NCBI GenBank assembly: GCA_018266355.1
Contig: JAFEAP010000030.1
Span: 9,481 to 41,480, forward strand
Origin: Bdellovibrionales bacterium
GTDB lineage: Bacteria; Bdellovibrionota; UBA1018
Direction of reading: 5' to 3'
Length of the DNA stretch: 32,000 bases
The position numbers and the translations under genes were made by a program. A model generated the notes under the pieces. It worked only from the letters and a program-made list of their open reading frames with translations. It was not told the origin of the DNA and did not search any database. Positions 1 through 32,000 of the stretch are shown here, in pieces. Within the stretch, counting starts at the first letter, position 1, and each line of letters starts with the position of its first letter.

Positions 1-517
1 CGGGATTGCGGCGCCACGCGCGGAGCGATCGATTGAACGCGACCGGCGACTCGTCGGAAAACGTTCCGGCGGCGAAGCGGATCCTTCCGGGCGCGAGTCC
101 CTCGAGCGCGGCTCGGACGGCCTCGACGCCCGCGGCGACGTAGGCTTCGGCGACCGTCGGGATGAAACCGCCGACCGAGAGCGCGTAAAGCACGTCGGCC
201 GCGAACCCGCCCGGGGCGCTATGCGTGTGGGTCGCGGAAAGGATCAGTTCCTCGCGCGCGAGCCCCGTGCGCTTCCGGATCTCGGCGCGCAGCACCTCGG
301 TGACGAATCCCGTTTCGAGACAAAGCATCACGACGCGTTTCCCGTTCGGGGCGGAGATCGCGATCGCGCGGGCGTAAAGCGGCGTGGCCGCGCCCCGGGC
401 GACGTGTTCGTTATCCCCCCACCCGAGCATCGTCACGCCGCGAACCGGCACGCGGATCTCGCGTCGAGCGGCGCCGATCGAAAACAGGTCGCGCGAATCG
501 GACGCGGAAGCGCTCAT
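1..517 (-). CDS. Neutral/alkaline (non-lysosomal) ceramidase, N-terminal part; the gene continues beyond the left edge of the window
   Basis: I translated the minus strand by hand from the ATG at 517-515: MSASASDSRDLFSIGAARREIRVPVRGVTMLGWGDNEHVARGAATPLYARAIAIS...LILSATHTHSAPGGF...VAFNRSLRAW. The ATHTHS(A/G)PGG and NRSL motifs and the overall pattern match the bacterial neutral ceramidase N-terminal domain. It is absent from the ORF track because it is open at the window edge. The start overlaps the stop of the upstream gene as ATGA (514-517). Confidence 0.85.
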   Translation of the reverse strand, partial: MSASASDSRDLFSIGAARREIRVPVRGVTMLGWGDNEHVARGAATPLYARAIAISAPNGKRVVMLCLETGFVTEVLRAEIRKRTGLAREELILSATHTHSAPGGFAADVLYALSVGGFIPTVAEAYVAAGVEAVRAALEGLAPGRIRFAAGTFSDESPVAFNRSLRAWRRNP

Positions 518-1797
518 GCGAAAAAACTCCGAAGCTGATCGTTCAGGAAAACGCCCTTCGGATCGAGCTTCGCGCGGATTTCCTTGAACGCTTCCCATTT
601 CGGATAAAGCGCTCCGAGTTCTTTTCCGGTCAGGGTGTGCATCTTCCCCCAGTGCGGACGGCCGCCGTGGTTCCGGAAGATCGCCTCCGCGCGCCGGAAG
701 TAATCGGCATGCGGCATTCCCTTGTAGGAGTGGACGGCGATATACGCGGAATCTCGGCCGTGAGCCGGCGAGAGAAAGATGTCGTCGCCCTTCACGAACC
801 GGCACTCGATCGGGAAATGCACCCGCACGCGGTCGCGTTCGATCATCGCCATCAGTTCGCGGACGACGTCGGACATCCGTTCTGCCGGAACCGAGTATTC
901 CATTTCCTGGAAGCGCACGAGCCGCGGCATGCGGAAGATCCGGTGCGACCAATCGCGCTTCGTCGCCCCGCCCACGCCCCATCCGCAGATCTTCGCCACG
1001 ATCGGCGTCGCGCCGGGGATCCACCGGCTCGCCTCGCTCAGGAGCTTGAACACGCCGTTCTCGAGGACGAGGTCGTTCAGGAACTGTCCGAAATGCGAGG
1101 AAGGGTTTTCCTCGGTGACGTTCACCTCCTTCGTCTGGGCGACGTCGGTGTACGGGAACGTGAAGAACTCGAAGTTCCGGTTCTCGCGCGCGCGGCGATC
1201 GAGGTCGGAGAGGCAGGCGCTCGCGGACTCCTTCCGCTGCACGAGCTTCAATTTGTACGCGGGTACCGTGCGGAGCCGGACCTGCGTGAGGATACCGAGC
1301 GCGCCGAGCGAGACCTGGGCCGCGCGGAAGAGATCGCCGTCGGCCGCCGTCAGGTCGCGCGCTTCGCCGTCGGCGGTGACGAGGCGAAGGCCGGTGAGCT
1401 GGGTCGAGACGGATCCGAAGGCCTTTCCCGTGCCGTGGGTCCCCGTCGAAACGGTGCCCGCGATCGACTGCCGATCGATGTCGCCGAGGTTCTCGAGCCC
1501 GCGCCCGAGTCCGTGCAGGAGGTCGTTCAACTTCCAGAGTTTCGTGCCCGCCCAGGCCGTGATCTGCCCGTCGTCGCGCGTTTCGACGATGCCCTGGAGT
1601 CCGTCGAGCGAGACGAGCCGATCCTCGGTGCGGATCAGCGGGCTGAACGAATGGCCGCTGCCGATCACGCGGATCCGTCCGCCGCCTCGGTTCACTTCGG
1701 CGACCATCGCGCGGAGCGCGGACTCGGTTTCGGGAACCTCGTAGGCGGCCGGCTCGAATCGAACCGCTCCGGACCAGTTTTGGATCTGCTTCGTCAT
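514..1797 (-). CDS. FAD-linked oxidase of the D-arabinono-1,4-lactone / L-gulonolactone oxidase (ALO/GULO) family
   Basis: 427-aa ORF with non-shadow composition. The N-terminal FAD-binding PCMH-type pattern (IRVIGSGHSFSP) and the C-terminal ALO-domain signature (GGRPHWGK) are present. A strong RBS (GGGGGAGAAG) lies directly upstream of the ATG at 1797. Confidence 0.85.
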   Translation of the reverse strand: MTKQIQNWSGAVRFEPAAYEVPETESALRAMVAEVNRGGGRIRVIGSGHSFSPLIRTEDRLVSLDGLQGIVETRDDGQITAWAGTKLWKLNDLLHGLGRGLENLGDIDRQSIAGTVSTGTHGTGKAFGSVSTQLTGLRLVTADGEARDLTAADGDLFRAAQVSLGALGILTQVRLRTVPAYKLKLVQRKESASACLSDLDRRARENRNFEFFTFPYTDVAQTKEVNVTEENPSSHFGQFLNDLVLENGVFKLLSEASRWIPGATPIVAKICGWGVGGATKRDWSHRIFRMPRLVRFQEMEYSVPAERMSDVVRELMAMIERDRVRVHFPIECRFVKGDDIFLSPAHGRDSAYIAVHSYKGMPHADYFRRAEAIFRNHGGRPHWGKMHTLTGKELGALYPKWEAFKEIRAKLDPKGVFLNDQLRSFFA

Positions 1798-1809
1798 CTT
1801 CTCCCCCGC

Positions 1810-2997
1810 CTACCCGAAGTTCCGGCCTTCGCCGCGATACGTGAGCACCGTCTCCGCGACGCGTTCCCCCTGGACGAGGTGGATCGAATCGAAGCGCTCG
1901 CAGAGCTCCCCCGCTTTCGCGTGCCGGAAGAAAACCGAATCGCCGATCTTCAGCGCCGCCGCGCCGTGCCCACCGACCGGCGTTTGGACCTCGCCGGCGC
2001 CTTCGTGCGGGAAAAGTTCGAGGTCCGGGGGCAGGAACGGAGTCGGAAGCTTCGCCTTCCCCGCCGCGCCGGAAGCGACGTAACCGCCGCCGAAACACGT
2101 CGCGATCCCGCGCTCGGGCTTGCGAGTCACGGCGAGCGCGAAACCGGCGGCGGGTTCGCCGCGGAACGCGCGGTAGCCGTCGAAAAGCGTCGGCGAGAAA
2201 AGACCGCTGCCGGCGGCGAGTTCGGTCACCGAGTCGTCCGTCCGGGTCCGTTCGAAACTCCCGGTCCCCCCGCCGTTCACGAAACGCGGCGAGAATCCCG
2301 CGGCGCGGATTGCGGAGACGAGCGACGACCGGCGGGCCGCCACCCTCGACCAGGTCCATCGCTTCAGGAAACGCGCCGGCGCCGAAAGATCGTCCACGCC
2401 CGCGATTTGGGCCTCGTAACCCATCACTCCGTCGAGCGTGAGGAGCGGCAGATCGGCGAGCGCGGAGAGCATCGCGCGGACGCGGTCGACGTCGTTCAGC
2501 CACGAACGGTGCACGCCGAAGTGAAGGCCGGGCAGCCGCACGGAAAGGTCCAAGTCGAACGCGATCGGAAAGACGACCGCGTGCGCGTTCGCCGCCGCGG
2601 CGAGGATCTTCAGGTGCTCGGGCCGATCGACCATGAGGGTGATCTCCGCGCCTTTCTTCAGCGCGGCCGCCGTCTCGGCGAGTTCGGCTTCTTCCGTCGC
2701 GGGATAGGCGACGACGATGTCGCGGATGCCTTGGCTCGCGAGGAAGACCGCCTCCGAGGCGCGGTACGCGAGCACGCCGGCGTAACCCGGAATCGCGAGC
2801 ACGCGTTTCAAGAGCGCGACGCTCCGGACGGATTTGCTCGCGACGCGGATCGGGAGCTTTCCCGCCCGCGCCCGAAGCGCGTGCGCGTTCCGATCGAAGA
2901 GATCGAGGTCGACGTAAGCGAACGGGCGCCCCCGCCCGCGGAAAACCCGGGAGTAGCGCGCGTACCGTGCTTCGAGGCTTTCGACCGGATCGTTCAT
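1810..2997 (-). CDS. PLP-dependent enzyme with alanine-racemase N-terminal (fold type III) domain; D-serine dehydratase / D-threonine aldolase-like 'amino acid deaminase/aldolase'
   Basis: 395-aa ORF. It has a candidate PLP-lysine context (IRVASKSVRS), a TIM-barrel-like N-terminal pattern and a C-terminal beta domain. The family call comes from the overall sequence pattern only, and substrate is not assignable. It lies 4 nt downstream of the NHL gene stop and 12 nt upstream of the oxidase start. Confidence 0.65.
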   Translation of the reverse strand: MNDPVESLEARYARYSRVFRGRGRPFAYVDLDLFDRNAHALRARAGKLPIRVASKSVRSVALLKRVLAIPGYAGVLAYRASEAVFLASQGIRDIVVAYPATEEAELAETAAALKKGAEITLMVDRPEHLKILAAAANAHAVVFPIAFDLDLSVRLPGLHFGVHRSWLNDVDRVRAMLSALADLPLLTLDGVMGYEAQIAGVDDLSAPARFLKRWTWSRVAARRSSLVSAIRAAGFSPRFVNGGGTGSFERTRTDDSVTELAAGSGLFSPTLFDGYRAFRGEPAAGFALAVTRKPERGIATCFGGGYVASGAAGKAKLPTPFLPPDLELFPHEGAGEVQTPVGGHGAAALKIGDSVFFRHAKAGELCERFDSIHLVQGERVAETVLTYRGEGRNFG

Positions 2998-3001
2998 CGC
3001 A

Positions 3002-5050
3002 TCACGGCTTCTTCAAGGCGACGTCGATTTTCTCGGCTCCCGCCGGATCGACCTTCACCGGGAAACTCACGCTCGCGATCTCGCAAACGGCGTTCTTGCC
3101 GTCCATGCAGAAGTAGAACGTCCCCTGGAGCGTGTAGGCCATGCCCGTCTTGAGTCCTTCCGGAGAAAGAACGGTCGTCTTCACGAGATCTTCGCGTTTC
3201 CACTCCTGCTTCAGCTTTTCCTTCGGCGGCTCGCCCTCGAAAAGCCGTGCGTAAGACGGACCTTCCTCGTTCAGGTGGTATCCCTCGGGAAGGACCACCC
3301 GGATCGTCGGATTCGTCCGATTCACCACCGCTTCCGGGGTCTCGATCCGGTTCGGCAGACGCACCGAGATCCGTTTCGAGGCGGCGACCGTGGCGGAAGC
3401 ACCGGCTGCGGAACCCGGAGTTCCGGTCTCGACCGCTTTTTCCCCGTCCACCCGCATGCGTTCGACCTGGTTCGTCGTGCGGTTCCAAAGCACGAGCCGG
3501 TGGTTGTTCGTGTCGGAGATCGCGAACATCCCGTCGGCCAGCCGCTCGATTCCCGAAGGTTCGTTCAAGCGCGCCTTCGCGGCCTCGACGGGACCTTCGT
3601 CGCCGCTCGCGCCGGGTTTCCCGTCGCCGATCACCGTCTCGAGGGTTTGTTTCGGCGGGTCGTAGCGGCGAATCGCGTGGTTATACGTGTCCGCGACGAA
3701 GATGCCCGTCACGTCGGCGAAGAGCGCGAGCGGGTGCTGGAGCTTCGCTTTTTTCCGTTCGCCGTCCTTGAATCCGAAGTCGAAGAGGCCCGAGCCGACG
3801 AGCGTACGCACGTAGCCCTCGAAATAGAACCGGAGCGAACTCGATTCGGCGTCGACGAAATAGAGGGAGCCGAGCAGGGAGCTGAGACCGCTCGGTTGGG
3901 CGAGGGTGTTCTTGTCCCCCTGCACGCCGTCGTCGATCGCCTCCACGCCGTTCCCGGCGATCACGTTCATCCGCTTCGATTTCAAGTCGAGCGACCAGAG
4001 CTCGTGAAGCCCCGCCATCGCGATCACGAGGTGATCGTCGTCGGGATGGAAGGCCACGTCCCACGGCGAGGCGAGCGGAGTCGAGAGCGCGGGCATCCCC
4101 TTCCCGTTCTTCGGGAGCGATCCCTGCGTGCCGGTGCCGGCGACGGTCGATACCGTTCTCGACTTCAAATCGATCTTCCGGACGGCGTGGTTCCCGGTAT
4201 CGGCGACGTAGAGCACTCCCTTGCCGACGGCGATTCCCTGCGGAAGGCGGAAGCGCGCTGAGGAATAACTTCCGTTCTTGAAACCGGCGTCGCCCGATTT
4301 ACCGATGCGGAAAGCGGGTTTCAGCTTCGTCGGCTCGGAGGCGTTCCAGGTGTAAGCCGCGATTTGGTGATGGCTCGAATCGGCGACGTAGAGCGTCTTC
4401 GCCTTTTCGTCGAACGCGATCTTCGACGGATAGAAAAATTCACCCTTCGCGACTTTATCCCGCTCTAGTTCGATCGGGAGGTTCGCTTTCGCGCGTTTCG
4501 GAAACGCCTTCATCGTCTCCTTGATCGCCTTCCGAAGCTCGGCGGTGTGACCCTCGCCGATGAACGTCTTCGCGACCTCGCCGTCGGGTTTCAGGAGTAC
4601 GAGCGTCGGCCAGGAACGCACGTCGAAAGCGCGCCAGATCCGGAAGTCTCGATCGTTCACCACCGGATGTCCGACGCCGTAGCGGAGGATCGCCTGGCGG
4701 ATCTGGTCGGTGTCTTTTTCGGTGTCGAATTTCGCCGAGTGCACGCCGATCACGACGAGGTCCTGCTTGAACTCCTTCTCGAGTTTCGCGAGTTCGGGAA
4801 TCGTCTGCATGCAGTTCACGCAGCAGTAGGTCCAGAAATCGAGGAGGACGATCTTGTCGCGCAAGTCTTCGACGGTGAGCGGACGCGAGACGTTCAACCA
4901 CTGGGTGCCCGGCGTAGCGATCGTGAAATGCGTGGTCGGCGGGATATACGGGCGCTCCGGCGCGTCTTCCGCGCGCGAAAACGACGAGGGAATCGCAAGG
5001 ACAAGAGCGATCAGACCGAAGCCCGACATCCATTTCGAAGCTTTTCTCAT
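3002..5050 (-). CDS. Secreted thioredoxin-fold (redoxin, CxxC) + NHL-repeat beta-propeller protein (NHLRC2-like architecture)
   Basis: 682 aa. There is an N-terminal signal peptide (MRKASKWMSGFGLIALVLAIPSSFSRA). The redoxin motif is LLDFWTYCCVNCMQT, containing the CVNC CxxC. It is followed by repeated NHL-type blades (YVADSSHHQI, LYVADTGNHAVRKI, VADTYNHAIRRY, ISDTNNHRLVLW). Confidence 0.85.
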   Translation of the reverse strand: MRKASKWMSGFGLIALVLAIPSSFSRAEDAPERPYIPPTTHFTIATPGTQWLNVSRPLTVEDLRDKIVLLDFWTYCCVNCMQTIPELAKLEKEFKQDLVVIGVHSAKFDTEKDTDQIRQAILRYGVGHPVVNDRDFRIWRAFDVRSWPTLVLLKPDGEVAKTFIGEGHTAELRKAIKETMKAFPKRAKANLPIELERDKVAKGEFFYPSKIAFDEKAKTLYVADSSHHQIAAYTWNASEPTKLKPAFRIGKSGDAGFKNGSYSSARFRLPQGIAVGKGVLYVADTGNHAVRKIDLKSRTVSTVAGTGTQGSLPKNGKGMPALSTPLASPWDVAFHPDDDHLVIAMAGLHELWSLDLKSKRMNVIAGNGVEAIDDGVQGDKNTLAQPSGLSSLLGSLYFVDAESSSLRFYFEGYVRTLVGSGLFDFGFKDGERKKAKLQHPLALFADVTGIFVADTYNHAIRRYDPPKQTLETVIGDGKPGASGDEGPVEAAKARLNEPSGIERLADGMFAISDTNNHRLVLWNRTTNQVERMRVDGEKAVETGTPGSAAGASATVAASKRISVRLPNRIETPEAVVNRTNPTIRVVLPEGYHLNEEGPSYARLFEGEPPKEKLKQEWKREDLVKTTVLSPEGLKTGMAYTLQGTFYFCMDGKNAVCEIASVSFPVKVDPAGAEKIDVALKKP

Positions 5051-5150
5051 GGCCCTATTTTAGGGAACTTCGGCCCTAAGGGAAACCCTCGATTTCGTTA
5101 GGAGATTATGGATTTTATCGCGGCTTTCAGGGACACTAAACCCGATCCTT

Positions 5151-6329
5151 ATGGTGGCCCAATTCCTCGGTGCTCTTTACGCAGCGGGAATCATCCTGGG
5201 AGGGGCGCTTCGCTTCTTCCCGATCTTTCCGCCCATGCGACCGCTCTGGCTCCTTCAGCTCACGGTGAGCGAGCTCGGGCTCCTTCTCGCCGTGCCGCTC
5301 GTCTTCATGGCGTTCCTCACCGCCCGTCGCCGCGACACGTTCTCGCCGATCTCCATCCTTTCCCCGATCGCGCTCGTCCTCGCGCTGCTTCCGATCTTCG
5401 AGACGATCGGGCAGGAACGGAACTGGGTTTGGAACCTCGACTACGGTCCGGGGCGTGACGCGAAGGTCGATGCCGGCCTCGGATCCCCGTACCTCGGCCC
5501 CCTCGCTCACCCTCTTTTCCGCTTCATGGACTTCTTTCAGGTCCCGATCCATCCCCTCGCGATCCGTGAGGATTTCGAAACTTCGGACGGCGCGAAACTT
5601 CCGATCTACGTCTACCTCTCGGCCGCTGGAAAGGGAGGCGCGCCTCGCCCCTGGATCCTCTCGATCCACGGGGGCGGATGGTCGAGCGGCGATCCGAGGG
5701 ACCTCGACCAGACCTATCAGGATCTCCTCGAGGCCGGATATAACGTCGTCGCCCCGAGCTATCGTTTCGCGCCGACCTACGCTTGGCCCCGTCAAGAAGC
5801 CGACATCGAAACCGCTTATCAGTACGCGATAGCGAACGCGGCACGCTTCTCGCTCGACCCGAAGCAAGTCTGGCTCCTCGGACGTTCCGCCGGAGGTCAG
5901 ATCGCGTTGAAGGTCGCCTACGCGTCGAAGGTCGTCACCGGCGTGCGCGGCGTGATCGCGCTCTACTCCCCGACCGACCTCGACTTCGGATACCGGTGGG
6001 CCGAAGAGCCCGACGTTTTGAACTCTCGCCAGCTCCTGCGCGACTTGATCGGAACGACCCCGGATGTCGGAGCGGAAAAATACCGGGACGCCTCCCCGCT
6101 CGCCGACGTCGGCCCGAATTCGCCGCCGACGCTCCTCCTCACCGGGCGCGCGGATCCGCTCGTGTGGTACCGGCACGCGGACCGGCTCGCCGACGCGCTC
6201 AAGGCGGCGAAAGTCCGCGTCGTCCGCCTCGAACTCCCGTGGGCGACCCACGGATTCGATTATTTCCCGAATTCGCCCGGCGGTCAGATCGCGCGAAACG
6301 CGATCCTCCGCTTCATGTCCAGTAAGTAG
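5151..6329 (+). CDS. Membrane-anchored alpha/beta hydrolase (esterase/lipase, HSL-type fold-3 family)
   Basis: 392 aa. The N-terminus has about 3 hydrophobic helices. It has the oxyanion motif SIHGGGW, the nucleophile elbow GRSAGG, and C-terminal Asp/His candidates (RADPLV, WATHGFD). An in-frame TAG at 5061-5063 limits upstream extension, and the first ATG after it is at 5151. Confidence 0.85.
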   Translation: MVAQFLGALYAAGIILGGALRFFPIFPPMRPLWLLQLTVSELGLLLAVPLVFMAFLTARRRDTFSPISILSPIALVLALLPIFETIGQERNWVWNLDYGPGRDAKVDAGLGSPYLGPLAHPLFRFMDFFQVPIHPLAIREDFETSDGAKLPIYVYLSAAGKGGAPRPWILSIHGGGWSSGDPRDLDQTYQDLLEAGYNVVAPSYRFAPTYAWPRQEADIETAYQYAIANAARFSLDPKQVWLLGRSAGGQIALKVAYASKVVTGVRGVIALYSPTDLDFGYRWAEEPDVLNSRQLLRDLIGTTPDVGAEKYRDASPLADVGPNSPPTLLLTGRADPLVWYRHADRLADALKAAKVRVVRLELPWATHGFDYFPNSPGGQIARNAILRFMSSK

Positions 6330-6330
6330 G

Positions 6331-8373
6331 CTACTGGTTCCCCGAACGGGCGAACTTGAACGGGAAGGTGAACGTCACCGTTCCGCCCTGCGGAACCGGG
6401 AAGTCGATCCGGCGAAGCACGCCGAGCACGCAGCGCTCGACGTTCGCGTTCCCCATCGACGAGCTCTTGATCCCCGCGTCGGTGATCCGCCCCGAGGAGC
6501 CGATGACCGAAGTCGTGGTGATCGTGCCCGCGAGGTTCGGAAGACCCGCGTTCACTTCCTTCTCGTAGCAATACCGGAACGCGTCCTTATGCGCTTCGAT
6601 CGCGGCCGCGATGGCCGACGTGTCCATCGACCCGGTCACGACGCCTTCGCCGTCCCCGCCGAGGCGGAGCGCGACGCGCGAGCCGCCGCCGATGATTCCC
6701 GTGCCCTTGCCCGCGGCGCCCAAGCCCGTGCCGACCCGACCTCCGCCGCGGCCCTTGTCCGCGAGACCGCCGAGCCCCTCGGCGTCGCCGCCGCCGCCCT
6801 TGCCCTCGCCCGAGAGCGCCTGACCGCCCTTACCGAGGGTCGAGAAGTTTCCGAATCCCTGCAGTTCCGAGCCGCCCGTACCGAGCTTCGCGTTCGTGTT
6901 GCCGAGGATGTTCCCGACCGACGTCACGGCGCCCTTCAGAAGGTCGACGTTCCCTTGGTCCTGGACTTGGGAACTGCCGCCGCCCGCGCCCTTGCCGCCT
7001 TGGGGCGAGGGGCGTTTCGCATGCTGTTGGTGCGTCTTCGACGGGGCGGCGTGCTTGTCGCCGCGTTGGCCCTCGGCCCCCTTGGCTTTCGCACCGGCGC
7101 CTTCCTTCGCTTCGTTCTGCCGTTTCGCGCCCGGACCGCCCTTGACGTTCTTGTCCGAAACGTTCTTGTTCACTTCGATCGTCTTCGCCGGTTCCTTCTT
7201 CTTCGTCGGCTGGACTTCGACCTTCACGTTCTTCGGCGGTTCTTTCTTCGGTTCCGGTTCCGGCTTCGTCGGCGCCTTCTCCTCGACCTTCGGTTCCGGC
7301 GGCGCGATCTCCTTCGGTTTCGGGATATTCACCGTCGGCTGGTAGATGATCGTCGCGAGCCGCTCCGGGAGCTGCTCGACTTCGATGTTGTCGTTCAAAT
7401 GCACGTTCATCGCCGCGAAAATCAGGGCGAGCGTGAGCGCGAGCGAACCGAACATCACGTTCCGGAAGAACGGATCCCGCTCGAGCAGCCGGCGAGCCTT
7501 CAGGCGCGGCGGAGCGGCGGTGTACGAGAAATAGAAGTCGACTTCGCCGAGCTTGATCTTCGCGAACTCGTTCTTCCCGAGATTAAGCGTCCGCGAGCCG
7601 GTCACCTGCCCGAACTGCTCGAGCGACATCAGCTGGCCGGAGCGCTGGATCACGCCCTTCATGCTCGGATCGAGGGAGATCTGGTAGCCGTCACCGCCGC
7701 GTACGGCGATCGGATAGAGCGAACTCGAAAGCGTCGACGGGATCGCGAAGTCGGCCGCGCGGTCCGCGCCGACGGTGACGTCGGCGTCGTTCACGAAGTG
7801 TTCGACGTCGAGGATCGTCGAGGACCAGGACATGACGACTTCGAGCGCCTGCTTCGAGGTCGGGCGATAGTCGAAGATCTCGTACACGTCGCGCTCGTCC
7901 TGAAGGTTCAGCGGCGCGAGGTCTTCCTTCTCGTCGGCGATCAACTTTCCGTAAGAGGTTTCGCGCACGCGGTCCGTCGTTTTGATCGCGTTCGGATCTT
8001 CTACGGCGAAACGCAGCCGGAACCGGCCGATCGTGATTTCGTCGCCGGTCTTGATCGAGGCCGTGACGTGCTTCGTTCCGTTGATGAAGACGCCGGTATC
8101 GGACGCGAGGTCGAAGATCATCGCGCGCGGGCTGCCGCTCGCCTCCGTCGAGATCTCGATGACGGCGTGGATCGGGGAGACCCCGTCGCCGTGGAGGTGA
8201 ACGTCGGCCGAGACGACCGAACCGAGGACGATGCGATCCTTGTGGAGGCGATAAATCCGCCCCGCGCTCGGCGCGATCTGGCTGAACACGACCAAGTGCC
8301 GCGGCGTTCCCGTCGGCACGGGGATCGCGGAGGGATTCGGGGTGGAAGTCGGTTTCGTCGGGGTATCGCTCAT
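6331..8373 (-). CDS. FHA-domain / single-pass / Pro-Lys-rich and Gly-rich linker / AgmX-PglI C-terminal domain protein (TonB-like; GltG/PglI-type gliding motility protein)
   Basis: 680 aa. The N-terminal FHA pattern is RIYRLHKDRIVLGS...SPIHAVIE...DLASDTGVFINGTK...GDEITIGRFRLRF. A TM helix follows (VMFGSLALTLALIFAAM), then a TonB-like PKPKEIAPPEPKVEEKAPTKPEPEPKKEPP spacer and a Gly-rich tract. The C-terminal tail is HKDAFRYCYEKEV...VERCVLGVLRRIDFPVPQGGTVTFTFPFKF, characteristic of the AgmX/PglI tail domain. RBS GAGGA lies 7 nt upstream of the ATG at 8373. Confidence 0.75.
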   Translation of the reverse strand: MSDTPTKPTSTPNPSAIPVPTGTPRHLVVFSQIAPSAGRIYRLHKDRIVLGSVVSADVHLHGDGVSPIHAVIEISTEASGSPRAMIFDLASDTGVFINGTKHVTASIKTGDEITIGRFRLRFAVEDPNAIKTTDRVRETSYGKLIADEKEDLAPLNLQDERDVYEIFDYRPTSKQALEVVMSWSSTILDVEHFVNDADVTVGADRAADFAIPSTLSSSLYPIAVRGGDGYQISLDPSMKGVIQRSGQLMSLEQFGQVTGSRTLNLGKNEFAKIKLGEVDFYFSYTAAPPRLKARRLLERDPFFRNVMFGSLALTLALIFAAMNVHLNDNIEVEQLPERLATIIYQPTVNIPKPKEIAPPEPKVEEKAPTKPEPEPKKEPPKNVKVEVQPTKKKEPAKTIEVNKNVSDKNVKGGPGAKRQNEAKEGAGAKAKGAEGQRGDKHAAPSKTHQQHAKRPSPQGGKGAGGGSSQVQDQGNVDLLKGAVTSVGNILGNTNAKLGTGGSELQGFGNFSTLGKGGQALSGEGKGGGGDAEGLGGLADKGRGGGRVGTGLGAAGKGTGIIGGGSRVALRLGGDGEGVVTGSMDTSAIAAAIEAHKDAFRYCYEKEVNAGLPNLAGTITTTSVIGSSGRITDAGIKSSSMGNANVERCVLGVLRRIDFPVPQGGTVTFTFPFKFARSGNQ

Positions 8374-8392
8374 GTTCGTTCCTCTGCCGTCC

Positions 8393-8734
8393 TTACTTCG
8401 CCATCACCACGTCGCGGAGCATTTCGCGGTGGAAGTTCTTCCGCCGTTTCACGAGGGAATCGAACTTTTCCTCGGTCTTGCGCTGGAAATAGAAGTCGCC
8501 CGGGTTCCGGAGTTCGCCCGTGATCGCGAGGCCCTCGAAATCGACCTCGGTATTCTTCGGCATCACCGTCTTCGGCGGACGCTTCGCGGTTTTCGTCCGC
8601 GCGGCGGGTCTCCGTCCGCCCTGCGTCTCGGCGGCGCTCGCATGCATCGAATAAAGGAGTCCCGCGCCGAAAGAGACGACGCCGATCGTTCCCAAAATCA
8701 TCGCTCGAAGAGTGAGGCTCATTCCGTTCTCCAT
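8393..8734 (-). CDS. Small single-pass membrane/secreted protein, in the position of gltF in Glt G1-type clusters; function unknown
   Basis: 113 aa with real-protein composition. It has an N-terminal hydrophobic segment (LRAMILGTIGVVSFGAGLLY) and a Lys/Arg-rich C-terminus. The start is ambiguous: the ATG at 8734 lies 1 nt after the upstream stop, while the ATG at 8722 has a better GGAG RBS. Confidence 0.5.
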   Translation of the reverse strand: MENGMSLTLRAMILGTIGVVSFGAGLLYSMHASAAETQGGRRPAARTKTAKRPPKTVMPKNTEVDFEGLAITGELRNPGDFYFQRKTEEKFDSLVKRRKNFHREMLRDVVMAK

Positions 8735-8735
8735 G

Positions 8736-11700
8736 CTATTTCTTCCAAGACTTGCAGATTTCGCCGAGGTGTTGGACGGCCTGGCGCTCGAAACCCGACG
8801 TTTCGTCGAGCAGCTTGTTCGTCAGCTTCAGGCACTTGCCCGGATCCGTGCGCGAAATGCGCCCGGCCTGGTGGTAAATCACGCTCGGCCGGTCCGAATC
8901 GCCGCCGGCCTTCGTGGCTTTCGCGAACGTCTTCTCGGCGGAGTCGAAATTCCCCTGCCCTTGTTCCGAGATCGCGATCCCGTCGAGGACGTCCGGCTGC
9001 GGCGCGACCGCCGCGACCTGGTTCCAGTACGGCTTCGCTTTCGTGAAGATCCGGTAATAGTTCAGGACCGCGCCGCGGTTGAACTTCGCGGCGAGAAAGA
9101 GCTCGTCCTTCGCGATCGCCTGCTTGAAGTACTCGTTCGCTTCCGCGATCCGGATCCAGTCTTCCTGGCCGGACCCCGAGGCGATGAGCACGCCGCGGTT
9201 GTTCAGCGCCGCCGCCGCCTTCGGGTTCAGGAGCAGCGCGCGCTCGTAGGCGATCTTCGCCACGAGCGGTTTTCCGTCGCCCCAAAGCAGGTTCCCGTAA
9301 TCGATCCACGCGGTCGGATTCTTCGCGTTGTCGACGAGCGACTGGCGGATCCGTTCGAACGCGTTCCCGCGTCCCTCTTTTCCGCCGTCGGCGGGCTGCC
9401 CGCTCAACCGGAACTTATCGCGGAAACCCTGGGCGCGATTCGGCAGCGAGGCGCCGAAATCCGTGAGTCGATCGGCGATCGACGGCAAGACCGGCGAGAG
9501 GAGCTCGAGCTCGACCGCTTTCTGGTACGCCGTCCGCCAGGTTTCGAGCGCCTTCGCGCGGAGCGGATCGCTCACCGACTTCAGCCCCTTCCGGAATCCG
9601 GCGACCGCTTCCGGTTTCGCGTCCTTCGGAGGTTCGATCTGGTCGACTTCGTCGGCGAAGTTCATGACCCAGTTCGCGAGCCGATCGAGCGCGGCCACGG
9701 CCCAAGGACCCGCGACGGCGACGACCGACTGGTAAGAATCGTTCAGCTTCTTCAAGAAGGCGAGCCGCTCTTCCAGACCGCGCTTGAGCTTGTCGTCCGG
9801 AAGCGAAAGTTTCCGGAACTGGGTATCCCGCTCGAGCGTGGTCGCGAGGTGATAGCGCGCGTAACCGATCCACGGCGAGGAAGAGGCGCCCGAAGTGCGC
9901 CCTTTCCGTCCGCGTCCGGACGCGGATCCCATCGCCGCCACCGCGCGGAACGTACGGTCGGCTTGGGGCACCGTTTCGAGGCGCATGTAAAGGTCGGCGA
10001 GCCGCGCGCCGCACTCGGGCGACGCCGCGTTGCCTTCCTCGAAGCAGAGCTTGAGGTATTTCACCGCCTGCGGTTCGTTCTTCGAGTAGTCGTACCACTC
10101 GGCGAGCGAGAGCGCGATTTGTCCGCGGTTCCCCGCCTTCTTGAACGCCTCGAGGTAGTAGCGGAAATCGGTCGAGGCTTCCGTCAGGTTCCCCGCCCCT
10201 TCGTAGAGTCGGCCGGCGATCTCGACGGAGTCCGGATCGCCCCGGCGCCCGAGGATGCGGAAAAGCGCGCCCGCTTTCTCGAATTGACCCATGATGATCG
10301 CGTTCGTCGCGACGTCACGGAGCGAATCGACGGCGTGCTTCGAATCCTTGTACCGGCCGAGCCAGGCGGCGACCGTCCGCGTGGCCGAGTCGTAGTCCTG
10401 GGCCGAAACGTAGTTCCGAACGGCGCTCTCGAAGGATTTCTCCGCGAGCTCGCGTTTCGGTTCGGTCTTCGCGAATTCTTCGTAGCCCTTCGCGGCCGAG
10501 GCGAAATCCTTCGATTTCTCCTGCCCGGCGATCACGCCGATCTTGATCCGCGCCTCCTCACCGTCGAGGAACGCGGCCAGCGTCCCTTTTTGGAGCTTCT
10601 GGTCGGCGAGGATGATGCCCGGAGTTTTCCGGATCTCGGCGGCGACCTTCAGGAAGTCGTCGGCTTGGGACGAACCCTTGATGTCCTCGACCTTTTTCGG
10701 CAGCCGGTCGGCGTACATCTGGGCCCAGATCCGCGCCGCGGTCAACGTCTGGGGCGCGTCGGGCGCGAGCGCGATGAGTTTTTTGATCCGGCCTTCGGCG
10801 TCGTCCTGGCGTTTCGGATTCCCGGCGAGCGCGACGATGACGTTCAGGCGGGCTTGGAGCCCCTCGGTCTTCGCGCCGAAGTTATCCGCGACGTAGTCGG
10901 AGGCCTCGATGAAGTCCATCTCCAGCTTCTCGTCCAGGGGCTTCGCCCCCTCCGTGCCGGCCGCGTCCTTCTTCTTCGCGATGCTTTCGCCAAGGGACGC
11001 CATCCAGAACGCGGCCGCCTGCTTCGCGTACCGCTCGTCCTTCGACCGGATGACCTGTTTGTAGAGGAAGGCGGCGTCCGCGGGCTTGCCCTGGTCGCGC
11101 TTCACTTCGGCGAGGTACATCTGGATTTCGGGGATTTCCTTCTTCTCGTCCTGCTTCGCGAGGAACTGATTCAGGTAAACCGTGTAGAAATTCTCGGCGA
11201 CCGCGAGCGAATTCTTGTTCTGGGTCTTTCGGTAGTCCTCGTGCGCGTCGACGGCCGTTTTCCGCACGAGCGCGCGGAGGTTCGTCGCCGCGATCCCGGT
11301 ATCGTCGTCGGTGTTCGCCTTCGGGATCTCGATGCCCTGGATGCGCTTGAGCGCGGACGCGTACTGGCTCCGGCGGAGGTCGAGGTCGAAGAGTTTCACG
11401 CGAACGCGGAACGAGGCTTCGTCGTTCGGATTCGTCTTGAGCAGCGATTCGTAGACCTGCACGGCCTTCGCCGTCTCGGCGTTCCGCTCGTACTGGGCGC
11501 CGAGGCGTTCGAGGGTCTTCGCGTAGAAGTCCTTCCCGCCGGCCGCCTGCTTGAAATACGCGAGCGCCTCGTCGACCCGGCCGCTCTCGGTGAGGAAGAT
11601 CGCCATGTCGCGCATGGATTCGTCGCGCAGGCTCAGGAATTTCTCGTCCTTCGACCCTTCCGCGATGGCCCGCTTCATCGTCGAAACGGCCTTGTCGTAT

Positions 11701-12392
11701 TGCTTCATGCGGTAATGCGACCAGGCTTTTTTCTGGAGGAGCCGTGGGAGGGCGGCACCCTGGTAGCGCGGGAGCGCGAGTTCGTAGTTCTTGAGCGCCT
11801 CTTTATAGTCCGCGCGCAGGTAGGCGGATTCCGCGATCGCGCGGTAGGCTTCGCCGACGTAAGGCGATTCAGGAAATTTCTGGGTGAGTTCGCGGAAATA
11901 CTTCACCGAACTCTTCTCTTCCTCGAGCTCGTCGTAATAGACGCCGAGGAAGTAATAGATCTGGTCGAGCTTCGGGTGCTTGATTCCGAGTCGGAGCACC
12001 TCCTCGCATGCGCGGATTCCGAGCCGGAGGTACGGCTTCGAATTCGAGCGGTCGATGAATTTGTCGGCGACGCCGTTCGCGAGGCGGGTCTCGTGGACCT
12101 TCCCCTCGTTCAGGAATTCGCCGCGGTAGGCTTCCAGGTAGGTCTCGGCGAGCCGGACGTAAAGATCGGCCTTCCGGTTCGTCGGCAGCCGACGCCCGAG
12201 CGCCCGCTTCAACTCCGCGATCTCTTGGTTCCGAAGGTCGCGGATCTTGTTCTCGTCGGGCGTACGCACCGAAGCCATCTCGGACGCCGGATACGGCTCC
12301 GCCCGCGCCGCATGCGTCGAAACGACGGTCAGCGAGGCGGCGACGAGGAAAATCGAGAGCGAACGGCGGATCAGGTTCGAGGAATTCGTCAT
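8736..12392 (-). CDS. Large secreted TPR-repeat protein, AgmU/GltD-like (gliding motility complex component)
   Basis: 1218 aa. It has a signal peptide (SLSIFLVAASLTVVSTHAARA-EP). TPR-like helical repeats run throughout (recurrent A..Y/F....Y..A...F pattern). It sits in the gene neighbourhood of the PglI-like and AglT-like genes. The start overlaps the upstream stop as ATGA (12389-12392). Confidence 0.7.
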   Translation of the reverse strand: MTNSSNLIRRSLSIFLVAASLTVVSTHAARAEPYPASEMASVRTPDENKIRDLRNQEIAELKRALGRRLPTNRKADLYVRLAETYLEAYRGEFLNEGKVHETRLANGVADKFIDRSNSKPYLRLGIRACEEVLRLGIKHPKLDQIYYFLGVYYDELEEEKSSVKYFRELTQKFPESPYVGEAYRAIAESAYLRADYKEALKNYELALPRYQGAALPRLLQKKAWSHYRMKQYDKAVSTMKRAIAEGSKDEKFLSLRDESMRDMAIFLTESGRVDEALAYFKQAAGGKDFYAKTLERLGAQYERNAETAKAVQVYESLLKTNPNDEASFRVRVKLFDLDLRRSQYASALKRIQGIEIPKANTDDDTGIAATNLRALVRKTAVDAHEDYRKTQNKNSLAVAENFYTVYLNQFLAKQDEKKEIPEIQMYLAEVKRDQGKPADAAFLYKQVIRSKDERYAKQAAAFWMASLGESIAKKKDAAGTEGAKPLDEKLEMDFIEASDYVADNFGAKTEGLQARLNVIVALAGNPKRQDDAEGRIKKLIALAPDAPQTLTAARIWAQMYADRLPKKVEDIKGSSQADDFLKVAAEIRKTPGIILADQKLQKGTLAAFLDGEEARIKIGVIAGQEKSKDFASAAKGYEEFAKTEPKRELAEKSFESAVRNYVSAQDYDSATRTVAAWLGRYKDSKHAVDSLRDVATNAIIMGQFEKAGALFRILGRRGDPDSVEIAGRLYEGAGNLTEASTDFRYYLEAFKKAGNRGQIALSLAEWYDYSKNEPQAVKYLKLCFEEGNAASPECGARLADLYMRLETVPQADRTFRAVAAMGSASGRGRKGRTSGASSSPWIGYARYHLATTLERDTQFRKLSLPDDKLKRGLEERLAFLKKLNDSYQSVVAVAGPWAVAALDRLANWVMNFADEVDQIEPPKDAKPEAVAGFRKGLKSVSDPLRAKALETWRTAYQKAVELELLSPVLPSIADRLTDFGASLPNRAQGFRDKFRLSGQPADGGKEGRGNAFERIRQSLVDNAKNPTAWIDYGNLLWGDGKPLVAKIAYERALLLNPKAAAALNNRGVLIASGSGQEDWIRIAEANEYFKQAIAKDELFLAAKFNRGAVLNYYRIFTKAKPYWNQVAAVAPQPDVLDGIAISEQGQGNFDSAEKTFAKATKAGGDSDRPSVIYHQAGRISRTDPGKCLKLTNKLLDETSGFERQAVQHLGEICKSWKK

Positions 12393-13951
12393 TTACCGCA
12401 CTCCGATTCGAGACCGAAGACGTAGTCCCCGAGTTCGTCGTTCCAGAACTCCCCGTTGAAGGTCCAGAACATCTGGTTATCCTTCCGCGTCGGACGCACG
12501 ACGCCGCGCGAACGCTCGTCGTCTTCCGCCTTCGCGTGAGTCACCTTGCGGATCAGCTTGTCCTTCGCGCGACCGAGCATCTCGAGGCGGATATAGGAGA
12601 TCTTCTCGAAATCCGCGACGAGGACCGAGTGGTGGTCGATCATCGAGTTCTTCACGTACGCGCCGCCGACCTGGTGGATCGTCTTGCGGCGCCACTTGAG
12701 CACTTCGGTGAGGAAGGAAGAAAAGCCGCCGCCGACGTTCGTCCCCGTCATGCGGGCGAAGGCGGTGATCGCTCCCCGCTCCTTGTCGAGCGAGGCGTCC
12801 TGGGCGGCGAGGTCCGAGAAGTACGGGCCGCGCACGAACCGGTTCGCGAGCCGCTCTACGGGATCGGCGGTGTCGCGTTTATCCTTCAGCGTCCGCGCGC
12901 CGAGTTGGTAGAACGCTTCGAGGTTACCCGCGTTCGACTCGACGAACTTCTTCACTTCGCGGCCGATGTCGGTGTAGCGGGAATTGAAATCGTCGATCGC
13001 CTTCTGGGTGTCGTCGTAAAGGCAGAGCGCGAGATAGGTCTGCGCGCGGAGTACTTCGACTTCGCTGTTGAAGACGAAATCGAGGGCGGGCGCCTTGTAG
13101 GTCACGAGTTTCCCGAGCGTGCGGTTGAACTCGCGTTTCGCGAACGCGTTCCAGGCCTGCTCGAAGAGGATCTCGGGCCAAACGCGGCTCGCCTTCGGGA
13201 TCTTGTCGTAGGCCTTCTCGGCTTCGTCGAACTTCTCGCCCTGGTACCAGGCGCGGGCCTCGTCGGCCGAGCAGCGGGCCTCGAGATCCTTCGATTCGTT
13301 CACCTGGCTGCGGTAGCGCGGGCTCGCGGCGTCGGCTTCCGTCACGACGAGCGGCGAATACTTCTGGCAATCGCGGAAATCGTCGACGGCTTCTTCGACG
13401 CGGCCCTGGATCGTGAGCGCCGTGCCGCGAAGTTCGAGCGAGAACGGATAGAGGCGGCTCGACGCGCTCACCTTGTTCAGGTATTCGAGCGCGCGGTTCA
13501 TGTCGTCCTTCAGGATCGCTGCTTTCGCGAGCGAGAAAAGGTAGGCGCTGCGGTTTACGGCGTCGTAGTCCTCGTACTTCGTGTTCCGGATGAGGTAGTC
13601 GCGAAGGACGTCCGGGCCGACGCGCCCGAGGATCGCCTCGGTCTGGGTGAGCACTCGGCGGATCGCGGCGCGGTCACCGGACTGGAGCGTCTGGATGAAG
13701 AAATAAGTCGCCGAATTCCAGAGACCCGCGTGCGCGAGCGCGAGCGTGACGACGGCGCTCGCGTCCCCTTTCGCGGCCCCGTCTTGGGAGGCGGCGTAGG
13801 CGTAGCGTGCGGCGCTGAAATACTGGCCTTGGTTGTAGAACGTCTTCGCCTGCGTGAGCGCGTCGGCGGCGAACGTCGGCGTCGCCGCGATCGCGAGAAG
13901 GCCCGCGATAAAAGGGGCGAGGAGCGCGGTGAGCGGTCCGCGTTTCGTCAT
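12389..13951 (-). CDS. Secreted TPR-repeat protein, AglT/GltE-like
   Basis: The real start is the ATG at 13951 (MTKRGPLTALLAPFIAGLLAIAATPTFA-AD signal peptide), giving 520 aa. The upstream 100 codons of the tracked ORF (12389..14251) are Arg-rich and overlap the beta-barrel gene out of frame. There is TPR-like repeat content. ATGA overlap with the upstream gene at 13948-13951. Confidence 0.65.
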   Translation of the reverse strand: MTKRGPLTALLAPFIAGLLAIAATPTFAADALTQAKTFYNQGQYFSAARYAYAASQDGAAKGDASAVVTLALAHAGLWNSATYFFIQTLQSGDRAAIRRVLTQTEAILGRVGPDVLRDYLIRNTKYEDYDAVNRSAYLFSLAKAAILKDDMNRALEYLNKVSASSRLYPFSLELRGTALTIQGRVEEAVDDFRDCQKYSPLVVTEADAASPRYRSQVNESKDLEARCSADEARAWYQGEKFDEAEKAYDKIPKASRVWPEILFEQAWNAFAKREFNRTLGKLVTYKAPALDFVFNSEVEVLRAQTYLALCLYDDTQKAIDDFNSRYTDIGREVKKFVESNAGNLEAFYQLGARTLKDKRDTADPVERLANRFVRGPYFSDLAAQDASLDKERGAITAFARMTGTNVGGGFSSFLTEVLKWRRKTIHQVGGAYVKNSMIDHHSVLVADFEKISYIRLEMLGRAKDKLIRKVTHAKAEDDERSRGVVRPTRKDNQMFWTFNGEFWNDELGDYVFGLESECGK

Positions 13952-14670
13952 AGCCGGAACCCCGCTCCGATCGTGAAGTCCGTGCTGTTGAAGAACGTCT
14001 CGTCGCCGGTCACCGCGCGCGCCGGAGCCTTGAACCAAGCGTTCGTGAAGTCGAGGCGCACGAGGAAATTCTCGGTGACGTGGAAGATTTGGCCCGTGCC
14101 GAGGTAGTACGCGGTCAAGCTCTTCGAAGTTTCGGCGAGTCCCGCGCTCGCGGAGCCCGGGATCATGTCGGCCTGCATCGTCCCGATGCCGCCCGAGAAG
14201 TACCAATCGAAATAAAGCACGGTGTTGAAGACGTTGATCTTCGCGTACCACGGCACCCAGTGAAGGAGCGCGCCGACCTGGCTCTTCACCTGGATCACGT
14301 CGGGGCGTACGGAAGTCGACGCAAGCGCCTTCGCGGTGTCGTTTTCCTTGTTCGAGAACATCGAGTAGAACATCTCGATGCCCCAGGATTCATTGAAGTA
14401 ATACGCGATCCGAGGATCGATCACGTAACTCTTCCGGTACGCGTTCGTGTTCGCGAAACCGAAACCGAGCGAGATCATCGGACGGTTCGCCTTCCGGTAT
14501 TTCCGGTTTTGGAGCACCGAAACCTTTTTGTCCGGATCGAGCCAGCTGAAGTTGTATTCGTTATCCGGATCCTCGGCCGCTTCACTCCATGAAGCAGCGA
14601 CGACGCTCAACCACAACGCCGCCATCAGGACCAAGAGGAGCTTTATCACCCAATTTCCATGGCGTTTCAT
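13948..14670 (-). CDS. Outer-membrane beta-barrel protein (small OMP of the type found in myxobacterial/Bdellovibrio gliding clusters)
   Basis: I chose the ATG at 14670 (MKRHGNWVIKLLLVLMAALWLSVVAASWSEA signal peptide) rather than the ORF-track start at 14706. The sequence shows alternating amphipathic beta-strand patterns rich in aromatic/Gly residues and a C-terminal strand FTIGAGFRL. Confidence 0.6.
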   Translation of the reverse strand: MKRHGNWVIKLLLVLMAALWLSVVAASWSEAAEDPDNEYNFSWLDPDKKVSVLQNRKYRKANRPMISLGFGFANTNAYRKSYVIDPRIAYYFNESWGIEMFYSMFSNKENDTAKALASTSVRPDVIQVKSQVGALLHWVPWYAKINVFNTVLYFDWYFSGGIGTMQADMIPGSASAGLAETSKSLTAYYLGTGQIFHVTENFLVRLDFTNAWFKAPARAVTGDETFFNSTDFTIGAGFRL

Positions 14671-14775
14671 GATGTTATTAGAATAACCGCCACCCCGGCG
14701 ACGCACTAATTCTTTTTGTCGCTATCTGGCTTCGGCGAGAGTCGGCTCGGGAATATTTTCGTCAGGGTTTTGACG

Positions 14776-17730
14776 TCACTTCGCCGAAGCGACGAAGCGT
14801 TTTCCTTCCGCGCATCGCTCGAGGTGATCGCACACCTCGCAGAGCGAGTGGGGATGCGGCTCTCCGGGTTTTCCGCGAAGGATCGTCTCCGCGCGCGCGC
14901 GGAATTCGGCGAGGCGATTCGCCTCGAGCGGAACTTCGATCTCCGTCACCTGACCACCCGCGATATGGATCAAGAGCGCGCGAATCCGCCCGCGAGACTC
15001 CGGCACGAGCCCTTCGAGCGCCCAGGCGTAGAGATTCAGCTGGGTTCGGTAAGTTTCGAGGAGCTCCGCCTCGGACTTCTTCCGGGCGGTCACCTTGAAG
15101 TCGAGGATCGTGAAGGAGCCGTCGGGGTCCCGCACGAGCCGGTCGAGCGCGCCGATGAGCGTTGCCGTATTGCCCGCCGATGCGGGAGCCGCCGCCTGAG
15201 CGTCGCCCGACCGAGGAATCGGAATTTCGAAAGCGAGTTCCTTCCAAGCGACGCGCCCGTCGGTTCCCCGCATCCACGGCGACTCGTTCATCCAGGAGAT
15301 CACGGGACCCGCGCGAAAGACGGATTCGCCGAGGAGTTTCTCGAGCTCGACCAAACCGCCCGGCTCCTCGAGCTCGAGCGCGCGGTGGACGCGGGTCCCG
15401 ATCTCGTTCTGGGCGATCTTCGGCCTCTTCGACGGACGCTCCTCGCGCGCGGCCTCGTACGCCACGAACTCGCGCCACTCCTCTTCCTCGGTCGGCGCGA
15501 TCGGACGGATCACCGACCATTCGTACGCGCGCTCGCAACGCGAAAGAAGATTCCACTCCGAGACGGAATGCCGCGGACGGCGCGGTAAAAACGCCGGCGG
15601 CCCGCCGCGCGGATCCGGGCGCGGTTCGCTCGGCGCCGGACCGATCTCCGGCGCGCGCACGGGCGCGGACCGGCGCGGACGATCCTTCAGCGCCGGTTCG
15701 ATCCATCCCCTCCAAAAATCCACCGTCGTGAAGTCCGCGATTTTCTCGCGGTGTTTCGCGATCTCCTCGCGCTTTTTCTCGTCGTCGGTCGTCGGCAGCA
15801 CGAGGAGCAGGCGCTTCTTCGCGCGGGTGAGCGCGACGTAAAGGACGCGCTTCGATTCGGCGAGTTCTTTCTCGACTTCGAGTTTCTTCCACTCGCTTTC
15901 GACGGCGTCCTTCTTCAGACGGTCCCCGTTCTCGTCCTTTCCGGCGAGGTAAGCCCCGCGCTCGCGGTCCCAAAAGAAAAGCGGCGTCCGCGAGGCCCGT
16001 TTCGTCTTTTCGGGAAAATCGAGCAGGATCACGTGGGGAAACTCGAGTCCCTTCGATCCGTGGACGGTCATCACGCGAAGCTGGCCCGCGTTCCGCGGCG
16101 GCGGCACCGCACGTTCGCGCCGATCCTCGTCGCAGGCGGCGAAGATCCGCTCGGCCACGCGCGGGAAGTCGAGTCCCTCTTCGGTGAGCTCCTCCGCGCG
16201 GTGCCAGAGCGCGAGGACCGCGACGCCGAGGTCCTCCTCGACGAGCGGAAGCTCGAGGAGCGAGAGGAGCACCTCGCCCGGACGTACGCGCCCGGGATGG
16301 AGCTTGAGCGGGCGGAGCAACCGCGCCGCCGGATGATTCGAACGGAGGAACGCGTGAAGCATCCCCGGATCCGTCCGGCGCCACTCCTCGATCTCCGTCT
16401 CGGGAATCCCGATCCACGGCGCGCGCAGGAACGCGACGCCCATGATCTCGTTCGCCGGATTCGCCCACCACCGGAGCAGGCACGCGAGTTCGCGCGCGCG
16501 TGGGTCATTCCAAAGGAGTCCCCCGCTCTCGATCGCGAGCGGAACGCCCGCGGCGGTCAGCGCCTTCAGCCATTTCTCGTTCTTCCCGCGGATCGTCCGA
16601 AGGAGAAGCGCCATATCGGCGAGCGGGACACCGCGCGCGACTTCGTTTTGGATCAGCCGCGCGAGCTCTTCCGGAGAACGCACCTCGGCCGATTCGACGG
16701 GGGCAGTATCCGGGTCATCGACGAGTCCCGGCGTGAGCGCCCGGTAATCCATCCCGCTCGTCGCGAAAGCCGGCGCGCAAACCGCGTTCGAAAATTCGAG
16801 GATGCCCGGTACGCTGCGGAAATTCCTCGTGAGCGCGACTTGGACCGGCATGTGGGAGCAGAACTCCTCGAAGACCGAGACGTCGGCGTCCCGGAACCGG
16901 TAGATCGATTGTTTCGGATCCCCGACCACGCAGAGGTTCGCGAGCCCCGGACGCGCGAGGCGCGTGAGGATCCGCGCTTGGACGGGGTTCGTGTCCTGGA
17001 ATTCGTCGACCATAACGAGATCGAAACGTTTCCGGTAATCCGCGGCAACCGGATCGTGCTCGAGGGCGCGCGCGGCGCCGAGTTCGAGGTCATTGAAGTC
17101 GAGCGCTCCCCGCCGGCGCTTTAGCCGGTCGTATCGTTCGAGCGCGTACTCGGCGAGGAGGCGAAGCTCGGGGGCGTTCTCCATGCGGACGAGCACGCCG
17201 TTCGCCTGGAGATCCCTCACCCGCGCGAGGAGGGCGTAGAGTTCGTTCCGCGTTTCGCGTTCGGACAATCGCGCGAAGGCTTCGTCCACGTCGGGCGGCA
17301 GTTCCTCGAAGAAAAGGCCGTCGAGCGCTTGGGCCCAAAGCGACGCCCCTTCGGTCTCCGAGAGCATGATCTCGTCGCCGTCGAAACCGGCTTCGCGCGG
17401 GTATTCCCGGATGATCGCCGAGCAGAAGCCGTGGATCGTCGTCACGACGTGGCTTTGGAGCGGGCGGCCCTGGAGTTCGAGGGTGAGCCGAGTGAGTTTC
17501 GCGCGGAGATCGCTCGCCGATTTCTCGGTGAACGAGACGGCCGCGAAGCGGGCTTCGGGATTCCGGATCAAGAGCTCGCGGACTTTCCGCACGAGCGTGA
17601 AGGTTTTTCCCGAGCCCGCGCCCGCGAGCACGGCGATCCCCTGCCCCCAGGACTCGACGACTTCCCTCTGCTCGGCCGTGAGATCGCCGGCGGTTTTATC
17701 GTTCGGGTCCTCGCGACGTTCTTCAGTCAT
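14776..17730 (-). CDS. addA: AddA-type ATP-dependent helicase/nuclease: UvrD/PcrA-like SF1 helicase fused to a C-terminal PD-(D/E)XK (Cas4-like, 4-Cys) nuclease
   Basis: 984 aa. The SF1 motifs are readable: Walker A LAGAGSGKT, motif II VMVDEFQDTNPVQ, motif III VGDPKQSIYRFRDAD, LTRNFRS, TVHGSKGLEFPHVIL, and LYVALTRAKKRLLL. The C-terminal nuclease has LDFKVT...QLNLYAWAL and Cys residues at SRCERAY and CEVCDHLERC. Confidence 0.85.
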   Translation of the reverse strand: MTEERREDPNDKTAGDLTAEQREVVESWGQGIAVLAGAGSGKTFTLVRKVRELLIRNPEARFAAVSFTEKSASDLRAKLTRLTLELQGRPLQSHVVTTIHGFCSAIIREYPREAGFDGDEIMLSETEGASLWAQALDGLFFEELPPDVDEAFARLSERETRNELYALLARVRDLQANGVLVRMENAPELRLLAEYALERYDRLKRRRGALDFNDLELGAARALEHDPVAADYRKRFDLVMVDEFQDTNPVQARILTRLARPGLANLCVVGDPKQSIYRFRDADVSVFEEFCSHMPVQVALTRNFRSVPGILEFSNAVCAPAFATSGMDYRALTPGLVDDPDTAPVESAEVRSPEELARLIQNEVARGVPLADMALLLRTIRGKNEKWLKALTAAGVPLAIESGGLLWNDPRARELACLLRWWANPANEIMGVAFLRAPWIGIPETEIEEWRRTDPGMLHAFLRSNHPAARLLRPLKLHPGRVRPGEVLLSLLELPLVEEDLGVAVLALWHRAEELTEEGLDFPRVAERIFAACDEDRRERAVPPPRNAGQLRVMTVHGSKGLEFPHVILLDFPEKTKRASRTPLFFWDRERGAYLAGKDENGDRLKKDAVESEWKKLEVEKELAESKRVLYVALTRAKKRLLLVLPTTDDEKKREEIAKHREKIADFTTVDFWRGWIEPALKDRPRRSAPVRAPEIGPAPSEPRPDPRGGPPAFLPRRPRHSVSEWNLLSRCERAYEWSVIRPIAPTEEEEWREFVAYEAAREERPSKRPKIAQNEIGTRVHRALELEEPGGLVELEKLLGESVFRAGPVISWMNESPWMRGTDGRVAWKELAFEIPIPRSGDAQAAAPASAGNTATLIGALDRLVRDPDGSFTILDFKVTARKKSEAELLETYRTQLNLYAWALEGLVPESRGRIRALLIHIAGGQVTEIEVPLEANRLAEFRARAETILRGKPGEPHPHSLCEVCDHLERCAEGKRFVASAK

Positions 17731-20560
17731 CGCCGCCCCCGCTTCCGTCGCCTTCTTCCTCGTCTCGATCGTCGAGGAACCGCCGCTGACCGCAGGCGTC
17801 CCGCACCAAACACGAATCGCACTCCGCGTACGGCCCGCCCGTTTTCGCCGGTTTCGGAGTCACGTGCACTTCGCCCGAGACGTACCGCCTCGTATGGGCT
17901 TCGATTTCTTCGGCGAGCTTTCCCCAAACCTCTTCCGGCGGCCGATCGACGAGCGAGCTGCTTCGCGCGGTCGTCTTCGTGAGCGTGCCCGGACCTTTCC
18001 CGTTCCACGGCGTGAAGAAAATCCCGCTTCCGCGGGAGCCTTTGCGCGTGAGTTCGATGAATTGGATCCCGAGCGGCGCCTTTTCGAAATGGCGCGCGGC
18101 CGCGAGCGCGTAGATCGGCATCTGCAACCGATACCCGAGGTCGATCATCTGCGGCGCCTTCGGCGAAACCGAAGACGTCTTGTAATCCATGAGGAAGATT
18201 CCGTCGGGATGTTCGTCGATCCGGTCCGGAATGCCCTTGATCGAGACCTGGTCCCTGCCGGCGGGCGAACCCGCGTCGCCGGAAGGAGCCGGACCTAAAT
18301 CGACGACGTACCGAAGCTCCGGTGATTCGAGCGCGAGCACTTTCGTCCGGGCGCGTTCGACGTAAGCGGCTTCCTGAACCATGAACGCTTCGAGGATCGG
18401 ACGTAACTTCCGTTTCGTGAAAGCGGCGAGGCGCTCGCTCTGGAAAAGTCCTTTCGGTCGACGATCCGCCCAGGCCGCGTCGAGCGCCTCATCGGCGGTG
18501 AGCGAGAATCGCCCGGCGTCGTCGCGCGCCTCGATCAAACGGCGGACCGCCTCGTGCAGGAGAGTGCCCCGCGCATCCGGACGCATGTCGAGGTCGGCCG
18601 GCTTGGCCTCCCCGAGCCGCCATCGCCGGAGGAGCAGGCCTTGCATTTCGCAGCGGCTGAAATATTCGAGGTCCGAGGCGCTGAGCTCCGGACGCTCGCC
18701 CGGCCGACCGAGCGGCGAAAGCCGGATCTCCCGCGGCGGTGCCGACGTCGGGTGCAGATAACTCTTCCGCCACCGCGGATGGGAATCCTTTTCGACCGGC
18801 GCGAGCGGTGCCCCGTCCGCGCCGCGGACGCCGAGCTCCTGGATGAGCGGCTCGATCGACTCGCGTTCGCGCCCGTCCCAGTCGTAGAGCGCGTCGAGGA
18901 AAAGTATTTCGCGCGCGTGCGCGAGCCAGAACTTCAAGACCCGGCGCCGGAATTCCGCCTCGTGAATGCCGGAGCGGACTTGGAAATGCCCGGAGAGGAC
19001 TTCGCGTTCGCGATCCGAATAGAAATAATCTCCCGGATTATCGCCCGTCGTATACCTCGGCGGAAGCGCGAGGCACCAGAGCTTCTCCGGATAGGACAGC
19101 GGGGTCTGGCCGAGGCGGAAGATTTCGACGCCGTTCTCGTATTGGATCTTCTCGAAAGGAGGCGTCGCATCCGCGAGCCGGAGCCGAAGCCGCTCGAGCC
19201 AATACAGGATCGGCGCTTTCCGGCGCGCTTCGCCGATCACCGCGAGATCTCCAGCGAACCGCTCCCAAACGGCGGTGAAGAACTCGTGAACCCATGCCTC
19301 GAAATCCGGATTCCTCCGGATCCAAGCGAGGTGGAACCCCGCGACCTCGTCCACGCGGATCCGCGGCGAGAACGCCTCGTTCAAGAGTTCGAGCATCGCG
19401 CGGATCCGTTCGAGCCGGTCGCCCGAGTAGGCGCCGAGCCCGGTTCGGATCCCGCGATCGAGGATCTCCTGGTGCATTTTCCGTTTTTCGGCGAATTCCG
19501 TTTCGGGATTCCCGTCGAGGCGCACCCAGCTCGAATGGAGGAATGAAATCACTTCTTCGTGACGGAATCGGCGCGCGACGACGTCGAGCGGGAGGAGCGC
19601 GACCTTCACGGACTCTTCCCACTTCAACCGCGTCGGATCGCGCGGATCCTTCAGCACGAGTCCCCGTTCGTCGAGCGCGCGCTTCAGGCTGCGGCGTACG
19701 GCCGGCAGATCCGGAAGCAACACGCCGTTCCTTCCGAGCGTGCCGGCGCGGTATTCCTCGAGGAGTCCGTCCGCGAGCCGGTCGCACGTGTCGTCGACCG
19801 TGTGCCACGCCTCCCACGTCGCCGAGAACTCCTCGTCGGGATACGCTCGTTCCATCGTCGCGAACTCGGTCCCGAGCAAGTCGGCGACGAAAATCCGCTC
19901 GACTTCCGTCCGTCTTCCGAGCGCTTCCCAGAGCGCCTCGCCCCGGCTTTCGCCCGTTTTCGCGGAAAGCACCACGATCCGCTCCGGCAGTTCGAGCGGG
20001 ATTTCGGCGGTGCCGAGCACGCCGACGGCGCCGAGGATCAGGCGCGGGAGGTCCCACGCGCGGTTCTCGTCGAGCCACGTCTCATAGGCTTCGATCACCG
20101 CCCGGATCTCGCCGCGCAGGCGTCCGCCTCCGAAGAGTTCCCGGAGTTTTTCTTCCTGGGCCTCGCGTTCCGCGGCGGAGGCGTAGGTCATGCGCGCGGA
20201 TTGGATGGTTCGGTCTAGCTTCTTGTAGAAGTCGCGCTGCCGCTTCAATCGGCGGAGTTCGGGTGCGCGCTCGGGCCCGTTCCTTTCCCATTCGCGCTCG
20301 GAAAGGATCCGTCGCAGGATTTCCTGGCGGGATGGCGCGCCGAGGACGCGGTCGCGTTCGACGAGCGGCCCGAGGACGTGGCGGCAGAGCGAGGCGACGT
20401 CCTGGATCGCGGCCGAGGTGAAACCGCGGCCGCGGGCGAGGTACCGTTCCTTCACTTCCTCACGCGAGATGCCGCTTTCGACGACGATCCACGCGCGCGG
20501 ATCGAGTCCGCCGACGGGAACGGCGTCCAACCGGGCCTCAAGCCGGGGGCTGAATCGCAC
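17723..20560 (-). CDS. addB: AddB-type subunit: degenerate helicase-like N-terminal region + C-terminal PD-(D/E)XK nuclease with Cas4-like 4-Cys motif
   Basis: This long ORF is in the AddB position immediately upstream of addA, with an 8-nt overlap (ATGACTGA at 17723-17730). The C-terminal nuclease has FLMDYKTSS...YRLQMPIYALAA and Cys residues at SRCEMQG and ECDSCLVRDAC. The start is uncertain. I chose GTG at 20560 (AGGAG RBS 7 nt upstream). The ORF track uses TTG at 20596, and TTG at 20530 (GAGG RBS) is also possible. Confidence 0.7.
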   Translation of the reverse strand: MRFSPRLEARLDAVPVGGLDPRAWIVVESGISREEVKERYLARGRGFTSAAIQDVASLCRHVLGPLVERDRVLGAPSRQEILRRILSEREWERNGPERAPELRRLKRQRDFYKKLDRTIQSARMTYASAAEREAQEEKLRELFGGGRLRGEIRAVIEAYETWLDENRAWDLPRLILGAVGVLGTAEIPLELPERIVVLSAKTGESRGEALWEALGRRTEVERIFVADLLGTEFATMERAYPDEEFSATWEAWHTVDDTCDRLADGLLEEYRAGTLGRNGVLLPDLPAVRRSLKRALDERGLVLKDPRDPTRLKWEESVKVALLPLDVVARRFRHEEVISFLHSSWVRLDGNPETEFAEKRKMHQEILDRGIRTGLGAYSGDRLERIRAMLELLNEAFSPRIRVDEVAGFHLAWIRRNPDFEAWVHEFFTAVWERFAGDLAVIGEARRKAPILYWLERLRLRLADATPPFEKIQYENGVEIFRLGQTPLSYPEKLWCLALPPRYTTGDNPGDYFYSDREREVLSGHFQVRSGIHEAEFRRRVLKFWLAHAREILFLDALYDWDGRERESIEPLIQELGVRGADGAPLAPVEKDSHPRWRKSYLHPTSAPPREIRLSPLGRPGERPELSASDLEYFSRCEMQGLLLRRWRLGEAKPADLDMRPDARGTLLHEAVRRLIEARDDAGRFSLTADEALDAAWADRRPKGLFQSERLAAFTKRKLRPILEAFMVQEAAYVERARTKVLALESPELRYVVDLGPAPSGDAGSPAGRDQVSIKGIPDRIDEHPDGIFLMDYKTSSVSPKAPQMIDLGYRLQMPIYALAAARHFEKAPLGIQFIELTRKGSRGSGIFFTPWNGKGPGTLTKTTARSSSLVDRPPEEVWGKLAEEIEAHTRRYVSGEVHVTPKPAKTGGPYAECDSCLVRDACGQRRFLDDRDEEEGDGSGGGDD

Positions 20561-21341
20561 GCATGAACTCCTGGTAGGCGTTTTCGAAGATCGCAAGGCC
20601 CTGTCCGGGCGCGTTCGCCCGTTGGGGCGCCGTCGTCCATTCGGGATGCGCCGTCCACCGGATGAAACTCTCCGGATGCGGCATGATGCCGAGGATCCGT
20701 CCGCTCAGGTCGCAAAGCCCGGCGATGTTCTCGTCGCTGCCGATCGGGTTCCCCTCGTATTTCAGGCAGTGGAGTCCCCGCCGCTGGAGCTTCACGAGGG
20801 TTTCCGTTTTGCGGTTCGGATGGATCACGATACGCGCCTCGGGATGCCGGAGCGGGAGATCGACGACGCCGAGGCCCCGAAGCCAGGTGCACGTCATGCC
20901 GATCGGCGCGACCTTCACCCATCCCTGGAGCGAACGCCCGCCCGCCCCGGCCGGCGAAGCCGTCCCGCCGTTCGAGGTCACCGAGATCTCGCGTCCGAAA
21001 ACGCCGAGCCGGATGAGCGTGTGGAACCCGCTGCCGATGCCGATCACCATCCCGCCGCGCGCGGCGTACCCGGTGAGCGTCCATCCGAGCAGGTGTTGGA
21101 TCTTGAGCGCGAGAAGCTTTCCGCTTCCGAGTTCGTCGGCGGTCGAAGCGCCGCCCGGGATAGCGAGCACCGCGTACTCCTCGGAGAGCCGTTCTTCGCG
21201 ATACCCTTCGGCGACGAGGTCGGCGAGGTTCCGAAGGTGCACTTCGAAGCCCGCGGTCGCGAAGGCTTGGGCCGTTTCGTTTTCGCTCAGGATACCGGGT
21301 CCGCGGAGCACGAGGACGCGCGGCCGTTTCACGTCGCTCAT
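20538..21341 (-). CDS. PurQ-like class-I glutamine amidotransferase-fold protein lacking the canonical nucleophilic Cys (FGAM synthase glutaminase-subunit homologue, probably not a conventional glutaminase)
   Basis: The real start is the ATG at 21341 (MSDVKRPRVLVLRGPG...), with a GGGAGGG RBS and an ATGA overlap with the upstream stop. This gives 267 aa. The upstream 96 codons of the tracked ORF are Arg-rich shadow. PurQ-like landmarks are present: IPGGASTADE (cf. PGGFSYGD), NPIGSDENIAGL and GIMPHPES (His-Glu of the triad). The nucleophile elbow reads VIGIGSGFHTL instead of G-x-C-N-G-F-Q. Confidence 0.8.
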   Translation of the reverse strand: MSDVKRPRVLVLRGPGILSENETAQAFATAGFEVHLRNLADLVAEGYREERLSEEYAVLAIPGGASTADELGSGKLLALKIQHLLGWTLTGYAARGGMVIGIGSGFHTLIRLGVFGREISVTSNGGTASPAGAGGRSLQGWVKVAPIGMTCTWLRGLGVVDLPLRHPEARIVIHPNRKTETLVKLQRRGLHCLKYEGNPIGSDENIAGLCDLSGRILGIMPHPESFIRWTAHPEWTTAPQRANAPGQGLAIFENAYQEFMRAIQPPA

Positions 21342-24300
21342 TCCCAGTAACCCTCCCGCTTCCACGCCTGGCGGAGCACCTTCGTCTCGATCACGAGCGA
21401 AGGCGTTTCGCCGCGACGGATCTGCACGACGCCGGTACCGGTGACCGTTCCGAGCCGAATGAACGGGATTTCGTTCGCGGCGAATTCGGTCTCGACGAGC
21501 GCGGCGTCGATTTCGCCGACGGAAACCACTAGCCCGTGGAAGCCCTCGCCGAAGAGGAATTCCCATTCCGCCGTGCGCGGCAGCCCCTCGGGGTATTGGA
21601 GCGCGACGCCCATGCCGCGGGCGATGCACCCTTCGGCGATGGCCGTGACGAGTCCGCCGTCGGAGACGTCGTGGATCGAGCGCAGCTTCTTCTGTTCCTT
21701 ACCGATCGCTCCGCCGAGCCACGCGTAAAGACGCCGGGCGGTGTCCCACTCCGGCGTCGGCGAGGTCGCGTCGGGCGGAACCGCGCCGTAAACTTCGGCG
21801 ACGAGCGAACCGGTCAAGCCGAATCGCGCGGGACCGAGAAGGTAGACGGCGTCGCCGGGGGTCTTGAAGTCGGCGCTGCGGATGCCCGCGACTTTCGTCG
21901 TGCGCGCGATCGATTGGACGACGAAGTGGAGCTTCGAATTCTGGCCGACGATCGTCTGCTGCGCGCCGTGAACGAAGGGGGTCTGGAGCTCGATCGCCGC
22001 ACGGGTCGCGCCCATGCACGCGCGGACGAGTCCGCCGCGCTGGTTCGCGTCCTGCAAATCCTTCGCGGGACAGGAGAATTGGTAGGTCAGCGCGAAAAGG
22101 AAGTCTTCCTTTCCGTAGTCTGCGCCGCACGCGATCGCGTTCCGCACGGCTTCGTCCGCGGCGAGCGCGCCCATCAGATAAGGATCGACGGCCGCCGCGC
22201 GCGGCGCGAGTCCCGTCGCGACGATGAGGCCGGCGTTCGACTGGGGTTTGAGCTTGAGCGCTCCGCCGTCGTTCGGACCGGAGTGACTCACCTCGGGCGA
22301 GACGGAAGCGACATGGAGGGGCTTGAGCGCGCTCGTGCCCTGGACCTCGTGATCGATCTGGCGAATCAGCCACTCGCGCGAACACACGTTCGGATGGCTC
22401 AGGATCCGGAGCAGCGTTTCGACGCCTTCCTTCGCGGGATCCCCCCACTCGATCGCGCGCGGGGCGCCCGGCTTCGGAGCGGGTTTCGCGCGCGTGATTT
22501 CCTCGTGCGCGCGCGGCTGGCTGCCGCGCAAGAACTTCGTATCGACGTCGACGATCCATTCTTCGCCCGCCGTCTCCGGCGCGCGCATTTGGATCCGTCC
22601 GCTCGCTCGAACCGCTCCGATCTCGGCGCCGACCATCCCCCGGCGGGACGCGAGCCCGACGACCGCTTCGACCCGCTCCTCGGGCACGATCGCGACGATC
22701 CGTTCGGCGGTTTCCGAACCGAGGATTTCCATCGGGCGCAGGCCCGAGATCTTCGTCGGCACGCGGTCGAGGTCGATCTCGACGCCGCCGAATTCGCGGG
22801 CGATTCGGGCGGCGACGCTGGCGATTCCCCCTTCGCCGCACGGGAAGAAGACCCGGTTCCAACCGAGGTCGCGCACTTCGGCGACGAGCGCCGAGAGCGA
22901 ATGCAAGAGCGTCGTATCGCAAATCTGGACGTTCGGGGTGCCGAGCATCCCCTCTTTTCCGGTCGCGGATCCGAGGATCACGAGGCGATCGCCCGCCGAG
23001 GCTTCGCGCGTTTCCGAGGGGATCCCGCCCGCGATCCGCGGAACGAGCGAGAGCGCCGAAAAGTGCGCGACCGGAGTCACGCCTTCCTTCGCGTCGAGGT
23101 AGAGCGCGCCGCCGATCGTGGGCACGCCGAGCTGGGCGCCCGCTTTCGCGATCCCGGTCTTCACGCCGTCGAGGACGCGGCGGGGATGGAGGTGGTCCTG
23201 CCCCTGGGGGACGGGGGCGTGCAGGTCGGCGGAAAAAATCACGTCGGTCGCGAGGATCGGCTTCGCGCCCCGGCCGGCGCAGATCGCGCGCAGGTAGGTT
23301 TCCGCATAGCCCATGAGCGAACCGTAGGTCGCGTCGGAGGCTACCGTCCGCGACTCGATCTCGGTTTCGACGGAGAGCAGGTCCTCCTCGTCGTACTGGA
23401 GGAGGCTCGCGCCGTTCTCGAACGCCGAGACCACCCAAGCGCGCGGGACTTCCCGCGTCGATTCTCGGAAGGTCCCCTCGATGAGGCCGTTCAGTTTCTC
23501 GGGCAGCGGCGGACCGAGCGCTTCGTCGACCTCGCGCGCGAATTCGTCCGGGACGATTTCGGCGCGCATCAGCCGCCGGAACGGAACCGAACGCCAAACC
23601 TTAGAAATCAACTCGAGCTCGACGTCCGTGACGTCGCGTTCGAAGCCGGCGCGAATCGCCTCGACCTCGTTCTCGGCGAAGGAGAATCCCTTGCGTTTGC
23701 AGAACTGCGCGACTTCCGCGTTCGTAAGGCTTCCGACCGCGAGCCGTTCGATCGGCGCGTGAAACCGGGCGGGAGCGGACTTCGGCATCTCGCGTTTCAC
23801 GCGTTCGGGATGGAAGCGCTCGGTGTGCGAGATCTCTTTTTCGGTGAGCAGGGTCCAGCTTTCGAGGAGTTCGTTCGAGAAATACTCGCGCGCGATCCGC
23901 GCGAGGTGCTCCTCGGTGAGTTGCGGGCCTTCGAGAAGGAGCATCGACCCGGTCGCGACGCGCGCTTCGGGTCCGAGCTTGCGCTTGAGCACCGCTTCGA
24001 AGGATTCGACGAGCGTGCGCGAAGCGTGGTCCGTCACGCCGAGACGGAAGCGCTTCTCGAGGGCGAAGAATTTCCCCGGCCGGTTCGGCGCCGTTTCGAG
24101 CAGATCCTCGACGTTCCCGCGCTTGCCCGCGGCGGACGGGATGAGGTTTCCGGTGAAAAGCCAGTGCAGGACGGAATCCCACAGGGTTTCCTGCGACGCG
24201 AAGATGAGCTCTTCGCGCGTAAGCGGCAGATCGAGCCAATACACGGTCATCGACCGCACCCACCGTACGAGTTTCCGCAGGTGCGGATCGGTCATCTCCA

Positions 24301-24373
24301 TCCGACGGAGAAGCGGCCCGGCCAAAGGGTCGGCATACTCGGGTTTCAGGGCGACTTCGATGCGCGCGAACAT
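21338..24373 (-). CDS. Fused PurS-PurS-PurL-like protein (FGAM synthase synthetase-subunit homologue) with a divergent N-terminal active-site half
   Basis: 1011 aa. There are two N-terminal PurS-like modules (ARIEVALKPEYADPLAG..., RFRLGVTDHASRT...), followed by a duplicated AIR-synthase-related (PurM-like) architecture. The second half is well conserved (DPYLMGALAADEAVRNAIACGA, IHDVSDGGLVTAIAEG). First-half motifs are replaced: WSEHC becomes WRSVP, and E(S/T)HNHPS becomes ETEIESR. Confidence 0.8.
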   Translation of the reverse strand: MFARIEVALKPEYADPLAGPLLRRMEMTDPHLRKLVRWVRSMTVYWLDLPLTREELIFASQETLWDSVLHWLFTGNLIPSAAGKRGNVEDLLETAPNRPGKFFALEKRFRLGVTDHASRTLVESFEAVLKRKLGPEARVATGSMLLLEGPQLTEEHLARIAREYFSNELLESWTLLTEKEISHTERFHPERVKREMPKSAPARFHAPIERLAVGSLTNAEVAQFCKRKGFSFAENEVEAIRAGFERDVTDVELELISKVWRSVPFRRLMRAEIVPDEFAREVDEALGPPLPEKLNGLIEGTFRESTREVPRAWVVSAFENGASLLQYDEEDLLSVETEIESRTVASDATYGSLMGYAETYLRAICAGRGAKPILATDVIFSADLHAPVPQGQDHLHPRRVLDGVKTGIAKAGAQLGVPTIGGALYLDAKEGVTPVAHFSALSLVPRIAGGIPSETREASAGDRLVILGSATGKEGMLGTPNVQICDTTLLHSLSALVAEVRDLGWNRVFFPCGEGGIASVAARIAREFGGVEIDLDRVPTKISGLRPMEILGSETAERIVAIVPEERVEAVVGLASRRGMVGAEIGAVRASGRIQMRAPETAGEEWIVDVDTKFLRGSQPRAHEEITRAKPAPKPGAPRAIEWGDPAKEGVETLLRILSHPNVCSREWLIRQIDHEVQGTSALKPLHVASVSPEVSHSGPNDGGALKLKPQSNAGLIVATGLAPRAAAVDPYLMGALAADEAVRNAIACGADYGKEDFLFALTYQFSCPAKDLQDANQRGGLVRACMGATRAAIELQTPFVHGAQQTIVGQNSKLHFVVQSIARTTKVAGIRSADFKTPGDAVYLLGPARFGLTGSLVAEVYGAVPPDATSPTPEWDTARRLYAWLGGAIGKEQKKLRSIHDVSDGGLVTAIAEGCIARGMGVALQYPEGLPRTAEWEFLFGEGFHGLVVSVGEIDAALVETEFAANEIPFIRLGTVTGTGVVQIRRGETPSLVIETKVLRQAWKREGYWE

Positions 24374-24443
24374 CAGAGAAGCCTAACAGAGTCGTTAACT
24401 TGACTCGGAGCGATATCCTTTGGGGAACTAACCGTCCGGCGAC

Positions 24444-24473
24444 TTGCAATCTCCGGAATTTGCCCCCTACACT
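24444..24473 (+). promoter_or_regulatory. Candidate sigma70-type promoter (TTGCAA-N18-TACACT) that would give a leaderless or near-leaderless transcript of the 24480 gene
   Basis: TTGCAA lies at 24444-24449 and TACACT at 24468-24473, with the ATG at 24480 only 6 nt after the -10 element. No RBS is visible. This is pattern match only. Confidence 0.3.
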
Positions 24474-24479
24474 GTCTGC

Positions 24480-24707
24480 ATGAGTCAGAAAGACAGCAGT
24501 CCCGTGACGGGTGTGATCGAGGAAAATCTCGTGATCCTGGATTTCGGTAAGTACGAAGGCAAGTCGGTCGAAGAAATCGCCCGCCTCGATCCGGAGTTCT
24601 ACGACAAGCTCGCTTCCGAAAAGGAGAACGGAGTCTTCGCGATCCGCCGTCAGCGCGACAAGACCTTCCGCCTTTACGTGAATCCGCTCTCGAACATGGA
24701 TCACTAG
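24480..24707 (+). CDS. Small DUF3820-like protein (the family sometimes annotated 'putative quorum-sensing-regulated virulence factor' / exodeoxyribonuclease X C-terminal-like)
   Basis: 75 aa from the ATG at 24480 (MSQKDSS...); the ORF-track start at 24444 is a TTG. The core LDFGKYEGKSVEEIARLDPEFYDKL resembles the F-G-K-Y-K-G...Y..W/L signature of that small-protein family. Confidence 0.55.
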   Translation: MSQKDSSPVTGVIEENLVILDFGKYEGKSVEEIARLDPEFYDKLASEKENGVFAIRRQRDKTFRLYVNPLSNMDH

Positions 24708-24734
24708 ACGTCGGATCCGACCGCGAAAAAGTTC

Positions 24735-24767
24735 GAGGCTCGACCGGGGTTTCCCCGATCGAGCCTC
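24735..24767. terminator. Bidirectional rho-independent terminator between convergent genes
   Basis: GAGGCTCGACCGGGG (24735-24749), a ttt loop, then CCCCGATCGAGCCTC (24753-24767) form a 15-bp GC-rich stem with one mismatch. It is flanked by an A5 run upstream (a T-run on the minus strand) and by TCTCGTTTC downstream. It sits between the stop at 24707 (+) and the stop at 24793 (-). Confidence 0.65.
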
Positions 24768-24792
24768 TCTCGTTTCAGATTCTCGATTCCGA

Positions 24793-26433
24793 CTAGAGGA
24801 TCAGCGAAGCCATCGGCATACCGACGAGCCATCCGCCCCAAGACTGGGAAAGGACGCGCGCGATTTGCGGGATGCGCTTCTGGGCGTCCTTTTCGGAGAG
24901 CCCTTTGAGTTCAGGGAAAAGGGTTTCGTACTTCTTCACGTCCCACTTGATCGCCCGTCCGGCGGTGAAATCGTGGTACGGCTTCGGCTTGCTCCAGGTT
25001 TTCTCGCCTTTCGCGTTCAGGACGGATTTCCCGTCCTTGTCCACGATCTCGACGGTCATCGTCCGGTTATAGGGAGCGGTATCGAAACCGTCCTTCAGCG
25101 GGAAGAGGTCGACGAGCGACTTCGGAGCGGAATGGTAGAAAGACGCGAGATCGATCTTCGCGCTCTCGTTCGAAACGACGGCGCTCGTGACCCCGTCGAC
25201 CTTGCTTCCGTCCTTCGCCGTATTCGAGTAAGTCTTGTCGACCGTCGTGACGTACGAAAGGTTATGCAGCCCCGTCGTCATCATGCGGGCGATCGGAGTC
25301 GTGCCGCGCGGATCGAGGAGGTTTCCGAACGTGCTCTCGTCGTTTTGGCGGCGGCGAAGCTCGGCCCAGCTATAAGAGGCTTCGGCGACCGCCCATTTCA
25401 GGTCGGCGTACGCGGAGTTCATCCAGCCTTGGCCGCCTTCGCGAAGATCGAAGAGCCCGGTCCGATTGTTCTGCGCGCGCAGGACGTCGAAACGCACGCG
25501 ATCGGTCGTGACTTCCGGGTTGTAGCGGAACGCGCTTCCGTAACCGAACTTCTTCGAAAGGGTGTCGATCGCGCTGAAGAGGCCGTTCAAGTTATAGGCG
25601 TTCAAGCTGCAAAGCGAGCTGAGCGCGTAGTGCACGTTCGAAAGCGCCGCGTGGCGCTCGGCTTCGCCCATCCGGATGAACCGGTCTTGGTCGCTGAAGA
25701 AGTCGGCGTCGGCGTAAAAGATCTTCGCGTCGAAATAGACGGTCTTGTTCGCGAAATTCAGCGCGTGGAGGCGATCGCGCGCCTTCCCGAGTTTCGGACG
25801 GACTTCGTTGTTCAAGAAGTCGTGGAATTCGAGCTCGTTCGTGATCGGTTTACCGGTCCCGGTGTTCGGGACGGTGAGGTACTTCATCCCCGCTTTCCAC
25901 TGGTCGGTCGGGAGGTAGGTCATCACGCCCGCTCCGACGGCGCGCAGGGTGGCCACGGCGCCGAGGCGCGTGATCGGCGTCGGCTCGATCCAGTCGATCG
26001 CGCGATTGAAGAAACCGTTGAACGCGATGAGCGGCGCCATTTGGGCGGCCGCGAACTTCGCGTCGTCGCCGAGCGTGTTGTAAAAGGCGTCGTTATCGAG
26101 ATCACGGAGAATCGAGTGGAGATCTTCCGGCGTCTTCGCGGCGAACACGCGTTTGCGAAGAGCGATGAAGGAATCCGAGAAGTTCGTGGTCTCGTTCCGC
26201 GACTCGGTGGTAGCGACTTTGCGCCCTCCGCGCTCCTCGGCGGCGGCGATCGCGGCCTGGTACTCTTCCGCGCTCGGCGGCGGCATCACTTCGGGGGCCG
26301 GGCCCGCCGGAGTGCTCTTCACCGTGGTTTTCGCGACGGTTTTCGCGACGGTTTTCGCGGTGGCGGCTCCGGCCGAAACGGCGAAACCGAGGAACAAAAA
26401 GGTCGCGAGCGAACGAGACGTGAATTTTTTCAT
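24793..26433 (-). CDS. Secreted hypothetical protein (no family recognised)
   Basis: I prefer the ATG at 26433 (MKKFTSRSLATFLFLGFAVSAGA signal peptide; GGAGAGGG RBS upstream), giving 546 aa. Composition is ordinary and not shadow-like. A short AKTV tandem repeat follows the signal peptide. I could not identify any catalytic motif. Confidence 0.65.
   Translation of the reverse strand: MKKFTSRSLATFLFLGFAVSAGAATAKTVAKTVAKTTVKSTPAGPAPEVMPPPSAEEYQAAIAAAEERGGRKVATTESRNETTNFSDSFIALRKRVFAAKTPEDLHSILRDLDNDAFYNTLGDDAKFAAAQMAPLIAFNGFFNRAIDWIEPTPITRLGAVATLRAVGAGVMTYLPTDQWKAGMKYLTVPNTGTGKPITNELEFHDFLNNEVRPKLGKARDRLHALNFANKTVYFDAKIFYADADFFSDQDRFIRMGEAERHAALSNVHYALSSLCSLNAYNLNGLFSAIDTLSKKFGYGSAFRYNPEVTTDRVRFDVLRAQNNRTGLFDLREGGQGWMNSAYADLKWAVAEASYSWAELRRRQNDESTFGNLLDPRGTTPIARMMTTGLHNLSYVTTVDKTYSNTAKDGSKVDGVTSAVVSNESAKIDLASFYHSAPKSLVDLFPLKDGFDTAPYNRTMTVEIVDKDGKSVLNAKGEKTWSKPKPYHDFTAGRAIKWDVKKYETLFPELKGLSEKDAQKRIPQIARVLSQSWGGWLVGMPMASLIL
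26322..26357. repeat. Imperfect 12-bp tandem repeat (about 3 copies, c(g/c)(a/g)(c/t)ggttttcg) inside the CDS, encoding AKTVAKTVAKTT
   Basis: Read directly from the sequence: ccgtggttttcg / cgacggttttcg / cgacggttttcg at 26322-26357. Confidence 0.6.
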
Positions 26434-26513
26434 CGAGAAAGCCCTCTCCATTGGCCTGCATAAATTTTGGAGGCCGGAGGAATAGTTTTCAACTTAAAAC
26501 AAAACCGAAGAGA

Positions 26514-28742
26514 ATGGTCCCCATGAGCGCCAAATCGTCGTTACCGCGGATCGAGCGCGCGATCCGTAAAATCCAGGCCGCCGCGGTCAAACGATCGACG
26601 CTTTGGCTCGTCGGACTCTCGGCCGTGATCCTTTTGGCGCTCGCCGGGGCCTCGCGACTCCAGACTCTCCTATCCATCGACGAGCTCATCGACTCCGACT
26701 TCCGCGCCTATGCACCCCTCGTCCAGCTCAAGGAAACGTTCAACGACAAGAACGACCTCCTCCTCGTCGTCTCCGGTCCGAATCGCGCGCCGAACCGGAA
26801 GGAACTTTGCGCGATTCAGAAATGGCTCCTCGACGAGGTCGACGGGAACTACCGCTTCCGCCGCATCGTGAGCGTCTACGGAATTCGGAAACCGAAGATG
26901 ATCGACGGCGGACTCAAGATCCCGCCCGTGCTCGACCTTCCCTGCGCGACGGACACTCCCGAGGCGGACGCGAAAGTCGCGTCCCAACTCGCCGAGCTTC
27001 GCGATTCGCCCTGGGGGCGCATCCTCACCTCTCGAAGCGGCGACGACGTCGCGCTCAGTTTCTACCTGAACGACACCGCGAAGGACCTTCGCTTCGGCGC
27101 CTTCGACGTCGGGATCGTGGCCGAGATCGAGAAGAGCTTCGACGAAAAAGTCGTCGCGAAGTTTCCCGGCCTGCGCGCGCGGTGGGCCGGCGTCGCGCCC
27201 CACCAGTATTACCTGAAAGAAGGGCTCGACCAGACGAATCTCCTGAATCTCGCGATGCCGGTCCTCGTCTGCTTCCTGTTCTGGCTCTTCTTCGCGAACG
27301 CTCGCACCGGAATCCTCTTCGTCGTCACGATCGCGATCGGGGGGATCCTCGTCTACGGCGCGATGGCCGTCTTTCACGCTCCCGTCGACGTGCTCGCGAA
27401 CACGCTCCTCCTCATGATCATGCTGAGTTCGCTCGAGGACTTTCTCTTCCTCGTCCACCACCACCAGGACGGAGAGCGCCCCTGGAGGGAGGCTTTCCGC
27501 CGCCTGCTCCTTCCCGGCTTTTTCACCTCGCTCACGACGGCCGTGGGCTTCGCTTCCCTCGGCATGTCGAACTTAGCGACGATCCGGCGATTCGGGGCCT
27601 TCGCCGCCTTCGCGGCCATGGTCGAATGGGCGCTCGTCTTCATCTTCCTTCCGGCGTTCCTCGATCGGTTCCCCCACTTCCGGTCCTGGCTCGTGCCTCG
27701 TTTTTCGGAACGCGGACGCCTCCACGGCTTCCTCTCCCGGCTCGCGCGCTTCCGGCTTCCGCGCGCGGTCGGATTCGCGCTCCTCGCCGTCTATGCCGCT
27801 TCCGGGTACGGCCTCACCCGGCTCCGGGTCAGCGACGCCCCCGCGAACATCTTTCCCGCGCATCACCCCGTGAGCGAAGCGCTCGAGTACCTGAAAGAGT
27901 CGCGTGGGTGGGAGTCCCAGGTGAGCCTCGTCTTCGCGAATTACTACCGCGAAAAGGAGAACCGCGCGGTCGAAAACGCGGTGGAAAAGCTTCCGAACGT
28001 CGTCGCGCTCGAAAGCCCGTACCGGATCGAGGACTACCTCGTCGCGGATCTGCCCGCGGACGAGACGGACCGGATGCACCGGTTCTGGAAGGAGGCGCCC
28101 GCCGCCGCTCGCTTCGTCGGCGCGGACAACTCGGCGCGCACGCTCGTCTATCTCCTCAAGACCGACACCGCCTCGATCGACGCCCTCTCGTCGGAAGTTA
28201 CCCGCCTCTGCCCCTCCGGCGAGTGTCACCTCGCCGGAACCCTCGTGGCCTATACCGAGTTCGGGGACCGGGTCCTCGCGACGCTACTCGAAAGTCTCGG
28301 CGTGAGCCTTTTTCTCGTCTCGATCGTCGTCGTCTACCTGCTCCGCGCGAAAGGGAATTCCGCCTATTTCTCGACCCTGCTTTCGCTCATGTGGGGACCG
28401 TTCGCCCTGATCTGCATCTTCTGGCTCTTCGACTTCCCGGTCACGTACGTGACCTGCACTTTCGCCTCGATCGTCGTCGGCATCGCGGGTGACAACACGA
28501 TCCAGTACCTCTTCGGCACCCGCCGGGGAACGATCGAAGGCGGTGTCGAACGCCAAGGACGCGCGTCGGTCCTCGTCACCCTCATGATGATGGGGCTTTC
28601 CGTCCTTTTCTACGGCTCGTACTTCGCGTCCGTCCGGTCGCTCGCGACGCTCTTCATCCTCGGGTTCGCGCTGACGCTCGTCGGCGACCTCTGGATCTTC
28701 AAGGGAATCCTGCCGAAGGCCGAAGACACGCCCCGGGCGTGA
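26514..28742 (+). CDS. MMPL/RND-superfamily (sterol-sensing-domain-type) membrane transporter, probable lipid/hydrophobic-compound exporter
   Basis: About 742 aa from the ATG at 26514 (the ORF-track TTG at 26451 adds an unlikely basic leader; the ATG at 26523 is also possible). The topology shows two repeats, each with 1 TM, a large soluble loop and 5 TM. Each half has a conserved charged-in-membrane segment (IMLSSLEDFLFLVHH; VVGIAGDNTIQYLFG), typical of MMPL/HpnN-like RND proteins. Confidence 0.8.
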   Translation: MVPMSAKSSLPRIERAIRKIQAAAVKRSTLWLVGLSAVILLALAGASRLQTLLSIDELIDSDFRAYAPLVQLKETFNDKNDLLLVVSGPNRAPNRKELCAIQKWLLDEVDGNYRFRRIVSVYGIRKPKMIDGGLKIPPVLDLPCATDTPEADAKVASQLAELRDSPWGRILTSRSGDDVALSFYLNDTAKDLRFGAFDVGIVAEIEKSFDEKVVAKFPGLRARWAGVAPHQYYLKEGLDQTNLLNLAMPVLVCFLFWLFFANARTGILFVVTIAIGGILVYGAMAVFHAPVDVLANTLLLMIMLSSLEDFLFLVHHHQDGERPWREAFRRLLLPGFFTSLTTAVGFASLGMSNLATIRRFGAFAAFAAMVEWALVFIFLPAFLDRFPHFRSWLVPRFSERGRLHGFLSRLARFRLPRAVGFALLAVYAASGYGLTRLRVSDAPANIFPAHHPVSEALEYLKESRGWESQVSLVFANYYREKENRAVENAVEKLPNVVALESPYRIEDYLVADLPADETDRMHRFWKEAPAAARFVGADNSARTLVYLLKTDTASIDALSSEVTRLCPSGECHLAGTLVAYTEFGDRVLATLLESLGVSLFLVSIVVVYLLRAKGNSAYFSTLLSLMWGPFALICIFWLFDFPVTYVTCTFASIVVGIAGDNTIQYLFGTRRGTIEGGVERQGRASVLVTLMMMGLSVLFYGSYFASVRSLATLFILGFALTLVGDLWIFKGILPKAEDTPRA

Positions 28743-29978
28743 TCAGTTCTCGAATTCCTTCCGGAGCTTCGCGAGACGGTCGAAGTCGATGGTGAGCAGA
28801 CGGGCCTTCTTCTCGCCCTTCACGCGCGCGACGAAATAGAGCGGCGAATCCGGCCGGTCGGAGACGTCGACGTGCTGGGCGTGGGTGTATTTCACCTCGT
28901 CTTCGTCGGAAAGCTTGATGAAGAGCGGGTCGTGGTCCGGGTGATCGAGCGAGATCACGCCGATCCCTTTTTTCCCCGTCAGTCCGTCCTTCGAATGGAA
29001 GAAGACCATATTCAATCCGGAGTGATAGGCCGGGTGCTTGTCGTAGATGTACGTGGAACCGAACTGCCCGAATTTGGCGTCCTTGCCGGTGACGAACACG
29101 GGCTCGCCGAACCTCACTTCTCCGTTCACGACGTCGATATCGACGTAGCCGATCCGCGCGATCTCCTCGCCCGTCTCGGCGATCTCACCCTGCTCGTGGA
29201 AGAAGATCGAAGGGAATTTCCGGCCCGGGCGCGTGCCCCAAGTCGGGTGTTTGTAGAGGTGGTTCCCCATGTAATAGGTCTGGGGACCTTTGATCGTCGT
29301 CCCCGACTCGAAGCGATAGACGTAGATGCCCTGCACGTCCTTGCTCGACTGAGTGTAGAAGGTCATGAGTTTCCCGTCCGGCGAAACGCGGGGGTGTTCG
29401 AGGAACGTCCCCTTCGGAAGCCCGAACGAGGCCGCGTCGTAGGTCGCGAGTTTCTCGCCGTCGCGGTAAACGCTGATTACGGAGTGATATCCGCGCGGCT
29501 CCCATTCGCCGGTCTGAAAGAAATCCCAAGTCGTCTTGATGATCGCGCCGAATCGATATTCGAGTTCGCACGCGATAACGTCGCCGTTCGGTGCGAACGA
29601 GCCTTTCACGAAGATATTCAAGAGCGGCTTCTTGATCCGCTTGCCCATATCGGCGGGATTCGTCAGGTCCTTCATGTAGAGCTCGGTGGGCGGCATCTTG
29701 TCGCTCCACTGGCTCCCGTTCACGAGCACCTTCGTGCCCTCCGCGTTCACGACGGGCGACTCTTTCGCGTCGCCGCCCATCTCGATGACGTCGACGCCCT
29801 TTTTGATCTTCTCTTGCTGATACCGGACCTTCGTCTCGCTCGCGACGCTCTTCTTCGCGAGTTCGGTGCACTCGCCCGCGAGGGCCGGGCGTACCGTCGA
29901 CGGATAAGCGGTGAACGCCAAGACGCCGAGGACGAGGACGGAAGTTTTCTTCATGCTTAAATCGTAAGGTAGCTTCAT
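28743..29978 (-). CDS. Secreted beta-propeller-like protein (TolB/DPP-IV N-terminal-like repeats); function unknown
   Basis: 411 aa. Signal peptide: MKKTSVLVLGVLAFTAYPSTVRPALA. It has beta-rich repeats including RVSPDGKLMTFY and SFAPNGDVIA. The ATG at 29978 forms ATGA with the upstream stop; the alternative ATG at 29954 gives a cleaner signal-peptide N-terminus. Confidence 0.6.
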   Translation of the reverse strand: MKLPYDLSMKKTSVLVLGVLAFTAYPSTVRPALAGECTELAKKSVASETKVRYQQEKIKKGVDVIEMGGDAKESPVVNAEGTKVLVNGSQWSDKMPPTELYMKDLTNPADMGKRIKKPLLNIFVKGSFAPNGDVIACELEYRFGAIIKTTWDFFQTGEWEPRGYHSVISVYRDGEKLATYDAASFGLPKGTFLEHPRVSPDGKLMTFYTQSSKDVQGIYVYRFESGTTIKGPQTYYMGNHLYKHPTWGTRPGRKFPSIFFHEQGEIAETGEEIARIGYVDIDVVNGEVRFGEPVFVTGKDAKFGQFGSTYIYDKHPAYHSGLNMVFFHSKDGLTGKKGIGVISLDHPDHDPLFIKLSDEDEVKYTHAQHVDVSDRPDSPLYFVARVKGEKKARLLTIDFDRLAKLRKEFEN

Positions 29979-30889
29979 ACGGAGGTCACCCGAAAGGCGC
30001 CGTCAGATTCCAGTCGCTCGAAGAGCTCCCGGTAATTCACTTTCTCGAACATCTCGCGCAGCCGCGCCATCCGGGCGCCGAGAGTGGTCCCGAAGTCGAG
30101 GTCCGCGAAAAGCCGTTTCCGCTCCTCCGACGAAAGCGGTTTCCCCGTCGCGTCGAACGCGGCCGGGATCCAATGCGCCGTTTCGAACGAACGGATGAAC
30201 CGCCGGGAAAGCTCGAAGATCTGGTCGGCGGTCTCGGCGTCGGGCCGTTTCGCCTTGGCGAGGACGAGGCCCGCGCCGTGGTGCCGGGATTCGTCGCGGA
30301 GGATCGACGCGAGCGAAGTCTTCAGTCCCGCGTCCATGCAGGTCTCCTTGAGCCCCGAGTAGTGGGCGATTCCGAAGCCTTCGAGGAGGACCTGGATCAC
30401 GAAGACGAGCGTATCGCGTCCGCCCCACTCGATCGCCTCGGCGAGCGCGGGAAGGACGGGATGGAAATGCGACGTCGTGTTCGGTGTGAACCACATCTCG
30501 TTCATGAACATCCGGAGATGGGTCGCCTCCTCGTTCGCGAAGAGCGCGTAGAGCGTCTTCTCCTCGAGCGTGCTCGAGGTTTGGATCATTTTCGCCGCGT
30601 ACTCGTGGCCGGACTTCTCGATGAAATACGAGAGCGAGAGGTTCAACTCGGTGAGGCGGACGAGGACGGCGTGCTGCTCCTCGGGCGCGAGGCGCGCGTA
30701 GATCGCGGATTTCTGGAGGTGGAAGCGCTCGGCGCCCCAGCAAACCTTCGGCGCCGTGGTCCGGCGCGATTCCACTCCCCGCGCGGCGAAGGAAGCGTCG
30801 ACGATCGCCCCGAGCGGGTGATCGGACGAGAGGTGCGGAGTATCGAGGATCCGACTAAGCGTTTCCGTGGTTTCGTTCCCGAAGGGCAT
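29975..30889 (-). CDS. Ferritin-like diiron-carboxylate protein (putative oxygenase/desaturase-type enzyme)
   Basis: 304 aa. There are two copies of the E-x29-E-x2-H diiron ligand pattern: E91...E121-A-T-H124 (FANEEATH) and E170...E200-S-R-H203 (LRDESRHH). The rest is predicted all-helical. There is no signal peptide. Confidence 0.7.
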   Translation of the reverse strand: MPFGNETTETLSRILDTPHLSSDHPLGAIVDASFAARGVESRRTTAPKVCWGAERFHLQKSAIYARLAPEEQHAVLVRLTELNLSLSYFIEKSGHEYAAKMIQTSSTLEEKTLYALFANEEATHLRMFMNEMWFTPNTTSHFHPVLPALAEAIEWGGRDTLVFVIQVLLEGFGIAHYSGLKETCMDAGLKTSLASILRDESRHHGAGLVLAKAKRPDAETADQIFELSRRFIRSFETAHWIPAAFDATGKPLSSEERKRLFADLDFGTTLGARMARLREMFEKVNYRELFERLESDGAFRVTSV

Positions 30890-31526
30890 AGCTCTCTCCG
30901 TCTCCGACCTTCATGTTCGGATAGAGGCCGGCTCCGGCCTCGATGTGCGCGCGGGCTCCGATCCGCACTCCCGGACCGACGTGCGCGGAATACGACACCA
31001 TGGCGTCCGCGCCGACGGTGATCTTCTTCACGAAAAGAAGATACCGGTCGTCCGTTTTCTTGAGCGCGTGCGCGCTCAGGTAGCTCCGGTTCCCGAAGAA
31101 GGCGCGATCGCCGACTTCGAGGTGGCCGCGGTCCACGATCTGGCACTCCGCGGTCCAATTCACCTTCTTCCCTATGCGCGAGCCCCAGAGCCGGAGCCAC
31201 GCGCTGTAGAGCCCCGGCACGAGGCGAAGCGCGCGCTCGAACGTCGGGAAACTCGTGTAGAAGGACTGGAGGTTATAATAGAGGAACCAGAGGTTCCCCC
31301 CCTTGGCCCGCTTGCCGATCCGGAAAACGCCTTCGGGCGTCGGGCCGAACAGGGCCTTCAGCGCGGTCCAAACCAAGGGCGAAAGGAGATAGGCCGAGAA
31401 GACGAGCCGCGCGCCGTTCACGGCGTCGGGCGAACGCACGAGCCGCACGACGTCCGTCGCGACGAGGATTCCCTGCGCCGCCGGATAGAACGCGAAGATC
31501 GATTCGAGCGCCTTCGGTACCCTCAC
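30855..31526 (-). CDS. Membrane-associated left-handed beta-helix (hexapeptide-repeat) acyl/acetyltransferase
   Basis: I propose the GTG at 31526 as the start (GAGAGG RBS overlapping the upstream stop at 31538-31540), giving 223 aa. The upstream part of the tracked ORF (to 31838) is Arg-rich and overlaps the HDO gene out of frame. There is an N-terminal hydrophobic helix (ARLVFSAYLLSPLVWTALKALFG). The C-terminal hexapeptide-like repeats are VGDRAFFGNRSYL, ITVGADAMVSYSAHVGPGVRIGARAHIEAGAGL. Confidence 0.6.
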   Translation of the reverse strand: MRVPKALESIFAFYPAAQGILVATDVVRLVRSPDAVNGARLVFSAYLLSPLVWTALKALFGPTPEGVFRIGKRAKGGNLWFLYYNLQSFYTSFPTFERALRLVPGLYSAWLRLWGSRIGKKVNWTAECQIVDRGHLEVGDRAFFGNRSYLSAHALKKTDDRYLLFVKKITVGADAMVSYSAHVGPGVRIGARAHIEAGAGLYPNMKVGDGESYALRERNHGNA

Positions 31527-31537
31527 CGTCCCGCCTC

Positions 31538-32000
31538 TCAGTTCGTCAGGAACGGATAGCGGGCGGTATCGCCCTCTTTGATCGCGAGGAAGCGCTCGAA
31601 GACCTCGTCGAGCATCCGAGCGGTGAGTTTCAGCGACTGGACCATGCATTCTTCGATCGCGTTCCAATCCTCTTCCGTTTTCGCGAATCGCTCGATCGTT
31701 TCCTTCACCACGCGGGCATGCGTCTCGTCGATGCTCGAGTGCTCGCGGAAGAAGGTCATCGCCTTGTCGGGAACGCCGAGGCCCTGCGAGATCATCCCGA
31801 GCAGCGGCTGGATGTAGGCGTACGATTGCTCGGCCCAATAACTGTAGCCGAGGCGCGCGAGAGGGTTCCCTTCGCGGGCGGTCCGGTAGAGGGAATCGAT
31901 CAGCGTTTGGGTCGAAGGCAGCGGCGCCGGGAGGTCCGCCTCGGCGAGCGTCGGATAACCGAGGTTCCGCAAGTCGTGGAACGCCATCAGCTCGTGGCCG
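31538..32000 (-). CDS. Heme-oxygenase-like diiron oxidase/oxygenase (HDO; 'iron-containing redox enzyme family'), C-terminal part; the gene probably starts beyond the right edge
   Basis: The frame stays open to position 32000 (...GHEL upstream of the tracked Met at 31987). The sequence is all-helical and contains H-x3-D-x2-H (REHSSIDETHARV, 31718-31741). This is the C-terminal metal-ligand motif seen in UndA/CADD/SznF/BesC-type HDO enzymes. 149 aa would be too short for the family, which supports truncation by the window edge. Confidence 0.6.
   Translation of the reverse strand, partial: GHELMAFHDLRNLGYPTLAEADLPAPLPSTQTLIDSLYRTAREGNPLARLGYSYWAEQSYAYIQPLLGMISQGLGVPDKAMTFFREHSSIDETHARVVKETIERFAKTEEDWNAIEECMVQSLKLTARMLDEVFERFLAIKEGDTARYPFLTN

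Follow-up and report, generated by a model that had tools for sequence, protein, structure and literature searches.

A minus-strand operon within the window (the whole 32 kb stretch of DNA analyzed) carries homologs of the two subunits of a split FGAM synthase, a PurSL-like and a PurQ-like protein, whose genes are predicted to be expressed as the first two of an addB-addA operon (Table 1). In Bdellovibrionota and Melainabacteria, the purine pathway normally runs with an enzyme of this type, made up of PurSL (about 1000 aa, a PurS-like N-domain fused to PurL) and PurQ (about 255 aa). The PurS-PurL fusion is named “PurSL” in JGI annotation, and a PurS-like domain fused to PurL with a separate PurQ is the “mdPurL” of some archaea (PMC3261824). 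At NCBI, the PurSL-like protein is annotated as “hypothetical protein JST04_18180” and the PurQ-like protein as “PurQ.” An earlier note on this DNA described the PurQ-like open reading frame (ORF) as intact and translationally coupled to its partner; its ATG and the stop codon of the 1011-aa PurSL-like ORF lying upstream indeed overlap (ATGA).

Table 1. Features of the PurSL-PurQ locus and its neighbors (positions within the window).
Feature	Position	Strand	Remarks
addA-like UvrD helicase / PD-(D/E)XK nuclease gene	14776..17730	-	same operon, downstream
addB-like PD-(D/E)XK nuclease gene	17723..20560	-	start overlaps last 23 nt of purQ
PurQ-like pseudo-glutaminase	20538..21341	-	267 aa, class I GATase fold, GATase_5
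His222-Pro223-Glu224, His-Glu of former triad	20670..20678	-	kept in 25/25 Cys-less proteins
Gly103 codon GGC, nucleophile (Cys) column, elbow G-I-G-S-G-F-H	21033..21035	-	alignments and codon comparison
PGGASTADE, PurQ-like residues 62-70, degenerate oxyanion/glutamine-binding motif	21132..21158	-	PGGFSFGDD in active relatives
PurSL-like protein, 1011 aa: PurS-like N-domain, linker, FGAM-synthetase-like domain	21338..24373	-	predicted to be catalytically dead
Second pseudo-symmetric (auxiliary ADP) half, PurSL residues 621-1011	21341..22513	-	68 columns shared by active and dead, 25 lost
PurSL residues 336-362, ETEIESRTVASDATYGSLMGYAETYLR in place of active 27-residue stretch	23288..23368	-	His72 to Glu340, Asp94 to Arg362
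PurSL residues 257-269, SKVWRSVPFRRLM in place of SQTWSEHCKHKIF motif	23567..23605	-	TmPurL His32 equivalent is Val263
PurS-like N-terminal domain, PurSL residues 1-250	23624..24373	-	44 columns shared by active and dead, 10 lost
Short divergent intergenic region, purSL to ExoX-C-like small gene	24374..24479	.	
ExoX-like_C small gene, 75 aa as called	24480..24707	+	conserved upstream boundary marker of operon

The earlier note had read the second ORF as a PurQ-type glutaminase homolog in which the nucleophilic cysteine is replaced, and alignments to both profile and structures bear this out. Residues 6-257 align with positions 1-258 of the 260 in Pfam GATase_5 (PF13507; E = 3e-38). Read off the minus strand, the elbow is M98 V99 I100 G101 I102 G103 (GGC, 21035-21033) S104 G105 F106 H107. 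In phmmer alignments to the PDB, “vigigsgfhtlirlg” pairs with “imgicngfqiliemg” of T. maritima PurQ (3d54_D), the elbow also pairs with “lgvcngcqll” of human PFAS, and “gimphpes” pairs with “glmphper.” Because Gly103 is matched to the Cys of 3d54_D and of 9n9w in two independent structure-anchored alignments, it occupies the nucleophile column, with Asn replaced by Ser104 and Gln by His107. That column holds Cys in 146 of the 148 representatives covering it (query excluded; best 150 representatives, 1.84 billion proteins). In the AlphaFold model (pLDDT 84.6, falling below 50 at residues 66-71), G103 sits where strand 98-102 gives way to helix 104-111, at the nucleophile elbow. The model matches the glutaminase domains of StPurL and human PFAS, and in the PDB it scores best with glutaminase domains of lgPurL (TMq 0.75-0.77) and with TmPurQ (TMt 0.83). 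Scores against the NCBIfam PurQ equivalogs TIGR01737, NF002252, and NF002957 are below the cutoffs (86.6 vs 298, 66.9 vs 177.8, and 58.9 vs 212 bits); since the PurQ of the active relative L011 also falls under all three (141, 132, and 122 bits), these cutoffs cover this divergent lineage poorly.

Degeneration extends to the whole glutamine site. Where oxyanion and glutamine-binding motifs would read PGGFS.GD, HGEG, NPNGS, and G.N(C/S), this protein has PGGASTADE, HPEA, NPIGS, and GPGILSE. When 95 Cys-containing (Cys+) PurQ clusters are compared with 25 Cys-less (Cys-) clusters, the columns invariant in the former yet variable in the latter all fall in glutaminase motifs (GDGINCE, PGGFSFGDD, CNGFQA, N124, F137, HGEG, and NG); outside these motifs the Cys-less proteins are still conserved. 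The His-Glu pair of the triad is kept, as the earlier note observed, and His-Pro-Glu is conserved in 100% of the dead PurQs; this invariance could reflect residual chemistry instead of structure. Residue 104 is S, N, T, or A across the Cys-less proteins, and the clade has no conserved polar residue of its own. With the site relaxed well beyond the Cys, canonical glutamine hydrolysis would not be expected, in agreement with the earlier note. Twelve other genomes also have Gly or Ala in the nucleophile column (codons GGC, GGA, GGG, and GCA), versus TGC or TGT in 68 active relatives; the Gly/Ala state is common to an entire clade within Bdellovibrionota, and the identical PurQ-like protein occurs in independent assemblies. 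With four codons, a clade-wide state, and independent assemblies, Gly103 is no sequencing error.

The PurSL-like protein matches PF00586 and PF02769, the duplicated AIRS/AIRS_C fold of the PurM superfamily, and has a PurS-like N-domain. Its AlphaFold model, for which only dead sequences were used (pLDDT 86.2), superposes on full-length lgPurL (1t3t, 9nal) with TMq 0.77-0.80 over about 1085 columns. The catalytic histidines of TmPurL are His32 (motif SEHC) and His72 (motif E(S/T)HNHPS), and its Mg/ATP aspartate is Asp94 (motif G.GG.(I/N)RD). Mapped through L011 to T. maritima PurL, these correspond to Val263, Glu340, and Arg362, respectively; residue 72 has been a mutagenesis target, as PDB entries 2hru and 2hry have Ala at this position. 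The motifs ETHNxPS, GxxGVNRD, GRxGxDGxHGATFSS, VQxGDP, DNGAGGLSS, and SESQERM are all lost. The catalytic half shares only 17 conserved columns between active and dead proteins and has lost 101 (corresponding counts for the other two regions are in Table 1). From L011 to this locus, NCBIfam scores fall from 459 to 219 bits for PurL (TIGR01736/NF002290) and from 141 to 87 bits for PurQ. The partner had previously been taken as a possibly working synthetase, a view at odds with the loss of the two histidines, of the aspartate for Mg/ATP, and of all motifs in the catalytic half. The auxiliary half keeps DE..RN (740-745) and S.HD.S.GG (899-907), and D740-E741..R744-N745 and H901-D902-S904-G906-G907 are invariant in dead and active PurSL alike. 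From StPurL E718, N722, and D884, we take DE..RN and HD.S.GG to belong to the ADP site. Asp679 (PMC3815217) was also used in this assignment, and the auxiliary ADP has been described as structural (PMC13013826).

The states of the two subunits are fully concordant. Among 67 related loci with a full-length PurSL, KVETHNSPS...GVNRD is present at 57/57 Cys+ loci and at 0/10 Cys- loci, giving 57 active/active pairs, 10 dead/dead pairs, and no mixed locus. ETHNxPS, SEHC, GxxRD, and SESQER are absent together from all 33 dead PurSL clusters, in which HDxSxGG survives. All five motifs occur in the 43 active clusters of full length, and one further active cluster, P0197, truncated at its C terminus, has the four catalytic motifs. 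Every ORF in the 25 Cys-less PurQ and 33 dead PurSL clusters is intact, at divergences reaching down to about 30-60% identity. In the main dead subclade, Cys365, Cys485, Cys512, and Glu514 are fixed in the former PurSL active site; the deeper lineages L051, L047, and L048 disagree with one another at each former active-site column, new cysteines included. Only nine clade-specific conserved columns are found in the 33 dead PurSL clusters, all of them conservative (e.g., I/L, K/R).

Selection on the dead pair falls in the range seen in active relatives: purQ has a dN/dS of 0.03-0.10 and purSL one of 0.05-0.13, versus 0.04-0.19 at active loci, with dS near saturation in many pairs (0.73-1.2 in the least diverged). 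By region, dead purSL has values of 0.02-0.11 in the N-domain, 0.06-0.21 in the catalytic half, and 0.04-0.12 in the auxiliary half. The pair thus has an enzyme fold, lacks catalytic residues, and is kept by selection, the three features that define a pseudoenzyme. The earlier note had left the choice between a maintained pseudoenzyme and a new activity; motif state and dN/dS across orthologs, the comparison it proposed, favor the former together with the relaxed site and intact fold, while the variable residue 104 and the lack of a clade-specific conserved polar residue count against the latter.

The typical gene order in active relatives is purF-purC-purD-purN-purSL-purQ-purH-purM-addB-addA, and the addB-like gene shares the operon in dead and active relatives alike. 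Flanking pur genes occur at 66 of the 68 Cys+ loci (usually purF-C-D-N upstream and purH-M downstream), and purF, C, D, N, H, or M lies near the pair in none of the 13 Cys- locus neighborhoods. In L011, purF, purD, purN, purH, and purM score above the NCBIfam cutoffs and purC below them. No pur gene is present within this window, in the 13-21 kb around seven dead loci (L001, L005, L007, L048, L051, L081, and L083), or at the remaining dead loci, which are on shorter contigs (1.5-12 kb). None of the best 120 of 931 PurC matches lies on a dead-clade contig, a weak test. Some pur neighbors are also missing at two or three active-looking loci (L021, L027, and L037), so absence at a locus is no proof of absence from the genome. 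As the ExoX-C-like small gene abuts purF in active relatives, purF-purC-purD-purN have been deleted here; and since the pair sits between this gene and addB, the ancestral operon position, it is an ortholog and not a duplicate.

The pair is probably a maintained non-catalytic PurSL-PurQ complex, derived from a split FGAM synthase whose two catalytic centers were both destroyed in one Bdellovibrionota clade, to which this genome belongs. With both active sites destroyed and the six flanking pur genes gone, it should be unable to make FGAM from either glutamine or ammonia, and intact ORFs, translational coupling, strong purifying selection, and retained (predicted) folds argue for maintenance in a non-catalytic role. 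PurQ is without its nucleophilic Cys and has lost most residues of the oxyanion and glutamine-binding motifs; in PurSL the two catalytic histidines, the aspartate for Mg/ATP, and the motifs of the catalytic half are all missing; and the six pur genes have been excised on both sides of the pair. Conservation persists in the N-terminal PurS-like domain and the auxiliary nucleotide-binding half of PurSL, and in the core of PurQ, including its His-Glu loop. In real FGAM synthase, these conserved parts hold the subunits together and bind structural ADP. The PurSL-PurQ complex may still assemble, still bind nucleotide, and work by binding instead of catalysis.

Other readings must be weighed against this one. 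The pair could be a redundant paralog, a freed duplicate turned regulator, in genomes whose purines are made by another FGAM synthase and relocated pur genes. Pur-gene absence is established at the level of the loci, and the three active-looking loci with missing neighbors are compatible with such relocation; however, the ancestral position marks an ortholog, no pur gene turned up in the 32 kb window or at the other dead loci, and PurC was absent from dead-clade contigs among the best 120 of 931 matches, the weak test noted above, making this reading unlikely. A new enzyme, acting through the His-Glu dyad with another nucleophile or through the new cysteines in the former PurSL ATP site, would account for the invariant His222-Pro223-Glu224 in every dead PurQ, the four residues fixed in the main subclade, and purifying selection even on the former catalytic half. 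Yet residue 104 beside the elbow varies and so is no conserved nucleophile, the nine clade-specific PurSL columns are all conservative, and L051, L047, and L048 are mutually unlike at the former active site, so a new activity is quite improbable.

Loss of glutaminase activity alone would leave an ammonia-dependent FGAM synthetase, in which PurSL makes FGAM from FGAR and free NH3 and PurQ is structural. Small PurL is able to use NH4+ in vitro, and the pair is intact and coupled. CPS1, an ammonia-using enzyme that has kept an inactive GATase domain, is a precedent (PMC4655335). This reading is nevertheless contradicted by the PurSL sequence, which is without the His32, His72, and Asp94 equivalents and the catalytic-half motifs and has lost 101 active-invariant columns in that half, and by the disappearance of all flanking pur genes from the locus; it is highly improbable. 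An error in sequencing or assembly, or a gene only lately inactivated and heading for loss, requires only a one-base change from TGC to GGC. The identical protein in independent assemblies, the same state in 13 genomes with four codons, the intact ORFs of 25 PurQ and 33 PurSL clusters across deep divergence, and dN/dS of 0.03-0.13 refute both forms of this explanation, leaving it almost no probability.

The active split FGAM synthase (e.g., L011) has the same two-gene architecture, lengths, gene order, start/stop overlap, and folds (GATase_5; AIRS/AIRS_C; PurS-like N-domain), and the dead pair is its positional ortholog without either catalytic center and without the six flanking pur genes. 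The gammaherpesvirus vFGAM synthase/vGAT proteins (ORF75 family, including EBV BNRF1) are pseudoenzymes with a non-catalytic action (PMC7605207). By analogy, both they and this pair appear to be FGAM-synthase homologs without the glutaminase triad, unable to replace the enzyme, kept by selection, and non-catalytic; in contrast to the viral proteins, which are single-chain captured host genes acting on host factors, this pair is a bacterial chromosomal two-subunit ortholog converted in place. Scores against the herpesvirus model TIGR01739 (62.8 bits for PurSL and 14.8 for PurQ) are far below its cutoff of 716, and thus the relationship is one of analogy and not membership. Vertebrate CPS1 has an inactive glutaminase-like domain with Cys replaced by Ser (PMC4655335) and resembles this pair in that a class I GATase module has lost its nucleophile but stays on as a structural component within a bigger assembly; its synthetase half, however, is fully active and ammonia-using, whereas here the synthetase half is dead as well. 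Archaeal Cys-less PurF' and the truncated PurQ-like Memar_1841 (PMC3261824) are also purine-pathway amidotransferase homologs without catalytic residues, but they are extra paralogs beside a working copy or decaying fragments, in contrast to a full-length, selected positional ortholog whose partner is dead too.

A second, non-catalytic role already present in the ancestral FGAM synthase is the likeliest origin of the pair. More tentatively, and with a probability short of even, this lineage of predatory-type bacteria may have dropped de novo purine synthesis and exapted the entire FGAM-synthase assembly, with its PurS-like domain, auxiliary nucleotide half, and glutaminase shell, as a non-catalytic nucleotide- or metabolite-sensing regulator or scaffold that is co-expressed with the AddAB machine for processing DNA ends and perhaps acts on it. 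If so, the herpesvirus FGAM-synthase pseudoenzymes would gain their first cellular counterpart, and the pair would be a rare in-place conversion of an enzyme complex to a pseudoenzyme without gene duplication. Most pseudoenzymes descend from duplicated genes; in this case an orthologous enzyme of two subunits was stripped of both active sites jointly, its operon was trimmed on both sides, and enzyme-like constraint persisted over deep divergence. Because the dead protein bears the NCBI label “PurQ,” metabolic reconstructions would wrongly credit these genomes with purine step 4. The pattern points to a second, non-catalytic FGAM-synthase function that is normally masked by essential catalysis, and the herpesvirus vGAT parallel suggests repeated reuse of the FGAM-synthase scaffold. 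The dead clade is a natural separation-of-function allele for tracing this non-catalytic role, and it reveals that the N-domain, the auxiliary ADP half, and the glutaminase shell are the parts of the enzyme with an importance beyond catalysis.

The whole PurQ-like protein is covered by Pfam GATase_5 (E = 3e-38), and the NCBIfam PurQ equivalogs match it far under their cutoffs (86.6 against 298 bits and 66.9 against 177.8). On the minus strand, residues 98-107 read M-V-I-G-I-G-S-G-F-H. A phmmer search against PDB chains aligns this elbow with those of T. maritima PurQ (gi-C-ngfq) and human PFAS (gv-C-ngcq), which places Gly103 in the column of the nucleophilic cysteine, Ser104 on the Asn, and His107 on the Gln; the MPHPE of the PurQ-like protein falls on the MPHPE of its PDB homologues. 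The earlier note had read the same three substitutions and a retained His-Glu pair by eye; the profile and PDB alignments bear out both, and its description of this ORF is correct in every particular. In an AlphaFold model (pLDDT 84.6, pTM 0.87), Gly103 lies between a strand (98-102) and a helix (104-111), and the PDB structures that the model resembles most are glutaminase domains of FGAM synthase from Salmonella and human (TMq 0.75-0.77), together with TmPurQ (TMt 0.83). Very low confidence is confined to the oxyanion loop (66-71) and a lineage-specific insertion (127-135). An 8-residue insertion, GGTASPAG (PurQ residues 125-132; window 20944-20969), occurs only in the window's closest relatives and is modelled with pLDDT below 50; at each of its columns there is a gap in at least 84% of the Cys-less proteins and in all Cys-containing ones.

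Coordinates of the PurSL-PurQ pair and of unassigned ORFs in the window
Feature	Position	Strand	Remarks
PurSL-like ORF	21338..24373	-	1011 aa; directly upstream of purQ, ATGA overlap
PurQ-like ORF	20538..21341	-	267 aa; ATG overlaps TGA of upstream ORF (ATGA)
Gly103 codon GGC	21035-21033	-	nucleophile elbow of PurQ-like ORF
552-aa ORF	24793-26451	-	no Pfam match, no NCBIfam match; signal-peptide-like N-terminus
411-aa ORF	28743-29978	-	no Pfam match
371-aa ORF	5136-6251	-	no Pfam match

An identical PurQ-like protein is present in independent assemblies (the Logan assembly of SRR24111743, NCBI GCA_039810405.1, and an 83-kb contig at NCBI from a MAG named "Bdellovibrionales bacterium"). Of the best 120 protein clusters, none of the 23 nearest (59-100% identity) has the cysteine; their elbows read GIGSGFH, GIGNGFQ, GIASGFQ, GMGTGFQ, or GIGAGFH; it is also absent from two further clusters, and the other 95 carry G(I/V)CNGFQ. 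The nucleophile codon is TGC or TGT in 68 of 81 genomic loci, and the 13 Cys-less loci carry GGC (5), GGA (5), GGG (2), or GCA (1). In an exhaustive search of 1.84 billion representatives, the cysteine is present in 146 of the best 150, the others being two fragments and two Cys-less relatives. The motif state across orthologues, a comparison proposed in the earlier note, follows this division: columns that are invariant in Cys-containing PurQ and variable in Cys-less PurQ all fall within the glutaminase motifs (GDGINCE to GPGILSE, PGGFSFGDD to PGGASTADE, CNGFQA to GSGFHT, and HGEG to H(P/S)(E/D)A). N124, F137, and the NG at 200-201 are also lost in the Cys-less proteins, and the His-Pro-Glu and the remainder of the protein are kept. 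The note's argument against a sequencing error gains from the identical protein in independent assemblies and from a Cys-less state found in 13 loci with four codons; together with low dN/dS, the assemblies and varied codons also rule out a fresh pseudogene. Three other clusters may be further or independent inactivations: P0242 (252 aa, 39% identical) has the elbow GTGTSCL and LPNPEY and thus neither Cys nor His, and the nucleophile column is occupied by Ser in P0032 (GVSNGFQ) and by Gly in P0120.

The finding reaches the whole complex and its operon, with inactivation of PurSL as well as PurQ and the flanking pur genes gone from the locus. The PurSL-like ORF contains the AIRS and AIRS_C domains and matches the FGAR-AT linker weakly; it scores 219-227 bits against PurL equivalogs with cutoffs of 526-648. 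Scanning GTDB species genomes with the PurQ alignment gave 80 loci, which belong to Bdellovibrionota or to Melainabacteria, Obscuribacterales, and Vampirovibrionales, and a PurSL-type ORF of 1000-1090 aa lies directly upstream of a PurQ of about 255 aa in every locus long enough to show it. In an alignment of full-length PurSLs (n=67), a canonical 30-residue motif is present in all 57 from Cys-containing loci and lost in all 10 from Cys-less loci; the window PurSL reads TEIESRTVASDATYGSLMGYAETYLRAICAG where active PurSLs carry this motif. In the active reference relative, L011, the PurSL motifs SEHC, SHNHPS, and IIRD align on His32, His72, and Asp94 of T. maritima PurL (position 72 is Ala in PDB entries 2hru and 2hry), and the window equivalents, transferred via L011, are Val263, Glu340, and Arg362. 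Active PurSLs have 212 columns with at least 97% invariance, and the window's subclade keeps only 102 of them; motifs lost there include SEHCKHK, GGRxGxDGxHGATFSS (with a 4-residue deletion), VQxGDPxxQKR, TDNGAGGLSSSVGE, SESQERMT, and SGKDSMKN. A separate protein-cluster census is all-or-none like the locus alignment: 33 clusters lack four catalytic motifs together and keep HDxSxGG, all five motifs are present in 43 full-length active clusters, and the truncated P0197 has the four catalytic ones.

The FGAM synthetase domain is described as an internal duplication with pseudo-twofold symmetry, one half of which houses the active site and the other a structural ADP (PMC13013826), and Asp679 contacts the structural ADP (PMC3815217). 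The damage in dead PurSL is regional. The N-terminal PurS-like domain (1-250) has 44 columns conserved in both active and dead groups and 10 lost in the dead one, the catalytic half (251-620) has 17 conserved and 101 lost, and the auxiliary second half (621-1011) has 68 conserved and 25 lost. The DE..RN and HD.S.GG motifs of the second half, which we attribute to the auxiliary ADP site known from the Salmonella enzyme, are kept in the dead proteins. A PurSL model built from dead-clade sequences alone (pLDDT 86.2) superposes on full-length lgPurL, N-domain included, at 17-18% identity (TMq 0.77-0.80).

As judged from its residues, the pair is unable to act as an FGAM synthase with either glutamine or ammonia. 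A CPS1-like, ammonia-dependent FGAM synthetase is ruled out by the loss of the PurSL catalytic motifs. Within PurQ, Ser104 is ruled out as a substitute nucleophile by the variation of this position across the clade (S, N, T, or A), as are Cys151, Cys192, and Cys210, which are equally conserved in active relatives. A new active site shared by the dead PurSLs is unlikely as well, since only nine columns are clade-specific and all are conservative. That the pair has gained another activity, the alternative raised in the earlier note, has a low probability: the invariant His-Pro-Glu of Cys-less PurQ and three cysteines specific to a subclade in the former ATP site of PurSL speak for it, but the columns of dead PurSL contain no new polar or catalytic residue that holds across the clade, and this speaks against a new enzyme. 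In the window's subclade, Cys365, Cys485, Cys512, and Glu514 of PurSL (window 22838-23281) are fixed in the former ATP/FGAR site, where active PurSLs have Gly, Gly, Asn, and Ala; the deeper dead lineages L051, L047, and L048 lack these residues. A subclade-specific metal or redox site at this position is conceivable. The pair is intact, translationally coupled, conserved, and predicted to be well folded; with the low dN/dS and the lost glutaminase motifs, these features support the note's other reading, a maintained pseudoenzyme.

In L011, from the cultured "Bdellovibrionota bacterium FG-1," purF, purC, purD, and purN lie upstream of purSL-purQ and purH and purM lie downstream; five of these six flanking genes score above NCBIfam equivalog cutoffs. 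The genes addB-addA come after the pur genes, with a 4-nt overlap between purM and addB. Searched with L011 proteins, 66 of 68 Cys-containing loci have flanking pur genes, typically arranged as in L011. None of the six was found at any of 13 Cys-less loci, the longer of which include the 32-kb window, L051 (20.7 kb), L048 (17 kb), and a locus on a 2.45-Mb JGI contig. A small ExoX-C-like gene that normally adjoins purF adjoins purSL in dead loci, where addB starts inside the end of purQ (overlap of 23 nt in the window). The dead pair thus occupies the ancestral position, between the ExoX-C-like gene and addB, and is an orthologue rather than a duplicate. Absence of the pur genes from the locus is strong evidence of pathway loss but short of proof, because erosion or relocation is also seen beside intact enzymes: L021 and L027 have active-looking pairs without adjoining purH and purM, and L037 (6643-12429) has one without upstream purF-N and without purM. 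These loci, all with Cys and His present, may show the same erosion partway, or else relocation. In L021 (1-7338), addB directly follows purQ and PurSL reads KVEAHDSPS. To look for a purine gene on a dead-clade contig, a profile of PurC (25 sequences) was searched and gave 931 matches; the best 120 of these all come from active lineages, and none of the 120 lies on a contig with the length of a dead-clade one.

Nei-Gojobori dN/dS across the dead clade is far below 1 (0.03-0.13), with 0.03-0.10 for purQ and 0.05-0.13 for purSL; active loci have 0.04-0.19. In the least diverged dead pair, the window and L001, dS is 0.73 for purQ and 0.81 for purSL, with omega of 0.08 and 0.095; dS is near saturation for many pairs and 0.73-1.2 in the least diverged ones. 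By region of dead PurSL, omega is 0.06-0.21 in the former catalytic half, 0.02-0.11 in the N-domain, and 0.04-0.12 in the auxiliary half; the rate in the first of these is about 1.5-2 times that in the other two, and all are far below 1. The window and active Bdellovibrionota share 37-40% identity in PurSL and 56-58% in PurQ, and the lower PurSL value shows an acceleration after the loss. In a neighbour-joining PurQ tree, all Cys-less sequences form one long-branched clade nested in Bdellovibrionota, which fits a single old inactivation of the pair, with long-branch attraction possible in such a tree.

Bdellovibrionota (L008-L052) and Melainabacteria, Obscuribacterales, and Vampirovibrionales (L053-L079) share the unusual PurSL, a 255-aa PurQ, the order purF-C-D-N-SL-Q, and a long, divergent PurC of about 400-440 aa that falls below NCBIfam cutoffs. 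This suggests an old horizontal transfer of the whole pur operon between these phyla. The purM-purH order is reversed in Melainabacteria loci, and addBA is absent downstream in those whose pur genes are ordered alike. In Bdellovibrionota, by contrast, the operon for de novo purine synthesis continues directly into addB-addA, the genes of a double-strand-break helicase-nuclease (window 14776-24373 on the minus strand; L008-L051). Several contigs with a Bdellovibrionota-type pair that their source records label as Cryobacterium sp., Methylotenera sp., or Lysobacteraceae (P0008, P0134, P0144, L043) are probably binning or taxonomy errors.

GC content is uniform across the window (0.60-0.67), which speaks against a horizontal-transfer island. 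PADLOC found no defence-system association for PurSL, PurQ, AddB, or the small gene, and gave only generic UvrD/GajB-type matches for AddA. No sigma-70-like promoter was found in 20300-24900. A strong 15-bp GC-rich hairpin followed by a T-run (24735-24767), between the convergent 552-aa ORF and the ExoX-C-like gene, looks like a bidirectional terminator insulating the operon's upstream neighbour; this ORF is conserved beside the locus in L081. Very long antisense ORFs of up to 955 aa (21536-24403 and 20418-21350 on the plus strand, and others) overlie purSL, purQ, and addB; none matched a known family, and they are not genes but an artefact that is usual at about 65% GC.

The architecture of the pair is the "mdPurL plus PurQ" of some archaea (PMC3261824) and the "PurSL" of JGI annotation; NCBI names the PurQ-like protein as an active subunit and PurSL as hypothetical. 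CPS1, the textbook example of a dead GATase domain that has been kept, has an active synthetase (PMC4655335), whereas the synthetase half of the window PurSL lacks the catalytic motifs. The nearest pseudoenzyme analogue is the gammaherpesvirus vGAT/ORF75 family, FGAM-synthase homologues without the triad that cannot complement the enzyme and act via protein interactions (PMC7605207), although the window pair does not belong to it by sequence (TIGR01739, 62.8 against 716 bits). Apart from the viral review, the literature search brought up no relevant paper on a PurL/PurQ pseudoenzyme in bacteria or on a moonlighting role of PurL.

What the pair keeps is the N-domain and auxiliary half of PurSL and, in PurQ, the non-catalytic body with the His-Glu loop. 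In the natural enzyme, these parts would keep the assembly together and bind the structural nucleotide, and their conservation makes an assembled, nucleotide-loaded, catalytically silent complex acting by binding the likeliest state. Given the lack of duplication and the survival of the pair after the apparent deletion of its pathway, the simplest history would be that a second, non-catalytic role of the ancestral enzyme became its sole role. Being co-transcribed with addB-addA is an ancestral trait in Bdellovibrionota and gives no more than a lead to what this role may be. Pseudoenzymes derived from FGAM synthase are already known; the setting, a bacterial two-subunit pair, is new.

What the first reader, a model, noticed from the sequence alone, without database searches (positions are those of the whole stretch)
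21338..24373. PurS-PurS-PurL fusion whose FGAR/ATP active-site motifs are substituted while the auxiliary half stays conserved
The 1011-aa protein has the fused architecture seen in some delta-type lineages. The signature residues of the catalytic (N-terminal) PurM-like half are replaced. W-S-E-H-C becomes W-R-S-V-P; the His equivalent is Val263, at 23585-23587. E-(S/T)-H-N-H-P-S becomes E-T-E-I-E-S-R; the His equivalents are Glu338 (23360-23362) and Glu340. I cannot find the acidic residue of the GGIIRD motif or of the QD(L/M)GAGG motif (here FPCGEGG). From my recollection of the Thermotoga maritima PurL structural and mutational work, the two histidines (His32/His72 in that numbering) are essential. 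In contrast, the C-terminal pseudo-symmetric half keeps its canonical motifs (DPYLMGALAADEAVRNAIACGA, IHDVSDGGL). Together with the Cys-less PurQ-like partner, this looks like an intact, selected but non-canonical FGAM-synthase-like complex.
Basis: partly seen in the sequence, partly recalled or inferred. Interest (0 to 1): 0.75.

Follow-up and report, generated by a model that had tools for sequence, protein, structure and literature searches.

The report
Dead FGAM synthase pair, kept
In this predatory-bacterium lineage the other purine-synthesis genes of one operon have been deleted, yet the two genes for one enzyme of that pathway survive with all their catalytic residues gone and are still strongly conserved, which points to a second, non-catalytic job that nobody has described.

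Summary
ORF 21338-24373(-) is a 1011-aa PurS-PurS-PurL fusion. A profile alignment shows its FGAR/ATP-site residues are replaced: H32V, K68E, H72E, N73S, D94A, D236P, and the catalytic loop is deleted. The auxiliary-site motifs are kept. The overlapping PurQ-like gene (20538-21341) has Gly in place of the nucleophile Cys.

The pair is the positional orthologue of purSL-purQ in a Bdellovibrionota operon, dapF/exoX_C/purF-C-D-N-SL-Q-H-M-addB-addA. In the window and in about 25 related loci, purF, purD, purN, purH and purM are gone from the locus. A purC-like or purH gene survives in a few of them.

Among 86 loci, motif loss tracks loss of the neighbouring pur genes, with graded intermediates, in several lineages that look independent. 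The genes are not decaying. dN/dS is 0.07-0.13, equal to or lower than for addB and addA.

Constraint has moved to the PurS-like N-terminal domain, subdomains A2 and B2, and PurQ. These keep lineage-specific residues that active enzymes of other phyla lack.

Best reading: a pseudoenzyme complex kept for an unknown non-catalytic role. That role is not tied to addBA adjacency. Loss of the purine pathway across the whole genome was not tested.

The parts
21338..24373 (-). PurSL-like pseudoenzyme gene (1011 aa): tandem PurS-like N-terminal domain, linker, then PurM-like subdomains A1-B1-A2-B2
   Evidence: Identical to NCBI MAG protein JST04_18180 (Bdellovibrionales bacterium).
23774..24373 (-). 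N-terminal domain (aa 1-200), two beta-alpha-beta-alpha-beta PurS-like repeats. This is the most constrained part of the protein.
   Evidence: hhalign 99.7% to PF02700-bearing PurSL N-terminal domains. dN/dS 0.04-0.07. 94% of canonical-invariant columns kept. AF2 secondary structure.
24074..24160 (-). Family-specific insert in the N-terminal domain (aa 72-100, LFTGNLIPSAAGK...RPG), nearly invariant in both active and dead family members
   Evidence: Gapped or only weakly aligned in the PF02700-bearing PurSL (P0079-P0085). Still present in the most decayed ~800-aa forms.
23024..23773 (-). Linker plus A1 subdomain (aa 201-450) carrying the degenerate motifs: WSEHC->WRSVP (V263 at 23585-23587), KxETHN->ETEIES (E336, E338, E340 at 23354-23368), NRD->LRA (A363 at 23285-23287)
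   Evidence: Identity to active relatives is 23% (linker) and 32% (A1), against 54% and 87% among active ones.
22454..23023 (-). B1 subdomain (aa 451-640): catalytic C-loop deleted (site at aa 479/480); TDNGAGG -> FPCGEGG (P511 at 22841-22843)
21341..22453 (-). A2-B2 half (aa 641-1011) with the auxiliary-nucleotide-site motifs kept: GPND (D702), DPY..DEAVRN (D730, E741, N745), HDVSDGG (D902)
   Evidence: Invariant columns. B2 keeps 100% and A2 61% of canonical-invariant columns. The auxiliary ADP is described as structural in PMC13013826.
20538..21341 (-). PurQ-like pseudo-glutaminase (267 aa). ATGA overlap with the PurSL-like stop. Nucleophile Cys -> Gly103 (21033-21035). His222 and Glu224 kept.
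   Evidence: dN/dS 0.065-0.087.
17723..20560 (-). addB-like gene (PD-(D/E)XK). Probable GTG start at 20560, overlapping the purQ-like 3' end by 23 nt.
   Evidence: The same 23-nt overlap occurs in L001, L002 and L005.
14776..17730 (-). addA-like gene (UvrD helicase plus PD-(D/E)XK nuclease)
24480..24707 (+). Divergently transcribed 75-aa ExoX-like_C protein. It marks the upstream boundary of the ancestral pur operon.
   Evidence: Same gene at the same place in canonical loci (L003, L004) and degenerate loci (L001, L002, L005).

Best explanation
The two genes are what remains of the purSL-purQ (FGAM synthase) genes of an ancestral Bdellovibrionota operon: dapF / exoX_C-like / purF-purC-purD-purN-purSL-purQ-purH-purM-addB-addA.

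In this lineage purF, C, D, N, H and M were deleted from the locus. De novo purine synthesis was presumably abandoned (inferred, not shown).

Both active sites of FGAM synthase then lost their catalytic residues. Both proteins nevertheless stayed full length and under strong purifying selection.

They most likely still assemble into a PurSL-like/PurQ-like complex that holds a structural nucleotide in the auxiliary site. That complex would carry out a non-catalytic role (scaffold, adaptor or regulator) which already existed in the active enzyme of this phylum.

The role appears to reside in the PurS-like N-terminal domain, the A2/B2 half and PurQ, that is, the glutaminase-side half of the complex. 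The nature of the role is not known.

Shown: homology, positional orthology, loss of catalytic residues, selection, the shift of constraint between domains, and recurrence.

Inferred: lack of activity, complex formation, nucleotide binding, genome-wide pathway loss, and the existence of a moonlighting function.
For: 1. Catalytic death.
- hmmalign against active relatives gives H32V, K68E, H72E, N73S, D94A and D236P.
- The C-loop is deleted.
- PurQ Cys is replaced by Gly.
- NCBIfam PurL and PurQ equivalog scores are far below cut-off.

2. Positional orthology.
- Canonical loci L003 and L004 read dapF - exoX_C - purF-C-D-N-SL-Q-H-M - addB - addA.
- The window and L001, L002, L005 and L006 read exoX_C (or other upstream genes) - purSL-like - purQ-like - addB - addA - OMP - TPR.

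3. Correlation across 86 loci.
- Every locus with the pur neighbours has intact motifs and PurQ Cys.
- Every locus without them is degenerate.
- Graded intermediates exist: L032, L067, L037/38/40, L027.

4. Recurrence.
- An AddB tree places the degenerate loci in at least five separate positions.
- The Cys replacements differ between lineages (Gly, Ala, Ser).

5. Selection.
- dN/dS is 0.07-0.13 for PurSL-like (every domain below 0.26) and 0.065-0.087 for PurQ-like.
- AddB gives 0.09-0.16 and AddA 0.07-0.15 in the same genome pairs.
- A second degenerate lineage (L065/L069) gives 0.070 and 0.035.

6. Constraint shift in PurSL.
- Of 232 columns invariant in 40 active family members, degenerate proteins keep 94-100% in B2 and 75-100% in the N-terminal domain, but 25-57% in A1.
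- Active PurSL of other phyla show the reverse: A1 80-100%, B2 59-71%.
- Across the wide degenerate clade, invariant positions are 26% (N-terminal domain), 32% (B2) and 18% (A2), against 4-6% in linker, A1 and B1. No clade-specific invariant lies in the old pocket.

7. Constraint shift in PurQ.
- PurQ-like keeps 70-92% of 64 invariants, against 78-80% in active PurQ of other phyla.
- Hits recur at glutaminase-site positions in different lineages.

8. Extreme forms.
- The ~800-aa forms (P0137-P0142) keep only the N-terminal domain recognisably, plus weak similarity to the C-terminal part in some.
- Where the downstream gene could be read (P0139 and P0143 loci) it is a GATase_5 gene; in the P0137 locus the downstream ORF is cut by the contig end.

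9. Structure.
- The AF2 model has pLDDT 90.6 and matches large PurL at TM 0.8.
Against: - No biochemical data exist.
- Genome-wide absence of the other pur genes, or of a second unfused purL, was not tested. Only +/-10 kb around each gene could be read.
- The PurSL-seeded scans can only find loci that kept the gene. An AddB-seeded scan found 6 of about 26 related addBA loci with no pur or pur-like genes nearby. The pair is therefore not universally retained, or lies elsewhere in those genomes.
- The trees are neighbour-joining without support values, so the exact number of independent events is uncertain.
- Complex formation and nucleotide binding are inferred from conservation only.
- The retained role is not identified.
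Confidence: 0.72

Rival explanations
1. Neofunctionalised enzyme. The pair has evolved a new catalytic activity, for example using the auxiliary nucleotide site as a new ATP site, or the His-Glu dyad of PurQ-like with another nucleophile.
For: - Strong purifying selection on all domains within the close clade, including A1 (dN/dS 0.05-0.11).
- Auxiliary-site acidic and Asn residues are invariant.
- PHPE is retained in nearly all PurQ-like proteins.
Against: - The auxiliary-site residues are equally invariant in the active enzymes, where the ADP is considered structural (PMC13013826). This is retention, not gain.
- The 13 clade-specific invariant residues do not lie in the old pocket, and no shared new motif appears across independent degenerate lineages.
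- The residue at the Cys position is Gly or Ala in most lineages, and the neighbouring Ser is not conserved.
- Glutamine-pocket positions (F62, S63, D66, S70, N101, Q104) are hit repeatedly.
- A1, B1 and linker share only 4-6% invariant positions across the wide clade.
Confidence: 0.1
2. Retention for the sake of addBA. The ORFs persist because addB and addA are transcribed and translationally coupled through them, or because the proteins are accessory subunits of AddAB.
For: - In the window and in most degenerate loci, purQ-like overlaps addB. The overlap is a conserved 23 nt in the window, L001, L002 and L005.
- The four genes stay together even where upstream synteny is broken (L006, the P0074 locus).
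- The pur-addBA linkage is specific to this phylum, as are the retained N-terminal-domain and B2 features.
Against: - Translational coupling cannot explain dN/dS of about 0.07 over 1278 codons.
- In the P0139 locus the decayed pair is followed by a pseudouridine synthase gene on the opposite strand, not by addBA.
- In L037, L038 and L040 other DNA is inserted between purQ-like and addB; in L038 it encodes a Hint-domain gene.
- Related addBA operons exist in unrelated contexts without the pair.
Confidence: 0.1
3. Still a working FGAM synthase with an unorthodox active site, or an ammonia-dependent one.
For: - The overall fold, Glu70 and Arg93 equivalents, and the auxiliary site are kept.
- In the mildest intermediates (L037, L038, L040) the PurSL motifs are nearly intact while only PurQ is dead. 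This could be an NH3-dependent enzyme.
Against: - For the window protein, H32, K68, H72, N73, D94 and D236 are all replaced and the FGAR-binding C-loop is deleted.
- The six other pur genes of the operon are absent from the locus.
- Different degenerate lineages carry unrelated residues at these positions.
Confidence: 0.03
4. Genes in slow decay with no function (recent pseudogenisation not yet visible as frameshifts).
For: - The recent intermediates (L032, L067, L084) differ from active enzymes at only 12-22 of 232 invariant columns. They could simply be young losses.
- Some related addBA loci have no such genes nearby.
Against: - For the window clade, dS between members is 0.8-1.6 with dN/dS 0.07-0.13, and there are no stops or frameshifts in more than 20 orthologues spanning 42-88% identity.
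- Substitutions are concentrated in specific domains rather than spread evenly.
Confidence: 0.05

Closest known systems
Canonical fused PurSL plus PurQ FGAM synthase of Bdellovibrionota (e.g. P0054 / L003, P0040 / L004)
   Same: - Same architecture: tandem PurS-like N-terminal domain with the family-specific insert, linker, A1-B1-A2-B2.
- Same separate GATase_5 partner with overlapping stop and start.
- Same chromosomal position between exoX_C-like and addBA.
- 38-45% (PurSL) and about 55% (PurQ) identity.
   Different: - All FGAR/ATP-site residues and the C-loop are lost.
- The PurQ nucleophile is lost.
- purF, C, D, N, H and M are missing from the operon.
- The A1 subdomain falls from 87% to 32% identity.
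Large PurL (Salmonella StPurL, PDB 1T3T; human PFAS, 9N9W)
   Same: - Best structural match of the AF2 model: TM 0.79-0.80 over about 1080 columns.
- N-terminal domain equivalent to a PurS dimer.
- Pseudo-twofold synthetase domain with an auxiliary ADP site.
   Different: - The glutaminase is a separate polypeptide here.
- 17-18% sequence identity.
- No catalytic residues.
- In large PurL and the PurS/PurL/PurQ complex the N-terminal domain is the least conserved domain (PMC3815217). Here it is the most conserved.
Gammaherpesvirus vGAT / vFGAMS pseudoenzymes (ORF75, BNRF1)
   Same: PFAS/FGAM-synthase homologues that lack the catalytic triad, fail to complement purine synthesis, and are kept for a non-metabolic role (PMC7605207). 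This is the only described precedent for a dead FGAM synthase under selection.
   Different: - Viral, captured from the host, single polypeptide.
- Act as tegument and immune-evasion proteins together with the host's active PFAS.
- No specific sequence relationship: TIGR01739 scores 63 bits against a cut-off of 716.
- The bacterial pair arose in place from the organism's own enzyme, and apparently without an active paralogue.
Small PurL-PurQ-PurS complex (T. maritima 3D54; T. thermophilus 3VIU)
   Same: Homologous subunits. The complex needs PurS and a nucleotide in the auxiliary site.
   Different: Three separate, catalytically active proteins. The window protein aligns to them only from about aa 310 onward, at 22-29% identity.

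Membership tests
FGAM synthase subunit PurL (NCBIfam TIGR01736 / NF002290 equivalogs) | Score at or above the curated equivalog cut-off | tested here: not met
   227.1 bits vs 648, and 218.7 bits vs 525.75
FGAM synthase subunit PurL (NCBIfam TIGR01736 / NF002290 equivalogs) | Catalytic His residues (Tm His32 in WSEHC, His72 in ESHNHPS) | tested here: not met
   V263 and E340 by hmmalign to an HMM of active relatives, also by MAFFT. The essential role of these residues is taken from T. maritima mutagenesis as I recall it (Morar et al. 2006), which I did not re-read. The H296 gate role in StPurL is in PMC7124931.
FGAM synthase subunit PurL (NCBIfam TIGR01736 / NF002290 equivalogs) | ATP/Mg ligands (Tm Lys68, Glu70, Asp94, Asp236) and the FGAR-binding C-loop | tested here: not met
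   K68E, D94A and D236P; only Glu70 (E338) and Arg93 (R362) are kept. The C-loop is shortened by 13-16 residues.
FGAM synthase subunit PurL (NCBIfam TIGR01736 / NF002290 equivalogs) | Duplicated PurM-like fold (A1-B1-A2-B2) with auxiliary-site motifs | tested here: met
   Pfam AIRS and AIRS_C, two stretches each. AF2 and Foldseek match to 1T3T and 3VIU. Invariant D702, D730, E741, N745 and D902.
FGAM synthase subunit PurL (NCBIfam TIGR01736 / NF002290 equivalogs) | FGAR-to-FGAM activity / complementation of a purL mutant | not testable with these tools
   Requires an experiment.
FGAM synthase subunit PurQ (TIGR01737 / NF002252; class I glutamine amidotransferase) | Cys-His-Glu triad and equivalog score | tested here: not met
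   Cys -> Gly103; His222 and Glu224 are kept. Scores are 84.9 vs 298 and 65.4 vs 177.8 bits. The fold-level Pfam GATase_5 is met (130 bits vs 27).
PurS / large-PurL N-terminal domain (PF02700) | Match to the PurS model; tandem PurS-like repeats | tested here: inconclusive
   No PF02700 hit even at E<=1. However, hhalign gives 99.7% to the N-terminal domains of PF02700-bearing PurSL, the AF2 model shows two beta-alpha-beta-alpha-beta repeats, and the full-length structure aligns to large PurL. Homology is therefore met although the Pfam threshold is not.
Pseudoenzyme (catalytically dead homologue kept by selection) | Homology to an enzyme with loss of key catalytic residues | tested here: met
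Pseudoenzyme (catalytically dead homologue kept by selection) | Purifying selection / long-term retention of the intact ORF | tested here: met
   dN/dS 0.07-0.13 (PurSL-like) and 0.065-0.087 (PurQ-like), equal to or lower than addB and addA. More than 20 intact orthologues.
Pseudoenzyme (catalytically dead homologue kept by selection) | Demonstrated lack of the ancestral activity and a defined non-catalytic function | not testable with these tools
   Requires biochemistry and genetics.
Herpesvirus vFGAMS / vGAT (TIGR01739) | Score at or above the family cut-off | tested here: not met
   62.8 bits vs 716.1. The resemblance is in principle only.

The most novel reading that the evidence does not exclude
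FGAM synthase of Bdellovibrionota has a second, non-catalytic function. It is carried by the PurS-like N-terminal domain (with its phylum-specific insert), the A2/B2 half and PurQ. The function is important enough that the complex has been kept, catalytically dead at both sites, through several seemingly independent losses of the neighbouring purine-synthesis genes. In the most decayed forms only the N-terminal domain, a remnant of the C-terminal part and the PurQ partner remain recognisable. This would be the first cellular (non-viral) FGAM-synthase pseudoenzyme and a natural dissection of a moonlighting function.
Probability: 0.5. Interest if true: 0.78.

Novelty: new variant of a known kind. 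Interest (0 to 1): 0.66.

Why it matters
Dead enzymes kept by selection show that a protein has a function beyond catalysis. Here nature has repeated the experiment: several lineages deleted the neighbouring purine-synthesis genes, killed both active sites of FGAM synthase, and still kept the two proteins as tightly constrained as the DNA-repair genes next to them.

The pattern of what is kept shows where to look for the hidden function. The kept parts are the PurS-like adaptor domain (normally the least conserved part of the enzyme), the auxiliary-nucleotide half and the glutaminase scaffold.

Three practical consequences follow:
- Genome-based metabolic reconstruction will wrongly score these organisms as having purL and purQ. 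JGI already names relatives 'phosphoribosylformylglycinamidine synthase'.
- The loci give a graded series for studying how operons and active sites decay.
- The case offers a bacterial counterpart to the herpesviral PFAS-like pseudoenzymes.

Tried and rejected
- Anti-phage defence. PADLOC gave no hit for either protein or for the upstream 552-aa ORF. Only generic UvrD/GajB-like hits appeared for AddA. Rejected.
- Riboswitch or other RNA upstream. Rfam at gathering thresholds on the window and five loci found nothing.
- Ser nucleophile in PurQ-like (an S51-peptidase-like Ser-His-Glu triad). Rejected: the Cys column is Gly. The Ser is at +1 and is Ala or Asn in relatives.
- Fusion scar of purM at the 3' end of purQ-like. 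No similarity found.
- Paralogue next to an active copy. Among the 80 best GTDB loci no assembly appears twice, and fused PurSL of other phyla at 26-30% identity were still listed. This argues against a second fused copy. It does not exclude an unfused small purL.
- Standalone or differently fused copies of the N-terminal domain. An exhaustive phmmer search of 1.84 billion representatives found only 58 hits: PurSL-type proteins, fragments, or short tandem-PurS-like proteins. This gave no functional clue.
- Literature. Searches for Bdellovibrio purine synthesis or auxotrophy and for FGAM-synthase pseudoenzymes found no report of this.
- Genome-wide pur inventory.

Full report
**1. What is in the window**

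The ORF 21338-24373 on the minus strand encodes 1011 aa. Pfam finds two AIRS_C and two weak AIRS stretches plus a sub-threshold FGAR-AT linker.

NCBIfam recognises PurL, but far below the equivalog cut-offs: 227 vs 648 bits and 219 vs 526 bits. PDB sequence matches are to small and large PurL only.

The protein is identical to an NCBI MAG protein, 'Bdellovibrionales bacterium JST04_18180'.

The next gene starts at the ATG at 21341, overlapping the stop in the sequence ATGA. It is a 267-aa GATase_5 (PurQ-type) protein.

It is followed by:
- addB-like, with a probable GTG start at 20560 and a 23-nt overlap
- addA-like
- an OMP beta-barrel gene
- two TPR genes

Upstream, a 75-aa ExoX-like_C gene (24480-24707, plus strand) is transcribed divergently. 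There are no other pur genes in the 32 kb.

**2. Check of the residue claims**

I aligned the protein to an HMM built only from catalytically canonical relatives. These were small PurL, fused PurSL of other phyla, and the active fused PurSL of the same phylum. The result, in T. maritima numbering:

| T. maritima residue | Window residue |
|---|---|
| H32 | V263 |
| K68 | E336 |
| E70 | E338 (kept) |
| H72 | E340 |
| N73 | S341 |
| H74 | R342 |
| R93 | R362 (kept) |
| D94 | A363 |
| D236 | P511 |

MAFFT gives the same picture.

Glu338 is the Glu70 equivalent. The conclusion is unchanged.

The FGAR-binding catalytic loop is also shortened by 13-16 residues.

The motifs of the pseudo-symmetric second half are invariant across 76 family members: GPND, DPY...DEAVRN and HDVSDGG. 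In active enzymes this half holds an ADP-Mg that is regarded as structural (PMC13013826).

In the PurQ-like protein, GICNGFQ has become GIGSGFH. The nucleophile column is Gly103. The adjacent Ser is not conserved. PHPE is kept.

The N-terminal 200 residues have no Pfam PurS hit. They nevertheless match the N-terminal domains of PF02700-bearing PurSL at 99.7% hhalign probability. They fold as two beta-alpha-beta-alpha-beta repeats in an AF2 model with pLDDT 90.6. That model superposes on Salmonella large PurL over about 1080 columns, TM 0.8.

**3. Where it comes from**

The homology search found about 77 proteins of roughly 1000-1100 aa from Bdellovibrionota/Oligoflexia MAGs.

Most keep the canonical motifs: TWSEHCKHK, ETHNSPS, GVNRD and TDNGAGG. 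The window's clade (P0001-P0023, P0025, P0030) and a few other branches do not.

Gene neighbourhoods explain the difference.
- Active members (L003, L004) lie in an operon: dapF - exoX_C-like(-) - purF - purC - purD - purN - purSL - purQ - purH - purM - addB - addA, with overlapping stops and starts.
- Degenerate members (L001, L002, L005, L006, the P0074 locus, the window) read: exoX_C-like(-) or other upstream genes - purSL-like - purQ-like - addB - addA - OMP - TPR.

The pair is thus the positional orthologue of purSL-purQ. It was left in place when the six other pur genes were deleted.

**4. How general the pattern is**

A scan of one genome per GTDB species returned 80 loci. I annotated them by tblastn with the L003 proteins and read out the motif columns.

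Every locus with the pur neighbours has intact PurSL motifs and PurQ Cys. Every locus lacking them is degenerate. There are graded intermediates:

| Locus | Neighbours | PurSL motifs | PurQ |
|---|---|---|---|
| L037, L038, L040 | dapF-purC-purSL-purQ...addBA | almost intact | Cys -> Gly or Ala (plus His -> Arg in L037 and L038) |
| L032 | purH and purM gone (upstream cut by the contig end) | WSEYY / EAHDSPS / TGNGAGG | Cys kept |
| L067 | purH kept, purM lost | WSEHY / TNNGAGG | Cys kept |
| L027 | pur neighbours gone | degenerate (WSEAA) | Cys -> Ser |

An AddB tree, which is an independent marker, places degenerate loci in at least five separate positions among active ones. It is a neighbour-joining tree without support values.

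No assembly among the 80 appears twice.

**5. Are the genes decaying?**

They are not. Values are for the window against its 77-88% identical relatives, with dS 0.8-1.6:

| Gene or domain | dN/dS |
|---|---|
| PurSL-like, whole gene | 0.07-0.13 |
| PurSL-like, N-terminal domain | 0.04-0.07 |
| PurSL-like, A1 | 0.05-0.11 |
| PurSL-like, B1 | 0.10-0.25 |
| PurQ-like | 0.065-0.087 |
| AddB (same genome pairs) | 0.09-0.16 |
| AddA (same genome pairs) | 0.07-0.15 |

Another degenerate lineage (L065 vs L069) gives 0.070 for PurSL-like and 0.035 for PurQ-like, with AddB at 0.082.

**6. What is being conserved**

Identity of the window protein to active family members, compared with identity among active members:

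| Domain | Window vs active | Active vs active |
|---|---|---|
| N-terminal domain | 57% | 69% |
| B2 | 45% | 53% |
| A2 | 41% | 71% |
| A1 | 32% | 87% |
| B1 | 30% | 74% |
| Linker | 23% | 54% |

I took the 232 columns that are invariant in 40 active family members and asked how many each group keeps:

| Group | B2 | N-terminal domain | A2 | A1 | B1 |
|---|---|---|---|---|---|
| Clearly degenerate lineages (L027 and beyond) | 94-100% | 75-100% | 44-72% | 25-57% | 26-62% |
| Active PurSL of other phyla | 59-71% | 62-81% | 81-91% | 80-100% | 79-97% |

The dead proteins therefore keep phylum-specific, non-catalytic features and lose the universal catalytic ones.

Across the wide degenerate clade (42-88% identity), invariant positions are 26% of the N-terminal domain, 32% of B2 and 18% of A2. 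They are only 4-6% of the linker, A1 and B1. None of the 13 clade-specific invariant residues lies in the former pocket.

PurQ-like keeps 70-92% of 64 invariant columns, against 78-80% in active PurQ of other phyla. Independent lineages are hit repeatedly at the same glutaminase-site positions: C100, N15, C16, F62, S63, D66, S70, N101, Q104, F126 and H155.

An exhaustive search with the N-terminal domain alone found only 58 hits in 1.84 billion representatives. They include about 800-aa proteins (P0137-P0142). In these the N-terminal domain, with its family-specific insert, is still about 40% identical. The rest is barely recognisable. A GATase_5 gene overlaps the stop in the two such loci where the downstream gene could be read (P0139 and P0143). 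In the P0137 locus the downstream ORF is cut by the contig end.

In large PurL and the PurS/PurL/PurQ complex generally, the N-terminal domain is the least conserved domain. It buries more surface against the glutaminase (1919 Å²) than against the synthetase (1033 Å²) (PMC3815217).

The conserved parts here (N-terminal domain, A2/B2 and PurQ) correspond to the glutaminase-side half of the complex.

**7. Relation to addBA**

The tight packing with addB is inherited from the ancestral operon, where purM overlaps addB.

An AddB-seeded metagenome scan is not biased towards loci that kept purSL. Among related addBA loci it found:
- 17 preceded by purM
- 3 preceded by purQ-like
- 6 in unrelated contexts with no pur-like genes

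In the P0139 locus the decayed pair is not followed by addBA. Retention of the pair is therefore not explained by addBA adjacency. Equally, the pair is not indispensable for addBA.

**8. Interpretation**

The best-supported reading is a pseudoenzyme complex. Both active sites of FGAM synthase are dead. The fold, the structural nucleotide site and the PurSL-PurQ partnership are kept. The complex serves a non-catalytic role that predates the loss of catalysis and is specific to this phylum.

What that role is remains unknown. I found no evidence for:
- a new active site
- a defence system
- an RNA element
- any published description

The only described precedent for a dead FGAM-synthase homologue kept by selection is the herpesviral vGAT/ORF75 family (PMC7605207). 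That family is unrelated in origin and setting.

**9. Main caveats**

- Genome-wide absence of the purine pathway and of an unfused purL could not be checked.
- All functional statements are inferred from sequence.
- The trees lack support values.
- The PurSL-seeded searches cannot see lineages that lost the pair altogether.

Noticed in passing
L003 1504-22300; L004; L016; L021 and others: In Bdellovibrionota eight pur genes and addB-addA form one tightly packed gene string, purF-C-D-N-SL-Q-H-M-addB-addA, with overlapping stops and starts. It is bounded upstream by a divergent 75-aa ExoX-like_C gene and dapF. The pur-addBA linkage is absent from the fused-PurSL loci of other phyla that I read (L075, L076).
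   Followed up: partly
L038 8808-9989; L037; L040; L043; L048; loci of P0137 and P0139: A purC-like ORF (393-421 aa) is kept directly upstream of the dead purSL-like gene in several degenerate lineages. It has only a weak SAICAR_synt match (31 bits) or no Pfam hit. It may be a third retained pseudoenzyme.
   Followed up: partly
window 24074-24160 (aa 72-100 of the PurSL-like protein): There is a nearly invariant family-specific insert (W-LFTGNLIPSAAGK-x-G-x-x-DL-x-E-x-AP-x-RPG) between the two PurS-like repeats. It is present in active and dead members and in the most decayed ~800-aa forms. It is gapped or only weakly aligned in the PF02700-bearing PurSL (P0079-P0085).
   Followed up: partly
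L038 13949-15220 (minus strand): A 423-aa Hint-domain protein gene is inserted between purQ-like and addB in one intermediate lineage.
   Followed up: no
L013 5274-7952: The addB-like gene of this MAG contig has an in-frame stop at codon 325. This may be a sequencing error or a pseudogene.
   Followed up: no
window 24793-26451 (minus strand): A 552-aa ORF just beyond the ExoX_C-like gene has no Pfam, NCBIfam or PADLOC hit. In relatives dapF or other genes occupy this position.
   Followed up: no
window 20538-20560: The probable addB GTG start overlaps the purQ-like 3' end by 23 nt. The same overlap length is seen in L001, L002 and L005, which share only 42-61% PurSL identity with the window.
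   Followed up: partly
PurSL column of aa 764 (window Y764; canonical D764-N765): A canonical-invariant Asp in A2 (the ...VDNFCWP... motif) is replaced in different degenerate lineages by different residues: Tyr in the window clade, His in L032, Ser in L067. This suggests that this A2 residue belongs to the catalytic apparatus.
   Followed up: no
one search hit list (P0003, P0006, P0009 and others): Public annotations (JGI) name the dead proteins 'phosphoribosylformylglycinamidine synthase' or 'PurSL'. Automated metabolic reconstructions will therefore count a step that is almost certainly absent.
   Followed up: no
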